In this document: one piece after another, positions 1 through 64,000 of the stretch
Position numbering within the stretch: the first letter of the stretch is position 1
Layout of the letters: every line of letters starts with the position of its first letter
NCBI GenBank assembly: GCA_964356325.1
Contig: CAYHHL010000001.1
Location: 57,246 to 121,245, forward strand
Direction of reading: 5' to 3'
Origin: an uncultured Enterobacteriaceae bacterium
GTDB lineage: Bacteria; Myxococcota_A; UBA9042
DNA: 64,000 bases
Notes under the pieces: generated by a model
Database searches by the model: none
Told to the model about the DNA's origin: nothing
What the model saw: only the letters and a program-made list of their open reading frames with translations
Position numbers and translations under genes: made by a program

Positions 1-96
1 CGTGACGGCGAACGAGCCAGGCCTCGCACCCGCGTTCGTTGCGAGCAGCGTCAACGGCAGGATCACGGCCAGCAGCAGGTCGGCGCGCGGGCTCAC
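1..96 (-). CDS. Partial CDS giving the N-terminal ~32 aa of a secreted or membrane protein (VSPRADLLLAVILPLTLLATNAGA...). It continues past the window start.
   Basis: On the minus strand, GGAGG (103-107 on the plus strand) lies 6 nt upstream of a GTG at 96..94. That GTG overlaps the TGA of the upstream amidohydrolase gene in a GTGA arrangement. The N-terminus is hydrophobic and signal-like. Confidence 0.3.
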   Translation of the reverse strand, partial: MSPRADLLLAVILPLTLLATNAGARPGSFAVT

Positions 97-1430
97 GGTC
101 GGCCTCCGGGGACGATCTGCTCGCCGTCGATGAAGACCCGCTCCGGTTCGACGCCCAGTTCCAACGGCGAGCGCGGCCACACCACGACGTCGGCGTCCTT
201 GCCCGCCTCGAGCGTGCCCAACCGGTCCGAGACGCCGATGAGCCTGGCAGGGTTGCGCGTCACGGCCTGGAGCGCTGCCTGCTCAGGAAGCCCGTAGTGG
301 TGCGCCTTTGCCGCCTCGAACATCAAGTAACGCGCGTCGATCACCGGGTGATCCGTCTTCAGTGCCAGCAGGACTCCAGCGTCGAACAGCAGTTTGGGCG
401 CGTGCACGCTGCCGTCGTACGCCTCCATCTTGAAGCCCCACAGGTCCGCGAAGGTCGCGACGCCGACGTGCTGGTCCACCAGCAACCGAGGGATCTTCCA
501 GGCTTCCAGCGCGTGATGGATCGCCGCGACGCGAAAGCCGAACTCGCCGGCGATGCGCAACAGCGTTTCGATGTCGTGGACTTCATAGCAATGCACTTGC
601 AGGTACACCTCCCCGCGCAACAGCGCTACGATCGGCTCCAGCTCAGGCTTGAACGGTTTGACGCCTGTATGCAGGGGGTTGCGTTCCCACGTATCCTGCT
701 GATCGCGCAGGTCGCGCGCCTCGAACAGCAGCTTGCGCAGGACCCAGCCGTGGCCCATGCGCGACATCGGCAATTGCGAGCGAGCCCCGTATACGCGCTT
801 GGGATTCTCGCCCATCGCCCACTTCATCGACCGCGGCGGCCTCGGCAAGGCCATCTCGGCGACGGTGTGGCCGCGCAGCTTGACGTAGAACGCCTGCCCG
901 CCGACCGCGTTGCCACTGCCCGGCAGGATGAGCGAGGTCGTGACGCCGCCCGCAACCGCTCGTGCAATCGCGGGATCTTCCGGATCGAAACCGTCCAGGG
1001 CGCGCACCGCGGGCGTAGTTGGCCCGGTCATCTCATTGCCGTCCGCGTGGGCCTTGGCGTTCGGCGCACCGTAGACGCCCAGGTGCGAATGCATGTCGAC
1101 CAGGCCCGGCGTCAAGATCCGGCCGCGCACGTCGATCTCCCGCGCTCCGTCCGGCAATGGAATGCCTTTCGCCACCGCGGTGATCTTGCCATTTTCCAAG
1201 AGGATATCGGTATCCGGCAGCACCGCGCCGGTCGCCGTCCACAGCGTGCCACCGCGCAACAACGTCGCCTGGGCGCGAACGGGCCGCGGCTTGGGGGCCG
1301 GCACCGGCGGCGGCAACTGGGCCAGCGCGGGCAGGGCGGCCAGCAAGGACAACGCCATGGCCATCAGGCAGCGGACAACGGCAAGACGCGTCTTGTGAAC
1401 GGGCCCATTCTGCAAGGGCGAACCGGACAT
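93..1430 (-). CDS. Amidohydrolase-family metal-dependent hydrolase, secreted.
   Basis: The motifs VDMHSHLGVYGAPN and HADGNE are typical of amidohydrolases. A signal peptide MAMALSLLAALPALAQ follows an internal ATG at 1430. Codon usage is GC3-rich in this frame. Confidence 0.75.
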   Translation of the reverse strand: MSGSPLQNGPVHKTRLAVVRCLMAMALSLLAALPALAQLPPPVPAPKPRPVRAQATLLRGGTLWTATGAVLPDTDILLENGKITAVAKGIPLPDGAREIDVRGRILTPGLVDMHSHLGVYGAPNAKAHADGNEMTGPTTPAVRALDGFDPEDPAIARAVAGGVTTSLILPGSGNAVGGQAFYVKLRGHTVAEMALPRPPRSMKWAMGENPKRVYGARSQLPMSRMGHGWVLRKLLFEARDLRDQQDTWERNPLHTGVKPFKPELEPIVALLRGEVYLQVHCYEVHDIETLLRIAGEFGFRVAAIHHALEAWKIPRLLVDQHVGVATFADLWGFKMEAYDGSVHAPKLLFDAGVLLALKTDHPVIDARYLMFEAAKAHHYGLPEQAALQAVTRNPARLIGVSDRLGTLEAGKDADVVVWPRSPLELGVEPERVFIDGEQIVPGGRP

Positions 1431-1608
1431 GTCGTGGGTGTTCCGAGGCCGGACTGACGGCGCGCGGCAGGGTAGAAGTCCCCCGGACAAACGGCAAGAG
1501 CGCGTCCGTTGGCGGCTACGGACCCGCGCTACGCCACCATGGACGAATGACCGCCACGCTTCTAGACTGCCCAGCCTAGCCATCGCCCTTCCCGGCTGCG
1601 CAGGTTCC

Positions 1609-4527
1609 ATGAGCCAACCCAAGACTTCTCGCTACCTAGGCCTCATCGGATTCCTCTGCCAGGGTCTCTGCCTCGCGGGGTGCGGCCTTGGCTCGGTCGG
1701 CGCGGATCTGGAAGCCTGGCGCGCCGCGAAGGACGCGTTCGGAGCCGATGCCACGGTCGCAGCCGATGCTGGCGCCGACGCCTCCACAGCCTGTTCACCC
1801 GCCAATTGTGACGATGACAACCCTTGCACGGCGGATACTTGCAAGGCAGGCGCCTGCCTGCACGCTACCCAGGACGGACCTTGCGACGACGGATCGGGCT
1901 GCACGGGTGCCGATACCTGCAAAGAAGGCAAATGCCAGGGAGCAGCGCGCACTTGGATGTTCGTCTCCGGCATCCCAGGTGCGTTCCAGACGGTCGCCGC
2001 TGTGCGCGAATTGCCAGACGGCGGGGTGTTGGCGGTCGGAGCCACGCAATTCGGCGACGGCGATGCAGTGCCGGCACGCGGGCATACCTTGCGCCTGGAT
2101 GCGGCTGGCAAATCCGTCGGCGAATGGCAAACCGATCCGGACACGCGCTGGACCGCCCTGGTGCCAGTGCCTGCCGCGACCCTTCTGCTCGGGTTTCGCC
2201 GTGACGGCGCGTCCGTAGCCCTGATTTCAGCACCTTTGCCACTCGACGCCGTGCAACCGCCGGCCTTGGTGACCCAGGATGCCTGGCCCGACCAACCCAT
2301 TGCCGCGGAGCCATCTGCAGACCAGACGGTGCTCGTGCTCGCCCAGTCCGGCACCGAGGCGAAGCGGCACGTCGTCCTCGATCGCCTCCATGCCGATGGT
2401 TCAGCGGTGGCGCGCACGCCTGTGCTAGGGACCGAAGGGCTGCAGGTCCAAGGTTGGACCCCGAACGCTGCGGGGCACCTGCTCGTCGGTTCGGCAAACG
2501 ACGGGCAATCCGCTTGGGCCGCCCAGGTTTCGCCCGCGGGAGTCCTGCAGGGCAAGCCGGCGATCTACACGTGTCCACAGGGTACGGACCATCACCTCGT
2601 GGGTGCCGTGCCCGCCGCGTTCGGTTTCGTGCTGGTGGGACACTGCCAGACGGCGGGAGCGGCCCACGTCTGGCTCGTCGGCGTCGATCGCAAGGCCAAG
2701 CCGCTGTGGACCAAGGTCTATCAGGATCAGGCGGATACCATCCTGGCCGTGCGTGCGCTCAGCGCGACGACGTGGCTGGCGGCGGGCTACACGCACGGCA
2801 ACGCCAATGCGCTGCTGCGACCGGCTTTGTGGCAATTCGACGTCACCGGCCAACAGTTGTGGAGTCGCACGATCGAAAAGGGCGCCCTGTTCGCGAGCCT
2901 GACCTTGGCCCAGGACGGCGGCATCTGGCTGGGCGGCGCGGCGACGCAAGGCATGACTTTGACGGCGGCCGATAGCTTCGTCGTGCGCGCCAACGCCTGG
3001 GGCCTGACGGACTGCAAGGGCGCCGGCAAGTGCGCGGGGCCCGGCAACAGCTGTGACGACGGCGACCCTTGCACTTCGGACGTCTGCGTCCTGGCCGGCG
3101 CATGCACGAACACGCAAAACACCTGGCCCTGCAACGACGGTGTCGCGTGCGCCATCGGCGAGACCTGCCAGGGCGGCGCATGCCAGGGCGGCAAGGCGGA
3201 CCTGTGCGACGACGAAAACGCCTGCACCACCGACTCGTGCTCGGACCCCGAGGGCTGCAAACACAAGCCGGCGAGCGGAAGTTGCAGCGACGGCAACGCT
3301 TGCACGACGGGCGACCTCTGTATCGACACGACTTGCACCCCGAACGGCGTGCTCGCGTGCGACGACGGCAACCCCTGCACGACCGACGTTTGCGATCCCG
3401 GCGTCGGCTGCAATGGCCTCAACGTGCCCGACGGCCTGCCCTGCGCCCAGGGCAAGGTGTGCGCCGCCGGCAAGTGTTCGATTCCTTGGGCCAGCGCCGT
3501 CGCTACGGGCGACGACTTCTCCTGCGCCATGCATGACGGCCACCTGCTGTGCTGGGGCGCCAACGATCGCGGCCAGTTGGGCAACGGTGTCGGTGCGGCG
3601 AGCGGCATCCCCGTCGACACTGGAGTCGTCCAGGCGGTGCAGGTAGGCGGCGGCGTCGGCTTCGCGTGCGCCCGCAAGGCCACCGGCAAGATCGCATGCT
3701 GGGGACGCAACGACGTCGGCCAGGCGGGCGTCGTCCCGGGCCCTGGCGCGGCGACTCCGACGGACGTGGCGTTGGCGGCCGTCGCGGTGGATCTCGCAGT
3801 CGGTGCGACCCATGCGTGCGCGAGAACCGTACAGCAGGACGTGTGGTGTTGGGGATCCAATATAGACAAGCAGTTGGACAAGGACGGTGCGGGAAGTTTC
3901 GCGCCCGTGCAGCCCGCGCACGTGACCAAGGCGACGCTGATCGCGGCGGGCGGCGCGCAGACCTGTGCCTTGAAGCCGAACGGTGAGACCGTGTGCTGGG
4001 GCCTGGCCAAACTCGGCGGCGCGTTGTTCGAGAAGACCACTTCGCAACCTCAACTCATCGACCTTCCTGCGTCTCCGGTCGCGCTGGCTGTGGGCGAGAC
4101 TTTCGCGTGCGCCCTCATGAACGACCACTCCGTTTGGTGCTGGGGCGAGAACAGCGTTGGCCAACTCGGCATGGGCAAAAGCGTTCCCGGGACATTCGCG
4201 CCGGTCGCCGTGCTGGGCCTCCAGGACGCCGAGAGCGTGACGGCGGGTTTCCAGCACGCCTGTGTCCTGCGCAAGGGCGGCGCGGTCTGGTGTTGGGGCG
4301 ATCACGTCTGGGGCGAACTCGGCGACAGCACCGCGCTCGCAGGCATCTCGGTGTTGGAGTCGCCGATCCTGGCCTCGATTCAGCCCATGACCCAGCTTGC
4401 CGCACGAAACACTCACACTTGCGGGTTGCTGCCCTCCGGCGCGGTGGCGTGCTGGGGCCACGGAGGCCTGCCGGGACTGGTGGGCCAAAGCAAGGCCTTG
4501 GTGTATCTTCAGGATTCGCTACCCTAG
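1609..4527 (+). CDS. Large lipoprotein combining Myxococcus-type cysteine-rich repeats (DDNPCTADTC, DGNPCTTDVCD) with C-terminal RCC1-like beta-propeller repeats (CWGANDRGQLGNG, five copies).
   Basis: The internal start MSQPK carries an L-A-G-C lipobox. The D-x-N-P-C-T-x-D-x-C motif repeats. There are five CWG-N-x-x-GQLG RCC1-like blades. Confidence 0.8.
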   Translation: MSQPKTSRYLGLIGFLCQGLCLAGCGLGSVGADLEAWRAAKDAFGADATVAADAGADASTACSPANCDDDNPCTADTCKAGACLHATQDGPCDDGSGCTGADTCKEGKCQGAARTWMFVSGIPGAFQTVAAVRELPDGGVLAVGATQFGDGDAVPARGHTLRLDAAGKSVGEWQTDPDTRWTALVPVPAATLLLGFRRDGASVALISAPLPLDAVQPPALVTQDAWPDQPIAAEPSADQTVLVLAQSGTEAKRHVVLDRLHADGSAVARTPVLGTEGLQVQGWTPNAAGHLLVGSANDGQSAWAAQVSPAGVLQGKPAIYTCPQGTDHHLVGAVPAAFGFVLVGHCQTAGAAHVWLVGVDRKAKPLWTKVYQDQADTILAVRALSATTWLAAGYTHGNANALLRPALWQFDVTGQQLWSRTIEKGALFASLTLAQDGGIWLGGAATQGMTLTAADSFVVRANAWGLTDCKGAGKCAGPGNSCDDGDPCTSDVCVLAGACTNTQNTWPCNDGVACAIGETCQGGACQGGKADLCDDENACTTDSCSDPEGCKHKPASGSCSDGNACTTGDLCIDTTCTPNGVLACDDGNPCTTDVCDPGVGCNGLNVPDGLPCAQGKVCAAGKCSIPWASAVATGDDFSCAMHDGHLLCWGANDRGQLGNGVGAASGIPVDTGVVQAVQVGGGVGFACARKATGKIACWGRNDVGQAGVVPGPGAATPTDVALAAVAVDLAVGATHACARTVQQDVWCWGSNIDKQLDKDGAGSFAPVQPAHVTKATLIAAGGAQTCALKPNGETVCWGLAKLGGALFEKTTSQPQLIDLPASPVALAVGETFACALMNDHSVWCWGENSVGQLGMGKSVPGTFAPVAVLGLQDAESVTAGFQHACVLRKGGAVWCWGDHVWGELGDSTALAGISVLESPILASIQPMTQLAARNTHTCGLLPSGAVACWGHGGLPGLVGQSKALVYLQDSLP

Positions 4528-4546
4528 AGTTCTCGCGGAGGTCCCG

Positions 4547-5755
4547 ATGCGTTCGAGCTGTTCCCTGGCCTGGACCCTGCGCTCGTGCCTCGTCGCGGCG
4601 CTGGTCGGCTGTGGAACGCCCGCTGCGCCATCCGTGCCCGCGGGCGCCGACACCGTGACCTTCGCGGGCGGCCTGGACGCCGGCAAGACTGACGCCAGCA
4701 AGGACTCCTCCGCGGGCGATGCGACAGTTGCCGACCACGGAATCGCTTCCCACGACACGCTGAAGTCGGACGCCCCCGCCAGCCCCGCGGACACGGTCGC
4801 GCCCACCGACAGCGTGGAGCCTGCCGAAGATATCGTGTCTTCCCCGGATGTTCCAACTGGACCTGTCTGTGGCAACGGCCAATGCGAGTCGCCCGAGTCC
4901 GCCCAGTCGTGCCCCGCCGATTGTCCTGCCGGCCCGCCGGTGTGCGGCGACGCTTGGTGCCAGATCGAGAGCGAGTCTCCCAGCTTGTGCCCGATCGACT
5001 GCGATGCCGGCGCCGTGGCTGTCCTGACCTGCCTCAAGGCGCCGTGCGCGGCCGAACTCGGTGTTTGCCTGGGCAGCAAGGCGTGCATCCTGGCGCTTGG
5101 CGAGGCGATGTCGTGTCTGTCCTCGTGCGGGGGAGGCTCCAACTGCGACGTGTGCGGCAAGATCGCGTCGGCCAAGCCAGGCGGCGACGCCGTGGTCGCG
5201 TGCGGCTTTGCCCAGTGCGGCAGCGCCAGCCCCGACGGCTTCTGCGGCGACGATGAGTGTGGCTCCAAGGAATCCGCGGTGACGTGCCTCGCGGACTGCC
5301 AGGGCGGCGGAGGGCCCGTGTGCGGCGACGGCACCTGCACGCCGCCCGAAAACGCCAGCCAGTGCCCCGCTGACTGCAAGGCCGCCAACGCGTGCGGCGA
5401 CGGCAAGTGCCAGGCCGGCGAGAGCAACGCTTCCTGCCCAGCCGACTGCAAGGGCCCTGCGCCCATGTGCGGCGACGCGGTGTGCCAGGCCAACGAGACC
5501 GTCTCGGCCTGCCCGTTCGACTGCGACCCGGCGATCCAGCCTTCGACCGCGTGCGGCAAGCTGAAGTGCGGCAAGCAAAGCGACGCCTGCTTCACCGACC
5601 CCGAGTGCGCCAAGATCCTGTCCGAGGCGCTGGCCTGCCTGAAGAAGTGTGGTGGCACGCAGGCTTGCACGAACAGTTGCGCCGGACCGGTGCTCGGCAA
5701 CGACCTGGCGTTGGCTCTCGCGTCGTGCGGCCAGCAAGAATGCCCGCCGCCGTGA
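4547..5755 (+). CDS. Secreted modular cysteine-rich lipoprotein with six ~21-aa repeats C-G-[DN]-G-x-C-x3-E-x4-C-P-x-D-C and a ~65-aa Cys-rich spacer module.
   Basis: The signal peptide MRSSCSLAWTLRSCLVAALVGCG has a lipobox. The repeats CGNGQCESPESAQSCPADC, CGDGTCTPPENASQCPADC and others are visible. It is paralogous to the ORF at 61941..63635. Confidence 0.7.
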   Translation: MRSSCSLAWTLRSCLVAALVGCGTPAAPSVPAGADTVTFAGGLDAGKTDASKDSSAGDATVADHGIASHDTLKSDAPASPADTVAPTDSVEPAEDIVSSPDVPTGPVCGNGQCESPESAQSCPADCPAGPPVCGDAWCQIESESPSLCPIDCDAGAVAVLTCLKAPCAAELGVCLGSKACILALGEAMSCLSSCGGGSNCDVCGKIASAKPGGDAVVACGFAQCGSASPDGFCGDDECGSKESAVTCLADCQGGGGPVCGDGTCTPPENASQCPADCKAANACGDGKCQAGESNASCPADCKGPAPMCGDAVCQANETVSACPFDCDPAIQPSTACGKLKCGKQSDACFTDPECAKILSEALACLKKCGGTQACTNSCAGPVLGNDLALALASCGQQECPPP

Positions 5756-5858
5756 CGCCGATCTCGCGGCTTCGAACGCGTTGATCCGCCCTCGAATACG
5801 GAACAGGTCTGCAGCACGCATTGCGCCAAAGGCCCGCAAGGGGCATCGTACGCGGCCC

Positions 5859-7018
5859 ATGACGGCCATCCTCGACTGCCCAGTGCTGCCCCTTCACCCT
5901 CTCCCGCGCGTCACCGGCGATCTGCCCGGTTGCGGCGGGCAGCTTCGCGTCCAGGTGGAAGACTTCGAAGTCGAGGAGTTGCCGCTGTACGAACCGTGCG
6001 GGCAGGGCGACCACCTCTACCTCTGGCTCGAGAAGATCGACGTGCCCGCGGAGACCTTGCGCCGTCACGTCGCGCGCAGCCTGGGTGTGCCGACGATGGA
6101 CGTGGGCATGGCCGGGCTCAAGGATCGCCGCGCCGTCACTCGCCAATGGGTCAGCGTGCCGCGTTCGGCCGAAGCGCGCGTGCCCCAGATCGACACCGAT
6201 CGCATCCACGTCCTGCGCGTCGTCGCCCACCGCAACAAGCTGCGCACCGCCCACCTGGCCGGCAACCGCTTCCGCATCCGCATCCGGGGCACGCAGCCCG
6301 AATCCGCCGAACTGGTCGCGCGCAAGTTGGAACGCTTGGCAGTGACCGGAGTTCCGGACTTCTTCGGCAGCCAGCGCATGGGCATCGGCGGGTCGACGTT
6401 CGCCGCCGGTTGGGCCTTGCTGCACGGCGCGGAACGCCTCACGCGGGTGCGCACGCCGGACGACACCGTGCACACGCTGCACCTCGAAGATCGACCGCTG
6501 CGTCGGCTGGCCGCTTCCGCGGTTCAGGCCGAGGTGTTCAACCGGACCGTCGCGTGTCGGCTGGAACGTGGCGTGTGGACACAGGTCTTGCCCGGCGACG
6601 TGTGCCGCAAGGTGCTGTCCGGCGGCACGTTCGTCACCGATGATCCAGAGCGCGAACAACTCCGGGCACTCGAAGGCGAACTGACCGTGACAGGACCGAT
6701 GTGGGGACCGAAGATGATCCGTGCCCAGGACCAAGCTGGTGAACTCGAACGGGAAGTCCTCGCTGGCATCGGCTTGACCGAGGCGCATTTCGCGACCTTG
6801 GGACACCTGGCCGAAGGGACGCGCCGGCCGGTGGTCGTGCGCCCGGGCGAATTGCAGGTCCAGGCCAACGACGATGGAGTGACGGTGGCTTTTACCCTGC
6901 CGGCGGGCGCATTTGCGACGGTGCTGCTGCATGAGCTGATGGGCCCGAACGAAGCGGAGGACTCGGCCGCGGCGCAAGAACTGGCCGGCGACGACGTGGT
7001 GAGCGAGGAGGGCCCGGC

Positions 7019-7028
<10 letters not shown>
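5859..7028 (+). CDS. truD: tRNA pseudouridine(13) synthase TruD.
   Basis: It carries the TruD signature GMAGLKDRRAVTRQW, and its length and N-terminus match TruD. The start was chosen at the internal ATG 5859. Confidence 0.8.
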
Positions 7029-10375
<3,347 letters not shown>

Positions 10376-10471
10376 GTTTTTTCGGAGCCCGGAGCCGGAG
10401 CCGGAGCCGGAGCCGGAACCGGGACCGAACCCGAACCCGAACCCGACCCCGACCCCGAACCCGAACCCGGG
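10376..10471. repeat. Hexanucleotide microsatellite: (GGAGCC)x5 followed by about 8 copies of (GAACCC)/(GACCCC).
   Basis: The repeat is read directly from the sequence. It sits in the 3' intergenic space between two convergent genes. Confidence 0.9.
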
Positions 10472-11803
10472 CTAAGGTTTGGCCGCTTCCTCGATCAGCC
10501 TGCTGACCACTTCGTCCAGCGCGTCGTTGACCCCCGACTCCTCGTCCAACAGCACCTCGCCATTGACCAACACCAGCACGCCTGCCTTCTTGTCCGCGAG
10601 CAGCCAGGCCTCGGCGTGCCAGCCGTAGTCGCCGGCAAACGCGGCGTACAGTTTGCCAATGGTGTCCAACTCATACTCGTACCAGGCGAAGCCTTGACCG
10701 CCGGCATTCTCGATGTCGCCGAACTGCTCCTTGAAGATCTCGACGACGCTCGCGGGCTTGAGCACGCTCACGCCGTCCACGCTGCCGCCGAGCGACATGA
10801 CCGCGATGATGCGCGTGAAATCCTTGACGTTGGTGTACAGCGTGCCGCTCGGGTAGTACGGATAGCCGACCTGATCCAGCGTCACGTAGTCGTCGTTTTC
10901 GTCGATGGCATGCGGGGTCGCGAGCTTCTTGGCGTCGATGTCCTTGAGATGCCAGCCAGTCGCAGTCATGCCCAGCGGTTTGAAGATCTTGTCCTGGCAG
11001 TACTGCTCGAATGTCTGCTTGGCCACGATCTCGACGACATGCGCGGCCAAGCCGATGCCGACCGAACTGTACTGCGAGGTCGTGCCCGGCGCCTCGTCGA
11101 GGAAATTGTCCTTCGAGTACAAGTTTCCACCTTCCTTGAGGTAGTTCGCGTCGAAATCGGCAAGGGCCAGGGTCGGATCGCCAGGCAGGTCGAATTGCGC
11201 GTACAAGCCGTCCCGATCGTTCAGGGAGGACGTGTACGTCAGCAATTGGCGAACCGTGATCTTGCCCGCGGCTTTCGGGTTCTTGACCGGGAACGGCAGG
11301 TACTTGCTCACGTCCTCGTCCAGGCTCAGCTTGCCGGCTTCGACCTGTTGCATCACCGCGATCGCCACGACCGTCTCGGACACGCCCGAGATGCGCATGA
11401 GGTGTTCGAGCGTCAGCGGCGTGCCCTCGTCGACGTCGGCTTCGCCATAAGCCTTGCTCCACGTCAGCTTGCCGTTCTTGACCACGCCCGCGGCCAAGCC
11501 GGGTACACCGATGAAGTCCAGACGGTTGGTGATGAAATCATCCAAGGACTCAACAGGCTCTACATCGGCCTTGGCATCGGCGCCGGTCTGGCCCGCGTCC
11601 TTGCCGACCGCGCCGTCCTTGCTGGCGTCTGCACCGGCGTCTGCGCTGGCATCGGTGGGGGCCTGGGCGTCCGCGCCTGCGTCCTGTGCTGTGACGACGT
11701 CTTTGGCGGCCGCTGCGGTCGTGGCTTGCGATCCGGAAGTGCCGCAGCCGAAAGCGAAGGCTGCGCAAACGACGAACGTGAAACGAATGGGCAACCGGGA
11801 CAT
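10472..11803 (-). CDS. Beta-lactamase-fold (PF00144-like) serine-hydrolase-family lipoprotein, possibly catalytically atypical.
   Basis: The segment RISGVSETVVAIAVMQQVEAGKLSLDEDVSKYLP aligns to the class-C/PBP4* S-x-x-K region. The signal is MSRLPIRFTFVVCAAFAFGCG. A long Ala/Asp/Lys-rich linker follows. Confidence 0.7.
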   Translation of the reverse strand: MSRLPIRFTFVVCAAFAFGCGTSGSQATTAAAAKDVVTAQDAGADAQAPTDASADAGADASKDGAVGKDAGQTGADAKADVEPVESLDDFITNRLDFIGVPGLAAGVVKNGKLTWSKAYGEADVDEGTPLTLEHLMRISGVSETVVAIAVMQQVEAGKLSLDEDVSKYLPFPVKNPKAAGKITVRQLLTYTSSLNDRDGLYAQFDLPGDPTLALADFDANYLKEGGNLYSKDNFLDEAPGTTSQYSSVGIGLAAHVVEIVAKQTFEQYCQDKIFKPLGMTATGWHLKDIDAKKLATPHAIDENDDYVTLDQVGYPYYPSGTLYTNVKDFTRIIAVMSLGGSVDGVSVLKPASVVEIFKEQFGDIENAGGQGFAWYEYELDTIGKLYAAFAGDYGWHAEAWLLADKKAGVLVLVNGEVLLDEESGVNDALDEVVSRLIEEAAKP

Positions 11804-11865
11804 AGATCTACCTCGGTGGTGGACGGAAATCGCTGTGTCGGCAGAAATCACATTGTCGGCAGAAA

Positions 11866-13380
11866 TCAGCGTGTCGGCGGATACGGCGGCGGCGGCGGAA
11901 TGCCCGGCGAGTCCATGGTCACCTGATGCGCCTGGAACAGGTTGACACCACGCAACTTGTGCAACTTGTCCGCGGCGTCCTGCAGGATGCGCTGGACCTC
12001 GGCTCGACGGTTTGGTACGTAGGTCAGCGAGATCGAGGACATTTCTAGCGTTTCAGCGGTCACGCCTTCGACGCCACGTTTCAAGAAGTCCGCGGCCTCC
12101 TGGCAGTTCGCGAACCGATCCTCGCGTCGCTTCTGCGTGCTGATATGGATGAACTGCGCGATGTCTTCAGGAATTTCTGGATCGAGGAGGCGCGGATCCG
12201 GCATGGCCTCGGTCATGTGCATGCCGAACAGGGCTTGGACGTCATCGGCGACGAACGGCAACTCTTGCGTGCTCAGCTCGTACGCCATGATGCCCAGCGA
12301 ATACAGGTCACTACGCCCGTCCAGCTGCTGCGCCATGATCTGTTCGGGGCTCATGTAGTAAGGCGTGCCGATGACCTTGCCGTCGCCCTCGGTCGCACTG
12401 CCCACCTGCACTGCGATGCCAAAGTCCAACAACTTCACGCGCTTTTCGGCGGTCAGGAACGCGTTCGAGGGCTTGATGTCGCGGTGGATGAGGCCGCGCT
12501 CGTGCGAGTAGGCCAGCGCCGTCGCGATCTCGATCAGGATGCGCCGCACCAGCGACCACTCCAGGCGCTCGCCCCGATCGACGACGTCCTCCAACAGGGT
12601 GCCGCTCAACTTCTCCATGACGATGAAGTGCGTGCCGTACGCCTTTTCCGTGTCCAGAACCCGAACGATGTTCTCGTGGTTCAACTGGGCGACCATGCGC
12701 CCTTCACGGCCGAAATTCTCCGCGAACGCCGGGTCGAACACCATCGCGTGTGACAGCATCTTGAGGGCGACCGGAATGCCCAGGGTCGGGTGCATCGCTT
12801 CGAACACCGTCGCCATGCCGCCCGAGCCAAGTCGGCCCAACACCTCGTATTTGCCGACCTTGCGGATGCCTTTCGCTTCCAACAACCGTTCGCCGACCAG
12901 CGTCGTCAGGAAGCGCGCGGCCTGGGGATTCCTCGCGCACAGTTCATCCAGCGTCTTCTGGCCCACCCGCAGCGCGCGCACTTCGGTGACCGCGAGCACC
13001 GTGGCATTGCGCAACTCCTGCGTAACCAAGGACATTTCGCCGAGGATGGCCGGCGATCGGATGAGTCGCTCGAACGTGACCTCGCCCTCGTCGTTGCGCA
13101 CCACGACGTTGACCGTGCCCTCGTCGAGCACGAACATCTCGTGGCCCATCGCGCCTTGCCGCATCAGTTCGAAGCCGGGCTTGAACGTGACCGGTTCCAT
13201 GGCTTCGCGCAGAAGCGCCGTGCTCTCCTGGCCCAAGCTCGAGAAGATCGGCAGTGAAGCCCAGGAACGCCCGGCCTGCGGGACGACGGGCGGCGTGAAC
13301 CCTGCAGACTTGCGCAGGATTTGCGTTGCGGCGTTATCCGTTTGCGAAGATGCGCCGGGCTGGGGATTCGAGGAAGTCAT
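11866..13380 (-). CDS. Ser/Thr protein kinase with an N-terminal cyclic-nucleotide-binding domain.
   Basis: The cNMP-binding segment ...GEMSL...RNATVLA... is followed by the kinase motifs VALKML, HRDIKPSN, DFGIA and GTPYYMSPEQ. Confidence 0.85.
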   Translation of the reverse strand: MTSSNPQPGASSQTDNAATQILRKSAGFTPPVVPQAGRSWASLPIFSSLGQESTALLREAMEPVTFKPGFELMRQGAMGHEMFVLDEGTVNVVVRNDEGEVTFERLIRSPAILGEMSLVTQELRNATVLAVTEVRALRVGQKTLDELCARNPQAARFLTTLVGERLLEAKGIRKVGKYEVLGRLGSGGMATVFEAMHPTLGIPVALKMLSHAMVFDPAFAENFGREGRMVAQLNHENIVRVLDTEKAYGTHFIVMEKLSGTLLEDVVDRGERLEWSLVRRILIEIATALAYSHERGLIHRDIKPSNAFLTAEKRVKLLDFGIAVQVGSATEGDGKVIGTPYYMSPEQIMAQQLDGRSDLYSLGIMAYELSTQELPFVADDVQALFGMHMTEAMPDPRLLDPEIPEDIAQFIHISTQKRREDRFANCQEAADFLKRGVEGVTAETLEMSSISLTYVPNRRAEVQRILQDAADKLHKLRGVNLFQAHQVTMDSPGIPPPPPYPPTR

Positions 13381-13470
13381 CGGGCGCCCACGCGAAGAGA
13401 CCGGCGGCGTGCCAGTGGGCGGACTTGTAGCGCGGCCGACCCGCAGCGGCAAGCGCGAAGGCCTGCCTTG

Positions 13471-14922
13471 TCAAGCCCCGAACGCCAGACCGCCGTCGCA
13501 ACGCAGCGTCTGCCCGGTGACCCCGCGGGAATCGGGGCCGGCCAGGAAGCACGCCAGTTCCGCGACGTCGCGCGGTTCGCCCGGCTGCAGCAACGCCGTC
13601 AATTGCCTGGCCATTTCGCGATTGAACATCGGTAGGTGCGCAGTCATGTCGGTCAGGATGAAGCCCGGCGCGATCGCGTTGGCCCGCACGCCGCGCTCCA
13701 CGCCCGCCTTGGCCCACCGCCGCGACAGGGCGAGGACCGCCGCCTTGGCCGCCGTGTAGTTGGCCTGGCCGAAGTTGCCGGCGATGCCCATGACCGAACT
13801 CATCAGCACGAGCGACGCGCCCGGTTGCAGCAAGGGATCCAGTGCCGCCTGCACCCGCACCATCGCGCCGAAGTCGACCTGCAGCACCAGACGCCACTGT
13901 GCGAGACTCATCTTGCGTAGGGTCTTGTCCCGTGTGATTCCAGCGTTATGGACCACGATGTCGACCTTGCCCACGCTCATCGCGTCGGCGATCGCCTGGG
14001 CTCCCGCCTGCGTGCCGATGTCCGCGCCGACGAAATGCGCCGAACCGCCGGCCGCACGAATCGCCGCGACCACCGGATCCGCCACCGACGCTGCGGCGGA
14101 CAGGTCATTGATCCACACTTCCGCGCCATCTGCAGCCAAACGCTGGGCAATCGCCGCGCCAATGCCGCGCGCACCGCCCGTCACCAGTGCGACCTTGCCC
14201 GCCAGCTTCAGCGGACCCGACACTGGGCTCGGCGGCCCCACGCTCAAGTGCAAGGTCAGGTCCAAAGCGGTCAGGAACGCTGCGCGCGGGCCCGCCAGCC
14301 AGGCCGCCACCGCTGCCAGGGATTCCGGCTCGGTGCCGCCTTGACGCAGCAGGTGTACGGTAATCGCCTGTCGTCCCAGTTCCTTGTGCGCTGAACGGAT
14401 GGCGCCCGTCGCCACCGCCTGCAGCAAAGGTCCCTGTCCCTCGTGCAGATCGTCGCCCAGCACCAGCAGCACCCGACTGTTGCGCGGCAGGTGCGCTGCC
14501 GTGTGCAAGGCCGCGAACAAACGATCCGTTTCGCCGTTGCGCCCCGGATCGGCGTCGTCGATCGGCAACAGCCGGTGCACCAGCAGCACGGGGCCCGTCC
14601 GCGCCGCCGCATCCTGGCTTTTGACCGCGGCCAGCAGCGTGTCCGGCAGTTCACCCTGCCAGGGCTCGTGCCGCGCGCCTTCGGGTAACTGCCTGCAGGG
14701 ATGGGGATCACAAACGGTCAGTTGCGCGCCCGCTGCCTGCAAGCGCACCGCCACCGCCAGGTCGAGATCGTCGTGCAGACGCGTCAGCACCGCGCGCATG
14801 CCGGCCAGCTCCCGATCGTGGCTCGGACCGTCGCCTCGCTTCAGCGGTGTCGGCAGCGCGATCGGCAGGGGCAACAGCGATAGCACCGCGCGCACGCGGG
14901 GATCCAGGCTCCAGTCAGGCAT
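13471..14922 (-). CDS. Two-domain short-chain dehydrogenase/reductase: a FabG-like catalytic domain preceded by a KR-like N-terminal subdomain.
   Basis: The C-terminal half carries TGGARGIGAAIA, NAG, the S...YTAAK triad and PG. The N-terminal ~220 aa has no clear motif. Confidence 0.75.
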   Translation of the reverse strand: MPDWSLDPRVRAVLSLLPLPIALPTPLKRGDGPSHDRELAGMRAVLTRLHDDLDLAVAVRLQAAGAQLTVCDPHPCRQLPEGARHEPWQGELPDTLLAAVKSQDAAARTGPVLLVHRLLPIDDADPGRNGETDRLFAALHTAAHLPRNSRVLLVLGDDLHEGQGPLLQAVATGAIRSAHKELGRQAITVHLLRQGGTEPESLAAVAAWLAGPRAAFLTALDLTLHLSVGPPSPVSGPLKLAGKVALVTGGARGIGAAIAQRLAADGAEVWINDLSAAASVADPVVAAIRAAGGSAHFVGADIGTQAGAQAIADAMSVGKVDIVVHNAGITRDKTLRKMSLAQWRLVLQVDFGAMVRVQAALDPLLQPGASLVLMSSVMGIAGNFGQANYTAAKAAVLALSRRWAKAGVERGVRANAIAPGFILTDMTAHLPMFNREMARQLTALLQPGEPRDVAELACFLAGPDSRGVTGQTLRCDGGLAFGA

Positions 14923-15086
14923 CGCGGTCTCCAGCTTGAGGCGGCCATCGAAGTGCGGTCGCGGAATGCGGCGAGTCTGCGCCACCGTAGCCGCGGTCGA
15001 CAAGCCGGGCTCTCGAAACGCTGCCGCAAGCTCCGCTTGACGAGCCGCGCTGCCGGGTCCACGGTTCCAATCCATCTGGCCGAGCC

Positions 15087-16931
15087 GTGGCCGCCGAGCC
15101 GTACCCCATGCCTGATCGCAAAGTTGCGCCACTGCCGCTCCAGCCAGCCCTGCCGACCTCTGGGGCAGTTGCCTCGTCCGATCCAGGGGATGGCGCGACG
15201 CGGCCCCTGGTTCGTGGCGCCGCTCCACCGGCCGCCGTGCCCCACGCCAAGGCGCCTGCGCTCGCGGCCTTGGAGATGCCGGTGCCGACGATTCCGATGC
15301 GGCCGATCGCCCAGGAAACGCGTGGCGTTTCGCGAATCGACTTCGTGTCGGGCCGGACGCTCTCGGGGCGCTACGTCATGGTCGAGAAGTTGGGCGAGGG
15401 CGGCATGGGCACCGTCTACCTGGCGGAAGATCTGCTGCTTCGGCGCCGGGTTGCGCTCAAGACTCTGTGGACCGACGACGCCTACGATCCCGGCGACATC
15501 GAACGCTTCCGCAAGGAGGTCTCGCTCGCCCACGCGGTGAATCACGCCAACGTCGCGCGAACTTACGATCTCGGCGAAGCGGACGGCGTGCAGTACATCG
15601 CCATGGAGCACCTGAAGGGCCAAACGCTGATGGCGCGCATCAAGAAAGGGCCGCCGCTGACCAGCCAGGAGGTGCGCGATCTGGCGGTGCCCTTGTGTCG
15701 CGGACTTCGGGCGGCGCACGAGGTCGGCGTGGTGCACCGAGATCTGAAACCGGCCAACGTGATGCTGGTGGAGGACGAAAGACGCGTCGTGATCATGGAC
15801 TTCGGCATCGGTCGATCGATTGGCGACGCGGACGAGCCCAAGGCGACCGAAGGCGCTGCTCGCGATCGACCAACCGGAGCGTGGGACGTGACTTCCGCGG
15901 GGCTGGGCACGCCGGCGTACATGGCGCCCGAGCAGTGGGATGAACAGAGCGGCGACCAACGTACTGATATCTATGCGTTGGGCGTGATACTGTACGTGGC
16001 ATTGACCAACCAGGCGCCCTATTCGGCGGACACGGCGGCAGCCCTGGCCGAACAGCACCGCAGCGCGCCGATTCCAGACGTGGGTGCGATCGCCAAAGGC
16101 GTGCCCAAGGACCTGGCTTTGCTGATCCGCGACTGCCTGGCGAAGAAGCCCGCCGATCGGCCGCAGACGATGGAGGAGGTGCTGGAACGGCTGGAGCGCC
16201 CGTCGCTGCGCCGCAAGTACTTGGGAGATCTGCTGATTGCCGCGCTGGGGACGGCGATCGCGGCGTTCGTGCTGGCCTCGGCGATCTACACTGTGGCGGA
16301 ACGGGCGCTGTTGCGCGAGATGCGGCCGGCGCTCGTGCGCTTGGCCCAACTGCTGGCGCACGACATCGATGTGAACGATCTGGACCAGGTGCACACGCCG
16401 CAAGACGTGAAGGGGCCGGCGTTCGCCCGCGTGCACGATGCCATGGCGCGGTGGTACAGCCCTGATATCAGCGATCTGTATACGATGCAGAAGACCGCCA
16501 AGCCCGGGCACTTCACCGTGGCGGTCGATTGGCGGCCGGGCGATTTCGATACGGACGGTGACGGCGAAATCTCTCTGAGCGAGAAGGGGTTTCCGCCTGG
16601 TTCGCCCTACGACGGCACGATGTTCCCAGCGATGGTGCAAACGAGTGTGAGCGGCAAGCCGCAGGCGGACGAGAACTTCGCGCAGGACCAGTTCGCGGTC
16701 TCGCTGTCGGCTTACGCGCCCGTGCTGCGACAGGGCAAGGCTTCGGAGTACTTCGTGGGGGTGGACATGCCAAACGTGCAGTTGTCCGAGCTCAAGCTGC
16801 GCCTGGTGATCGTCCTGTGCGGCGCGTGGCTGGGTGGCCTGGCGGTGCTGGCCTTCGTGCTCGATCCGCAGCGGCGGCGCCGGCATGCGCTCAAGACCAT
16901 GGTGAAGGCCAAGGAACGGGCGGTGCTGTGA
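15087..16931 (+). CDS. Membrane-anchored Ser/Thr protein kinase with a Pro-rich N-terminus. An alternative start lies at 15276.
   Basis: Kinase motifs present are GEGGMGTVY, VALKTL, HRDLKPANVML, DFGIGRS and GTPAYMAPEQ. There are two predicted TM helices after the kinase domain. Confidence 0.8.
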   Translation: MAAEPYPMPDRKVAPLPLQPALPTSGAVASSDPGDGATRPLVRGAAPPAAVPHAKAPALAALEMPVPTIPMRPIAQETRGVSRIDFVSGRTLSGRYVMVEKLGEGGMGTVYLAEDLLLRRRVALKTLWTDDAYDPGDIERFRKEVSLAHAVNHANVARTYDLGEADGVQYIAMEHLKGQTLMARIKKGPPLTSQEVRDLAVPLCRGLRAAHEVGVVHRDLKPANVMLVEDERRVVIMDFGIGRSIGDADEPKATEGAARDRPTGAWDVTSAGLGTPAYMAPEQWDEQSGDQRTDIYALGVILYVALTNQAPYSADTAAALAEQHRSAPIPDVGAIAKGVPKDLALLIRDCLAKKPADRPQTMEEVLERLERPSLRRKYLGDLLIAALGTAIAAFVLASAIYTVAERALLREMRPALVRLAQLLAHDIDVNDLDQVHTPQDVKGPAFARVHDAMARWYSPDISDLYTMQKTAKPGHFTVAVDWRPGDFDTDGDGEISLSEKGFPPGSPYDGTMFPAMVQTSVSGKPQADENFAQDQFAVSLSAYAPVLRQGKASEYFVGVDMPNVQLSELKLRLVIVLCGAWLGGLAVLAFVLDPQRRRRHALKTMVKAKERAVL

Positions 16932-17114
16932 AGCAAGCTTCGTGTGAACGACCGTCCCGGCCCGGCGCCGATCGGACGTGCCTGGTGAATAGATGGGCCC
17001 GCTTGGGCGCTTCTGTATTTGACCGTCGCCCACGCCGCAGCCACAATCCAGGGCGGCTTTGACGGCTCGGCGCCCTCAAACGGCTTTTTCCCCAGCCTTT
17101 CCAAGGAGTTCTCG

Positions 17115-17411
17115 ATGAAGATGACGACGATGCTCAAGACGCTGGGCGTAGCTGTCCTCGGCCTTGCAGTCGGCGCGACCGCGGCAAGTGCCACCCCTGA
17201 CCACAGCGCCGAGGCCGGCAAGGCCGGTTGCGGTGGCAAGGGCGGCTGCGGCGGTTCCGGCGGGTGCGGCGGCAAGGACGCAAAGGCCGGCGACAAGGCC
17301 AAGGCCGACAAGGGCGCCAAGAAGGCCGACGACAAGAAGGCCGACGACAAGAAGCCCGAGGCCGACAAGAAGCCCGAGGCCGACAAGACGCCGGAAGCCC
17401 CGAAGAAGTAA
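17115..17411 (+). CDS. Small secreted protein of 98 aa with a G-C-G-G repeat block and a Lys/Asp/Glu-rich tail.
   Basis: AAGGAG lies 7 nt upstream of the ATG. The signal peptide is MKMTTMLKTLGVAVLGLAVGATAASA. The repeat block reads GCGGKGGCGGSGGCGGK, and the tail contains KADDKK and KKPEADK repeats. A hairpin terminator follows. Confidence 0.6.
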   Translation: MKMTTMLKTLGVAVLGLAVGATAASATPDHSAEAGKAGCGGKGGCGGSGGCGGKDAKAGDKAKADKGAKKADDKKADDKKPEADKKPEADKTPEAPKK

Positions 17412-17440
17412 GTCTTCTTTCCTGGCATTCAAAAAACATG

Positions 17441-17487
17441 GACCGGGGTCGCCGTGGTGACATGGCGGCCCCGGTCGTCGTTTTGCG
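17441..17487 (+). terminator. Putative rho-independent terminator after the small secreted protein gene.
   Basis: The stem is GACCGGGGTCGCC...GGCGGCCCCGGTC (13 bp with one mismatch). It is followed by GTCGTTTTGCG and preceded by an A-run. Confidence 0.5.
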
Positions 17488-17546
17488 CGCTGCGGCAAAC
17501 TAATCGAATTGACCCGGTGTTCGCCCTGCCGCATCCTCCCTGGCCC

Positions 17547-18827
17547 ATGACGCAAACCTCGCCCGCCCCCAAGCCCTTGCCCGATCTCGGACCGTTGCCC
17601 GCGATGCTCGAAGCCCACGTGCGCGCGCGCTACACGCCCAACCGCATGACGCACAGCCGCGCGCCCCTGGCGGACATCCACCGGGAGGCGCTGCTCGAAC
17701 TCTCCGAGATGTTCACCAGTGATCGCGAGGCCTTGCCTGCAGGCTACCTGACCAAGCCGCGGTTCCGGGGCGCGTACCTGCTGTACTTCGTGCCGACGGG
17801 CGTGGCGACGACGCTTGCGGTGCTGCGATCCGCCCGCCTGCTCGATCGTCCGTTCGAACCGGGTTCGACGCTGCGTGTGCTCGACCTCGGCGCGGGGCCC
17901 CTGACCGCGAGTCTGGCCGTCGCCCTCGCACTGCCGCCGGACGTGCGCCTGGAAGTGGTCGCCATCGACGGTGCGTTGCCGATTCTCGAGGACGGCAGGG
18001 CGCTGATGCAGGCGGTGCGGCCGGGCACGACGGTGCGGCTCATCGACGGCAATCTTCGCGACGGCCGGACCTTGAACGCCGCGGGTGTCGGCTTCGATCT
18101 GATCCTGATGGCCAACATCCTGAACGAATGGGCGGTAGGCGGTCGCAAGCAGCAGTCACCGGGTGAATTCGCCGGCAAGGTCATAGCCGAACGGTTGGCG
18201 TCGGGCGGCGCGGCGGTGTTGATCGAGCCGGGTACCCGCAGCGGTTCGCACCATCTGATCGAAGTGCGTGAACAGATTCTGGAAGTGGGTCCCGAAGTGG
18301 CGATCCTGGCACCGTGCATGGGTCGCGCGCCGTGCCCGATGGCCGGCTCGATGCGCGATTGGTGTCACAGCGAGCAAGCCTGGACGCGGCCGACGTTGGT
18401 GACCGAACTGGACGAGGCGATCGGCCACCGGCGCAGCACGCTGAAGTTCAGCTACCTGGTGGTCGGCGACCGGCCACAGCCCAAGGTGAACCCCGCGAAA
18501 TTCCGCGTGATTGGTGGGCCGATGCGCGCCGACGGGCTGTTTCGCCGCTACCTGTGCGGGCCGAACGGCCGTCTGGTCGCGACATGGCCCGACAACCAAA
18601 CGCCGACGGCCCTTCGCGATGCGTGGCGCGGGGATACCGTGATCGTCGAGGGGCAGGTGCGCGACGAGGCGCGGGGCCGGCGGACCGAGCGGATGCTGGT
18701 CCCGTTGGGCGGACAGAAGCCACCGAGTCCACGCCAGAATCGTCCGCAGGGTGAACGACCGGAGCCGCGATCGCCCATGCCGCCTCCGCCCCGGGGCAAG
18801 CCTCGCCCGCCACGGCGAACTCCTTGA
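17547..18827 (+). CDS. SAM-dependent methyltransferase, Rsm22-like, with a Pro/Arg-rich C-terminal tail.
   Basis: Methyltransferase motif I reads VLDLGAGPLTASLA. A Cys cluster LAPCMGRAPCPMAGSMRDWCH sits downstream as in Rsm22-family proteins. Confidence 0.5.
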   Translation: MTQTSPAPKPLPDLGPLPAMLEAHVRARYTPNRMTHSRAPLADIHREALLELSEMFTSDREALPAGYLTKPRFRGAYLLYFVPTGVATTLAVLRSARLLDRPFEPGSTLRVLDLGAGPLTASLAVALALPPDVRLEVVAIDGALPILEDGRALMQAVRPGTTVRLIDGNLRDGRTLNAAGVGFDLILMANILNEWAVGGRKQQSPGEFAGKVIAERLASGGAAVLIEPGTRSGSHHLIEVREQILEVGPEVAILAPCMGRAPCPMAGSMRDWCHSEQAWTRPTLVTELDEAIGHRRSTLKFSYLVVGDRPQPKVNPAKFRVIGGPMRADGLFRRYLCGPNGRLVATWPDNQTPTALRDAWRGDTVIVEGQVRDEARGRRTERMLVPLGGQKPPSPRQNRPQGERPEPRSPMPPPPRGKPRPPRRTP

Positions 18828-18939
18828 CTCTGCGCGCGACCTGAGCGGGTTGGCATCCCGCGCCCGGCCAAGGTATCCTGCCGCCGGCGTTCGATCGGGC
18901 GCCACGCCTCCTTCCCTGGGAGCCACGTTCAGGAGTTCC

Positions 18940-21882
18940 ATGCGCCATCCAGTCGTGGTCTTCGCCGTTTCCTGCGTTTTTGCAGGCGCTTGCGGCACCG
19001 TCACCGTCACGCCCGAAGATGCGGCAGGCGATGCGCCCCAGGCCGATAGCGCCGACATCGCGGTCGTGTCGGACGTCGGATCGGATGCGACGCCCGGGCA
19101 GGACACTTCCGGTCTAGCCTGCCAGATCGACACCGACTGCCTCGCGATGAAGGGCAAGACGCCGTGCAACCTGCCGGTTTGCGAGGCCAAGGTCTGCAAG
19201 CTCTCGTTGCGCAAGGAAAAGGAGAAGTGCATCAATCCGCTGGATCCCGCGGGCGACTGCGAGGAAGCGACGTGCAGCGCGGACGGCAAGTGCAACAAGG
19301 CGCCGCTGAAGGACTTGAGCAAGTGCATCGGCTCCGTGGTCAACTGCGGCAAGCTGTGCAAGCAAGGCCAGTGCGTGGTTGCCACGACCGAGGACTACGA
19401 CGACAAGAACCCGTGCACCAACGACTTCTGCGATCAGGGCCAGGCCGTCCTGCACACGCCTATCACCGACTTGGGCAAGCTTTGCGACGACGGCGATTCC
19501 TGTACCACTGGCGACGCTTGCGTGACCGGCAAGTGCCAGGGCCAGGTGCAGTCCTGCGACGACAACATCCCGTGTACGACTGATACCTGTGACAAAGCAA
19601 AGGGTTGCGTGCACACCGGAGTCGCCGCCAAGTGCAACGACAGCAACGTTTGCACCAAGGACGCCTGCGATCTCGCGGTGGGCTGCACTGTGGCCGGCTT
19701 CGAACTCGCGAAAGCTTGCGACGATGGCAACTCCTGCACCAAGAATGACTTTTGTGCCGCGGGCGCGTGCGTCAGCAAGGAACTCACTTGCAACTGCAGC
19801 AACGACGCCGACTGCGTGCAGTTCAACCCGACTATCTCGGCCTGCCTGGGCAAGTTCAAGTGCACGATCGGCGACCCCAAGGTGCCCGGCAAGTGCACGC
19901 TGGACCCCGCGAGCGCCGTCAAGTGCGTCACGACCAGCGATACTGCTTGCGTAAAGAATACTTGCGATGCGACTTCGGGCCAATGCTCGCCCCAGCCGGT
20001 CAAGGATGGCCTGGAGTGCGACGACGACAACAAGTGCACCAGCAAGTCCACCTGTCAGAAAGGCGGCTGCGCGGGAACTCCGGACCAGGCTTGCGACGAC
20101 AAGAACCCTTGTACGACAGATGTTTGTGACGCAGAGATCGGCTGCACGTCCACTGCCAACGCCAGCCCGTGCAACGACGCGAACGCGTGCACCGAGAAGG
20201 ACACCTGCGGATCGGGCGTGTGCAGCGGCGTGGCCAAGCAACCGCCGTGCGCGGACGAAATCCCTTGCACCATCGACAAGTGCGACCCGGCCAGCGGCGA
20301 CTGCTCGCACAAGCTGGACAACACGGCATGCGATGACGGCAACCCCTGCACGCTGGACTCGTGCAAGCTGGGCAGCGGGTGCGCGCAGGCTGCCAACGAT
20401 ACGGGCGCTTGCACCGACGGCAACGAATGCACCAAGGACGCGTGCCTGGAAGGCAAGTGCGTCTCGACCGTGACCTGCAAGTGCCAGGGCGACCAGGAAT
20501 GCAACGACAACAACCCTTGCACCGCGGATACTTGCCAGAACGGCCAGTGCGTCGCCAAGGCCACGGACGGAGGGGCGTGCGACACCGGCGACAAGTGCAT
20601 CCAGGCCGGAACGAGCCTCTGCCAGGCCGGCACCTGCAAAGGCGGCACGTTCATCCAATGCAGCGGCACTGGCGACGCTTGCAATGCGGCCGCCTGCAAC
20701 TCCTTGAGTGGAAAGTGCGAAACCGTTTCGAAGGGCGATGGCACTGCCTGCGACGCGGACAACAGCGGCTGCACGACCTCGGATGCCTGCCAAGGCGGCA
20801 AGTGCGTGCCGGGGCCGAAGGTGACGTGCGCTACAGTGGATCCATGCATGATCTCCACGTGCAAGTCGACGGGCGGGAGCGAGCACACCTGCGTCACCGC
20901 GACCAAACCGGTCAACACGCCGTGCGAGGATGGCAAGGTCTGCAGCCAGAACGACTTCTGCGATTCCGCGGGCAAATGCCAACCGGGCGCACCGATGCCT
21001 TGCCCGGGCAGCACTTGCCTCACGGGCGCGTGCTCCGAAACGACCAAGGGCTGCACCATGCAAGCGAAACTGAACGGCACCAAGTGTGATGACGGCCTGT
21101 TCTGCACCACGCAGGATACCTGCGACGGCACGGGCAAGTGCCTGAGCGGCCTGAAGTTGAAGTGCGAGGGCGCGCCGCCTTGCGGTCAGGGCACGTGCGA
21201 CGAGGCGGTCGACCAGTGCGTCGTGGTCTACCCGCCGCAATGCTGTGTCACCACCAGCATCAATTGCGACGACGGCATCAGTTGCAGCAAGGACTACTGC
21301 TCGGCTTCGACGGCGGGCACCCCCGGCCAGTGCATGCACGACCTGCAGACTACGTGCTGCAACCCATTGGCGTACACGTCCGCGTTCGACAAGGGCCTGC
21401 TGAACGGCTTGGAGATCGTCAACTCGACGGGAAGTACGTTGTGGGGCTGGCAGTTGCGCAACCAGTCGCCCATCGCCAACACCCCGCCCGGAGCGCTGTA
21501 CTACGGCGACGCGAAGGCCAACAACTTCGCGTTCAGCGGCGTGGCCAGCAAGGGCACCGCGACGACGCCGCCGATGAACCTGCCGGCCGGGACCGTGGTC
21601 ACGTTCAGCGTGTTCTTCGATACTGAGGCGGGCAATGGCTACGACAAGTTCCAGGTCTCCGCGGTGACCCAGGAAGGCAAGAAGTACCTGATCTGGGAGA
21701 AGACCGGCGGCACCGATCAGCTCAACGTCTGGCTGAAGATCAAGGCGCCCATCGAGACCGTGGCCGGCACCTTGCGCATCGAGTTCCTGTTCGACACCAC
21801 CGACAACGTCAACAACGCCACCAAGGGCGTCTTCCTCGACGACATCACGGTCAACGTCAAATGCGGGCCACCTGCCGGATGA
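18940..21882 (+). CDS. Giant lipoprotein of 980 aa built from many Myxococcus-type cysteine-rich repeats, with a C-terminal ~230-aa non-Cys domain.
   Basis: The signal MRHPVVVFAVSCVFAGACG is preceded by CAGGAG. More than 20 repeats of D-x-N-[PS]-C-T-x-D-x-C-D...G-C are present. The tail LNGLEIVNSTGSTLWGWQL... is beta-rich. Confidence 0.8.
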   Translation: MRHPVVVFAVSCVFAGACGTVTVTPEDAAGDAPQADSADIAVVSDVGSDATPGQDTSGLACQIDTDCLAMKGKTPCNLPVCEAKVCKLSLRKEKEKCINPLDPAGDCEEATCSADGKCNKAPLKDLSKCIGSVVNCGKLCKQGQCVVATTEDYDDKNPCTNDFCDQGQAVLHTPITDLGKLCDDGDSCTTGDACVTGKCQGQVQSCDDNIPCTTDTCDKAKGCVHTGVAAKCNDSNVCTKDACDLAVGCTVAGFELAKACDDGNSCTKNDFCAAGACVSKELTCNCSNDADCVQFNPTISACLGKFKCTIGDPKVPGKCTLDPASAVKCVTTSDTACVKNTCDATSGQCSPQPVKDGLECDDDNKCTSKSTCQKGGCAGTPDQACDDKNPCTTDVCDAEIGCTSTANASPCNDANACTEKDTCGSGVCSGVAKQPPCADEIPCTIDKCDPASGDCSHKLDNTACDDGNPCTLDSCKLGSGCAQAANDTGACTDGNECTKDACLEGKCVSTVTCKCQGDQECNDNNPCTADTCQNGQCVAKATDGGACDTGDKCIQAGTSLCQAGTCKGGTFIQCSGTGDACNAAACNSLSGKCETVSKGDGTACDADNSGCTTSDACQGGKCVPGPKVTCATVDPCMISTCKSTGGSEHTCVTATKPVNTPCEDGKVCSQNDFCDSAGKCQPGAPMPCPGSTCLTGACSETTKGCTMQAKLNGTKCDDGLFCTTQDTCDGTGKCLSGLKLKCEGAPPCGQGTCDEAVDQCVVVYPPQCCVTTSINCDDGISCSKDYCSASTAGTPGQCMHDLQTTCCNPLAYTSAFDKGLLNGLEIVNSTGSTLWGWQLRNQSPIANTPPGALYYGDAKANNFAFSGVASKGTATTPPMNLPAGTVVTFSVFFDTEAGNGYDKFQVSAVTQEGKKYLIWEKTGGTDQLNVWLKIKAPIETVAGTLRIEFLFDTTDNVNNATKGVFLDDITVNVKCGPPAG

Positions 21883-22487
21883 AAACTAAGCATTCCGATG
21901 ATTTTCGCTGGGATCTCGGGCAACCGCTGCATGGCGACCGCACGTTGGAGCCGACCTCTGCGCTGCTGGCCGGGCGGACGGTCGCGCTGCTGATCTCGGG
22001 AGGTATCGCGGCCTTCCGGACGCCCGGGCTGGTGCGCGAACTGCGTCGGGCCGGTGCCGACGTGCAGGTGTTCGTGACGCCGACGGCGCTGCAGTTCGTG
22101 ACCCAGGACGCCTTGGAGTGGACCAGCCTGCATCCGCTGGTTTCGGCCCTGGACGGTCGCGCCCAGCACGTCGAACGGCCCGCGGACGTGTACCTGCTCG
22201 CGCCCGCGACCTACTCCACGATCAACAAGTTGGCGGCCGGGATCGCGGACAATGCCGTGACGACCACTTTGGCGAGCGCTCTCGGGCATCTCGAAGCGGG
22301 CAGGGCGCAAGTGCTGATTGCGCCTACGATGCACGGGTCGATGGTCAATGCCATCCTGCGCGATAGCCTGGCGCGGTTGGCCCAATTAGGCTGTCGGATC
22401 GTGCCGCCCCTGGGTCGCGACGGCAAGGCGCTGTTGCCGGACGACGCGACGCTGGTGCAGGCGATCGTGGCGTCGCTCAGCGCCTAG
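21879..22487 (+). CDS. HFCD-family flavoprotein (CoaC/EpiD-like flavin-dependent Cys decarboxylase fold).
   Basis: LLISGGIAAFRTPGLVRELRRAGADVQVFVTPTALQFVT matches the CoaC FMN-binding N-terminus, and YLLAPATYSTINKLAAG also matches. The ATG overlaps the upstream stop in an ATGA arrangement. Confidence 0.8.
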   Translation: MKTKHSDDFRWDLGQPLHGDRTLEPTSALLAGRTVALLISGGIAAFRTPGLVRELRRAGADVQVFVTPTALQFVTQDALEWTSLHPLVSALDGRAQHVERPADVYLLAPATYSTINKLAAGIADNAVTTTLASALGHLEAGRAQVLIAPTMHGSMVNAILRDSLARLAQLGCRIVPPLGRDGKALLPDDATLVQAIVASLSA

Positions 22488-22698
22488 TCGGTTCGCGCAG
22501 ACAAGACCGCCAGCTCAATCTACGTGCTTGTCCACTTAGAGCAGACTTGAGCCTTGCAATGGCCAAAAAAGCGGTGCAGTGTCCGGGACCGGCACGCGGC
22601 GCTCCAGTGGATACGGAGCGCGTTTGAACGCTCGCTCCTGACCGGCGGCGGCACTGCTCGCGCGCCCACGCCGCCGGTGGATGCCTGTTTGGCCGCCC

Positions 22699-23928
22699 AT
22701 GACGATGCGCTTTTCGTGGAATCGCTTCCTGTCCTCGGACCAGCCCCAGTCTGCAGCAAAGGGCGGCAACGTCTCGCCTCCCGCCGATACCGAAGCCTTG
22801 CGCTTTCACCAAGCGTTGCCGGGCTATGCGCCGACCCCCCTGGTCGCCTTGCCGGCCTTGGCGGGTGAACTCGGCCTGGCCTCACTGCACATCAAGGACG
22901 AATCGGCCCGCTTCGGCTTGGGCGCGTTCAAGGCGCTGGGCGCGTCCTATGCGGTTTATCGTTTCGTTTCCCGAGCGTTGCAGCAGCAGCACGGCGTCAC
23001 CCTGGATCCAGCGGCGTTCCTGGCTGGCGGGACTGCTGCCTTGCCGGCGATGACGTTCTGCACGGCGACCGATGGCAACCACGGTCGCGCGGTGGCGTGG
23101 ACCGCCCGTCAACTCGGCCAGAAAGCAGTGATTTTTGTTCCCGGCAACACCGTGTCGGCGCGGATCGAGGCGATTCGCGGCGAAAACGCCGAGGTCGTGG
23201 TCGTGGACGGCAACTATGACGCCACCGTGCGCCGGGCCGCCGCCGATGCCGCGCAATACGGCTGGCAAGTCATTTCGGACACCGCCTATCCCGGCTACAT
23301 GGAAATTCCCACTTGGATCATGCAGGGGTACACGACACTGTTCCACGAGGCCGACGCGCAGTTGCTGGCCGCCGGCGCTCCGGCGCCGGACGTAGTGCTG
23401 CTGCAGGCCGGCGTAGGCGGTTTGCTGTGTGCCGGCGCGATGCATCTGCAGTCGCGGCACCAACCGCGGCCGGTCATCGTCTCGGTGGAGCCCACCGACG
23501 CGGACTGCCTGCTGGAGTCCATCGAGAGCGTGGACGGTTCGCCGCAGGAGGCGCTCGGCGCGCAGAATTCCATCATGGCAGGGCTGAATTGCGGCCTGCC
23601 GTCGCTCGTGGCCTGGCCGATCATCCGCGCCACGGTGGCGGCGTTCCTGGCCGTCGATGACACCTGGGCTGAACTGGCGATGCGACGGTTGTACGCCGCG
23701 CGCTCGGGCGACGCTCGCGTCATCTCGGGCGAATCCGGCGCCGCGGGCCTCGCCGGTCTGATGGCGATCTGCACCGACCCTGCTTTGGCCGAAGTGCGCG
23801 GGCGCCTGGGGCTGCTCGGCAGGCGCGCCCACGTCCTGCTCGTCAGCACCGAAGGCGCCACCGATCCGGCCGGTTACGCCCGCATCGTGCCAGCCAGCGT
23901 CGCGCGCGCCAAAGGGGTCACCGCATGA
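22699..23928 (+). CDS. dpaL: Diaminopropionate ammonia-lyase (PLP-dependent, YgeX/DpaL-like).
   Basis: FHQALPGYAPTPL..LHIKDESARFGLGAFKALG matches the DpaL family, as do TDGNHGRAVAW and IPTWIMQGYTTL. Confidence 0.8.
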   Translation: MTMRFSWNRFLSSDQPQSAAKGGNVSPPADTEALRFHQALPGYAPTPLVALPALAGELGLASLHIKDESARFGLGAFKALGASYAVYRFVSRALQQQHGVTLDPAAFLAGGTAALPAMTFCTATDGNHGRAVAWTARQLGQKAVIFVPGNTVSARIEAIRGENAEVVVVDGNYDATVRRAAADAAQYGWQVISDTAYPGYMEIPTWIMQGYTTLFHEADAQLLAAGAPAPDVVLLQAGVGGLLCAGAMHLQSRHQPRPVIVSVEPTDADCLLESIESVDGSPQEALGAQNSIMAGLNCGLPSLVAWPIIRATVAAFLAVDDTWAELAMRRLYAARSGDARVISGESGAAGLAGLMAICTDPALAEVRGRLGLLGRRAHVLLVSTEGATDPAGYARIVPASVARAKGVTA

Positions 23929-26582
23929 GGTACCGGGTCAACGGCCGCGAAGTCGAGTACCTGGGCGATCCGGCGCGCTCCCTGCTGGACGTGTTGCGCG
24001 AGGATCTCGATCTGACGTCAGCGAAGAACGGCTGCGCACCTCAGGCGGCGTGCGGGTGCTGCACCGTGTTGCTGGCGGGAAAACCTGTGATGTCGTGCGC
24101 GGTGGAAATGCGCCGCGTCGAGAACGCCGAAGTGGTGACGCTGGAAGGACTCGACGCTTTCGAGCGCGACGTGCTGGCCGGCGCGTTCGCGGGGCACGGC
24201 GGCGTGCAGTGCGGATTTTGCGCGCCGGGCATCGTGATGCGCAGCCATGCGTTGCTGCAGGCAAATCCCGAACCGACGCGCGAGCAGATCACCCGGGCTC
24301 TGGATCTGCACCTGTGCCGTTGTACTGGCTGGGTCAAGATCGTCACCTCGATCGAAGCCGCTGCCGTGGCGTTGCGCACCCGGACCCTGCCGGCCATGCC
24401 GCGGTCGGACGGCAGACTGGGCAGTCGCCTGATCAAGGTCGGCGCGCGGGAACTGGCGTTGGGACAGGTCAAATTTGCCGCCGACATCAAGCGACCTGGA
24501 CTGCTCCACGGTGCCTTGCGCCTCGCCGGTGTACCGCGGGCCCGAGTGCTGTCCATCGATCCAACGGCTGCCTTGGCATTGCCCGGCGTCGAGCGTGTCA
24601 TCCTGGCTGGCGATGTCCCTGGGCACCGCTACCACGGCCTGCTGCATGAGGATTGGCCGCTGTACCTCGCGCCGGGCGAAGAGGTCCACTACGCCGGCGA
24701 CACCATCGCCGCGGTCGTGGCGCAAACGGCCGCCATCGCCCGCCAGGCCGCTGCGCTCATCGACGTGCGGTTGGAACTGTTGACACCGGTGACCGACATG
24801 GATGCCGCGCTGCTGCCGGGCGCGCCGATGGTGCATCCCGACGGCAACCTGCTCGGCCGCGTGGCGCTGCGCAAGGGCGAGGGCGCGCAGGCCTTGCTGG
24901 ATTGCGCCTTCGTAGTCCGCGGTGTGTGGCACACGCAACGTATAGAACACGCCTACCTGGAGCCCGAATGCGCGCTGGCGGAGCCCTTGGCTCCGGGACG
25001 GGCAGGTACGCCCGGCGGGGTGCGCGTCACCTCGGAAGGCCAGGGCATCTATGAAGACCGGCGTCAGATCGCGCGCTTGCTGGGTCTGCCTGAAACCGCC
25101 GTGGAGGTCGTGCTGACGCCGAGCGGAGGCGCGTTCGGCGGCAAAGAGGACTTGACCACGCAGGGCCACGCGGCGGTGGCGGCCTTCCTGCTGCAACGGC
25201 CGGTGCGTTTCGAGTTCAGTCGGCCCGAGTCGATTCTGGTCCACCCCAAGCGCCACCCGATGCGCATGGAACTGGCGGTCGGCTGCACGTCGCAAGGCGA
25301 GTTGCACGCGCTGGATTGCCGGATAGTCGGCGACAATGGCTGCTACTCGTCGGTGGGCGCCAAGGTCCTGGAACGCGCCGCGGGACACGCAACCGGCGCC
25401 TACCACGTGCCGCACGTCGACGTCGAAGCGTTGGCGATTGCCACCAACCACTCGCCTTCCGGGGCGATGCGCGGCTTCGGCGCCAACCAGGCCACGTTTG
25501 CGCTGGAATGCGCGATCGACCAGTTGTGTGAGCTAGGAGGCTTTGACCGCTGGCAATTTCGCTGGAACAACGCGCTGATCGAGGGACGTAGCACCGCTAC
25601 GGGCCAGGTCCTCGAGGGCGGCGTCGGCGTGCGCCCGTGCCTGGAAGCGGTGCGGGACCGCTTCCGTGAGGCGCGCTTTGCCGGCTTGGCGTGTGCGCTG
25701 AAGAACACCGGCATCGGCAACGGTGTCCCGGACATCGGTCGCGCCATGGTGCGCGTATTGCCCGGTCCCCGCGTAGAAATCCATCACGGTTGGTCCGAAA
25801 TGGGCCAAGGCGTCGACACCGTCGCCGTGCAGATGCTGTGCGAAACCACGGGTATCGACCCAGCGCTGGTGTCAGTCGTGGTCGACACGCACTTCGAAGT
25901 GCCCGCCGGCATGACCACTGCCTCGCGCGGCACCAGCCTGGTCGGTCACGGCGTTCGCGCGGCAGGACTGAAGCTGGCGGCGGACTTGCAGACCGTGGCA
26001 CTGGCGGCCCTGATCGGTCGCGACTACCGCGGCGAATGGGTCTGCGACTGGACCACGGGTCCGGGCGGCGTCGACGGCAAGCCGCCGGTGACCCACTATT
26101 CCTACAGTTATGCCGCGCAGGTGGCGATCCTGGACGACGCCGGCAAGGTCGAAGAGATCATCGCCGCGCACGACGTCGGCCGCATCGTCAACCCGACCTT
26201 GTTCGAGGGCCAGGTCGAAGGCTCGGTGCACATGGGCCTGGGCTACGCGATGACCGAGGACCTGCCGATGGCGGGCGGTCTGCCCGTGTCGTTGAAACTG
26301 CGTGATTGCGGGGTGTTGCGAGCTAGCGAAATGCCGCGCGTCACCGTCATCGGCCTGGAGATTCCTTGTCCCAATGGGCCTTACGGAGCCAAGGGCGTCG
26401 GTGAAATCGGCCTGGTGCCCACGGCGCCCGCTGTGGCCAACGCGTTGTACATGTTCGACGGCGTGCGCCGCTTCCGGCTGCCGATGGCCAGGCGCAGGCG
26501 CAAGAAGGAGTTGGCGGCGACGGCCCTGCAGGTGGACACCCCTGGCAACACAATCCTTCCGCAAACCGGCAGCGAGGTCTGA
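23925..26582 (+). CDS. Xanthine-dehydrogenase-family molybdoenzyme with a fused [2Fe-2S] domain and molybdopterin-binding subunit (XdhD-like). No FAD domain is present.
   Basis: The N-terminus carries CGCCTV and GFCAPG ferredoxin motifs. The remaining ~750 aa are an aldehyde-oxidase/xanthine-dehydrogenase Moco domain. The start is ATGA-coupled to dpaL. Confidence 0.85.
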   Translation: MRYRVNGREVEYLGDPARSLLDVLREDLDLTSAKNGCAPQAACGCCTVLLAGKPVMSCAVEMRRVENAEVVTLEGLDAFERDVLAGAFAGHGGVQCGFCAPGIVMRSHALLQANPEPTREQITRALDLHLCRCTGWVKIVTSIEAAAVALRTRTLPAMPRSDGRLGSRLIKVGARELALGQVKFAADIKRPGLLHGALRLAGVPRARVLSIDPTAALALPGVERVILAGDVPGHRYHGLLHEDWPLYLAPGEEVHYAGDTIAAVVAQTAAIARQAAALIDVRLELLTPVTDMDAALLPGAPMVHPDGNLLGRVALRKGEGAQALLDCAFVVRGVWHTQRIEHAYLEPECALAEPLAPGRAGTPGGVRVTSEGQGIYEDRRQIARLLGLPETAVEVVLTPSGGAFGGKEDLTTQGHAAVAAFLLQRPVRFEFSRPESILVHPKRHPMRMELAVGCTSQGELHALDCRIVGDNGCYSSVGAKVLERAAGHATGAYHVPHVDVEALAIATNHSPSGAMRGFGANQATFALECAIDQLCELGGFDRWQFRWNNALIEGRSTATGQVLEGGVGVRPCLEAVRDRFREARFAGLACALKNTGIGNGVPDIGRAMVRVLPGPRVEIHHGWSEMGQGVDTVAVQMLCETTGIDPALVSVVVDTHFEVPAGMTTASRGTSLVGHGVRAAGLKLAADLQTVALAALIGRDYRGEWVCDWTTGPGGVDGKPPVTHYSYSYAAQVAILDDAGKVEEIIAAHDVGRIVNPTLFEGQVEGSVHMGLGYAMTEDLPMAGGLPVSLKLRDCGVLRASEMPRVTVIGLEIPCPNGPYGAKGVGEIGLVPTAPAVANALYMFDGVRRFRLPMARRRRKKELAATALQVDTPGNTILPQTGSEV

Positions 26583-26587
26583 TCGCG

Positions 26588-27856
26588 ATGGCCGAGCCCG
26601 CGCCCCTGCTGCACTTGCGCGACGCGATCTGGGTGGATGCGCGGACATCGGAGTTTTTGCACGGCAACTTCGTCGTGGAGTCCGGTCCCGGCTGCGGTCT
26701 GCGTCGCGTCGAATCGGTGCCGGCGACCGCGCCGGTGCTGGACTGCCGCGGCGCTTTCGTGACCCGCAGCTTCGTCGTCGCGCACCAGCACATCTACTCG
26801 GCGCTGGCCCGCGGCATGCCGCCCGCGACACCGGCGCCGCAGACGTTCCGGCAGATCCTCGAGCGCGTCTGGTGGCGCCTCGACCGCCAGTTGGATGCCG
26901 AGATGATTCGCGCCTCGGCAGCTTCCAGCGCCCTGGATGCGCTCAAGGCAGGCGCGACCTTCGTCATCGACCACCACAGTTCGCCACAAGCTGTGCCGGG
27001 TTGCCTCGACCTCCTCGCGGAACGGCTGGACGCTGCCGGCGTCGGCCACCTGCTTTGCCTGGAGCTTTCGGATCGCGACGGCGCCGCGGCTCGTCGGCAA
27101 GGGCTGGCGGAAACCGATCGCTACCTGACGAAGCGGCGCGGACTGGTCGGCCTGCACGCGTCGTTCACGGTTTCCGACGACTTGCTGCGCGAGGCGGTGG
27201 CGCTGGCCCGCAAGCATCAGACTGGCGTGCATGTGCATGTCGCGGAAGCACTTTCTGATCAGGAAGAGACGATTGCCAAGCATGGGCAACGCGTGGTGCA
27301 CCGACTGGCCGCGGCCGGCGCACTGGAACTGAACGGCAGCCTGCTGGCACACGCGCTGCATCTGGACGCCAGCGAGCGCACCACGGTGGCAGCGAGCCGT
27401 GCGTGGGTCGTGCAGAACCCGGAAAGCAATCGCCATAACGCAGTCGGCACGTTCCAGCCGGCCGGTCTGGGCGAAAGGATCTTGCTGGGCACCGACGGCA
27501 TGCACGCAGACATGCTGGCCAGCCTGCGCGCCGCGTACTTGGATGGTCAGACTATGGGCGGACTTGCGCCCAGCGCCGCGTGGCAGCGGTTGCAGCGCGC
27601 CGACGACTACCTGGCGGTTTGCGGCGTGCAGCGCGGCGACAACGATCTGGTGGTGCTGGCCTATGATCCGCCGACGCCGGTGACGCCGGAAAACTTCGCC
27701 GCCCACGTGGTCTACGCGCTGGGCCAGAGCCACGTGCGTCATGTGGTCGCGCAGGGACGTGTGGTGGTGCGCGACGGTCGCGTGCTGACCCTGGATGAAG
27801 CTGCGGTTCGCGCGGAGGCGCGGCGTCAGGCCCAACGACTTTGGCAACGGCTATAG
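26588..27856 (+). CDS. ssnA: SsnA-like amidohydrolase (putative aminohydrolase of the ygf purine cluster).
   Basis: HQHIYSALARGMP...WWRLDRQLD...VIDHHSSP matches the E. coli SsnA N-terminal region. Confidence 0.75.
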   Translation: MAEPAPLLHLRDAIWVDARTSEFLHGNFVVESGPGCGLRRVESVPATAPVLDCRGAFVTRSFVVAHQHIYSALARGMPPATPAPQTFRQILERVWWRLDRQLDAEMIRASAASSALDALKAGATFVIDHHSSPQAVPGCLDLLAERLDAAGVGHLLCLELSDRDGAAARRQGLAETDRYLTKRRGLVGLHASFTVSDDLLREAVALARKHQTGVHVHVAEALSDQEETIAKHGQRVVHRLAAAGALELNGSLLAHALHLDASERTTVAASRAWVVQNPESNRHNAVGTFQPAGLGERILLGTDGMHADMLASLRAAYLDGQTMGGLAPSAAWQRLQRADDYLAVCGVQRGDNDLVVLAYDPPTPVTPENFAAHVVYALGQSHVRHVVAQGRVVVRDGRVLTLDEAAVRAEARRQAQRLWQRL

Positions 27857-27877
27857 TCATGAATCTTTGAGGTTACG

Positions 27878-28849
27878 ATGCTCAATTCGTCAATTACCAA
27901 ACCGGCCACGACAGCATGCCTGGTCGCCATGGGCGGCAATTCCCTCTTGGATCCGAAGCAGAATCCCACGGTCTCCAGCCAGTTCGAGGTCACCGCGCGC
28001 GCGGTCGGGCCGATCGCCGAGCTCATCGCCAGCGGCCAGCGCGTGGTCTTGACCCACGGCAACGGTCCGCAGGTCGGCTTCATGCTCATGCGGTCGGAAC
28101 TGTCCCGCGAGGCGTTGCACGAAGTGCCATTGGATTCGCTGGTTGCCAATTCGCAGGGCAGCATCGGCTACATGATCCAGCACGAATTGCGCGAGCAGTT
28201 GCGCCGGCGTGGCCTCGATCATCCAGTGGCGTCGGTGGTGACCGAGGTCGAGGTCGATCCGACGGACAGCGCCTTTGCCAAGCCGACCAAGCCCGTGGGC
28301 AAGTTCTACAGCGCCGCCCAGGCCGAGGTGCTGCAGCGCGAGCAAGGCTGGAACATGGTAGAGGATTCCAACCGAGGCTACCGGCGCGTCGTCGCCTCGC
28401 CATTGCCGCTGCGCATCGTGGAACTGGCGGCGATTCGCACGCTGGTGGACGGAGGCGCCACGGTCATTGCCTGCGGCGGCGGTGGCATTCCGATCGCGCG
28501 CCAAAGCGACGGTTCCATGCACGGCATCGAGGCGGTCATCGACAAGGACCGGGCCAGTGCGCTGCTGGCGGTACAACTCGGCGTCGAACGTCTGTTCATC
28601 ACCACCGGTGTGGACGCCATCTACGTGGATTACTTGACGCCGCAACGTCGCGCCTTGCCCGAGATCCGGGCCAGCGAACTGCGCGCCCTGACCGACGCCG
28701 GCCAGTTTCCCGCCGGCAGCATGGGCCCCAAGGTCGATGCCGCGCTGTACTTCCTCGACCACGGTGGCAAGGAATGCACGATTTGCACCCCGGAAAGTCT
28801 GGTCGATGCCTTTGCCGGAAACGCTGGCACCCGCGTAGTCCGCGGTTGA
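27878..28849 (+). CDS. Carbamate kinase.
   Basis: VAMGGNSLL and VLTHGNGPQVG are present and the length is 323 aa. The family is ArcC/YqeA. Confidence 0.85.
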   Translation: MLNSSITKPATTACLVAMGGNSLLDPKQNPTVSSQFEVTARAVGPIAELIASGQRVVLTHGNGPQVGFMLMRSELSREALHEVPLDSLVANSQGSIGYMIQHELREQLRRRGLDHPVASVVTEVEVDPTDSAFAKPTKPVGKFYSAAQAEVLQREQGWNMVEDSNRGYRRVVASPLPLRIVELAAIRTLVDGGATVIACGGGGIPIARQSDGSMHGIEAVIDKDRASALLAVQLGVERLFITTGVDAIYVDYLTPQRRALPEIRASELRALTDAGQFPAGSMGPKVDAALYFLDHGGKECTICTPESLVDAFAGNAGTRVVRG

Positions 28850-28887
28850 TTTTCCCTCGCAGTTGAACCCCGAAACAGAGGACCCCC

Positions 28888-30024
28888 ATGTCTACCAAGA
28901 ATCTTCTCGACCCCCAAGCCATTGCCCGCCTGTACGGCCGCAGCGTGATGCTGACCCAGGACTGGCCGACCGACGACCTGGAAGCCCTGCTCGCGGTGGC
29001 CAAGCGCCTGGAAGCGCTGGATCTCGCACGCACGCTGCCGGCGTTGCTGCCCAATGAACTGGCGTACGCGATGTTCTTCGACAATTCCACGCGCACCAAG
29101 TCGGCTTGGGCGGGTGCAGCGGCGCGGTTGGGCATGCAGCCGGTCATCGTCGACGGCTCCTCGACCCAGGTGTCGCATGGTGAAACGGCCGCGGAAACCG
29201 GCGCGATGCTGGGCATGAACGCCCACGCGTTGGGCATCCGTCACGACCTCATCCTCGGCGAAGGCAACACCTTCATGCGCGACGTCAAGCAAGGCATCGA
29301 CGACTACCTGACGGCTACGAACAACCCGCGCAAAGTCCCGATCGTCAACCTGCAATGCGACATCGACCATCCGACCCAGACCCTGGCCGACCTGCTGTGG
29401 CTGCGCGAGCACTTCGGTGGGCCGGAAAGCCTGCGCGGCAAGAAGATCGCGGTATCGTGGGCGTATTCGCCCAGCTATGCCAAGCCGCTGTCGGTGCCGC
29501 AGGGTCTCATCATGCTGCTGACGCGCTACGGCGCCGACGTCACGCTGGCGCATCCCGCCGGCTACGACCTGCTCGACCTGCCGGTGGCGAGCGCGCGGCA
29601 GAATTCGCTGGCTTCGGGCGGTGCCTTTCACGTCACGCACGACATGGACGTGGCGTTCAAGGGCGCCCATGCCGTGTACCCGAAGAGTTGGGGACCCCAA
29701 GCGCTGATGCTGGCACGCGTCCAGGCCAACAAGAACCGGGATGCCGCGGCGATGAAGGAAATCGAGCGCAAGGCCCTCGAACTCAACGCGCGCCACACCG
29801 ATTGGATCTGCGACGAGCGGCGCATGGCCCTGACCGACGCTGGCAAAGCGCTGTATTTGCACTGCTTGCCGGCAGATATCGGCGCCGAGGTCAGCCCTGG
29901 CGTGATGGATCTGCACAAGGTCAACGTCGCGCGCGAGGCCCAGAAGAAGGTCTACGTCGTGATGGCCATGCTCGCGGTGGCCAAGGTGACGGATCTGGCG
30001 GCGCGCTTGAACGGCATTTCCTGA
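28888..30024 (+). CDS. ygeW: YgeW-type carbamoyltransferase (knotted OTC/ATC-fold).
   Basis: FFDNSTRTKSA, VNLQCDIDHPTQTLADLLWLREHFG and KKIAVSWAYSPSYAKPLSVPQG are near-identical to E. coli YgeW motifs. Confidence 0.85.
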   Translation: MSTKNLLDPQAIARLYGRSVMLTQDWPTDDLEALLAVAKRLEALDLARTLPALLPNELAYAMFFDNSTRTKSAWAGAAARLGMQPVIVDGSSTQVSHGETAAETGAMLGMNAHALGIRHDLILGEGNTFMRDVKQGIDDYLTATNNPRKVPIVNLQCDIDHPTQTLADLLWLREHFGGPESLRGKKIAVSWAYSPSYAKPLSVPQGLIMLLTRYGADVTLAHPAGYDLLDLPVASARQNSLASGGAFHVTHDMDVAFKGAHAVYPKSWGPQALMLARVQANKNRDAAAMKEIERKALELNARHTDWICDERRMALTDAGKALYLHCLPADIGAEVSPGVMDLHKVNVAREAQKKVYVVMAMLAVAKVTDLAARLNGIS

Positions 30025-30077
30025 GCCTGCGTAATGTATTGAACTGTATCCCTCTCGAACTGGATTGAGGTCGAACC

Positions 30078-31619
30078 ATGAGCACACTTGACGCCCGCAT
30101 CGCTGAACTGGCAGCCCGCTACCGGCCGCTGGCCCGCGAGATCCTGGCCGAAGTCATTCGCATCCCCGCGGACTTCGTGGACAAGGCGTTGGAGCAGGGC
30201 GGCGATGCACGCTGCGGGCTGTCCAACCACGAAGGGCCGCGCTTGGAGTACCTGAAGCGCAAGATCCGCGAGATCGGCGCGGTGCGCAGGCCTGAGGACG
30301 TGGACTTCGATGCGTTCGGCAACCTGGTTTGGACCGTCGAGGATCCGGATGATGGCATCGCGCGTGCCGACAAGAAGGTCATCTACTTCGACGGCCATTC
30401 CGACACCGTGCGTGCGTTGCGACCGCAGTGGCTGGACAAGATCGGCGGCGGCATCGATGCCTACTTGGGGCTGACCGACGCCAAGCAGGTCGATCAGGCG
30501 TTCCTGCAGCGCGAACTGGGCTGGATTCCGCCGGATGCGGAGTGGCAGCACGTGCTGTTCGGCCGCGGTTCCGCCGACCAACTGGGCGGCGTGGTGGCCG
30601 AAGTCGTGGCGACCAAGATCCTGCTCGAGCTCGCGGGCGAAGGGGCCTTGCGCGGCGCCATCGTGCGCGCCTACGCGACCGCGGCCGAGGAGGACAACGA
30701 CGGCGGTGGGCCGATGTTCGTCACCAGCCAGGTCTGGCCGGGCGCGGGACCAGAACTGATTCCGGACGTGGTCATCCTGACCGAAGGCACGGGCGACTCG
30801 CGCAAGGGCGCCCTGGGCATCTACCGCGGCCAGCGCGGCCGCATGCAGATCGAGGTGACGGTCACCGGGCGGTCCTGCCACGGCTCGATGCCCTGGGAAG
30901 GTCGCAATCCCCTGGAGTTCGGTGGCGCCATCCTCGCCGAAGCTGCGAAGCGCTACGACGCCCGCGACGGTTTCCTGGATCACCCGTTCCTGGGCCACGG
31001 CACCCGCACCGCGTCATGGGCGCACCTGGAAACGCCGTCGGATTGCGCGGTTCCGGATCGGTTCGTGTTCCGCTTCGACCGCCGCCTGACCGTGGGCGAA
31101 ACGCCGGCGCAGGCCGTGCGCGATGTCGAAGCCTTGGACGCAGTCGCGGTCGCGCGCGAGGCCGGGCTGCAAGTGGAGGTCGCGGTGCCGCGCTACCAGG
31201 AGCCCACGTGGCGCGGCTACCATCCCGACAACCCCCAGATCTACATGGGTTGGCTGACACCGGAGGAGCATCCGGCCATCCAGGCGGCGGTGCAGACCTA
31301 TGAACGCGTGGTGGCGCCGCACGTGCCCGACGGTCCGGCCAGCGGCGGCAACTTGCGCAAGGCGGCACGCGTCGACCGGTGGATCTTCTCGACCGACGGC
31401 GTCGGCTTCCCGATTCCCGTTCAGGACACCACGGTTGCGGTGCCGGCCGGCAAGAGCTGGGTGACGTCGGGGACGGTCAAGCATCCGGCGATGTTCGGCT
31501 TTGGTCCCGGCATCGAGCAGAACACCCACAAGATCGGCGAGTGCGTCGACTTGCGCGAGCTGCAGCACGTGGTGGCGTTCCTGGCTCGGTTCGTGGGTGT
31601 GTTCGCGGCGCGACCGTAG
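30078..31619 (+). CDS. ygeY: YgeY-type M20 family peptidase/deacylase.
   Basis: YRGQRGRMQIEVTVTGRSCHGSMP and SDCAVPDRFVFRFDRRLTVGET match YgeY. It is longer than the E. coli protein and carries insertions. Confidence 0.8.
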   Translation: MSTLDARIAELAARYRPLAREILAEVIRIPADFVDKALEQGGDARCGLSNHEGPRLEYLKRKIREIGAVRRPEDVDFDAFGNLVWTVEDPDDGIARADKKVIYFDGHSDTVRALRPQWLDKIGGGIDAYLGLTDAKQVDQAFLQRELGWIPPDAEWQHVLFGRGSADQLGGVVAEVVATKILLELAGEGALRGAIVRAYATAAEEDNDGGGPMFVTSQVWPGAGPELIPDVVILTEGTGDSRKGALGIYRGQRGRMQIEVTVTGRSCHGSMPWEGRNPLEFGGAILAEAAKRYDARDGFLDHPFLGHGTRTASWAHLETPSDCAVPDRFVFRFDRRLTVGETPAQAVRDVEALDAVAVAREAGLQVEVAVPRYQEPTWRGYHPDNPQIYMGWLTPEEHPAIQAAVQTYERVVAPHVPDGPASGGNLRKAARVDRWIFSTDGVGFPIPVQDTTVAVPAGKSWVTSGTVKHPAMFGFGPGIEQNTHKIGECVDLRELQHVVAFLARFVGVFAARP

Positions 31620-31750
31620 TAGTTCGTCAGAGTTGGCGGCGCCGGGGAAAGTGCCGGCGGATGAATCCGCGCCTATGTTTGCGAAGCCCCGCCGTCGCGG
31701 GGCTGGGAGGGCCTCGACTCGTCGCGGGGCCTATCGCAATCACGTGACCC

Positions 31751-31774
31751 AGCCCGGCGAAGGCCGGGCTTTGC
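31751..31774 (+). terminator. Weak candidate hairpin terminator downstream of ygeY.
   Basis: The structure is AGCCCGGC-GAAG-GCCGGGCT followed by TTGC. The T-tract is short. Confidence 0.3.
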
Positions 31775-31856
31775 AAGGGTAGGCGCGGCTTCAGCCGCCG
31801 GCCCCCCACCACCTAGGTTCCAGAGATCTGACCAATCTTCAGGTTTCAACCCCGGC

Positions 31857-33917
31857 TCAAAACCTGCCGAAATGCACAGCGCGCGTGTCGGCCAACCCCT
31901 TGGCCAGCCAGCCCATCACCACCAGCCAGCGCAGGTCCACGGTGCCGTCGGCGTGCCCGGCGATGCGCTGCGGCTTGGTGCCGCCCAGGCACTCGGGCTC
32001 CAGGGTGACGGCAAAGCCTGGGCCCCTGTACAGCAAACGCCCGTCGATGAACGCGTAGCTGTACTGGGCGCCGTGGAATTGGCCGTGCACGGTCGGCTCC
32101 CCTGGCCGCGCCTGGATGCACACGCCGTCGCGCTCCGGCCGCGCTTTCATCGCCGCCACCGAAGCGAACACCGCCGGCTTGACCCGCTGCGGCCCGCCGT
32201 CCTCCGGGCAGAACGTGTCGCAGTTGCCGCACTCGTTGCAGGCATCGGCGAAGTTGGCGATCTGATGTTTGCCGGCGATGTGCAGGATTTCGCCCTCTTG
32301 CGCCGCCCAGCCGCCTGCGCCGACCGTGAGCTGGTAGGTCTGCACCGTTGCGGCGTCCAGTGGAAAAGCGAAGTTGGCGTCGTTGGGGCAGACCGGCACG
32401 CAAATGTCGCAGGCCAGGCAGTCGAACAGATCCAGGTGCTTGTCCACCTTCTTCGGCGTACCGCGGTGGTTGACAGCGGCATAGCGCGCATCGCCGGCCA
32501 GGCCCGCCGCATAGACCTGCGTGTTGCGCAACACCGCGGCATCGCGCCACTTCGCCAGGGTCACCGCACCGGCCGCCGCGCCCAGATCGGTGCGATCGGC
32601 CAGCGCCTGTCGGCACAGACCAGCCTGGGCCGCGTCGATGCCGCCGGCTTGGACGAGGTCGTCCAGCGCCGCCCCCGCCTGGCCCAAGCCCAGGATGACC
32701 CAGGTATCCAGATCCGCCGCGCCGACTTCCGCCATCGCCCGCGTCAACCCCTGCAAGTACGCCTGCGCGCGGCCATAACCGCCCGGTTTCAGGAGATCCG
32801 TGCACATCGTCACCGGCCGCAGACCCAACGTCACCACCTGCGCCGCGTTGGCCTTGTCGATGCCCGCCGAGAAGGAAATCGGCAGACCTGCACCGAATTG
32901 CCCACGAAACCTCTGCACCAGTTCCACCGCCAGCACGTGCAGTGGCGGCCCCGAAAGGTACATCTCGGCCTGGTCGGCGAAGGCATCGCGGTGATTTTCC
33001 ACCAGAAGCGTGTTCGAAAGCTTGACGCCGAAACCGCGTCCCAACTGCCGTGCCGTGGCCGCCAACCGCGTGCAGAAGCCGACAGCCTGCGTCCAGGTCG
33101 TGTCGTGCAGGAACGCCGCCTCGGGCACGTGCAAGTCCGTGTAGCCCAAGCGGTCGTGCAGGATGCCGTGCAGCTTCTCGGCGCCCAGAAGCGTCGGGTT
33201 GAGCTTGACCACGGTGTGCAACTCGCGTTCACGCAACAAGAAGTCCGCGATGGCCTCGATCTCTTCGGGCGGACAGCCGTGGAACGTGCTCAAGGTCACC
33301 GTGTCCGACAGCTGTGCGGTAAACGGCAGATCGCGCAGATTGCCGTACTCTTTGGGGATTTTCGCGCGCAACCGGTCGATGATCGGCGTCGCGTCGCGCA
33401 TGCCGTCGAAGAACCGAGCCAGCTTGGCGCTGCGGATGCCCGCCAGGTCATAGCCGACGCTGGTGTCCAGCAGCACGCCGCCAAACCCAGGCTGCACCGC
33501 GAGTTTGCCGCTGGCCTCGAGCAGTTCGATGAGCATCGCGCCCTTGACGTACTCCTCCAGCGATTGTTCCAGCCGCAGCTCCTGCGACCATTCGACGTTG
33601 AAGCCGACGTTGCGCATGTCGATGCACGGCCGCGGAACCTCCAGATCATCGCGCACTTGCACGGTCTTGAGCTCCATCACCCGCAGCCCGCCCAGCCACG
33701 CCAGCACCAGATTCTGCGCCAGTTGCGTGTGGGGCCCCGCCGCCGGGCCGAACGGGCTCGCCGCGCGCTTGCCGAACAGGTCCACGCTCAAGTCGCGCTG
33801 CGGATCGCCCAGGAAGAAGCGTCGCTCCGGCAGGTCGAAGATCGCCCGTTTCGCAGCGAGTTCCATGAACATGCGACGGATCAGCTGATCGAACGGAATC
33901 GGCTGGAACTCGGCCAT
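31857..33917 (-). CDS. YgfK-like protein: the N-terminal domain of the putative selenate-reductase/oxidoreductase YgfK plus a 2x[4Fe-4S] ferredoxin domain. It lacks the FAD/NAD(P) domain.
   Basis: PIPFDQLIRRMFMELAAKRAIFDLPERRFF matches the YgfK N-terminus. The Fe-S motifs are CLACDICVPVCP and CNECGNCDTFCP. Confidence 0.7.
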   Translation of the reverse strand: MAEFQPIPFDQLIRRMFMELAAKRAIFDLPERRFFLGDPQRDLSVDLFGKRAASPFGPAAGPHTQLAQNLVLAWLGGLRVMELKTVQVRDDLEVPRPCIDMRNVGFNVEWSQELRLEQSLEEYVKGAMLIELLEASGKLAVQPGFGGVLLDTSVGYDLAGIRSAKLARFFDGMRDATPIIDRLRAKIPKEYGNLRDLPFTAQLSDTVTLSTFHGCPPEEIEAIADFLLRERELHTVVKLNPTLLGAEKLHGILHDRLGYTDLHVPEAAFLHDTTWTQAVGFCTRLAATARQLGRGFGVKLSNTLLVENHRDAFADQAEMYLSGPPLHVLAVELVQRFRGQFGAGLPISFSAGIDKANAAQVVTLGLRPVTMCTDLLKPGGYGRAQAYLQGLTRAMAEVGAADLDTWVILGLGQAGAALDDLVQAGGIDAAQAGLCRQALADRTDLGAAAGAVTLAKWRDAAVLRNTQVYAAGLAGDARYAAVNHRGTPKKVDKHLDLFDCLACDICVPVCPNDANFAFPLDAATVQTYQLTVGAGGWAAQEGEILHIAGKHQIANFADACNECGNCDTFCPEDGGPQRVKPAVFASVAAMKARPERDGVCIQARPGEPTVHGQFHGAQYSYAFIDGRLLYRGPGFAVTLEPECLGGTKPQRIAGHADGTVDLRWLVVMGWLAKGLADTRAVHFGRF

Positions 33918-34016
33918 GGCGCACACCGACACGCCGCGGGGCTTGCGGCTTCGGCAGCATAACTTCAACCGATACGCAGGTCGATTGTTAGTCCGCAGCA
34001 CGGCGAGAAGCTGAGC

Positions 34017-36392
<2,376 letters not shown>

Positions 36393-36441
36393 GGCGTCCC
36401 CGCTGGTAGGCCGCGCGCCGGCCCGATCTCGCTGTAGCTCA

Positions 36442-36756
36442 TCATACCGGCTCCGCCGTCAGCTTGAGAGGCGCACCGTGAGTCCGTGCATAATCCGTGA
36501 CTTGCGCGACCTTGGATTCCGCGATGTCCCGGTTGTAGGTCCCCGCTACCCCTTGGCCCTTGTGATGCACGGTCAGCATGATGTGCCTCGCCTCGGTCTC
36601 GGTCTTGTGGAAGAAGTTGCGCAGGACTTCGACCACCAGCTCCTGCGTCGTGTAATCGTCGTTGTGTACCAAGACGTTGTACAGGTGCGGCCGCTTCAGC
36701 TTCGTTGCCAGTAGCACGCCTTCTTGGTCTTGGTCCTGATTCTGGTTCTTTGACAT
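36442..36756 (-). CDS. clpS: Clp protease adaptor ClpS.
   Basis: YNVLVHNDDYTTQELVVEVLRNFFHKTETEARHIMLTVHHKGQGV matches ClpS. It lies directly upstream of clpA. Confidence 0.85.
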   Translation of the reverse strand: MSKNQNQDQDQEGVLLATKLKRPHLYNVLVHNDDYTTQELVVEVLRNFFHKTETEARHIMLTVHHKGQGVAGTYNRDIAESKVAQVTDYARTHGAPLKLTAEPV

Positions 36757-37076
36757 GGCCCCTGTTTGCGAGTTGCAGCGAATGGAAAAGAGACGATCAA
36801 CCGGCAACTCGCGGCCAGCCAGCCCGGGAGGTCGCCACGAAGGGCGTCCTTGCCCTCCGCTGTCGTGTTCCAACCCTCATGGTAGGACAACCGCGACCGG
36901 AGGCAAGGTTCACCGGTCTGCGGCCACGGCGGGAAACGGGTATTCCCGGGCAGTTGCGTGATCGGCGGCGCGGGCACGGGTTGGCCACGCGAGGACCGGC
37001 GCGGTCCGATTTTCACCCCTTGCGAGAAGTGCTGCCGGGCATCACGCTGGCTCAACCCACCGTGAAGGAGTTGCAG

Positions 37077-37403
37077 ATGGCCGCGATCGATACCGCCCGG
37101 ACCGAGAAGCTGCGCCGAGATCTGGCGCGCAAAGGCATGGAAGTCAACGAGAAGCTGACCAGGATGTTGGCCGCCCAGAACGCGACGCTGACGACGATGA
37201 AGTTGCCGAGCGAGGAGGAGCCGGGCCTGAAACCGCACGAGAAGTTGCGGCGCTATCTCGACCAGATCGTGCGCGCCCAGAAGCGGCTCGGCACCGGTGC
37301 GTGGGGGGCTTGCATGCATTGCGCGGCGGAACTGGCCGAGGCGGCGTTGGACGATGCGCCGTGGCTCGAACTGTGCGCGAAGTGTGCGGCCGACGAGAGC
37401 TGA
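37077..37403 (+). CDS. DksA/TraR-family C4 zinc-finger protein.
   Basis: GAAGGAG lies 6 nt upstream of the ATG. The C-terminus carries CMHCAAEL...CAKC. A coiled-coil-like N-terminus precedes it. Confidence 0.65.
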   Translation: MAAIDTARTEKLRRDLARKGMEVNEKLTRMLAAQNATLTTMKLPSEEEPGLKPHEKLRRYLDQIVRAQKRLGTGAWGACMHCAAELAEAALDDAPWLELCAKCAADES

Positions 37404-37601
37404 CCGCGGCTTGATCGCGGAGCCTGGTCGAATCCGAAACTATTGGCAGATGGCCGGCTTGGCGCACTTCTGGTCGGTGGCGCCGCAGTCCAGGCCCTGG
37501 GCGCACTGGCTGTTGGCGCAGGCTTCGCCTTCCTTGGCCAACGCCTTGCCCACGGAATCGCGCTGTAGCCAAGCTTGGAACGCCCGCAAGCCCGCCCATC
37601 G

Positions 37602-38714
37602 TCAGCGCGAGGACTCGCGTCCCAACACCGCTTGGCCTATCGGGTCCAGCGCGCGTTCGAGCACCACGGTCCGCGTCGGAAAGGCCATCGCTAGCCCCGC
37701 CGCCTGGAATCCAGCGTGGATCGCCAGGTTCACCGCGTGGTGCACTTCGCCGGCCAGATTGGCGTCCGGCACCTTGTAGAGCACGCGTACGCCCAACGCC
37801 GAATCGCCGAAGTTCACGAACATCACGGAGAATTCAGGGTGGATACCCGGTTGCGCCGCCAACACCGCCCGCACCAGATCCACTGCCTGCAGCACCTGCG
37901 CCGGTGTCGAACCATAGGTCAGCGATAGCAGGAAGTCGCGCACCAAGCCATCAGGATGACTGTGGTTTTCAATAGTCGCCTCGGCCAGCTTCTTGTTCGG
38001 GATGACGGTGCAGATGCCGTTGCCCTGCAGCAGCCGGGTCGAACGCAGGCCAATCGCCGTCACCTTACCGAAGTGGCCATCCACCTTGATCCAGTCGCCG
38101 ATGCTGAACGGCCGATCCGTCATGATCTGCAGGCTGCCCAACAGGTTGCCGAGCGTCTCCTGCGCCGCCAGCGCCACTGCCAGACCGCCGATGCCCAGAC
38201 CCGTGACCACCGAGATCACATCGAAACCCGCGCGTTGCAGCACGGTGACCGCAAGCAGCAGGGCGAACACGATCTTGGCGGTGACCCGGGCGAAATTCAG
38301 CACCGCGACGCTGACCGGCGGGGCCTGACGCGCCGCCCAGGGCACCATCAGTTCCTCGTACACCACGTCGACCGCGCGCAGGAGCATGGCGCCGATCGTC
38401 ACCGCCACAGCGATGGCCAGGGCATCGACGCCAAACCGGTGCGTGCTTTCCGGCATCGTCAGGATTTGCAGGGAGATGTGAACCGAGCCGAAGAACACCA
38501 GCACGGCGGTGGGCCGGGCCAGGCGTTGCACCAGGCGGTCGTCCAACGTCGTGGCGGTACGCGCCGTCAGCTTGGTCACGAAGCGCGTCATCAGGAACGC
38601 GCCCAACCGGCCGAGCAGCCAACCCAGCATCAGCACCAGCGCGACGACAAGCCAAGTCCGCGCCGGATTGCCTGCGAATTCACGGGCGAACCATTGATTC
38701 ATCGGCATCGTCAT
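37602..38714 (-). CDS. MscS-family mechanosensitive channel.
   Basis: There are TM helices and the MscS beta-domain motif DGHFGKVTAIGLRSTRLLQGNGICTVIPNKKLAEATIEN. The ATG overlaps the stop of the radical-SAM gene in an ATGA arrangement. Confidence 0.85.
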   Translation of the reverse strand: MTMPMNQWFAREFAGNPARTWLVVALVLMLGWLLGRLGAFLMTRFVTKLTARTATTLDDRLVQRLARPTAVLVFFGSVHISLQILTMPESTHRFGVDALAIAVAVTIGAMLLRAVDVVYEELMVPWAARQAPPVSVAVLNFARVTAKIVFALLLAVTVLQRAGFDVISVVTGLGIGGLAVALAAQETLGNLLGSLQIMTDRPFSIGDWIKVDGHFGKVTAIGLRSTRLLQGNGICTVIPNKKLAEATIENHSHPDGLVRDFLLSLTYGSTPAQVLQAVDLVRAVLAAQPGIHPEFSVMFVNFGDSALGVRVLYKVPDANLAGEVHHAVNLAIHAGFQAAGLAMAFPTRTVVLERALDPIGQAVLGRESSR

Positions 38715-40210
38715 GCGGCACGCTCGCGGGTGGGAGCGAGATCTTGGCGCACGGCGAGCTCGAGGGCGGCGATGCGCAGGATCCGGGGTAGAACCGCTCG
38801 GAATACTTCACAGTACGGCGAGCGACCGTCGACGTGGCCTTCGCGGCGGTACAGCAGCAGGGGACAACCGCCCGCGCAACTCGGCTTCCAGCGGCAGGCG
38901 TTGCAGGTAGAGTTGCCGGATTCGCGGCGAAACTGCGTGAATTGGCTCTGGGATCGCGCCATCGTCAGCAGGCTTTCCGGTCGGATCGGCTGCGTGCCGG
39001 GGTGATGCAAGGCAGCTTGGCAAGGGCTGATTTCGCCCGATTCAGCGATCGCGACGTACGAGTCGCCCGCGCCACAGGCCTTGGCGATCGGGCGCCACGG
39101 CTCCAGGTCGCAGAACTTGTGGCTGGCGCGAAAACCGCTGACTTCACCGCGACCTACCGCCTGTTCAATCAGATCGTAGCAAAGGCCGAACACCCGCTGC
39201 ACGCGCTGCAAGGCTTCACCCGACAGGATACCATTGGAATCGTTCGTTTGGATCTCTGCCAGTTGCGCGCCGTGGCGATCGTCCAGCACGCCCTGACCCC
39301 ACTCGAGGTCGCGCACTAGGCTGTAGCGAAACCACAACTTGCGTTCGAGCAGCCAGGCCGTCAGCGCGGGCAGACCGTCGAGGTTGCTGTCGCCCACCGT
39401 GATGAGGATGTACGGCCGGATGCCCGCGTCGAGATAGGTCTGCAAGCCCGCCTGAAGTCTGGCGAAAGACGATCCACCTCCCTTGACCGGGCGCATCACG
39501 TCCTGCACGCCGTCCAGCCCGTCGATCGAGACCGAGACGTGCACGCCGTGCGCCAGGATCCACTCGGTTGCCCCCGGGGGCACCACCGTGCCGTTGGTCA
39601 GGATCGCCGCCGAGAATTTCACCCCGTGACTTTGGCAACTTGCGGTCGCATCGGTGAAGAACTGCTGGATGTTGGCAAAGCGCAGCATCGGCTCGCCGCC
39701 TGCGAAACGGACGTTGATGCGATCCACTGCCCCTGAAGCCGCGGTCGCCTCGATCGATTGCAGCACCCGGGCCGCGACGTTGACGTCCATGTGCGTGGCA
39801 GACTTGTGGATATAGCAGTACGGACAAGCGAGGTTGCAGGCGTTGGTCACATGCAGCCAGGCGTTGAACACCCGCTCCTGCTTGCCGTCCGGCCGCCACG
39901 GCCGCACGCCCGGCGACAGCACGAAGCCGTTGCGCCAGAGCAGAGGCAGTTCAGCCAGCAATCGTATGATTTCTTGGGGATCGTCGCTCGCCAGTTCGGC
40001 TGCGATGTCGGCGGCTGAGCGTCCGTCCGCCGCGTGCAACAGCCGCAACGCGCGCGGCGTGAGCAAGGCCAAGGCGTCGTGACCGTTGGGATTATGCGCG
40101 AACGATCGACCGCGCGCGACGCCTTGGTACAAGCCCGGCGCCCGCTGGATCGGCAGATCCGCCCACGTGTCTTGCGCGGGCGCCTGCCACGGCCGCTTCA
40201 CCGTCGCCAC
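38711..40210 (-). CDS. Radical SAM/SPASM-domain enzyme with an N-terminal PqqD-like RiPP recognition element.
   Basis: The CxxxCxxC motif reads HVTNACNLACPYCY. The C-terminal SPASM cysteines are CDLEPW...CGAGD...PCQ...CNACRWKPSCAGGCP...YCEVF. The N-terminal ~90 aa (SFAHNPNGHDALALLTPRALRLLHAADGRSAADIAAELASDDPQEIIRLLAELPLLWRNGFV) have a PqqD/RRE-like pattern. The start is a GTG at 40210 or 40201, or an ATG at 40264. Confidence 0.8.
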   Translation of the reverse strand: MATVKRPWQAPAQDTWADLPIQRAPGLYQGVARGRSFAHNPNGHDALALLTPRALRLLHAADGRSAADIAAELASDDPQEIIRLLAELPLLWRNGFVLSPGVRPWRPDGKQERVFNAWLHVTNACNLACPYCYIHKSATHMDVNVAARVLQSIEATAASGAVDRINVRFAGGEPMLRFANIQQFFTDATASCQSHGVKFSAAILTNGTVVPPGATEWILAHGVHVSVSIDGLDGVQDVMRPVKGGGSSFARLQAGLQTYLDAGIRPYILITVGDSNLDGLPALTAWLLERKLWFRYSLVRDLEWGQGVLDDRHGAQLAEIQTNDSNGILSGEALQRVQRVFGLCYDLIEQAVGRGEVSGFRASHKFCDLEPWRPIAKACGAGDSYVAIAESGEISPCQAALHHPGTQPIRPESLLTMARSQSQFTQFRRESGNSTCNACRWKPSCAGGCPLLLYRREGHVDGRSPYCEVFRAVLPRILRIAALELAVRQDLAPTRERAA

Positions 40211-41478
40211 TAGTTGTTGCAGTCCCAGGAACAGTCGCTGCTGCAATCGCTCGAGCAGTCCCATGAGCAGTCGCTGCTGCAGTCGGCGGAACAGTCGCTG
40301 CTGGCGCAATCTGTTGCCGCAGCGCAGTCCCAACCACTCGAATCACCAGAACTTTCACCGGACGAACTGTCGCCGGCCGCGCAGTCGAAGTTGCCAGCGG
40401 CCGTGCTGCCGCCCGTGTCGTACTGGTCCCAACTGCTGTTGCCCGCGTCGTAACCAGCCATCGCGTTGTCGTCCCAGCTCGCGGTCGAGAAGTCGCGGTC
40501 CATCACATCGCTGACGCCGCCCAACTGGTGTGAATAGCTGCCGATGTCGTCCGCGTTGCCGATGGGCGCGCCGTTGTAGTTGATGACCGTGACCGGGGCG
40601 CCGTAGCTGGACCAATGGCTGCCCAGGTAGCCAGCGCCGTATCCCCAGTGATGTCGCGGGCTGATGAGCGCATCCAGCACCATCAAGTTCACGAACGTGT
40701 CCATAGGATCCCGATAATACACGCTCCAAGGGTCGTAGTAGGGACTCGCCCAGCCACTGCGGGCGTAGACCGGGGCATTGCGCAGGTGGGCGTCGCGGTC
40801 GCACTGGCTCTGGCCCAGGTCGCGCACGTCCTCGCCGCTCGGGCGCACCACCTGCACGTCGGCGGGGTCGGACTCCAGGAGCGCGGTCGGAAACGCCCTC
40901 TGCAGGCCGCCTTGCACCTTGGCCGCCACCTCGCTCAGCACGTTGCGGTACATCGGCACGAGTTGCGCGTCAGCCAGGGCCTTGCCGATGCGATCCTTGG
41001 CTTTTTCGATGTCCTCGCCCTCGCGCGGTCGCAACTCGTCGATGCGCGCGCCGAACGACACCACCGCGTGCGGCTCGGTCTTCTTGGCCTTGGCACGCAC
41101 GGTCACTTCCAGCAGGCTGTGCAGGCCTTGGCCCTGGTACTCGAACACCGCGCGCAACATCTTGAATCCACCGGTGAACCGGGATGCGGATCGACGCATG
41201 GCCGCCACCAGCAGGTCGGCGTCGTGGTCGCGATCCTCGAGATCCTGGAAGACCACCTCGTCGTCGACCACGAGCGTCACGGCGTTGGTGATCCCGGCGA
41301 TCTGCAAGGCTTTCTGCACCTGTTCGGTCAGCGCTAGCACGTTCTGGGTAATCAGCAATTCACCCGTGCGCAAGTCGACGTCCGAGCCGAACGCGGTCTT
41401 GACCTTGTCCCAGAAGCTCGGCTGGCGAAACACTTCCTCGCCTTGGATGTAGAGACGGACCTGTGCTGTGAGGCGCAT
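40210..41478 (-). CDS. Protein of 422 aa with an unknown N-terminal domain, a Tyr/Trp/Gly-rich middle region and a C-terminal (D-C-S-x)n / W-D-C repeat tail. Candidate substrate of the adjacent radical SAM enzyme.
   Basis: AAGGAG lies 8 nt upstream of the ATG at 41478. The tail reads ...NFDCAAGDSSSGESSGDSSGWDCAAATDCASSDCSADCSSDCSWDCSSDCSSDCSWDCNN*. The stop TAG overlaps the GTG of the rSAM gene by 1 nt. Confidence 0.65.
   Translation of the reverse strand: MRLTAQVRLYIQGEEVFRQPSFWDKVKTAFGSDVDLRTGELLITQNVLALTEQVQKALQIAGITNAVTLVVDDEVVFQDLEDRDHDADLLVAAMRRSASRFTGGFKMLRAVFEYQGQGLHSLLEVTVRAKAKKTEPHAVVSFGARIDELRPREGEDIEKAKDRIGKALADAQLVPMYRNVLSEVAAKVQGGLQRAFPTALLESDPADVQVVRPSGEDVRDLGQSQCDRDAHLRNAPVYARSGWASPYYDPWSVYYRDPMDTFVNLMVLDALISPRHHWGYGAGYLGSHWSSYGAPVTVINYNGAPIGNADDIGSYSHQLGGVSDVMDRDFSTASWDDNAMAGYDAGNSSWDQYDTGGSTAAGNFDCAAGDSSSGESSGDSSGWDCAAATDCASSDCSADCSSDCSWDCSSDCSSDCSWDCNN
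40213..40400. repeat. 12-nt periodic tandem DNA repeats encoding the DCSx tail. The plus-strand unit is approximately GCAGTCGCTGCT.
   Basis: The units are read directly, for example gcagtcgctgctgcaatcgct / gcagtcgctgctgcagtcggc / gaacagtcgctgctg. Confidence 0.7.
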
Positions 41479-41502
41479 CGGCAGGACTCCTTGACCGTTG
41501 GC

Positions 41503-42505
41503 TTATTTGCGATCGACGGCGATGCGCAGTTGCTGGGCTCGTTCGGTCAGGGACCGCACCCGGGCGATGCTCTCGCGCGTCGGTGCCTGGCTCTTGATTT
41601 CCTTGAGGCTGGTGTCCACGGCGCTGGCCTGATCGACCAGAGTCGTGTAATTCGGATGGCTTTCGTCCAGACCCATCCAGACGTCGGCCATCGTCGCTTC
41701 CGGGCCGGCCAGCACCTTCTTCAGTTCCTCGCCCAGCCCGGTGTCGCGCTGCTTGCGCCGCCAGAATACCCAGCCGGCGACGCCCAAGGCCGCGATGATC
41801 ATGAAGTAGAGCAAGCCATTGCCACCGGAGGACTGTGCGGGCGGCAGGGCCTGGGGTACTTGCACCGAAGTCGTCGTGGCCAGCGCGCCGTCGTTGCCGC
41901 GAGCCGGGGCAGTGTTCTCGTACGGTTGCCCGGACTTGTAGCGCGCGTAGGCTGCGGACATCTGGCCGGACGCCCTTGTTGGCGTTGGCGTGCTGGAATT
42001 CGTTCCATGACATCTTGCCAACCACGTTCTGGCCGACGACGTTTTTCGTACGAGTCAGCGCGGTTGCCACTTCATTGGTCAAGGAGCGCATGCGATCGAG
42101 CGGCTGGCCCCCTTGCGACATCACGCGATTCAGCACCGCCTGCTTGTCCGCCGAGGTCAGGGCATTGCTGCGCAGGTCCCACTTCGGCCCGTTGGTCGAG
42201 ATGAGCACGTCCTTGCCCGACATGCCCAGGTCACCGTACATCGCCGCGAAATCGTTCGGATCGTCAGACTCCTTCATGACCACGAGATAGACCTTGGCGC
42301 CTGTGCGCTGGGCCGTCTCCTTGGCCAGCGTGTCGAGCTGAGCCTTGACGTTGGCGTCGAACGAGCTGGGCTGCACCGCGCCGGCCTGGCCCTTTTGCCG
42401 CAGGATGTCCGCGACCTGGCGGGGATATGCCCAAGCGGGCAGGGCGGACAACCACACAAGCAGGGCCAGGCAGCGCACCAGGAAAACGGGCAATCGGCGG
42501 GTCAT
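41503..42505 (-). pseudogene. TPM-domain (YgcG/TLP18.3-like) protein gene with an apparent frameshift between the TPM domain and the TM plus C-terminal region.
   Basis: Frame A (42505..~41975) has GGAGG 5 nt upstream of the ATG, a signal peptide and the TPM segment AKVYLVVMKE...DVLISTNGPKWDLR. Frame B (42021..41503) holds the TM helix GLLYFMIIAALGVAGWVFW and a coiled C-terminus. No stop separates the two frames. Confidence 0.5.
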
Positions 42506-42558
42506 CGGGCCTCCAGCATCAACTGGGCCGGCAGGGTACGGCCGCGCGTCGTCCGGCG

Positions 42559-43998
42559 TCAATTCAGGCGCAGGCTGGGACTGCGCCGGACCACCAGCGC
42601 CTGGTCGGGGCTGACGATCGAGCCCTTGGGGCTCCAGAACATCAGGAACTTCGACTGGCTCTGGCACGCCTCGGGGGTCAGCTTGCCGGACTTCGCGCAC
42701 GGGGTCGTGTCGTCCACGAGGTCATGCAGCTTGCCGTCGGCCTCGTCGGTGTGCCATAGGCCCAGGAAGTGCCCGAGTTCATGGGCCAATACCACACCCC
42801 AGACGTCGCCTGCGGTCGTCGAGGTCGGCCCTAGCTTGACCACCTGCTGCCATTGCTCCGGATCGATGACGATGGCCATGCCGGTCATGCGCGACCCCGC
42901 CAACCCGGGCACGCCGCCGAGCTGTGACAACCCCGCGGCAATAGGCGCTTTGTTGTCCGTCAGCGCCGCAGTGATGACCAGCGTGGCCGCCGTCGACTTC
43001 GGGTTCAGCTTGCCGGTCGCCTGATACACCTGGGCCAGCTCGTTGCTGGCGTCGCCCGCCAACACATTGTCGATGAAGTGGAATTTCTTGCCGTCGTCGC
43101 CCGTGATGTCATAGACGTGCACTGTGCCCAGCTTGAGGTTCGCCGGCTTCCAGATCTGCTCGACACGGGCGCGCATCTGCAACCATTGCGGCGACACGGC
43201 AAACGTCGCGGCGGTCGCGGGCACGCCGTCGGCCAGGTAGACGTCCAGGTCGAGCGTGACCGGTTGCTGGCCCGGCACCTCACCGCGCGCGAGCACGCCG
43301 AAGTGCAGCCAGGAGGGCGACGTCTTGCCGGCGTAGAGCGAAGGTTGCTGATCCGTGCGCAGAAAGCCGAAAGTCCACGGCCCCGCGACCACGCTGACCA
43401 ATGGCGACATGCCGATGAGCGCCGTCGCCCCGCCGATGCCCGGATACGCACGGTTGTACGAGTGCTCCCAATCCAATGAACTGAGGATCTGCAGCTTGTT
43501 CGGCGAGATCAGCGTGTCGGCCCAGACGTAGTGATCGAACGGCGTGGGACCGATGTCGCGCGCGACCAGCAGCACGCCGGTGTTCTTGTTCGGGATGTTG
43601 AAGACCTTGGTCGGCGCACCGTTGGAACCCACCTGCACCAGGCCGAGATCGAGCCACTGCTGGTCCGCGCGCAGGTTGGGCCCGGGATGGCAGCCTTCGT
43701 CGATGCGGCTGTCGCCATTATCGTCAGTCTGGTTGCCGCACGATTCCGGCAGGATGGGGCCCGTGTCCGCGTTCTTGACGTCCGTCTTGGCGCCGGTGTC
43801 GGTCTTGGTGTCCGTCGCGGCATCGGTCTTGGCACCGGTCTGGGCGTCCAGCTTGGCGTCGGTCGCGGCGTCGGCAGCCCGAGCCAGCCCGGCGTCCAGG
43901 CCACCCACAGCCTCGCTGGCCGGACCGCAGGCCAGCGCCGACAGCGCCACCAGGGCGGCAGCGAGCAAGGCGTGTGGTTGGACAAGACCTGGAAACAT
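42559..43998 (-). CDS. Zinc metalloprotease lipoprotein, metzincin (M43 pappalysin/cytophagalysin-like).
   Basis: HELGHFLGLWH gives HExxHxxGxxH, and a Met-turn region lies downstream. The lipoprotein signal is LVALSALACGP. Confidence 0.8.
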   Translation of the reverse strand: MFPGLVQPHALLAAALVALSALACGPASEAVGGLDAGLARAADAATDAKLDAQTGAKTDAATDTKTDTGAKTDVKNADTGPILPESCGNQTDDNGDSRIDEGCHPGPNLRADQQWLDLGLVQVGSNGAPTKVFNIPNKNTGVLLVARDIGPTPFDHYVWADTLISPNKLQILSSLDWEHSYNRAYPGIGGATALIGMSPLVSVVAGPWTFGFLRTDQQPSLYAGKTSPSWLHFGVLARGEVPGQQPVTLDLDVYLADGVPATAATFAVSPQWLQMRARVEQIWKPANLKLGTVHVYDITGDDGKKFHFIDNVLAGDASNELAQVYQATGKLNPKSTAATLVITAALTDNKAPIAAGLSQLGGVPGLAGSRMTGMAIVIDPEQWQQVVKLGPTSTTAGDVWGVVLAHELGHFLGLWHTDEADGKLHDLVDDTTPCAKSGKLTPEACQSQSKFLMFWSPKGSIVSPDQALVVRRSPSLRLN

Positions 43999-44066
43999 CG
44001 GCTCTCCGGTGGGCGGGGCAGCGCCAGCATCATAGTCGAACGGCGCGGTTTCGCCACGGCTCGCCA

Positions 44067-45116
44067 TCAACCCGTGGCTTCCCCTGCCAGATCCTCTGCC
44101 ATCCAGCCCGCCAGCGAGCGCTCCGGCCGAGCCAGCGCCCACATGGTCTTGACCACGGTCGCCTCGAAGGTCATGTCGCGCGCCTCGACCGCCCCTGCCT
44201 CCAGCAGCGCCCGTCCGCCCGCGTACATCGCCAGATCCGTGCGCCCGCGGTGGCATTGGCTCGTGACGACCACCCCGATGTTCGCCGCCGCCAGATCCTG
44301 GACCAGCGGCAACAGGCTGCCCTCACCGCGCACCGGCACGTTGCCCACGCCGAAACCGCGGATGATCACAGCGCGAAGCCGATCTCGTACCTCGGCGGTC
44401 AGCAGGTCGCGCATCGCCCTCGGATCGAATCCCGGGAACATCGTCAGGGCCAGCACGCGCCGATCCAGCGCAGTCTCCAGTCGGAACGGTCCCTTCGGTT
44501 GACGGATGCGCGGCCGGTCGAGTTGCAGGTCCACCCCGATGCGGCCGAGCGGAGGCTCTGCGGGCGACTCGAAGGCCTGGTAGTCGTTGGCATCCGCCTT
44601 GGTCGACCGGCAACCGCGCAGGATCGCGTCGCCGAACACGATCAGCACTTCGGGCACGTCGCCGGTCGCCGTTTCCACCGCCGAGGTCAGGTTGGCGCGC
44701 GCATCGGTCCGCCACGCCTCCAGGGGCCGTTGGGAACCCGTGAACACCACTGGGCGATCGAGGTTGCGCAGCATGAAGGCGAGCGCAGAGGCCGCGTACG
44801 CCAGCGTGTCGGTGCCGTGGATGATGACCACGCCGTGGAAGCCCTCGCCGGCACGACCGATTCCGGCGCGATCGACGACCATCTGGGCCAGGGCCTGCCA
44901 GTGCTCGGGCGTGACGTCCGAGGAATCCAGGTTCCAGGGCGCCACCAACTCGATATCCGCAATTTCATTGAGTTCAGGCACGCGGGCGAGCAGGCGCTGC
45001 AGGTGCGCTTCCGGGGCGAGATCCAGCCGGCGGTGATCGGGAACCGCCATGCCCAGGGTGCCACCGGTGTGGATCACCAGCACCCGCCGCGCCTTGCCTT
45101 GCATGGCCACACTCAT
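44067..45116 (-). CDS. L-asparaginase, type I-like.
   Basis: VLVIHTGGTLGM contains the threonine nucleophile motif. GVVIIHGTDTLAYAASAL is also present. Confidence 0.85.
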   Translation of the reverse strand: MSVAMQGKARRVLVIHTGGTLGMAVPDHRRLDLAPEAHLQRLLARVPELNEIADIELVAPWNLDSSDVTPEHWQALAQMVVDRAGIGRAGEGFHGVVIIHGTDTLAYAASALAFMLRNLDRPVVFTGSQRPLEAWRTDARANLTSAVETATGDVPEVLIVFGDAILRGCRSTKADANDYQAFESPAEPPLGRIGVDLQLDRPRIRQPKGPFRLETALDRRVLALTMFPGFDPRAMRDLLTAEVRDRLRAVIIRGFGVGNVPVRGEGSLLPLVQDLAAANIGVVVTSQCHRGRTDLAMYAGGRALLEAGAVEARDMTFEATVVKTMWALARPERSLAGWMAEDLAGEATG

Positions 45117-45123
45117 CCGGCGG

Positions 45124-46095
45124 TCAGAAATGCCAGCCGAACATCAGGCGGGGCTCGAACCGGAACGTCGTTTCGGGCGTAGTCAGCTTGGAGGCGATGT
45201 CCTTGTCGTTGTTGTAGATCCACTTGTCGTAGCTGGCCTGAACGAAGCGGAGGTCGACGCCCATCGCGAACACGCCCTCGTCGTCGAAGCGGTACTCGGT
45301 CGAAAGGCCGAACGGAATCGCGGTGCCGGTCCAGGCCTTGCCCGTCGCTTCGGACTGGAACACGGTCTCGTAGTAGTACAACAGGTCGAAGAAGCCGTAG
45401 CCGCCGTAAAGCTTCACATCCACAGGCAAATCGTCGCGGGCGAACCGGAGCGGGTGCAGGCCGAGCAGGACCGCGGCGGTGCCGGCGCCCGCGTTGTCGG
45501 CCTTGGCGCCGAAACTGCCGTGCCAGCTGAAGTCGGCGGCGAGCGACACGAAGCCCTTGATGTTGTAGCCGATCTGGATGGCGGCTGCCGGGCCCTTGCC
45601 GCGGTTGGTCGTGATCGCCTTGTCGTATTCAGCCGGCGCACTCTGGTGCAATGCCGCCAGGCCGCCGGCGTTTTCCGGCTCGGGGATGACCGGGCCGTCC
45701 TTGCCGCCCGCCGTCGCATAGCCGAGGTTCAGGTTCATGAAGAACCCTTCCCACAGCGCGTGCTTGCGCTTGGGCTTGACCGGCTTGGGCTCCTCGATCG
45801 CCGGACCGCCGGGCGCTTCAGGCTTCGGGCCGGGCGCGTCCAACTTCGGGCTTGGAACAGGCAATTCCTCCCTCGGCGGCGCGGGCGGCGCGGGCGCAGG
45901 TTGAATCGCTGGCGCGGGTTCGGGCTTTGGCGGCTTCGCGGCAGGAGGACGGGCCGCGGGCGTGTCTTCCGGTGCCGTGACGGGCGCGGGAACCGGCTGC
46001 GGCGCAGGCTTCTTCTTCTTGGCCGCCTGGGCCACACCTGGACTGACCGAGGCCACCGCGAGGGCGAGCAGCGCCATGGCGAGCTTAGTTCGCAT
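45124..46095 (-). CDS. Outer-membrane beta-barrel protein with a Pro/Ala-rich linker.
   Basis: It has a signal peptide and a long PAPxP linker. Alternating amphipathic strands end in C-terminal ...MFGWHF. Confidence 0.55.
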   Translation of the reverse strand: MRTKLAMALLALAVASVSPGVAQAAKKKKPAPQPVPAPVTAPEDTPAARPPAAKPPKPEPAPAIQPAPAPPAPPREELPVPSPKLDAPGPKPEAPGGPAIEEPKPVKPKRKHALWEGFFMNLNLGYATAGGKDGPVIPEPENAGGLAALHQSAPAEYDKAITTNRGKGPAAAIQIGYNIKGFVSLAADFSWHGSFGAKADNAGAGTAAVLLGLHPLRFARDDLPVDVKLYGGYGFFDLLYYYETVFQSEATGKAWTGTAIPFGLSTEYRFDDEGVFAMGVDLRFVQASYDKWIYNNDKDIASKLTTPETTFRFEPRLMFGWHF

Positions 46096-46189
46096 CGTAA
46101 CCCCGATCGCCGCCATGGTTTACGGGAGCGGCAGCAACGAATTATCGCCTAGCGATCTGCTAACTAACGCAGCGATCTGCTAGTAAACG

Positions 46190-46480
46190 TTACGCGCGCT
46201 CACGGGCAACGCGCACAGCCTTCTTGCGGCGACGCTCAGCCTCGCGCTCACGGCGCTTCTTCTCTTCCGAAGGCTTCTCGAAGAAGCGACGCTTGCGCAA
46301 CTCCTTGTAGATCCCTTCGGCGGCCATCTTGCGCTTGAGCATGGAAAGCGCGCGGTTGACGTTGCCGTCCTGTACCACGACCTCGATCGGGCGGAATTCC
46401 ACCGAGCGGGCGGAGGCGCGATGCGGCCTGTCGATACGCTTGGCGGCATCTGTGTTCTGGTCGTTCATCATGTCGGTCAT
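46190..46480 (-). CDS. rpsU: 30S ribosomal protein S21 with a ~30-aa N-terminal extension.
   Basis: LKRKMAAEGIYKELRKRRFFEKPSEEKKRREREAERRRKK is the S21 signature. Confidence 0.8.
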   Translation of the reverse strand: MTDMMNDQNTDAAKRIDRPHRASARSVEFRPIEVVVQDGNVNRALSMLKRKMAAEGIYKELRKRRFFEKPSEEKKRREREAERRRKKAVRVARERA

Positions 46481-46811
46481 CGCGCTTGCTGCTCCTGGTC
46501 GATTTCGGGCCTGCTGGCTCCGTATTGCCTGTGTCGTTCCAAAGTCGGTCGATGTGAATCGCCCGGCATGCTGGGTCGTGGCATTGCGTTCGCCCGAAGC
46601 GTCGCCGCAAGGCCCGGAATGAATTCGCCTCCTCCGCGGTTGCTACACCGACCGCCTGGCCGGATTTCGTTTCCGGTGCAGGAGGTGCGCGCAGCCGGAC
46701 GGGTCCGAACTGGCGGCGAAGGGGCAAAATCGTGCCACAACAACGCGGCTCTGACAAGCAGCGGACGTGGTGATGAGTGGCCGGCAGCGAAATTAGCGCC
46801 TGGTGCTGTGC

Positions 46812-47384
46812 TTACGACTGCACGTCGGCCGCAGCTTTCTGACTGCCCGTGAGGCTGAGATGCGCCTGGCTCTGCACCGGTTGACCGATTGCCCCCGGCC
46901 CTGGGCGCGAACCCAGCGAAATCAGGGCATGCGCCTGGCCTCGCGCCGGGGCCACGTGCGCCGAGCTCAGCGGAGCGAGACCCGGCGCCAGGAACTTGTC
47001 CATCGTCAGGCCTTCGATCTGGCGCATGACGAAACCGTTCAGAACGGCCATCGGGTCGCGCAAATGGCACTGCGGTTCCCGGTCGCAATTGGTGTCGTGC
47101 TCCTGGCAGGCGACCACCGCCAATTGTTCCTCGAAAGGCCGAATCACGTCCAGGAAGCGAAGTTTCTCCAGTGGCCGCGCGAGCTTGTAACCTCCGCCCG
47201 AACCCTTCGCGGCCTCGAGCACGCCTGCGCGCTTGAGGCCTTGCAGCACCTTGGCCAACACCTCAGGCGGAATCGACGCCGCGACAGCCAGGTCGGCCAC
47301 CGAAGCGAGTGCGGCTGGCGGTCTGCGGGCCAGTTCTTGCACCGCCAGCAACGCGTATTCGGATTTCCGGTTCAACTTGAACAT
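46812..47384 (-). CDS. Rrf2-family transcriptional regulator (IscR/NsrR-like), with three clustered Cys.
   Basis: MFKLNRKSEYALLAVQEL is a wHTH. The cluster CQEHDTNCDREPQC places the Cys ligands at IscR-like positions. Confidence 0.75.
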   Translation of the reverse strand: MFKLNRKSEYALLAVQELARRPPAALASVADLAVAASIPPEVLAKVLQGLKRAGVLEAAKGSGGGYKLARPLEKLRFLDVIRPFEEQLAVVACQEHDTNCDREPQCHLRDPMAVLNGFVMRQIEGLTMDKFLAPGLAPLSSAHVAPARGQAHALISLGSRPGPGAIGQPVQSQAHLSLTGSQKAAADVQS

Positions 47385-47574
47385 GCGGCAGCTCCGGGTG
47401 TCGACTGGCGTGCACCTCCGTCCTGGGCCGACGCTTCGGGTGAGGCGCGGCGTTTGGAGCAGATTGCCGCCACCGTAGTGCCGGCCGAACCCGCTGGCAA
47501 GGCGTGGGCAACCTTCCACCAAGAACCTCTGAAGTTCCGAGGCAGTTCAAAATCCCCTGGCCGATTGCAACGGC

Positions 47575-47603
47575 TTGACCCAGGTTCCTGTGATCCGTAT
47601 AGA
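47575..47603 (+). promoter_or_regulatory. Candidate sigma-70-type promoter: TTGACC, a 17-nt spacer, then TATAGA.
   Basis: The hexamers and spacing are read directly. The element lies about 70 nt upstream of the small ORF at 47675 and is divergent from the Rrf2 gene. Confidence 0.35.
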
Positions 47604-47674
47604 TTGAACAGGACCAAGGCTGTCCGGCTCGCGGTGCTCGATGTGGAGTACCTGCGGCCGGGTGAGGTGCCCCT

Positions 47675-47890
47675 ATGACATTGACGGAGCTCCAGCGTAT
47701 CCGCCGCGAGCGGGCTGAACGCATTGTTCTTGAAGATGAATTCTACTGCCGCCCACGCAGGCGCCGACTGAGCATAGAACGATGTCTGGAGGATTACATG
47801 AATGCCAACGCTTTCAGCGACAAACGGAGCGCCTGTTGGCGATGCCCACAAGGCTGCGGCAACAGACAAGAGTTTGCCGAGGCGAAATAG
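47675..47890 (+). CDS. Small Cys-containing protein of 71 aa, function unknown.
   Basis: GGTGAGGTG lies 7 nt upstream of the ATG. The sequence carries C-x10-C...C-x2-C-x3-C, the promoter sits upstream and a terminator sits downstream. Confidence 0.35.
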   Translation: MTLTELQRIRRERAERIVLEDEFYCRPRRRRLSIERCLEDYMNANAFSDKRSACWRCPQGCGNRQEFAEAK

Positions 47891-47950
47891 ATAGATGAGC
47901 GCGAGAGAGAGGGAAAGAGAGCGAGACAAGGGCCTGAAGAGACGAGTGAA

Positions 47951-48010
47951 TGCAAAAACGACCGCCCCCGGCGCACGCCTACGAATCGCGCGCCGGGGCG
48001 GTCGTTTCGC
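47951..48010 (-). terminator. Rho-independent terminator for the FG-GAP gene on the minus strand, possibly bidirectional.
   Basis: A 16-bp GC stem CGACCGCCCCCGGCGC/GCGCCGGGGCGGTCG surrounds a 13-nt loop. The stem is followed on the minus strand by TTTTTGCA. A GA-rich tract sits adjacent at 47895-47935. Confidence 0.55.
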
Positions 48011-48025
48011 TCCAAGTTCAGGCAT

Positions 48026-50077
48026 CTACCAGCGCAGGACCGGCCGCACCAGCCACGCCTTGCCCGCCACGGCCACCACGACCGGCGCCTGGCCGGACAG
48101 CGGCCCTTTCGCGAGCCAGGTGCGCGTACAAGCGCCGTCCTCTGCACAGGTTTGCGGGCCTGCCCACAGCCCTTGCGCAGCCGCCGACAGTTCGATGGTC
48201 ACCGCCTTGCCGTCGGGCTGACCGTCGGTGCCGAAGCTGCGCGCCGTCACCGTTACCTGCCCGCCCGCCTTCACGTGGCGCGCCGACAGCTCGACCAGGG
48301 GCGGTTCTTCGACCAGCACGGAAGTGTCGGCCTCGACCTTGACTATGCGATCGTAGCCGCTCGGCCAGCGCACCGTCAGGGCCTGCGGTACCTCGCCGTC
48401 GGGCAGGGCGAACACGATTTCCGGCAGTTCTCCCGTATGTGCAGGCGCAATCCCCGTCATCGGCTGCAGCCGCGTGCCCAGGTTGGTTTGCAGCGCCAGC
48501 ACCGCGCCCAACCCCTGTCGATTGCTCAGCCTGCCGCGCAACCGCACCTTCAGCCAGTGGCCGCCGTGCTTGATTTCGTTGCGCATCAGCAGCGGTTGCA
48601 CGCTCTCGCCGCCCAGCAACAGGTCCTGATCGCCGTCGCCGTCCAGATCCGCCGTCGCCACCGCCCGCCCCAGTTGCTTGGCTGGGATGCCAAACTGCGC
48701 GCTCAGGTCGGCGAACGTGCCATTACCCTGATTCCTGAACAAGACCGGGCGCATGCCGCCATCGTCGGCCAGCAGGAACGCGCCCCAGTCGTAGCCGTGC
48801 GTCACCAGCATGTCCAGGCGCCCGTCGAAGTCGAAGTCCAGCGGGCGCACCGTCCAACTGACCATGGTCTGCCCCGTTTCGCTCAGGGGCCGCGCGATGC
48901 CGGCCTGCACGCCCTCGCTGCGGTAGGTGCCGTCCGGATTCTGCAGCAGCAGTTGCGTCGCCGAACTCGCGTTGTTCAACAGTTGCGCCTCGTTCGCCTT
49001 GCCGATGTCCACGCCGCCCATGCGCAGATCGCGAAAACCGATGCCGGACAGCACCAGGTCCAGCCGCCCGTCGCCATCGAAGTCCGCCTGCGCGCCGCCC
49101 ATCGGTGAACTTTCCGCCATACCTTCGGGCAGGAACGCAGGGGCCAGCGTCAGGCGCTCGTACTTGCCGGCCGCGGTCGCGTGCAGGTAGGCGTTGCCAC
49201 TTTGCGGATCGCAGCCCTCGACCATCGTCAGCAGGTCGGGCCGGCGGTCGCCATCGACGTCGACGGGCAACACGTTCCAAAGCGTCGCGTTCTGGTCCAC
49301 GCCCAGGCTGGGCCCCTGCGAAGCGAAGTGACCGTCGCCCTGGTTCACGAACGCCAGGAGCCGGCTCTGCGGACCACAGGAAAACCGCGTCACCAGCAGG
49401 TCTTGCAGCCCATCGGCGTCGATGTCGGCAACCACCAGGCCCTGCAGCATCTGCTTGACCGGATCGACCAACCCACGCGCCACGGCTTCGTCCTGCCACG
49501 AGCCATCGGTCTGGCGCACCAGCAGGTGCAGGAGCGCGCCCGAGACCGCGATGGCCAGCTTGCCGTTTCCATCGATGTCGATCGCGGCGAGTGTCGTGAT
49601 CCCGCGCTGTTCGCCCTGTTGCAGCACCGTCGTGAACGCCCACTGCCAAGGCCCGGTGGCGAGACCGACGTAGACGCGACTGACTCCGTCCGCCAGCACG
49701 ATGTCCAACAACCCGTCGCCATCGAGATCCGCAAACAATCCGGCACTGTCGCGCGGCGTCGACTTGTTCTTCACCCCGGCGTCGGTTTCGAGCAGGGGCA
49801 GCACGTTGGCCAGTGTCTTGAACTGTCCCGTCGCGGTCAGCGGCGCGGGCGCAACCGAGTCCGCGGCGACGGCGTCCGCCTTGCTGGGGGCAATATCCTG
49901 TGTCGCATCCGTGGGTTGTGGCACGACGTCGGCGCTGTCGGCCGCGTTCGCGCCATCGTGGGCTGGGGCGGCGTCGAGCGGCTGCGTGCAGGCGTGCGAC
50001 TGCTTGACGTGTACGGGCGGCAACGGCGAGCAGGCGCCCAGCCACGCGATCCCCAGACTGGCAACAACCCTGCGCAT
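48026..50077 (-). CDS. CRTAC1-family lipoprotein with FG-GAP/VCBS repeats and an ASPIC/UnbV-like C-terminus.
   Basis: Seven D-x-D-G-D-G-x-x-D repeats are present, such as DLDGDGLLDIVLADG and DFDGDGRLDLVLSG. The signal MRRVVASLGIAWLGAC is a lipobox. Its TGATG start overlaps the stop of the upstream small ORF. Confidence 0.8.
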   Translation of the reverse strand: MRRVVASLGIAWLGACSPLPPVHVKQSHACTQPLDAAPAHDGANAADSADVVPQPTDATQDIAPSKADAVAADSVAPAPLTATGQFKTLANVLPLLETDAGVKNKSTPRDSAGLFADLDGDGLLDIVLADGVSRVYVGLATGPWQWAFTTVLQQGEQRGITTLAAIDIDGNGKLAIAVSGALLHLLVRQTDGSWQDEAVARGLVDPVKQMLQGLVVADIDADGLQDLLVTRFSCGPQSRLLAFVNQGDGHFASQGPSLGVDQNATLWNVLPVDVDGDRRPDLLTMVEGCDPQSGNAYLHATAAGKYERLTLAPAFLPEGMAESSPMGGAQADFDGDGRLDLVLSGIGFRDLRMGGVDIGKANEAQLLNNASSATQLLLQNPDGTYRSEGVQAGIARPLSETGQTMVSWTVRPLDFDFDGRLDMLVTHGYDWGAFLLADDGGMRPVLFRNQGNGTFADLSAQFGIPAKQLGRAVATADLDGDGDQDLLLGGESVQPLLMRNEIKHGGHWLKVRLRGRLSNRQGLGAVLALQTNLGTRLQPMTGIAPAHTGELPEIVFALPDGEVPQALTVRWPSGYDRIVKVEADTSVLVEEPPLVELSARHVKAGGQVTVTARSFGTDGQPDGKAVTIELSAAAQGLWAGPQTCAEDGACTRTWLAKGPLSGQAPVVVAVAGKAWLVRPVLRW

Positions 50078-50346
50078 CAGGCCAGGGTACGCGACCGGCG
50101 CCGCTGCAGCCACAGCAAGCCGACGCCCACCGCCGCAAGACCGCCGACCGCCGGCAGCACCACGTCCAGCAGGCCGGGCACGAACCCCGGTTCCCAACTG
50201 GTCTTTTCGACCATGTCGCCGAAATCGTCCTTCACGGTCTCGACCTTCATGACTTTGGTCAGCATCCAGTACGGCCGGCTGGTCGTCGCCCACCACCCCA
50301 CCACGCCGAGCGCGAGAACGAAGCACACGATCGCAAGTTTTTTCAT
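50077..50346 (-). CDS. Small membrane protein of 89 aa with two TM segments.
   Basis: GGAGAA lies upstream of an ATG at 50346. The TM helices are MKKLAIVCFVLALGVVGWW and LPAVGGLAAVGVGLLWL. Confidence 0.5.
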   Translation of the reverse strand: MKKLAIVCFVLALGVVGWWATTSRPYWMLTKVMKVETVKDDFGDMVEKTSWEPGFVPGLLDVVLPAVGGLAAVGVGLLWLQRRRSRTLA

Positions 50347-50386
50347 GGTGTTCTCCGAACCGGACAGGTGGTGATCTCTGCGCGTC

Positions 50387-51022
50387 CTAGCGAGCGGTGG
50401 CATACAGCGTGGCGTCGACATCGATGACCTCGCCCACCTTGCTGCCGACGAGGCCCGCCTTGCCCTTGATGTTGTAGTCCTTGAGCGAGACCTTGAACTT
50501 GGTCGTCACCTTGAGCGCGCCCGACGCCGTGAGGTAGCTGATCTGTACGGGAAAGCTCAGCTTCTTGGCCACGCCGTTCAACGTGAAGCTGCCGTGCGCC
50601 GTGCCCTCCGCCGTGCCCTTGTCGCCCTCGGCCTTGGCGCTGCGGATGTCGACCTTGTCGATGTCGAACGAGACGTTGGGGTTGACCTTGGTGTTCAGCC
50701 AATCCGGGCCCTGCAGGTGGCCGTCGCGGATCGGGTTGCCGGTCTGCATCTTGGCCACGGGCACGGTGATCTGCCCGGACGTGGTTTCTGGCTTGGTGGC
50801 GTCTGCGACCGTGAAACCGCCGGAGATGCCCTTGGCTGTGCCGCGGATGCGCTCGGCGGGGGCATCCGACGCGAACTTGAACTCGCTCTTCTCGGCATTG
50901 ACCGCGAACGTCAGCTTGCCGGTCTTGCCGACGAACGGCGTGTCGGCCCAGGCGGGCGCGGCAATCGAGGTCAGGCCGGCGACGAAGGCGAGGCTGCGCA
51001 GGTAGGTACGGGTCGTGAACAT
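50387..51022 (-). CDS. YceI-family periplasmic protein (polyisoprenoid-binding fold).
   Basis: AGGAG lies 7 nt upstream of the ATG and a signal peptide follows. The YceI-like core reads NPIRDGHLQGPDWLNTKVNPNVSF. Confidence 0.75.
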   Translation of the reverse strand: MFTTRTYLRSLAFVAGLTSIAAPAWADTPFVGKTGKLTFAVNAEKSEFKFASDAPAERIRGTAKGISGGFTVADATKPETTSGQITVPVAKMQTGNPIRDGHLQGPDWLNTKVNPNVSFDIDKVDIRSAKAEGDKGTAEGTAHGSFTLNGVAKKLSFPVQISYLTASGALKVTTKFKVSLKDYNIKGKAGLVGSKVGEVIDVDATLYATAR

Positions 51023-51058
51023 GGCGAAACTCCTGAGGCTAATGTGGGCCAATCCTGT

Positions 51059-52252
51059 CTAGAAGAACAGGTGCAACTGTACCGTGTACTGGGCCGCGGT
51101 GTAGTCGATTGTGCGTACGTAGCGGTATTCCGGGCGTAATTCCACGAACGGAATCGGCATGAACTGAACGCCGGCCACCAACGCGTCAGTCTGAGCGCGT
51201 TTGTCGAGCTGGCGGGCGATGCTCCGTTCGATCCGGCCTTCCAGCGTCAACCACTCGCGGAATGGGTAGGCCGCGATCAGCGTGCCGGTGAAGGTGCGTC
51301 GCCTTGCCAGGTCGGTGCCGGCGCTCGAATGGCTGAATTCGCCAATCACCGAGCCCCAGTAGCTCTTGCCGATGCCCAGGAATACGTCCTCCATGCGGAA
51401 GTCGCCGGCACCGAGCACCGAGCCGCCGAGCAAGCCGTTGACCTGGAAGTCCTCGAGTTGATGCGACAGAGTCAGGCGACCGGACCAGCCGAGCGCGTCG
51501 TCCTTGATGAAGGCGTTACCTACTGAATCCGCAAGATTACGTGGACGAAATGCCGAAATCTCGGCGCTGAGCCAGTGCGTGCCTTCGAAGCCGATCTCCG
51601 CGCCCAGCTCGTTCCAGTAGGGCGCGAGCAACGGCTGCTTGGGCGCCATCGCATTGCTGCGACTCAGGATCGTATGATCGTCGTGGCGCAGTCCCACCGA
51701 GGGCTGCAAAATTCCCGCGCGAACATAGGGCCAACGAATGTCCGGCGCCCAACGCAGCCACGCATCCCAGTGGGTCTGGCCCTGGTAGTGGAAGCGCTGC
51801 TCCGTCAGGTGTTCGCCATACAAGCCGGCGACGTTGAGCTGGGCCTGGGCCGTCACGCTCGGTACCGGCGTGATCGCGATGCCGGGCGAAAGCTGCATCG
51901 GAATCAGCACATGGTCGGGCAGGGCGACCTTGCCGTCCGGTTGGGTGAGGTCGGGCGACTTGCGGGCGAGTTGCAGGCGGGTGTCCGAACCGACCGTGAT
52001 CTTGCCGTCCCAGAAGGTGTTGCTCTCCAACTCGTGCACGGCCTTGAGCCCCAGTTGGTCCCACGTCACGGCGCCCACCGTGTTCATCGAGTACCAGCCG
52101 AGATCGGTGCGCAGCCCGGAACCTTGTGGATTGACGTGGCAATTGGAGCAGCGCGAGCCCGCGGACAAGCTGAACCGGGGCAGCGCGCTCGCCGGCAACG
52201 CCAGGATGCACGACGCCAGAAGTGTAAGCGCCGCGATGGTTTGGCGCCTCAT
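51059..52252 (-). CDS. Cyc2-like fused monoheme cytochrome c / outer-membrane porin.
   Basis: The signal peptide is followed by a single CxxCH (SRCSNCHVNP) about 15 aa after the cleavage site. About 370 aa of alternating beta-strand-like sequence ends in ...QLHLFF. Its start is ATGA-coupled to the Rieske gene. Confidence 0.6.
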   Translation of the reverse strand: MRRQTIAALTLLASCILALPASALPRFSLSAGSRCSNCHVNPQGSGLRTDLGWYSMNTVGAVTWDQLGLKAVHELESNTFWDGKITVGSDTRLQLARKSPDLTQPDGKVALPDHVLIPMQLSPGIAITPVPSVTAQAQLNVAGLYGEHLTEQRFHYQGQTHWDAWLRWAPDIRWPYVRAGILQPSVGLRHDDHTILSRSNAMAPKQPLLAPYWNELGAEIGFEGTHWLSAEISAFRPRNLADSVGNAFIKDDALGWSGRLTLSHQLEDFQVNGLLGGSVLGAGDFRMEDVFLGIGKSYWGSVIGEFSHSSAGTDLARRRTFTGTLIAAYPFREWLTLEGRIERSIARQLDKRAQTDALVAGVQFMPIPFVELRPEYRYVRTIDYTAAQYTVQLHLFF

Positions 52253-52737
52253 GTCTGCACCGACCCCTTGCCCGTCGCCGCGTCGAACGTGACGGCGTAG
52301 GCCTTGAGAGGTTTGTTTTTGGGCGCGGGGCCGTGCTTGACCGAACCGTCCGCGCCGTATTCCGAGAAGTGGCAACCACACACGAGCACGTTCGCGGTCA
52401 GGTCCCACGAGCCTACGCCGCCGTCCAGCTCGGGCGCGAGGTTGCCGCAAGCCGGATCGTGGCTACACGTACTGCTCAACGCCACGATCTGTTTGTCGGA
52501 AACGCGGATGATCACGAACTTGGAGCCACCCGCTTCGGCGCCGACCATGCCGCCAGCCACCTTCAGCGGCGCGAATCTGGCTTGGGCGAGGTCGAATTCG
52601 AACAGCGCGGCGAATACCGGGCCTTGGTGGACTTCGGCGGTTTCGCAGCCCTGCAATGCGGGAGCGAGCGCGACGGCACAGCCCGCGGCACCAAGGCTGC
52701 ACAGGAACTGACGACGGGAAGGTTCGGTTCGGGTCAT
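52249..52737 (-). CDS. Tat-exported Rieske [2Fe-2S] protein.
   Basis: The twin-arginine motif is SRRQFL. The Rieske boxes are CSHDPAC and CGCHFSEY. Confidence 0.75.
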   Translation of the reverse strand: MTRTEPSRRQFLCSLGAAGCAVALAPALQGCETAEVHQGPVFAALFEFDLAQARFAPLKVAGGMVGAEAGGSKFVIIRVSDKQIVALSSTCSHDPACGNLAPELDGGVGSWDLTANVLVCGCHFSEYGADGSVKHGPAPKNKPLKAYAVTFDAATGKGSVQT

Positions 52738-52914
52738 GGCCTTTTCTGGTCGCCGCGACAGGCGGGCACGGCGAAGCTTTGCAGAAGGTTGCGGACGACA
52801 CAAGCCTTGGCGGTATTGGCAATCCGCGACGCAAAACCGCTGTCCGCACAGGGCTTGCCGCTCCGGGCGAGCGCGACTACGCTGCAAGCTCGGCAAAATC
52901 TCAAGGAGGTCCGC

Positions 52915-54927
52915 GTGCTCACCCTACGACTACTGCTCCGGAGTTGGCCCAGCAAATGCCTCGGAATTCTGGTCGCCTCCGCGTCCCTGCTCGCCGCCGT
53001 GCCCGGCCAAGCCGCGGTGCCGAACAGCCTGGCCGTGCAGGGCGCGTTCCAGGCGCAAAGCGGTGGCCCGGCGTCGGACGGTCAGTACGACGTCACCTTT
53101 CGCTTTTTCAAGGCCGAGCAATTCGGCGATCCGCTTTGGACCGAAGGCCCGGTGCAAATCACCGTGAAGAACGGTCTGTTCAGCTATGCACTGGGCACCA
53201 AGACGCCGATCGCGCCGACGACGTTGGCTGGCCTGCCGCAGGTCTGGCTGGGCGTCCAGATTGCCAGCGAGCCGGAAATGCAGCGCAAAGTCCTGCAGTC
53301 CGTGCCATTCACCCTGCGCGCCGGTCTCGCCGAGGGCCTGGACTGCTCGGGTTGCGTGCAGTTGGCGCAGTTGGCCCCAGATGTGCTGGCCGCGTTCGCC
53401 AAGACCGCGGACTTGTCCAAGGCCGCGGTCACCGGTAGTTACAGCGACTTGAAGAACACACCCGACTTGTCGCAATTCGCCAAGGTCAGCAGCCTCGCCA
53501 ATGTCGCCTTCACCGGCAACTGGGCGGATCTCTCCGGCAAACCCTCGTCGGTCAAGGTCGGCTCGGCGTGCGGCAGCGGTTTGGTCGTGGCGGGCATCGC
53601 GGCGGACGGCAGCCTGCAGTGCGTGGCCAACGGTTCGGTCTTGCCGATCGACGGCCTGGACACGATCTCGAACAATCTCCTGACCGTACACTTCGACGAG
53701 ACCGCGGCGGGCAAGGCCTTCCCGATTCCGGACAACGCGCCCAACGGCTTCAGCGACACCCTGGACTTCCCGGACGTCGGCCTGGCGCAGGCGGTCACGG
53801 TCAGCGTCGACTTGACAAATAGCGACTTGTCATCCATCAAGGTGATGCTGACCGACCCGAATGGCGGCACCTACGTTCTGTTCGACAAGGGCCAGAAAGG
53901 CATCGCGCTCAAGGGCTCTTGGCCCGCGCCCAACGCTACGTTGAGCGGCGACCTGGGCATTTGGATCGGCAAAAGCCTCGCTGGCAAATGGAAACTGAAC
54001 GTCACCGACACCGGCTTCCTGAACAACGGCGTCGACGGCCAGTTGAACGCGTGGTCGATCACCATCCGCACGGTTTCTTCGCAAAAGGTCGCTGCCAACG
54101 CGGGGTTCCAGTTCAAGAGCTACGCCAAGCACCCCGTGGTCTGCAACGCCAGCCAGTTGGGTTTCACCTACATCAGCACGACCGACAAGTCCCTGTACAT
54201 CTGCAATGGTACGGACTTCTACCCGCTCGCGTTGGCGGTGGTCGGCAGCCAGAACAGCCCTGGGCTCTCGTGCAAGGACATTCTCGCCAAGGTGCCAGGC
54301 TCCAAGGACGGCGCGTACTGGCTCAATCCCACGGGATCCGGCGCGTTCCAGACTTGGTGCGACATGACCACGGACGGCGGCGGCTGGACCTTGCTGGCCA
54401 AGGTCGACGGCGCCAAGAACACGTTTGCGTTCGACGCGGGGCTGTGGACCGACACCAACCTGCTCAATGCCGACAAGGTCGCGATGGATACGGCCGAGGC
54501 CAAGTACGCAAGCTTCTTTACCTTGCCGTTCACGCAGATGCGCGTCGGCATGGCTGTGGGGCCGACGACCAAGTACGTGGTGATCAACCAGAAGGCGGAT
54601 TCGCTGCGGGCGCTGATGCAGGGCGCCTACGTGGCCACAGGAGTGGGTCGCAACGCATGGAAGTCCTTGATCGGAGGCTCTTCCTTGCAGGCGAACTGCA
54701 ACCTCGAAGGCTTCAATCCGGACTGCGGCGGCCGCAAGGTGCGCATCGGCATCGTCACCAACCAGGAGGGCGACTGCAATTCCTGTGATTCCTACCTGGG
54801 CTTCGGTCACACCGGCCAGGGCGGTTGCGGCGGCGTCGGCGCGGGCTACACCGGCAACATGGCGAGTTGCACCGCGGACAACGGCGACCTGAACATCAAC
54901 AGCGTCGGCTACTTGTTCGCGCGCTGA
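52915..54927 (+). CDS. Secreted protein with a proprotein-convertase P-domain and a C-terminal fibrinogen-related domain.
   Basis: AAGGAGG lies 5 nt upstream of a GTG start and a signal peptide follows. The P-domain-like segment is VSVDLTNSDLSSIKVMLTDPNGGTYVLF...GKWKLNVTDTG...LNAWSITI. The fibrinogen-domain-like segment is CKDILAKVPGSKDGAYWLNPTGSGAFQTWCDMTTDGGGWTLLAKVDG. Confidence 0.65.
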   Translation: MLTLRLLLRSWPSKCLGILVASASLLAAVPGQAAVPNSLAVQGAFQAQSGGPASDGQYDVTFRFFKAEQFGDPLWTEGPVQITVKNGLFSYALGTKTPIAPTTLAGLPQVWLGVQIASEPEMQRKVLQSVPFTLRAGLAEGLDCSGCVQLAQLAPDVLAAFAKTADLSKAAVTGSYSDLKNTPDLSQFAKVSSLANVAFTGNWADLSGKPSSVKVGSACGSGLVVAGIAADGSLQCVANGSVLPIDGLDTISNNLLTVHFDETAAGKAFPIPDNAPNGFSDTLDFPDVGLAQAVTVSVDLTNSDLSSIKVMLTDPNGGTYVLFDKGQKGIALKGSWPAPNATLSGDLGIWIGKSLAGKWKLNVTDTGFLNNGVDGQLNAWSITIRTVSSQKVAANAGFQFKSYAKHPVVCNASQLGFTYISTTDKSLYICNGTDFYPLALAVVGSQNSPGLSCKDILAKVPGSKDGAYWLNPTGSGAFQTWCDMTTDGGGWTLLAKVDGAKNTFAFDAGLWTDTNLLNADKVAMDTAEAKYASFFTLPFTQMRVGMAVGPTTKYVVINQKADSLRALMQGAYVATGVGRNAWKSLIGGSSLQANCNLEGFNPDCGGRKVRIGIVTNQEGDCNSCDSYLGFGHTGQGGCGGVGAGYTGNMASCTADNGDLNINSVGYLFAR

Positions 54928-54955
54928 CGTCCCCAGATCCTCCGGCGCGGCAGGG

Positions 54956-55909
54956 CTACGGCCAGGGTCCGAGCCAGAGGATGTCGTACCAGCCAGGCGC
55001 ATCCTCGTCTTCAGGTGCCTTGCGGTAGTTGGCGAGGATGAAGGCCTTGGCTTGCACGGGCATCACGCACTGTGCGGTGTAGACGTGCCCCCAAGTGACG
55101 ATCGCGATGGCCGACGGCAACTTGGGGTAGGGCGTCAGGACATAGCGAAACGGACCGCTGTCGTCGGGGGCAATGGACTTGGCCAATGCCCGCAGCGCAT
55201 CCACCGTGGTTTTCGGCGCGCAAGGGTTGTACAGGAAGGCTTCAGCGCCGTGCTCGAGGTTGTGCAACCAACGCTGTTGCGGCAGGAAGCTGAACTCGCC
55301 GAATTTCCCCCACATCGGCCGGTGCGGTCCCGACGACGGCGGCAGATCCGCGTAGGTGATCGCCGTCGGCAGGTCGATGTGCTGACCCGGCAGCTGGACC
55401 GGCGCCGTCGTCACGCCATCTACGCAACTGCTTGGTATCCACCCTGGATCCGTGCACGACCAATCGACGCCGATCAGGTCCACGTTGGTCGCTCCGCCGG
55501 GTACGTCCAGCGCTGAAACGTCCGCGTCGCCGACTGCGTCCACCGAACCCGAGCTGTCCGTGCCGCTGCCGGCATCGGGTGCCACTTCGGCCACGTCGCT
55601 GACGTCAGCCACCGCGCCCACGTCCTGCACGACATCCGGGACTGCGCTGATGTCCAGAACGACATCAGGGACTTCCGAAACATCGCTGACCGAGGCTACG
55701 TCTGGCAGGGTCGCCGCGTCGCCGGTGTCGCCATCCGCTGACGAATCCAGGCCAGCCGAGTCCGCCCCGGGCACCACGGCATCACCTGCTGTTTCAGCGA
55801 GTTGCCCATCACCGCTGGCGTCCGCTGAGGGCGCGGCTGCGACGTCCGGAACCTCGCGGGTCGGCGTGCAGGCGGCGAGTGTGAGGAAAGCTAATGACAT
55901 GATACGCAT
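54956..55909 (-). CDS. DUF3105-family lipoprotein with an acidic low-complexity linker.
   Basis: The signal is MRIMSLAFLTLAAC. The linker is rich in D/V/S/A repeats. The conserved C-terminus reads GPHRPMWGKFGEF...NLEHGAEAFLYNPCA...VTWGHVY. Confidence 0.55.
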   Translation of the reverse strand: MRIMSLAFLTLAACTPTREVPDVAAAPSADASGDGQLAETAGDAVVPGADSAGLDSSADGDTGDAATLPDVASVSDVSEVPDVVLDISAVPDVVQDVGAVADVSDVAEVAPDAGSGTDSSGSVDAVGDADVSALDVPGGATNVDLIGVDWSCTDPGWIPSSCVDGVTTAPVQLPGQHIDLPTAITYADLPPSSGPHRPMWGKFGEFSFLPQQRWLHNLEHGAEAFLYNPCAPKTTVDALRALAKSIAPDDSGPFRYVLTPYPKLPSAIAIVTWGHVYTAQCVMPVQAKAFILANYRKAPEDEDAPGWYDILWLGPWP

Positions 55910-55956
55910 GGGTAATTCCACGGGAGAAGAGAAGAAATCCAGGCGAAGCGGCCAGG

Positions 55957-57804
55957 TCACGCCGCCGACCGCTCGTCGGCCTCGGCCACGACCTGATGCT
56001 CGACCAGTCGCCGGTACACGCCGCCCTTGGCCATCAGTTCCTCGTGGCGACCTTGCTCGACCAGCTTGCCGTGCTCCATGACCGCGATCATGTCGGCATC
56101 CCGCACGGTCGAAAGCCGGTGGGCGATGATCAGCGTCGTGCGGTTCTTCATGAGGCGTTGCAAGGCCTTCTGGACCAGGGACTCGCTCTCGGCGTCCAGG
56201 TTCGAAGTCGCCTCGTCCAGGATCAGCACGCGCGGATCCGCCAACACTGCCCGGGCAATCGCGATGCGCTGGCGCTGTCCGCCCGAAAGCTGCACGCCGC
56301 GTTCACCGACCAAGGTGTCGTAACCGCTGGAGAAGCCGGTGATGAACTCGTGGGCGTGGGCGTCACGCGCGGCCGATTCGACCTGCTCCTGGGTGGCATC
56401 GTGCTGTCCGAATGCGATGTTGTCCCGGATCGTTCCCGAGAACAGCACCGGCTCCTGCGCCACGATGGCGATGCGTTTGCGCAAGTCCGACAGCTTGACC
56501 GTGCGCACGTCTACGCCGTCGAACAGGACACGACCACCCGTGACATCCTGGAAACGCTGCAGAAGTGCCGTCAACGTGGTCTTGCCCGCGCCAGACTGGC
56601 CGACCAGCGCCACGGATTGGCCCGGTTGCACGTCCAGAGTAATGCCTTGCAGCACGGGCTGATCCGGCCGGGTCGGGTAGTCAAACCGCACGTCTTCGAA
56701 GCGCACCGCCGGCTGACCGGGATGCAACTGCCGGGCATCGGCCAGGGCCACGGGGTGCTCCGGATCGCGGATCGCCGGTTCCGTCCTGAGGATTTCGAAG
56801 ATCCGGTCGGTCGCGCCCGACGCCCGCTGCAGCGCACCGCCCAGACTGGCCAGCGCGCCCACCGAAGCTGCGACCATGACGGTATACAGCAGGAAGGACA
56901 GCAACTTGCCGCCGGTGATGTGGCCTGCGACGACCTCCTTGCCGCCTATCCACAGGATCGCCGACATCGCCACGGAAACTGCCAGCGTCACGATGGAAAA
57001 CAGCGACGCCCGCCAACGGATGAGATGCACCGACTGGGTGAATGCCGCGCCGATGTTGCCCCGGTAGGTCTCGCCTTCACGCTTCTCGCGCACGAAGGAC
57101 TGCACGGTTTGCATCGCCGAAACCACTTCCTCCACCCGTGTCGAAGTCAGGGCGTGGCGATCCTGAACCGCGCGCGACAACACCCGGACTTTACGGCCGA
57201 ACCACACCATGAACAGCACCAGCGGTGGCACGATGCTGAGCATGATGAAGGTCAGCTTCGGGTTTTCGATGAACAGCATCACCACGCCGCCGACCAGGGT
57301 CAGGGTGTGGCGCAAAGCCATGGAAAGTTCCGTACCTACCAGGCCATCGATGACCGTGACGTCGCTCGACAGCCGCGACATGATCTCGCCGGTGTGGCGC
57401 TGGTGGTACCAGGTCGGCGGCAGGGTCAGCAGCTTGTCGAAGACGCGAACCCGCAGATCCGCGACGATCTTCTCGCCCAGCCAACTCATCAGGTAGTGGC
57501 GGATCCAGATGAACAAGGCCTGGACGAGCGCCACGACGATGAGTATTTCCGCAATGAGATTCAACTGGTGCCCGGTCTTGTCAGCCAGCGCCCGGTCCAC
57601 CGCCTCGCGCGCCGCCTGCGGGTACACGAGCCCGAGTCCGGCCGACACCAGCAGCGAAAGGGTCGCCAGCCAGAATCGTGACTTGTACGGCGTCATCATC
57701 TGCAGGAGCTGCATGAGCGGGCCGAGACTCTTGGACGGCGGCGCTTCGGCCCCTGTTTTCGCGAACACGTGCTTGGCCATGACGGACTCCGGGAACTGCA
57801 GCAA
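55957..57804 (-). CDS. ABC transporter fused permease/ATPase (MsbA-like exporter).
   Basis: Six TM helices are followed by Walker A GQSGAGKTT, the signature LSGGQRQRIAIARA and Walker B ILILDEATS. Confidence 0.85.
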   Translation of the reverse strand: MLQFPESVMAKHVFAKTGAEAPPSKSLGPLMQLLQMMTPYKSRFWLATLSLLVSAGLGLVYPQAAREAVDRALADKTGHQLNLIAEILIVVALVQALFIWIRHYLMSWLGEKIVADLRVRVFDKLLTLPPTWYHQRHTGEIMSRLSSDVTVIDGLVGTELSMALRHTLTLVGGVVMLFIENPKLTFIMLSIVPPLVLFMVWFGRKVRVLSRAVQDRHALTSTRVEEVVSAMQTVQSFVREKREGETYRGNIGAAFTQSVHLIRWRASLFSIVTLAVSVAMSAILWIGGKEVVAGHITGGKLLSFLLYTVMVAASVGALASLGGALQRASGATDRIFEILRTEPAIRDPEHPVALADARQLHPGQPAVRFEDVRFDYPTRPDQPVLQGITLDVQPGQSVALVGQSGAGKTTLTALLQRFQDVTGGRVLFDGVDVRTVKLSDLRKRIAIVAQEPVLFSGTIRDNIAFGQHDATQEQVESAARDAHAHEFITGFSSGYDTLVGERGVQLSGGQRQRIAIARAVLADPRVLILDEATSNLDAESESLVQKALQRLMKNRTTLIIAHRLSTVRDADMIAVMEHGKLVEQGRHEELMAKGGVYRRLVEHQVVAEADERSAA

Positions 57805-57907
57805 GAACGGGCAATAGGCGGGCGCCGGGATCGATGGGCGCCACGGCCTGCACAGGTTAGGACGTCATGCGATCAGCACAAGGCTTCACGGCCGGCGGCA
57901 CAGGGCT

Positions 57908-59584
57908 TCAGGGCCGGCGCACGACCAAGGCCTGGAATTCAGAAGGCACCAGCCCCATGACGCGCTCGCCGACCGGCCGGAACTGCAGGCCTTCGATGCG
58001 ATCCGGCCGCAGCTTGCCGGCGCAGGCCAGGGCCAACTGGTCGGGCGTCAAGGCGCGCTTTTGCAGATCGGCACCGACGGAACGCAGCAGATACCTGAGG
58101 TTGCGAAACTGTGTGCGCGTCGACGATAAGACCCACACGTCGGGTTGCAGACCGAGCAGGAGCGGCAACGGTTCGAGCGTCGCCTCCAGCCCCAAAGCGC
58201 GGGCGACTTGCATGAGGTGGCCGAAATGCACGGACCATTCAGCATGATCCAGGTGGGTGGACTCGATCGGGAACTGGTTTTCGCCGCCGAACTCCGTCAG
58301 CACCGCGCGGCCGCCGGGCTTCAGCGCCAGGGCCAGCCGCTCGATCAGCCGAGTCGCGCCCACCTGGATCGGCACGGGTTCCGGAGCCTTGTGCGTGTCC
58401 AGCGCGTACTTGCGCACCAGTTCCAGCGCCTCGGCGTCGGTTTGCTCGTCCGGTGTTCCCGACGCGAGCGCGGGCCGGGTCACGAAGCCGATGCGGAAGT
58501 CCGCGATCACTTCGTTGCTGACGAGCAGATCTACTGACGCATCAGGCAGTTCCAGGTGTTCTGCGTGACCCGTGACCGCCTGCGCGTGAGCCGCGAACGG
58601 AGCCAGGCGCGCGACCTGGGCGGCATGCAACGCCGGCGAAACGTCGACCACGGTGTAGTGCAGGTCGGGGATGTGCGGCAGCAGCGCCTCGACCACGCCC
58701 GCGGCGAAACGGCCTGTACCTCCACCTACTTCGACGATGCGACCGCGCCCCGGCCCGATCCAGTCGCGCAGCAGCAGCTTGTGCGCGAAAGCCTGAGCAA
58801 AGGTGTGACCTTCCAGCGCGGGGTGCGGATCGCTGAACAGGTGGGAAAGCGTCGTCTCCAACTCCTCGAACTGCGCTTCCGAATCGGCGATCGTCTCCGC
58901 GTGGTAGCCAGTCAGATCGCGCTGCTTGGCATCGTCGTGCACCTCCTCACCGAACGGTGGGTAAGGCATCGTACTGGTGACATAAGGCGGTAGGCGCGTG
59001 TACTTGCTGCGCGGCTGGGTCAGCACGCGCGTCAACTGCCGGGAGGCGTGCGTCCAGGCGGCGATCGAAACCACCGCGCGCCCCAGGTCCGAGTTGGTTT
59101 CGCCGTCGAACAGTTCCGTCAGCGATGCCGCGATTTGCCGCGTGGTCCTCTCGCCATCGATGCTGCGCCACAACTCGGACTGCCACGGATCCAAGGCCAG
59201 CATCTGCGGTTGCGCGTAGGGCTCGGGACCGAAACCGCGGCTGGTCACTGCGGTCACGTTGCCGTCATCCGCACGATAAGCGAGGATCCACGGGCCCTTG
59301 ACCGGCACCGCCTCGACCAGCGCATCGAGTTCCTGGTCGCCGGGCGGCACGAGCACGCGCTGTTGCACGAACACGCCGACGAACTGGCCGATCTGCTCGC
59401 GGGCAAACGTCCCGGTGAAGTGCGTGACCGCCTCCTCGGCGGTGTGCGGCTCGGCGAAGAAGTCGAGGAATGCCTTGAGGTCCGCGGACATCTCGAGCAG
59501 GTAGCCGAACAGGTCGTGGTAGAGGAACACGGCCTCGCCACGCTGGAACCAGGAGAGATGCTGCGATCGGATGAACGGGTCCAC
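57908..59584 (-). CDS. Class I SAM-dependent methyltransferase with an N-terminal extension of unknown function, possibly a PqqD-like fold.
   Basis: Motif I reads IVEVGGGTGRFAAGV and a post-I acidic loop DLLVSNEVIADF follows. The N-terminal ~110 aa are LSWFQRGEAVFLYHDLFGYLLEMSADLKAFLDFF... Confidence 0.6.
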   Translation of the reverse strand: MDPFIRSQHLSWFQRGEAVFLYHDLFGYLLEMSADLKAFLDFFAEPHTAEEAVTHFTGTFAREQIGQFVGVFVQQRVLVPPGDQELDALVEAVPVKGPWILAYRADDGNVTAVTSRGFGPEPYAQPQMLALDPWQSELWRSIDGERTTRQIAASLTELFDGETNSDLGRAVVSIAAWTHASRQLTRVLTQPRSKYTRLPPYVTSTMPYPPFGEEVHDDAKQRDLTGYHAETIADSEAQFEELETTLSHLFSDPHPALEGHTFAQAFAHKLLLRDWIGPGRGRIVEVGGGTGRFAAGVVEALLPHIPDLHYTVVDVSPALHAAQVARLAPFAAHAQAVTGHAEHLELPDASVDLLVSNEVIADFRIGFVTRPALASGTPDEQTDAEALELVRKYALDTHKAPEPVPIQVGATRLIERLALALKPGGRAVLTEFGGENQFPIESTHLDHAEWSVHFGHLMQVARALGLEATLEPLPLLLGLQPDVWVLSSTRTQFRNLRYLLRSVGADLQKRALTPDQLALACAGKLRPDRIEGLQFRPVGERVMGLVPSEFQALVVRRP

Positions 59585-59623
59585 AGGTGTCCTCGCCGAA
59601 GAAGGCCTTGCGATATATCAGGT

Positions 59624-60682
59624 TTAGGCTGACGCGGGAACTTGCTGCGTAACACAATGGATATTTCCGTACTGAGTCACCAGGGCACGGCCATCGATGC
59701 CGATGACCTGCCGATCCGGCATCAGGTCGCGCAGGATCGCCAGCGCCTCGGCGTCGGTCGGTTGCTCGAACACCGGCACCAGCACCTTGCCATTCGCGAT
59801 GTAGAAGTTCGCATAGCTCGCCGGAAGATGCTCCCCGGCAAAGGAAATCGGCTCAGGCACCGGCAACGTCTCGATCCGGAAGGGCTGCCCAGCGACGCCG
59901 CGCATCGCCTGCAGTCGCGCCAGGTTGTCCGCCATCGCCGCGCAGTCCGGATGCCCTGGCACCGGCCGCACCGCCACGATGGTATCCGCCGTCACGAACC
60001 GCGCGATGTCGTCGATGTGCCCGTCGGTGTCGTCGCCTTCCAACCCCGCGCCCAGCCAATGCAATCGCTCCACGCCCAGGTGCAGACGCAGGCTCGCTTC
60101 GACCTCTTGCCGGGTCAGGTGCGGATTGCGGTTGGTATGGAGCAGGACGGCCTCGGTCGTCAGCAAGTCCCCGCAACCGTTCACTTCCAGCGATCCGCCT
60201 TCCATCACCAGGCCCGGTTGCACGCGCGGCAGGCCGAAGGACTCGTTCATCTGCCGCGGAATCAGGTTGTCCAGCCCCGAGGCGAACTTGCCGCCCCAGG
60301 CGTTGAACTCCCAGTCCAGCATCGCGACCGGCGGCGTCCCCGCGGGCGCATCCGGGCGCGCGGTCACGAAGATCGGCCCATGGTCGCGGGCCCAGACATC
60401 GTCGCTGTCGATCGCATGCCAAACGATCTGGCGCAGATCGCCACCTGCCGCGCGGATCGACGCCTCGGCGCGGTGCCGCCACTCCAGATCGGGCACGTTG
60501 ACGTGGACTTGTTCGACTTCGCTCAGTTCTGCGGCGAGCCGGGCAAAGGTGTCCTCGACGGCGCCGTGGACGCCCCGCCAGATTTCGGGCCGACGTGGCC
60601 AGGTGAGAATCGTACCTGAATGCGCAAACCACTCGGCAGGCATACGGAAGTGGCGAATGTCGAGAACGGCGTGCTGGACCAT
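59624..60682 (-). CDS. aguA: Agmatine deiminase.
   Basis: FRMPAEWFAHSGTILTWP matches the agmatine deiminase N-terminus. The C-terminal catalytic Cys lies in GNIHCVTQQ. Confidence 0.8.
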   Translation of the reverse strand: MVQHAVLDIRHFRMPAEWFAHSGTILTWPRRPEIWRGVHGAVEDTFARLAAELSEVEQVHVNVPDLEWRHRAEASIRAAGGDLRQIVWHAIDSDDVWARDHGPIFVTARPDAPAGTPPVAMLDWEFNAWGGKFASGLDNLIPRQMNESFGLPRVQPGLVMEGGSLEVNGCGDLLTTEAVLLHTNRNPHLTRQEVEASLRLHLGVERLHWLGAGLEGDDTDGHIDDIARFVTADTIVAVRPVPGHPDCAAMADNLARLQAMRGVAGQPFRIETLPVPEPISFAGEHLPASYANFYIANGKVLVPVFEQPTDAEALAILRDLMPDRQVIGIDGRALVTQYGNIHCVTQQVPASA

Positions 60683-60764
60683 GGGCGGATCCGGAAGCGT
60701 GCGCGTCGGATGTCGACGGCGAGCGTGATGGGGTAGCGGCGCGGCATGGCATCGTGCAAACGCT

Positions 60765-61721
60765 TCATCGCGAGGGCTCCCTTTCGTGTGGTAAAGGATC
60801 GTGATCTGAAGCAGAAGTGGCGGGGACAGAAGCGGTTTGGTGCGGCGTGGCTTGATCGGCGAGGAAGCGGTGACGCAGCCCACCGTACAGATCCGGGCGC
60901 CGATCGCGAAAGAACGGCCACCAGTTGCGCACGTCACGGGACCGGTCGCGATCGCAGCGGACGATCAAGGTTTCGGCTTCGTCGCGCCCCGCTTCGGCCA
61001 ACATTTCGCCCTGGGGACCGGCACAAAACGTGTGCCCCCAGAAGTTTATTCCGCCCTCGCGGCCGACCCGGTTGACCGCGGCGACGTACAAACCGTTGGC
61101 GATCGCGTGGCTGCGTTGGATCGTGCGCCAGGCGTCGAGTTGCCTGGCGTGCTCCTCGAGCGGTTCGCTGTCGATGCTGCCAATCGCGGTCGGGTAGACG
61201 AGCACTTCGGCGCCGCGCAGGGCAGTCTCGCGGGCCGCTTCTGGAAACCACTGGTCCCAGCAGATCAGCACGCCGACCTTGGCGAATTTCGTCTCGAAAA
61301 TGCGGAAACCCTCGTCGCCGGGGGTGAAGTAGAACTTCTCGGCGTACAAAGGGTCGTTGGGAATGTGCGACTTGCGGTAGCGGCCGAGATAGCTGCCATC
61401 GGCGTCCAACACCGCGGTAGTATTGTAGTACAGCCCGGGTGCCGCCTCTTCGAACAGCGAGGCCACGATGACCACGCCCAGTTCGCCCGCCAGATCGCCC
61501 AGCCTTTGTGTCGTCGGCCCCGGTACGGCTTCGGCAAGATCGAAGTGCGCGGGCTCCATGTCCTGGCAGAAGTACGCACTGCGGAACAATTCGGGCAAGA
61601 CCACGATCTGCGCACCCCGAGCGGCCGCTGCGCGCACTTCCGCAATCGCGCTGCCGAGTTGATCGGCTCCGCTGGCGTTGGCGCGCAACTGCAGAAGACC
61701 AAGGGTGAACGGCGGGCGCAT
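60765..61721 (-). CDS. aguB: N-carbamoylputrescine amidohydrolase (nitrilase/CN-hydrolase superfamily).
   Basis: The catalytic Cys lies in VVLPELF...RKSHIP...VGVLICWDQWFPE. The gene is adjacent to aguA. Confidence 0.8.
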   Translation of the reverse strand: MRPPFTLGLLQLRANASGADQLGSAIAEVRAAAARGAQIVVLPELFRSAYFCQDMEPAHFDLAEAVPGPTTQRLGDLAGELGVVIVASLFEEAAPGLYYNTTAVLDADGSYLGRYRKSHIPNDPLYAEKFYFTPGDEGFRIFETKFAKVGVLICWDQWFPEAARETALRGAEVLVYPTAIGSIDSEPLEEHARQLDAWRTIQRSHAIANGLYVAAVNRVGREGGINFWGHTFCAGPQGEMLAEAGRDEAETLIVRCDRDRSRDVRNWWPFFRDRRPDLYGGLRHRFLADQATPHQTASVPATSASDHDPLPHEREPSR

Positions 61722-61826
61722 CGCGTCTCCGGTCTGACGGTGGACCGCCAAGGTAGCGATTCCCGGCCAAGCGACATAGCCGCTCGCCGGGCCTGGGTCA
61801 AATACAGAGGAACCGGGAACAGAAAT

Positions 61827-61860
61827 GTGAAGAGAGTCGTGAAGAGAACTGTGAAGACCC
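61827..61860 (+). promoter_or_regulatory. Three tandem ~12-bp direct repeats (GTGAAGAGAGTC / GTGAAGAGAACT / GTGAAGACCC) in a divergent intergenic region.
   Basis: The repeats are read directly. They lie about 80 nt upstream of the Cys-rich lipoprotein gene and about 110 nt upstream of aguB on the opposite strand. Confidence 0.4.
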
Positions 61861-61940
61861 TAGCGCGTGCCCGGCGGGGCATGGCATCCTTTCGCGACCG
61901 ATCCAGCTCGAGGTTGGACGCGCGACCCATGGAGCTTGCC

Positions 61941-63635
61941 ATGTTCCGAATGCAGATTGCGGGTGTATTCACCTTCCTCGCCCTGGCCGGAGCCAGTGTG
62001 AGCGGATGCAGCAGCGACAACGCCGCCAGCGGTCCGTTCTTCGTAGGCACCGGCGCGGACGGCACCTCCGGCGACGGCGGCAACCTCGATGACGGCAACT
62101 CCGGCACTGACGGCGACGTGACGATCGTTTCCGGCCCCGACGCCAAGCATGGCGACGCGCACGCCAGTTTCGATATCGGCCCGAAACCCGACGCCATCAC
62201 GCCCGATCCCGACACCGCCACGCCAATGCCCGACGGCGGCCCGTTCCCCGGCGGTTCGTGTGCAGGCATCTGCGGCAAGTACGTGAAGGGCGCGCCGTGC
62301 CACTGCGACAACCAATGCGCGCAGTACGGTGATTGCTGTGGTGATTACAATGACTTGTGCGTTGGACCCAAGCCGACCAAGTGCGGCAACGGCCAGTGCG
62401 ACCCAGGCGAGACATCGGCCAACTGTGCCCAGGACTGCAAACCCGACTTGGGCGATGTCGTTGCCTGCCTCAAGCAGAAGTGCACGTACGAAATGGAGAT
62501 GTGCCTGTCGAACAAGACGTGCGCCCAGGTCATCGGCTGCGTCGCGGAGTGCAAGGACGAGGACTGCGCCGACGACTGCACAAAGGGCATGGACATGCAG
62601 GTCGCGCAGAAGTACCTGCAACCGCTCGGCGAATGCGGCGAGAAGGTCGGCTGCGTCCAGGGAGGAAACCAGTCCGTCTGCGGCGATGGCCAGTGCGAGC
62701 CGCCCGAGACCGACAACTCCTGCCCGCAGGATTGCAAGGGCCCGCCGCCGATGGCTTTCTGCGGCGACGGACTGTGCAACGGCGGCGAGACTTCGGCCAC
62801 GTGCGCCAAGGACTGCGGCACGGTCATTCCGCCTCCGGGCGTGATCGTCCAATGCCTGGCCGGCAAGTGCGGCGACTACTACAAGGCCTGCGCCAACAAC
62901 GCTGGCTGTCAGAAGGTGATCGAGTGCGCCTCCCAGTGCGCGGACTTCAGCTGCATGGCGAACTGCGCGCAGGTGACGGACATCGCCACGCAACAGAAGT
63001 TCGTGTTGCCGCTCGGTCAGTGTGGACAGAACGCGGGCTGCTTCGACACCAACCCGCCGACGAAATGCGGAAACGGCCTCTGTGAGTCCGGCGAGACCGG
63101 CGCTTCCTGCCCCCAGGACTGCAAGACCAGCAATCCGATTGAACAATGCCTCAAGGAAAAGTGCGGCAAGGTCTGGACGCCCTGCGCGGCGAACGCCGAG
63201 TGCTATGCCGCGGCGCAGTGCTTGTACAAGGGTGGTTCGCTCCTGCAGTGCGTCAAGAGCTGGCAGACCGGCCAGATGCTCAACAGCGTGGTGACGTGTG
63301 GCAACCAGAACAAGTGCTTGAACGTTGCCCCGCCAGTGTCGTCGTGCCAGGGCAAGTGCGGCGTGTACGACCCGAACGCCGCGTGCCAGTGCGACACCGT
63401 GTGCAAGCAGATGGGCAATTGCTGCGGCGACTACGCCACTTACTGCGGCACGACCCCGGCCAAATGCGGCGACGGCAAGTGCGATGTCGCGGCGGGCGAG
63501 CCCAAGACCTGCCCGACGGATTGCGGACCGCCGCCGCCCGCGAAGTGCGCTACCAAGAGCGATTGCGCTGCCGACGAGGTCTGCTGCGCCAAGCCGGACG
63601 GGCAACTGTGCGTGAAGCTGGGGCAATGTAACTAG
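61941..63635 (+). CDS. Modular cysteine-rich lipoprotein with a Gly/Asp-rich N-terminus, two somatomedin-B-like 8-Cys domains, CGDG-x-C 21-aa repeats and ~65-aa Cys modules. It is a paralogue of the ORF at 4547..5755.
   Basis: GGAG lies 6 nt upstream of an ATG and the lipobox is VSGC. The SMB-like spacing C-x3-C-x8-C-x-C-x3-C-x5-CC-x6-C occurs twice, in CAGICGKYVKGAPCHCDNQCAQYGDCCGDYNDLC and CQGKCGVYDPNAACQCDTVCKQMGNCCGDYATYC. Repeats include CGNGQCDPGETSANCAQDC and CGDGKCDVAAGEPKTCPTDC. Confidence 0.75.
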   Translation: MFRMQIAGVFTFLALAGASVSGCSSDNAASGPFFVGTGADGTSGDGGNLDDGNSGTDGDVTIVSGPDAKHGDAHASFDIGPKPDAITPDPDTATPMPDGGPFPGGSCAGICGKYVKGAPCHCDNQCAQYGDCCGDYNDLCVGPKPTKCGNGQCDPGETSANCAQDCKPDLGDVVACLKQKCTYEMEMCLSNKTCAQVIGCVAECKDEDCADDCTKGMDMQVAQKYLQPLGECGEKVGCVQGGNQSVCGDGQCEPPETDNSCPQDCKGPPPMAFCGDGLCNGGETSATCAKDCGTVIPPPGVIVQCLAGKCGDYYKACANNAGCQKVIECASQCADFSCMANCAQVTDIATQQKFVLPLGQCGQNAGCFDTNPPTKCGNGLCESGETGASCPQDCKTSNPIEQCLKEKCGKVWTPCAANAECYAAAQCLYKGGSLLQCVKSWQTGQMLNSVVTCGNQNKCLNVAPPVSSCQGKCGVYDPNAACQCDTVCKQMGNCCGDYATYCGTTPAKCGDGKCDVAAGEPKTCPTDCGPPPPAKCATKSDCAADEVCCAKPDGQLCVKLGQCN

Positions 63636-63637
63636 TG

Positions 63638-64000
63638 GTGTCTGCCTTTCCGTCCCTGCGCATCGAACGCGACGCTTTGGTGCCGCGCGGTTCGTTCGCC
63701 GAGGCCCAAGCCACGTTCCTGCATCCCGACGCGCAGGCCGTCGCCCGCCTGGACGCCCTGGTGCGCGAGAAGAACGCTGGCATCGTCGCGCACTTCTATA
63801 TGGACGCCGAACTCCAGGGCGTGCTCGCCGCCTGCCACTGGCCACACATCCACATCTCGGACTCGCTGCAGATGGCCGATCGCGCGGTCGACATGGCCAA
63901 GCTCGGCGTGCGCACAATCCTGGTCGCCGGCGTGGACTTCATGACCGAGAACGTGCGCGCGGTGCTCGATGGCGCGGGCTTCCAGCTCGGCGGGCCCCAA
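63638..64000 (+). CDS. nadA: Quinolinate synthase NadA, 5' partial, continuing beyond the window.
   Basis: AGIVAHFYMDAELQ...ISDSLQMADRAV...ILVAGVDFMTENVRAVL matches the NadA N-terminal region. The GTG start at 63635 or 63638 overlaps the TAG of the upstream gene. Confidence 0.75.
   Translation, partial: MSAFPSLRIERDALVPRGSFAEAQATFLHPDAQAVARLDALVREKNAGIVAHFYMDAELQGVLAACHWPHIHISDSLQMADRAVDMAKLGVRTILVAGVDFMTENVRAVLDGAGFQLGGPQ

Follow-up and report, generated by a model that had tools for sequence, protein, structure and literature searches.

What kind of protein does a Myxococcota-type bacterium encode when it joins a proprotein-convertase P-domain to a fibrinogen-related (FReD) C-terminal region, and what would such a protein do? 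In PMC12800186, the FReD and intelectin lectins appear as mainstays of animal innate immunity that are usually deemed animal inventions and, in the case of the intelectins, chordate ones. We analyzed the gene within a window of 64,000 nucleotides, which is the whole stretch of DNA under study. The gene and its start site are as follows, with residue n of the product starting at position 52915 + (n - 1) × 3:

52903..52909, plus strand: Shine-Dalgarno sequence AAGGAGG, read from the sequence, followed after 5 nt by GTG at 52915
52915..54927, plus strand: coding sequence of 670 aa plus stop, from the in-frame ORF, the public gene call and homologues

The AAGGAGG-N5-GTG start proposed in the preliminary description is present at these positions, and both protein segments quoted there were found in the translated product. 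P0240, a gene called independently in public data, agrees with this start and with all 670 aa of the product. The gene is also overlapped by long ORFs, antisense or out of frame (e.g., 53830..55002 on the minus strand); because homology backs the plus frame only, we rejected them as high-GC artefacts. The GC3 of the gene is 0.866, compared to 0.78 to 0.84 in the neighbouring genes. Its base composition is native, and we rejected a recent horizontal acquisition on this basis. The gene is genuine and its bacterial product predicted to be exported, and the domain matches of the 670-aa product lie far above chance level.

As the preliminary description had it, the gene is divergent from the redox operon above, since the upstream TAT-Rieske gene lies on the minus strand. 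Downstream, after only 28 bp, a DUF3105 gene follows in convergent orientation, and the neighbours within about 8 kb comprise Rieske, YceI, FG-GAP, DUF3105, ABC exporter and methyltransferase genes. Scanning positions 52600-55100 for promoters and terminators returned nothing, and no paralogue of the gene was found in the 64-kb window. A conserved operon was rejected because P0001 and P0002 have different neighbours. The surroundings of the gene lack conservation and are uninformative.

The protein consists of a long N-terminal stalk and a C-terminal head. The signal peptide and the elements of the stalk are:

52915..53013, plus strand: Sec-type signal peptide, residues 1-33, inferred from sequence
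53014..53319, plus strand: N-terminal beta-sandwich domain, residues ~34-135, from the AF2 model
53320..53559, plus strand: helical low-confidence spacer, residues ~136-215, AF2 pLDDT 40-65
53560..53688, plus strand: conserved Cys-hairpin element, residues ~216-258 (C219...C236), from conservation and the model
53689..54084, plus strand: proprotein-convertase-type P-domain (jelly-roll), residues ~259-390, from Pfam PF01483, AF2 and Foldseek
54085..54249, plus strand: small Cys-bridged beta linker, residues ~391-445 (C410...C430), from the model and phrog_1325

The predicted signal peptide combines a basic n-region, the hydrophobic CLGILVASASLLAAV and a GQA|AVP site, and contains no lipobox on reading the sequence. 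The family consensus is M-x~24-AxA|AVPxT, and in the homologue alignment conservation starts only at about residues 21-40. Pfam and NCBIfam scans of the protein detected no other secretion or anchoring signal. The peptide would direct the protein beyond the cytoplasm, be it to the periplasm, the surface or the medium; the mature part of the protein contains 14 Cys residues.

We found at least 82 homologues of the same architecture and calculated identity by region across 67 homologues. The N-terminal beta-sandwich, with five strands at pLDDT 87-97 in the AF2 model, showed a mean identity of 44% across the 67. Sequence searches against Pfam, NCBIfam and PDB matched nothing in it; a PDB search with the N-terminal 261 aa gave nothing at E<=5, and Foldseek of the stalk model returned P-domain matches and weak jelly-roll noise, and nothing else. 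On sequence reading, the spacer contains the motif CSGC as well as two copies of a [G]xYxDLxxxP-type repeat. The repeat number differs among homologues (P0012 has more), and phrog_17509 matched residues 117-249 weakly (E 2e-4). The Cys hairpin is the best-conserved segment of the stalk (mean identity 0.575 in the 67 homologues); C219 and C236 are invariant in the family, and the AF2 model places short strands there. The Cys linker, modelled as three short strands, travels with the head, as phrog_1325 aligned residues 391-640 as one unit (E 1.3e-24).

The preliminary description had recognized a P/Homo-B domain, and the Pfam search agreed: P_proprotein (PF01483) matched residues 292-384 at E 7.8e-9, with 36 bits against a cutoff of 21, and covered profile positions 2-86 of 86. 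In the AF2 model this region reached pLDDT 90-98 and adopted the furin/Kex2/ASP-type fold. The top Foldseek PDB matches were the Aeromonas protease ASP (3wqb, 3hjr), Kex2 (1ot5) and furin (1p8j), at E 5e-7 to 1e-5 over ~150-190 aligned columns. In kexin/furin convertases and in ASP, an S8 catalytic domain precedes the P-domain and is stabilised by it. The likeness to kexin, furin and the Aeromonas sobria serine protease (ASP) covers the full-length Pfam match and the jelly-roll fold, whereas the P-domain here stands alone within the stalk, without a catalytic domain.

Such a genuine P-domain could work in trans and make the protein an accessory to, or regulator of, a subtilisin/kexin-type protease; the protein could also be a degenerate convertase whose catalytic domain has been lost. 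JGI in fact calls the homologues "subtilisin-like proprotein convertase family protein." However, Pfam gave no Peptidase_S8 signal at E<=1 in the 670 aa and none in the neighbouring genes, so that the lack of an accompanying protease noted earlier holds for the protein and for the genes within about 8 kb. Nor does Peptidase_S8 show up in any of 10 same-stalk homologues scanned, or in the Pfam annotations precomputed for the full set of 82. What precedes the P-domain is a beta-sandwich and repeats, and not a degraded catalytic domain. We consider a role as protease partner or relic highly improbable. With no S8 domain and an N-terminal part made of beta-sandwich and repeats, identity as a subtilisin-like proprotein convertase was rejected, and the JGI name is misleading for annotation.

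The head begins with the block that had suggested a fibrinogen-related domain, and comprises two parts:

54250..54396, plus strand: FReD A-subdomain, residues ~446-494, conserved stalk/head junction, from NF040941 and PF00147
54397..54924, plus strand: subtype-specific head remainder, residues 495-670, from the head model, with no Pfam coverage

The A-subdomain reads SCKDIL...DGAYWLNP...WCDMTTDGGGWTL and includes the pair C453/C482, both invariant or near-invariant in the family. The FReD signature C-x-x-I...G-x-Y...CDM...GGGWT with its Cys pair is present at residues 453-493. NCBIfam NF040941 (GGGWT_bact) matched residues 452-494 over its entire profile (1-46/46; E 5.2e-18, 64.8 bits against a cutoff of 30). 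Pfam Fibrinogen_C (PF00147) matched residues 453-502 at E 6.6e-5, with 23.3 bits against a cutoff of 22, over profile positions 5-55 of 221 only; COLFI (PF01410) also matched, but below its cutoff. Both Pfam models named for checking, PF00147 and PF01483, therefore scored above their gathering thresholds. Intelectin-1 (4wmq) aligned with the A-subdomain at E 1.3e-8, and at E 1.5e-13 in a profile search. Mean identity of the A-subdomain among the 67 homologues was 0.50, and conservation stopped at about residue 500. Judged by these alignments, the A-subdomain is homologous to FReDs and intelectins. By sequence, the earlier assignment of a FReD is recognisable only in the first ~50 head residues (the C...CDM...GGGWT block), and the remaining ~175 match no Pfam model; about three quarters of the head domain are without a domain model.

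The PF00147 HMM stops at profile position 55 of 221, with no match over the B and P subdomains, and the classical FReD motifs FSTxDxDND and GGWWYxxC are absent from the protein sequence. HMM and HHalign alignments between head and intelectins were confident for the first ~57 head residues only. Residues 495-670 gave no confident alignment with intelectins in a profile-versus-PDB search, in hhalign against P0063 or in profile-profile hhalign against 70 intelectins. We also modelled the head (AlphaFold; pLDDT 83, pTM 0.85). In line with the preliminary description of a fibrinogen-related domain, the model has a fibrinogen/intelectin-superfamily head, although its resemblance to solved structures is loose. 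The best PDB matches were intelectin and XEEL structures (TM 0.52-0.60, rmsd 6.5-8 Å, E 2e-8). Ficolin, fibrinogen and angiopoietin FReDs followed at TM 0.35-0.52 with probability 1.00; 115-140 residues superimposed at rmsd 3-5 Å, whereas whole-domain alignments had rmsd 7-10 Å. All of the best solved-structure matches were lectin-type FReD-superfamily domains, with intelectins first and not fibrinogen. The model indicates a likeness between head and FReDs at the superfamily level only.

Among solved structures, the closest by A-subdomain sequence and by fold are therefore the intelectins and X-type lectins (human intelectin-1, 4wmq; Xenopus XEEL, 4wmo/5zc0; lamprey LSVL, 7e1e), in which, as here, a terminal beta-strand closes the head at the C terminus. 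Unlike them, the present head has about 225 aa instead of about 280, sits on a 440-aa bacterial stalk, and has no alignable sequence past about residue 500. The ligand-binding Ca2+ site of hIntL-1 is formed by N260/E262/H263/E274 and the W288/Y297 box. The intelectin ligand-Ca2+ motif, reportedly described by Wesener et al. in 2015 as N-x-E-H...E...W, is absent from the head (NxEH...E...DW). With the classical FReDs (fibrinogen beta/gamma, ficolins, FIBCD1, tenascin, angiopoietin) the protein has in common the A-subdomain signature and disulfide pair, a C-terminal globular head and a related fold, but it lacks FSTxDxDND, GGWWYxxC and a collagen-like or coiled-coil stalk. The same stalk in P0012 carries a near-complete classical FReD (PF00147 5-202/221; FSTYNNDSSGSC...PWWYGGC), and we therefore place the head of the 670-aa protein on a distinct branch.

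A shared signature in 149 full-length domains includes W511, K530, W582, Q592-x2-C595-N-x-E-G-x-N601, R610-x-G, N616, C621, D625-S626 and G629-x-G631. Its most conserved polar part is a single loop:

54742..54807, plus strand: most conserved polar head loop, R610-G631 (RIGIVTNQEGDCNSCDSYLGFG), candidate Ca2+/ligand site, from conservation

Residues R610, G612, N616, C621, D625, S626, G629 and G631 are 92-100% conserved in the 149 head domains (137 representative proteins). From its position relative to the Ca2+ loops of FReDs, we take this loop to be a candidate binding site, and it is a concrete target for mutation.

Such domains had been called rare in bacteria, which is an overstatement, given a curated NCBI model, the at least 82 same-architecture homologues and 355 representative clusters with the whole head at E<=1e-30 in an exhaustive search. 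A word-indexed search with residues 495-670 returned only 5 matches, the named ones from Myxococcota; because the exhaustive search gave thousands, with 5970 hits in the representative library, we attribute the small number to the limited sensitivity of the former. The gene is thus one of many that encode bacterial proteins with a divergent FReD/intelectin-superfamily domain. The protein is a member of NF040941, "fibrinogen-like YCDxxxxGGGW domain-containing protein," a model that spans 46 residues and from which it differs structurally in nothing. Same-architecture Myxococcota proteins (e.g., MFZ4578032.1 and MBI5609577.1) share 41-57% identity over 90-97% of the length in the same domain order, and NCBI names these homologues after the NF040941 domain. 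The protein joins a family already annotated in databases but functionally uncharacterised: searching the literature for FReD, GGGWT or intelectin proteins of bacteria brought up no relevant paper and no functional study of any NF040941 member.

The nearest whole-head relatives are proteins of T4-like cyanophages (phrog_1325; S-CAM8 A0A1D8KMS1, P-HM2 E3SSV2 and S-RIM2 AOO09758.1). The closest structural matches in BFVD were A0A1D8KMS1 and E3SSV2 (TM 0.80-0.81), with rmsd 3.2-3.6 Å and 22-27% identity, Cys linker included; phrog_1325 matched linker and head over profile positions 35-309 of 334. These phage-encoded proteins are uncharacterised, about 300-335 aa long, and have neither stalk nor P-domain. 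One could read the protein here as a phage-derived receptor-binding protein, namely a tail or tailocin fibre belonging to a prophage or to a phage-tail-like particle. The strong phrog_1325 match and the TM of 0.80 to cyanophage proteins speak for this reading, as does a TM of 0.62 to a "phage tail fiber-like protein"; a cyanophage head homologue also lies in the gene block that follows a putative tail fibre gene (so annotated), at a distance of three genes downstream, and the YxDLxxxP-type repeats resemble fibre repeats. Virion fibres, however, lack the N-terminal Sec signal peptide found here, no phage or tail genes lie within about 8 kb, the composition is native and the homologues occur in unrelated chromosomal contexts. 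We regard a phage origin of this kind as very unlikely. The resemblance to phage tail fibres with exchangeable tips, namely a conserved proximal part, a sharp junction and exchangeable distal binding domains, is a functional analogy only: the protein here is chromosomal, has a signal peptide and shows no evident particle association.

Across the Myxococcota family, at least 68 proteins carry this stalk, and a conserved stalk is combined with variable heads. Stalk identity is 36-68% over residues 21-500 and drops to 8-19% just after the GGGWT motif; in the comparison of the 67 homologues it stays at 40-57% as far as about residue 500; the full head is common to only 14 of the 82 homologues. On the same stalk, P0063, our positive control for the intelectin alignments, carries a genuine intelectin domain (E 3e-91 against 7e1e, 4wmo and 4wmq, with the full 273 aa aligned), others carry DUF4215 repeats, and some have heads of no identified family. 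The alternative head of P0038 gave sub-threshold hints of a C-type-lectin fold only (UL45, FGE-sulfatase, Xlink; E 0.01-0.1), which we did not count as evidence. One MAG encodes two paralogues with different heads 6 kb apart. The head type of the 670-aa protein is also mounted on repeat scaffolds of other kinds (MopE, Dicty_CTDC, Ig-like), which, like its presence in cyanophages near a putative tail fibre gene and its strongly conserved polar loop, speaks for a binding role. A genome scan with the single protein found only 7 Myxococcota-type loci.

A sharp junction between a conserved N-terminal and a variable C-terminal part is also what polymorphic toxin systems and lectin-like bacteriocins display, and the protein might be an effector of this type, in which a conserved delivery or receptor-binding scaffold carries a variable toxic C-terminal module. 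Several paralogues with differing C termini in one genome, and alternative heads that match no identified family, would fit. Yet both the fold of the head and those alternative heads that can be identified belong to lectin-type binding domains and not to known toxin folds, Pfam and NCBIfam scans of the protein matched no toxin family, and a small immunity-like gene is found neither downstream, where the convergent DUF3105 gene lies instead, nor in the contexts of the homologues. An effector is thus improbable. Since the heads on this stalk include a classical FReD, an intelectin and DUF4215 repeats, we conclude that they are binding modules.

The 670-aa product is probably a modular, disulfide-rich binding protein (lectin or adhesin) exported by the Sec route, in which a stalk presents a fibrinogen/intelectin-superfamily head; a sugar-binding adhesin is the most likely form. 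The gene, its domains and folds, its place in the family, the pattern of conserved stalk and variable head, and the lack of a protease are shown directly. From fold and relatives we infer the lectin function; export beyond the cytoplasm, ligand or glycan binding, Ca2+ dependence, the oligomeric state and the biological target are inferences as well. Several observations count against a lectin: sequence likeness to characterised lectins ends after the A-subdomain, the head as a whole reaches a TM of only 0.45-0.60 with solved structures, the nearest (cyanophage) relatives are uncharacterised, neither the ligand-site motif of intelectins nor the Ca2+-loop and GGWWY motifs of classical FReDs are present, and the context is uninformative. 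As a binding protein, it would work as follows. The N-terminal beta-sandwich, the variable YxDLxxxP-repeat spacer, the Cys hairpin, the protease-less P-domain and the small Cys linker would together form a stalk that displays the C-terminal head. Most likely, the ligand of the head would be extracellular, with a polysaccharide or glycoconjugate as the best candidate, carried by other cells or prey or contained in the matrix of the producer itself. Binding would probably take place at the invariant acidic/polar loop N616-E618-D620...D625-S626, perhaps with Ca2+ involved. The ~45-residue GGGWT A-subdomain may serve as a fixed adaptor, behind which the ligand-binding part would have been exchanged in evolution.

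FReD lectins are usually treated as animal inventions, reportedly also by Doolittle et al. in 2012. Tentatively, and with more doubt than confidence, we suggest that Myxococcota and marine cyanophages harbour a large undescribed radiation of fibrinogen/intelectin-superfamily heads, with a common stalk and recombination just behind GGGWT. If this were true, the "animal" FReD and X-type lectin families would have a substantial prokaryotic and viral history, and FReD-superfamily domains would have crossed the boundary between bacteria and animals, the domain of P0063 being a chordate-type intelectin. Stalk, fixed GGGWT adaptor and swappable heads together offer a testable hypothesis for how recognition proteins diversify in predatory or social Myxococcota, which, if the radiation is real, would have at their disposal a programmable set of secreted proteins that recognise prey, kin or matrix glycans.

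The features of the gene and of its product were as follows.

52915..54927, plus strand: open frame of 670 codons plus stop, read from the sequence
52903-52909, plus strand: AAGGAGG, five bases ahead of the GTG at 52915
residues ~39-116, plus strand: N-terminal beta-sandwich, confident in the AlphaFold2 model
after the beta-sandwich, plus strand: helical spacer with two YxDLxxxP-type repeats, low confidence in the model
between spacer and jelly-roll, plus strand: Cys hairpin of the model
C-terminal part of the stalk model, plus strand: jelly-roll, confident
residues 292-384, plus strand: P_proprotein (Pfam), 36 bits against a cutoff of 21, full profile
residues 453-502, plus strand: Fibrinogen_C (Pfam), 23.3 bits against 22, profile positions 5-55 of 221 only

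A preliminary description had proposed this start and a divergent arrangement with the neighboring redox genes. Both held: the Rieske gene is divergent, and an independent public gene call (P0240) matches the product 100% over exactly 670 aa. Homologue alignments begin at the product of the GTG at 52915, whose N-terminus reads as a typical Sec signal peptide. The ORF listing also gives a longer frame that starts at 52333; it overlies part of the divergent Rieske gene and was rejected as the start. Because its GC3 (0.866) is similar to that of its neighbors, we regard the gene as native; the window contains no paralogue of it. Genes within ~8 kb encode a TAT-Rieske protein, a 397-aa CxxCH protein, YceI, an FG-GAP protein, DUF3105, an ABC exporter, a methyltransferase, and an agmatine-deiminase-like protein. 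Profile scans detected no protease domain in the 670-aa protein or in these genes, in line with the earlier claim, and a protease partner is highly improbable given that no S8 protease was found in either.

Two of these neighbors deserve description. The 397-aa gene (51059-52252, minus strand), between the TAT-Rieske and YceI genes, had no Pfam or NCBIfam match. Its protein has a signal peptide, one CxxCH haem-binding motif (RCSNCH) near the N-terminus, and a C-terminus (...LHLFF) that recalls an outer-membrane beta-barrel; together with Rieske and YceI, it may make up a small redox module outside the cytoplasm. The end of the convergent DUF3105 gene (54956-55909, minus strand) is separated by 28 bp from the stop codon of the 670-codon frame, and no terminator-like hairpin was found between the two genes. 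The N-terminal region of the DUF3105 protein is long, of low complexity, and rich in Asp, Ser, Val, and Ala (...DVSDVAEVAPDAGSGTDSS...).

The profile matches also bore out the P-domain and fibrinogen-related (FReD) domain recognized previously. The curated bacterial NCBIfam model NF040941 (GGGWT_bact) scored 64.8 bits against 30, and COLFI (Pfam) stayed below threshold. The family is already curated and named by NCBI, through a 46-residue model of the A-subdomain (the first ~50 head residues, with the GGGWT block), and the gene is therefore a further member. A literature search brought up no publication that deals with these bacterial proteins. The AlphaFold2 model of the stalk (residues 30-445, pLDDT 82.7) has four parts. 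Its jelly-roll best matched the P-domains of Aeromonas ASP, Kex2, and furin in the PDB (E 5e-7 to 1e-5), and the N-terminal beta-sandwich had no PDB sequence match and no Pfam match.

The model of the head (residues 440-670; pLDDT 83, pTM 0.85) best matched human intelectin-1, XEEL, and a lamprey lectin (E 2e-8 to 3e-7, TM 0.52-0.60), followed by the FReDs of ficolin, fibrinogen, tenascin, and angiopoietin (TM 0.35-0.52). Intelectins were also the best solved relatives by sequence, but only across residues 448-498. Since profile methods attained no alignment past the A-subdomain, and the classical FReD motifs (FSTxDxDND and GGWWY) and the intelectin ligand-site motif are missing, we class the head as a divergent FReD-superfamily branch. 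For the A-subdomain, membership is secure; for the rest of the head, it is supported only by a loose fold-level resemblance of the model.

Comparison of homologues revealed a conserved stalk with exchangeable heads. A full-length search returned 82 homologues, all those with an organism name being Myxococcota or "Deltaproteobacteria" MAGs. Their source names are "fibrinogen-like YCDxxxxGGGW domain-containing protein" and "proprotein convertase P-domain-containing protein" or, at JGI, "subtilisin-like proprotein convertase family protein." In 68 of the 82, the stalk (residues 30-390) could be aligned across ~360 aa, with 36-68% identity; for the head, an alignment of >180 aa was obtained in no more than 14. 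In 20-aa windows, identity to the query averaged 0.40-0.57 from residue 41 to 500 (0.34-0.39 in three windows) and 0.08-0.19 from residue 501 on, directly behind GGGWTLLAKVDG. Homologues P0003 and P0004 have the closest stalks (62-68%), yet their head is unrelated beyond the A-subdomain; P0001 and P0002 combine a stalk at 50-53% with a query-type head at 60-62%. The same stalk carries a near-complete classical FReD in P0012 (PF00147 positions 5-202 of 221), a genuine intelectin domain in P0063, DUF4215 repeats in P0055, and elsewhere several modules of ~160-400 aa without assigned identity. In P0038 and P0045, a ~340-aa Cys-rich head gave only sub-threshold hints of a C-type-lectin fold (UL45, FGE-sulfatase, Xlink; E 0.01-0.1). 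Five homologues (P0043, P0027, P0039, P0040, and P0065) have the stalk and no GGGWT adaptor at all; their ~160-aa beta-rich heads behind the P-domain matched no family. Head exchange is modular. P0002 and P0012, the latter with the classical FReD, are same-stalk paralogues separated by 6 kb in a single Myxococcota MAG, which suggests that a local duplication came first and a replacement of the head second; the pair lies at L008/L009 1-1901 and 8001-10082 (MFZ4578026.1 and MFZ4578032.1). No conserved synteny was seen around the homologues. This organization of stalk, adaptor, and exchangeable head was not found in the searchable literature, nor was any account of how widely the head has radiated among prokaryotes and phages.

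We searched 1.84 billion representatives exhaustively with the head using HMMER. At E<=1e-3, 5970 proteins matched; a limit of E<=1e-10 left 1600 of them, and one of E<=1e-30 left 355. Among the best 150 matches, most span all 231 aa, with identities of 35-55%. The proteins are 200-5000 aa long, sometimes with many head copies. Among the N-terminal partners of the head are MopE-type repeats, Dicty_CTDC repeats, and Ig-like domains; the few proteins that carry a name are from Myxococcota. Here too, Pfam recognizes only the first ~50 residues. Across 149 head domains, GGGWTL, K496, G499, F504, W511, K530, W582, Q592, C595, G599, N601, R610, G612, N616, C621, D625-S626, G629, and G631 are 85-100% conserved. 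As a type, the head is a defined and widespread, yet unmodelled, module.

Together with the preceding Cys linker, the head corresponds to phrog_1325 (E 1.3e-24), a ~335-aa protein present in 115 T4-like cyanophage genomes as "hypothetical protein." Predicted structures from S-CAM8 and P-HM2 (BFVD) superimpose on the head model (TM 0.80-0.81). The copy of Synechococcus phage S-RIM2 (L011 5827-6834, AOO09758.1; 114 other cyanomyovirus records) lies within a hypothetical-gene block downstream of an annotated putative tail fibre gene. The phage protein may be a receptor-binding or virion lectin module. That the gene studied itself encodes a phage or tailocin fibre is improbable, as its product has a signal peptide and it has no phage neighbors within ~8 kb.

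The homologue P0063 (781 aa; L012 518-2863, also L013 and L014) joins a Myxococcota-type stalk, 39% identical to the query over ~360 aa, to a full-length intelectin (X-type lectin) domain (lamprey LSVL, E 3e-91; XEEL, 1e-88; human intelectin-1, 4e-87). The ligand-site region (CNSEHACLGGGGWYPE...DWSGYG) is conserved, and each of the best 120 database relatives is an animal (chordate) intelectin with ~50% identity. The ORF is intronless, stands on contigs of three separate assemblies, and adjoins a Beta_propel (PF09826) gene. As intelectins are described as chordate lectins in PMC12800186, the domain looks like an inter-domain transfer.

The protein studied has an exported-type N-terminus and seven potential disulfides; its P-domain stands alone within the stalk, and its head carries a polar loop that is strongly conserved. 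We consider it unlikely that the protein is a polymorphic effector or a lectin-like bacteriocin, in view of the lectin-type heads and the lack of an immunity-like gene. We favor, with some reserve, a lectin or adhesin that is secreted or associated with the envelope. By analogy with FReDs and intelectins, the ligand of the head would be a glycan or another extracellular molecule, bound probably at the N616/E618/D620/D625/S626 loop, with Ca2+ possibly taking part, and the P-domain would act as a structural spacer. The finding is sound but in itself unsurprising; of greater interest as leads are the pattern across the family and the intelectin domain in a bacterial protein.

Follow-up and report, generated by a model that had tools for sequence, protein, structure and literature searches.

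Two somatomedin-B domains in a native cysteine-rich lipoprotein of Myxococcota that also carries helical domains like the N-terminal domain of violaxanthin de-epoxidase

A complete gene in the window, the 64,000-nt stretch of DNA analysed here, encodes a lipoprotein with two genuine members of the somatomedin-B (SMB) family, as judged by sequence and predicted fold. The SMB domain is usually regarded as an extracellular module of animals and a eukaryotic fold. Taking all lines of evidence together, we consider it likely that this native gene specifies an exported, lipid-anchored Myxococcota protein made of disulfide-locked modules, among them genuine SMB domains and helical (H) domains resembling part of violaxanthin de-epoxidase (VDE), and that this protein is probably a binding scaffold. 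The gene, its modules and its neighbors are arranged as follows.

60765–61751, minus strand: CN-hydrolase of the N-carbamoylputrescine-amidase type (PF00795, 211 bits), divergent, a conserved neighbor only
61941–63635, plus strand: gene of the Cys-rich modular lipoprotein, complete ORF, 564 aa
61941–62009, plus strand: signal peptide and lipobox, aa 1–23 (...LAGASVSG before C23), helix predicted at aa 9–18
62010–62255, plus strand: disordered, D/G/T/P-rich tether, aa 24–105, pLDDT 27–43
62256–62363, plus strand: SMB domain 1 (SMB1), aa 106–141, Cys core at 62259–62360 (aa 107–140), PF01033 46.4 bits
62382–62438, plus strand: 4-Cys mini-module R1, CGNGQCDPGETSANCAQDC, regular-expression match, motif conserved in the 12-homolog alignment
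62466–62654, plus strand: helical 10-Cys domain H1, aa 176–238, pLDDT 93–97, five helices
62679–62735 and 62760–62816, plus strand: 4-Cys mini-modules R2 and R3, with C247, G248, G250, C252, E256, C261, D264 and C265 invariant
62853–63041, plus strand: helical 10-Cys domain H2, aa 305–367, PF07137 13.4 bits
63066–63122, plus strand: 4-Cys mini-module R4, from regular expression and homolog alignment
63147–63317, plus strand: helical 8-Cys domain H3, a variant of the H domain, aa 403–459
63345–63446, plus strand: SMB domain 2 (SMB2), aa 469–502, PF01033 40.2 bits
63465–63524, plus strand: 4-Cys mini-module R5, from regular expression and homolog alignment
63546–63629, plus strand: C-terminal 6-Cys beta-hairpin module, CATKSDCAADEVCCAKPDGQLCVKLGQC, pLDDT 91–96, two strands
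63635–64000, plus strand: nadA (quinolinate synthase), start only, PF02445 match, context gene

The N-terminus of the protein is a hydrophobic helix (...FLALAGASVSG before C23) that runs into the lipobox V-S-G-C23, which fits the pattern [LVI][ASTVI][GAS]C. C23 is invariant in both homolog alignments (n = 12 and n = 54), and a simple lipobox-like pattern is present at the N-terminus of most family members. The MFR... start is common to the two closest homologs (P0002 and P0003), and gene calls on contigs from ENA and Logan gave an identical protein. The product contains 71 Cys in its 564 residues (12.6%), one in the lipobox and 70 inside the modules; each module has an even number, and the 70 suffice for 35 disulfides. 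An earlier note on this DNA had described a secreted, highly disulfide-rich modular lipoprotein, correctly so. The lipoprotein call holds at the sequence level and points to an extracellular, oxidizing location of the SMB domains. Besides the latter, the protein consists of three helical domains with 8–10 Cys, five 4-Cys mini-modules and the 6-Cys C-terminal hairpin, arranged from the N- to the C-terminus as SMB, mini, H, mini, mini, H, mini, H, SMB, mini, hairpin. The tether (aa 24–105) shows no predicted secondary structure, is poorly conserved in the 12-homolog alignment and has no family match in the Pfam scan. No catalytic domain was found in the lipoprotein by the Pfam and NCBIfam scans; the latter returned no family for the whole protein and did not detect Myxococcus Cys-rich repeats of the TIGR02232 type. 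The mature protein has 37 Lys, no Arg and a net acidic character, and Arg is almost absent across the lipoprotein family.

The Cys pattern C-x3-C-x8-C-x-C-x3-C-x5-CC-x6-C matches the lipoprotein twice (aa 107–140 and 469–502), exactly at the two segments reported earlier, whereas a relaxed version of it gave no further match in all six frames of the window. The conserved cores are likewise present in both segments, C-x-C-D as CHCDN and CQCDT, and G-[DN]-C-C-x-D-Y as GDCCGDY and GNCCGDY. Among 200,000 shuffled versions of the mature protein only 6 contained at least one strict match, compared to the two observed. In the PF01033 search that the earlier note had proposed, the whole protein scored 57.5 bits and the segments scanned singly 46.4 and 40.2 bits, against a Pfam gathering cut-off of 23.1 bits, with the alignment spanning model positions 2–39 of 40 in each segment. 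A phmmer search of the lipoprotein against PDB returned SMB-bearing chains only, the best match of SMB2 being the second SMB of human EndoU (9ftw). In the HMMER alignments to the SMBs of EndoU and ENPP2, all eight Cys are in register with an indel of one to two residues in loop 2. The spacing that had been called exact for SMB domains is present as written, but the animal SMBs in these alignments are longer in this second loop, by one residue in EndoU and by two in ENPP2; among bacterial SMBs, loop 2 ranges from x6 to x11. A profile built from 89 bacterial SMB segments matched 43 PDB sequences, all SMB-bearing and belonging to EndoU, ENPP1/2/3, venom PDE, vitronectin and SUSD2.

Structure prediction agrees with this assignment. 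The AF2 model of SMB1 has a pLDDT of 89.5, and SMB2 reaches 84–86 in the full-length model, whose pTM of 0.31 leaves the inter-domain arrangement undefined. The top 50 Foldseek matches of the SMB1 model in PDB are all ENPP SMB domains (TMq 0.64–0.79, rmsd 1.5–2.4 Å, 37–48% identity), with TMq of 0.73–0.79 for the ENPP2 SMBs. One SMB of the full-length model superposes on vitronectin 1OC0_B with a TM of 0.89 and an rmsd of 0.9 Å over 37 residues; the different fold that the earlier note had allowed for was not predicted. The segments are predicted to adopt the compact disulfide-knot fold of SMB with its single short helix.

The bacterial segments resemble the SMBs of vitronectin, ENPP1/2/3, EndoU (PP11) and SUSD2 (PF01033; SCOP g.64) in the register of the eight Cys and in the CxCD and G[DN]CCxDY cores. 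They share with them a length of ~36–40 residues, the extracellular setting, 37–48% identity to the ENPP2 SMB and, at the level of the predicted fold, TM values of 0.73–0.89. They differ in having a bacterial host and, here, a lipoprotein without catalytic domain as carrier, and in carrying Lys where the animal C-x-G-R-C motif has Arg. The PAI-1 hot-spot residues of vitronectin are only partly conserved in these SMBs and the lipoprotein has no RGD motif, so that the animal ligands are not to be expected.

The common placement of SMB among the eukaryotic folds would favor contamination with eukaryotic DNA, a gene acquired very recently from an animal or a chance Cys pattern in a Cys-rich ORF as the source of the signal. 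So would the listing of SCOP g.64 as a synapomorphy of Holozoa in a 2022 fold-phylogeny paper (PMC9541633). Several observations speak against these sources. The gene starts with a bacterial lipobox, and its TAG stop codon overlaps by one base with the GTG start codon of nadA, a position at which a gene is called in the L001 and L002 loci as well. Directly downstream of the lipoprotein gene, nadA is found in nine homologous loci. On the upstream side, where the divergent CN-hydrolase gene lies, synteny is kept in L005, L007, L008, L011 and L013, and polyamine genes and an ABC transporter are found there in five to seven loci. A scan of positions 61500–64000 for promoters and terminators gave no sites. 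The GC content is 64–66% within the gene and its flanks alike, and GC3 is close to that of the neighboring genes. Because of this composition and the adjacency to nadA in nine genomes, we conclude that the gene is native and a long-term resident of its genomic position. The orthologs of the lipoprotein are just 28–43% identical, compared to 59–68% for nadA, and vary in the number of modules. Together with the occurrence of over 100 different SMB segments of bacteria within the lipoprotein family and the rarity of the pattern among shuffles, these observations refute contamination, recent transfer and chance, which we hold to be scarcely credible.

The H domains lead to a second eukaryotic relative. 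H1 matches PF07137 at model positions 2–57 with 20.6 bits (E 3e-4), below the cut-off of 25.7 bits, but 41 of the 62 H domains in the family match positions 2–69 of this model, with a best E-value of 7.6e-9, and two relatives of the lipoprotein exceed the cut-off. An hhalign comparison of H domains with VDE gave a probability of 93%. The spacing of the ten Cys (x4, x6, x5, x5, x3, ..., x3, ..., x5-6) equals that of Cys9–Cys72 in spinach VDE (PMC4412432). By analogy with spinach VDE, the disulfides predicted for H1 would be C176-C194, C181-C188, C200-C213, C204-C209 and C232-C238. In H3, helices lie at aa 399–456 (pLDDT 86–94), and all eight Cys are invariant in the 12-homolog alignment. These sequence comparisons argue for homology between the H domains and the Cys-rich N-terminal domain of VDE from plants and algae, with a stronger case for the family than for H1 itself. 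In difference to VDE, the lipocalin domain is absent and the H domain occurs as one to four stand-alone repeats in bacterial lipoproteins. What the N-terminal domain contributes to the plant enzyme had, according to a 2015 paper, yet to be established (PMC4412432). Searches of PDB sequences with the H-domain profile gave only insignificant matches to the LDL receptor, and Foldseek with the full-length model against PDB returned SMB matches only, so that H domains, mini-modules and the C-terminal module lack detectable solved relatives.

The VDE relationship also bears on the idea of a metallothionein-like protein, in which reduced Cys would serve metal binding or redox buffering and the SMB resemblance would be superficial. 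The Cys content of 12.6% would suit such a function. However, the protein is exported by its lipoprotein signal, the Cys number is even in every module, the SMB matches in sequence and fold are strong, and in the homologous Cys-rich domain of VDE disulfides were shown and metal amounted to <1 mol% (PMC4412432). We considered this idea very improbable and rejected it on these grounds.

The remaining modules are less easily assigned. Mini-module R1 matches no Pfam or NCBIfam family, and the mini-module regions are predicted with moderate pLDDT (62–74). The 6-Cys hairpin is conserved as the C-terminus of about 28 homologs. Its identity as a WAP domain (PF00095) was dismissed, with 17.8 bits against a cut-off of 20.8 and six Cys instead of eight. 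Other Cys-rich modular proteins of Myxococcota, for example those with Dicty_CTDC-like 'DDGNPCTxDxC' repeats, share with the lipoprotein the phylum and a layout in which small disulfide modules form arrays behind a lipoprotein signal or signal peptide, but belong to different repeat families. Two such Cys-rich ORFs and one paralog with H and mini-modules are also located in the window.

With a catalytic domain absent, the lipoprotein is most likely a protease-resistant binding or adhesion scaffold displayed on the cell surface, as its architecture and the analogy to animal SMBs suggest. The disordered tether of ~80 residues would hold the small disulfide-locked modules off the membrane. In analogy to those of vitronectin and ENPP2, the SMB knots would be ligand- or protein-binding units, and the helical and mini-modules may be rigid spacers or additional binding units. 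A multi-headed protease inhibitor or decoy, guarding the cell surface from the cell's own or competitors' secreted proteases with knots like WAP, Kazal or antistasin-type domains, appears unlikely. It would fit the weak WAP-likeness of the C-terminal module, the trypsin-like proteases fused to relatives with the same H and mini-modules, the frequent presence of SMB on proteases and a Woesearchaeota SMB protein with a segment that looks Kazal-like by eye. The lack of Arg would confer resistance to Arg-specific proteases, but with 37 Lys the protein is not generally resistant to trypsin-like cleavage, the WAP score and Cys number fall short, and no inhibitor families were found in the Pfam and NCBIfam scans. 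The abundant Lys, together with Gln, could alternatively be substrates of secreted transglutaminase-like enzymes, in which case the protein would lack a specific binding role and be a structural, cross-linkable component of the extracellular matrix or of a cell coat. The 37 Lys without Arg in an acidic mature protein, the variable module number, the fast divergence and the presence of the same SMB module on TGase_elicitor proteins of Myxococcota (L036 and L044) are in line with such a component, which we nevertheless judge to be quite improbable: a cross-linking enzyme is absent from the conserved neighborhood, and the lipid anchor favors a cell-attached over a released protein.

The SMB domain is not confined to this lipoprotein. 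One to four SMBs are present in about half of the 128 lipoproteins related to it. With scores exceeding the Pfam cut-off, it occurs on reprolysin, AhpC/TSA (redoxin), TGase_elicitor, FG-GAP, PAD (arginine deiminase) and ASST/NHL proteins. A homolog search with a tandem-SMB query from locus L030 found it also on trypsin, Endonuclease_1, Exo_endo_phos, M36, M43 and C1 proteins, among them the trypsin-SMB protein P0164 of Nannocystaceae bacterium ST9, a cultured carrier of bacterial SMB proteins. One Myxococcota ORF contains 17 tandem SMBs. The bacterial SMB is often joined to nucleases and other hydrolases, a pairing also seen in ENPP and EndoU. The earlier note had regarded SMB as essentially eukaryotic and rare in bacteria. 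Rarity does not apply to the secreted proteins of Myxococcota, in which SMB is a frequent, mobile extracellular accessory module on many enzymes; single cases were found in MAGs labeled Bacteroidota, Planctomycetota and Woesearchaeota and in a green alga. Bacterial SMB proteins already bear this label in the Pfam precomputation and in JGI product names, and the lipoprotein belongs to a known domain family rather than to a new kind of system. Literature searches for somatomedin B combined with bacterial, prokaryote, myxo- and proteobacteria found no work on prokaryotic SMB domains.

Given reliable MAG labels, the distribution of SMB beyond Holozoa is established, which says nothing about the direction of transfer. 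A more far-reaching scenario, speculative and in our view rather doubtful, is that Myxococcota harbor an extensive and ancient stock of SMB and VDE-N-type modules linked with nucleases, proteases and deiminases. Holozoa would then not have invented SMB. The SMBs found in ENPP, EndoU and vitronectin would, like the N-terminal domain of plant VDE, go back to this prokaryotic pool or to exchange with it, and the pairing of SMB and nuclease may have been transferred as one unit. The lipoprotein provides a clean, natively encoded bacterial example that corrects the assumed distribution of the SMB fold, and a whole phylum employs this domain as a plug-in on secreted enzymes. Its small, Arg-free SMB variants are material for studying the folding and binding of the disulfide knot, and its H domains would be the first relatives of the VDE N-terminal domain to occur on their own.

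The gene at 61941-63635 (+) is a single ORF of 564 codons, and its product contains 71 cysteines (12.6%). Strict matches to the pattern C-x3-C-x8-C-x-C-x3-C-x5-CC-x6-C were found at aa 107-140 (nt 62259-62360) and aa 469-502 (nt 63345-63446), both with the CxCD and G[DN]CCxDY motifs, exactly where the earlier note had placed two somatomedin-B (SMB)-like segments. A relaxed pattern, searched in all six frames of the window, returned nothing besides these two, and when the mature sequence was shuffled 200,000 times, at least one strict match arose in only 6 cases. The two-segment observation is real and chance is ruled out.

The Pfam model PF01033 (cut-off 23.1 bits) scored 57.5 bits on the whole lipoprotein and 46.4 and 40.2 bits on the segments scanned alone, each aligned to model positions 2-39 of 40. 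Searching PDB sequences with phmmer yielded SMB-bearing chains only, led by human EndoU (9ftw) and followed by ENPP2, vitronectin and ENPP1/3; all eight cysteines were in register with the animal SMBs, although loop 2 is 1-2 residues longer in the animal domains. From the homologues we pulled 104 distinct SMB-like segments. When a profile of 89 of them was searched against PDB sequences, all 43 hits were SMB carriers: EndoU came first (70.7 bits), ahead of ENPP1/2/3, venom PDE, vitronectin and SUSD2. The same 89 aligned segments served to build an AlphaFold2 model of SMB1 (mean pLDDT 89.5), and its best 50 Foldseek matches in PDB were all ENPP SMB domains, predominantly autotaxin (TMq 0.64-0.79 and rmsd 1.5-2.4 Å over 35-41 aligned columns, at 37-48% identity). 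One SMB of the full-length model superimposed on 37 residues of the vitronectin SMB (1OC0; TM 0.89, rmsd 0.9 Å). The earlier note had named a sub-threshold PF01033 score and a different predicted fold as grounds for rejection; the scores lie above threshold and the predicted fold is that of SMB. By profile score and model, the two modules are true SMBs.

The remainder of the protein is likewise modular.

Module architecture of the lipoprotein (all on the + strand)
aa 1-23: signal peptide and lipobox
aa 24-105: disordered tether rich in D/G/T/P (pLDDT 27-43)
aa 106-141: SMB1 (pLDDT of SMB1 model 89.5)
aa 148-166 (nt 62382-62438): 4-Cys mini-module, CG[DN]GxC…C..DC (mini-module pLDDT 62-74)
aa 176-238 (nt 62466-62654): H1, helical 10-Cys domain (pLDDT 93-97)
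aa 247-265 and 274-292: two mini-modules
aa 305-367 (nt 62853-63041): H2
aa 376-394: mini-module
aa 403-459 (nt 63147-63317): H3, 8-Cys variant
aa 469-502: SMB2 (pLDDT 84-86)
aa 509-528: mini-module
aa 536-563: C-terminal 6-Cys beta-hairpin (pLDDT 91-96)

The N-terminal lipoprotein signal (…LAGASVSG before C23) ends at a cysteine that never varies in two alignments, one of 12 and one of 54 homologues. Each module has an even number of cysteines, summing to 70, with the lipobox cysteine as the 71st. Pfam and NCBIfam scans found no catalytic domain. An assignment of the C-terminal module as WAP was rejected (17.8 bits against a cut-off of 20.8; six cysteines, not eight). By its predicted features, the product is exported, lipid-anchored and built solely of disulfide-knot modules.

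The mini-module (19-20 residues, CG[DN]GxC-x5-8-C-x2-3-DC) occurs at 62382-62438 and in four more copies, matches no Pfam or NCBIfam model, and is present in 2-19 copies per family protein. Relatives with it include P0064, P0066, P0089 and P0093, and it was also seen in trypsin, DUF5060 and alpha/beta-hydrolase fusions and in an archaeal (Woesearchaeota) protein. A second Cys-rich lipoprotein at ~4547-5755 (+) (MRSSCSLAWTLRSCLVAALVGC...), a paralogue of the studied family within the same window, combines at least three mini-modules of identical type (nt 4868, 5321, 5393) with H-like helical Cys domains and lacks SMB.

The H domains resemble the N-terminus of violaxanthin de-epoxidase (VDE, PF07137). 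H1 matched the first ~57 positions weakly and under the cut-off (20.6 bits, E 3e-4). Positions 2-69 were matched by 41 of 62 family H domains (E ≤ 0.01; best 7.6e-9), and two relatives, P0077 and P0116, exceeded the cut-off over positions 3-69 only, without the lipocalin part. The link is thus firmer for the family than for H1 alone. Aligning the H profile by hhalign to the Arabidopsis VDE N-terminus gave 93% probability (E 2.4e-7). Independently of that alignment, the cysteines of spinach VDE, numbered 9, 14, 21, 27, 33, 37, 46, 50, 65 and 72 (PMC4412432), have a spacing that is repeated in H1: x4, x6, x5, x5, x3, variable loop, x3, variable loop, x5-6. In VDE these cysteines form disulfides and do not bind metal, and the role of the domain was then yet to be established (PMC4412432). 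No solved structure matched the H domain when the full-length model was compared with PDB by Foldseek and the H profile with PDB sequences. Judged from these alignments, H1-H3 (8-10 Cys) probably share ancestry with the Cys-rich N-terminal domain of plant VDE and seem to be bacterial relatives of it that occur on their own.

A protein search returned 159 homologues, all derived from metagenomes or MAGs; the few with names carry Myxococcales, Deltaproteobacteria or Myxococcota labels. Among 128 retrieved sequences, most N-termini matched a simple lipobox-like pattern, 88 contained H domains, about half contained 1-4 SMBs, and cysteine content was mostly ~9-16% (3-7% in a few enzyme-fused relatives). 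Scanning one genome per GTDB species, a set that excludes the window's own genome and whose closest match is 43% identical, gave 41 loci, nearly all in lake or groundwater Myxococcota MAGs, plus Enhygromyxa, Polyangiaceae and the isolate Nannocystaceae bacterium ST9. Contigs from one study, in ENA and Logan, carry an identical lipoprotein gene.

The gene has the composition of its surroundings (GC 64-66% against 62-68%; GC3 0.85 against 0.77-0.88 in neighbours). Its TAG stop and the GTG start codon of a long-form nadA (497 aa) have one base in common (63633-63637), and no terminator-like site was detected between the two. In nine Myxococcota MAG loci (L004-L008, L010, L011, L013, L015) nadA directly follows the homologous gene; upstream lie a CN-hydrolase gene in five loci, an agmatine-deiminase gene in four of those five and an ABC transporter in six. 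Across the nadA-adjacent loci, identity is 59-68% for nadA but 28-43% for the lipoprotein, whose module number varies. Conserved synteny together with this divergence argues that the gene is old, vertically inherited and rapidly evolving, the last of which fits an exposed surface protein. We saw no functional logic in the nadA/polyamine neighbours and treat the synteny as a record of history, not of mechanism.

The mature lipoprotein (62010-63632; 541 residues) contains no arginine and 37 lysines; in its cytoplasmic neighbours, Arg makes up 6.8-9.1% and Lys 0.6-3.1%. Arginine is similarly scarce in the top 40 family members (median 0.00%, maximum 0.63%), the 89 SMB segments (0.29%; Lys 6.1%) and 62 H segments (0.25%; Lys 5.8%). 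SMBs on unrelated enzymes are nearly Arg-free too; the enzyme parts have mostly 3-5%. The Arg position of the animal C-x-G-R-C motif is taken by Lys in the bacterial SMBs. Possible reasons for the scarcity of arginine are resistance to Arg-specific proteases or deiminases, a requirement for Lys, or the steering clear of CGY codons, which are a single transition from Cys codons, as an odd cysteine may be harmful in such modules.

At non-orthologous loci, counting SMB scores above the Pfam cut-off, SMBs were fused to a reprolysin M12B protease (Enhygromyxa), an AhpC/TSA redoxin (Polyangiaceae), TGase_elicitor proteins, and PMP-type beta-helix, ASST/NHL propeller, FG-GAP and Dicty_CTDC repeat proteins. 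A eukaryote-type protein-arginine deiminase (PF03068, 290 bits) carries two SMBs (L042, 6972-9908), and a single ORF has 17 in tandem (L030, 7785-11429). A search seeded with this array added Exo_endo_phos and Endonuclease_1 nucleases, trypsin (including cultured Nannocystaceae ST9), M36, M43 and C1 peptidases, metallo-beta-lactamase and P-domain as partners. Three SMBs on Endonuclease_1 (P0139) and on Exo_endo_phos (P0132) recall the animal EndoU and ENPP architectures. Single cases bear other labels: Phycisphaerales, Chitinophagaceae (a protein that also has a T9SS sorting domain), the green alga Prasinococcus and Candidatus Woesearchaeota (P0177, three SMBs plus, by eye, a Kazal-like segment). 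The rarity that the earlier note ascribed to bacterial SMBs was overstated for Myxococcota, with its many carriers and fusions. JGI names such products 'somatomedin B domain-containing protein', and our literature search found no paper on prokaryotic SMB domains. Fold g.64 has been given as a Holozoa synapomorphy (PMC9541633); because SMBs occur outside Holozoa, this listing is not upheld for distribution, provided that the MAG labels can be trusted.

Other ORFs in the window also look eukaryote-like or Cys-rich. Those at 1429-4527 (+) and 18751-21882 (+) (1032 and 1043 aa) are full of 'DDGNPCTxDxC' repeats of Dictyostelium CTDC-type appearance by eye; the former ends in RCC1-like repeats, also by eye, and the latter has 0.31% Arg and 7.3% Lys. 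An 864-aa ORF at 52333-54927 (+) has a proprotein-convertase P-domain (35.7 bits), a short Fibrinogen_C match barely over the cut-off and a fibrillar-collagen C-terminal match that stays below threshold; by these matches it is one more protein with predicted eukaryote-like extracellular modules.

SMBs have binding roles in vitronectin and ENPP2. Because of these roles, the missing catalytic domain and the use of SMBs as accessories on secreted hydrolases, we infer a role in binding or adhesion: the lipoprotein would be a scaffold that resists proteases, sits on a flexible tether and uses its SMBs as ligand-binding knots. Animal SMB ligands would not be expected, since the protein has no RGD motif and the PAI-1 hot spot is probably conserved only in part. 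We rated it less probable that the protein acts as a protease inhibitor or decoy, as a component of a cross-linked matrix, or in a metal or redox role.

Databases already tag such bacterial proteins as SMB. The lipoprotein is a new, natively bacterial SMB family member in an uncharacterised lipoprotein family, and the analysis adds the breadth of SMB use in Myxococcota, which clashes with the published 'Holozoa-only' view, the putative link of the H domains to VDE and the Arg-free composition.
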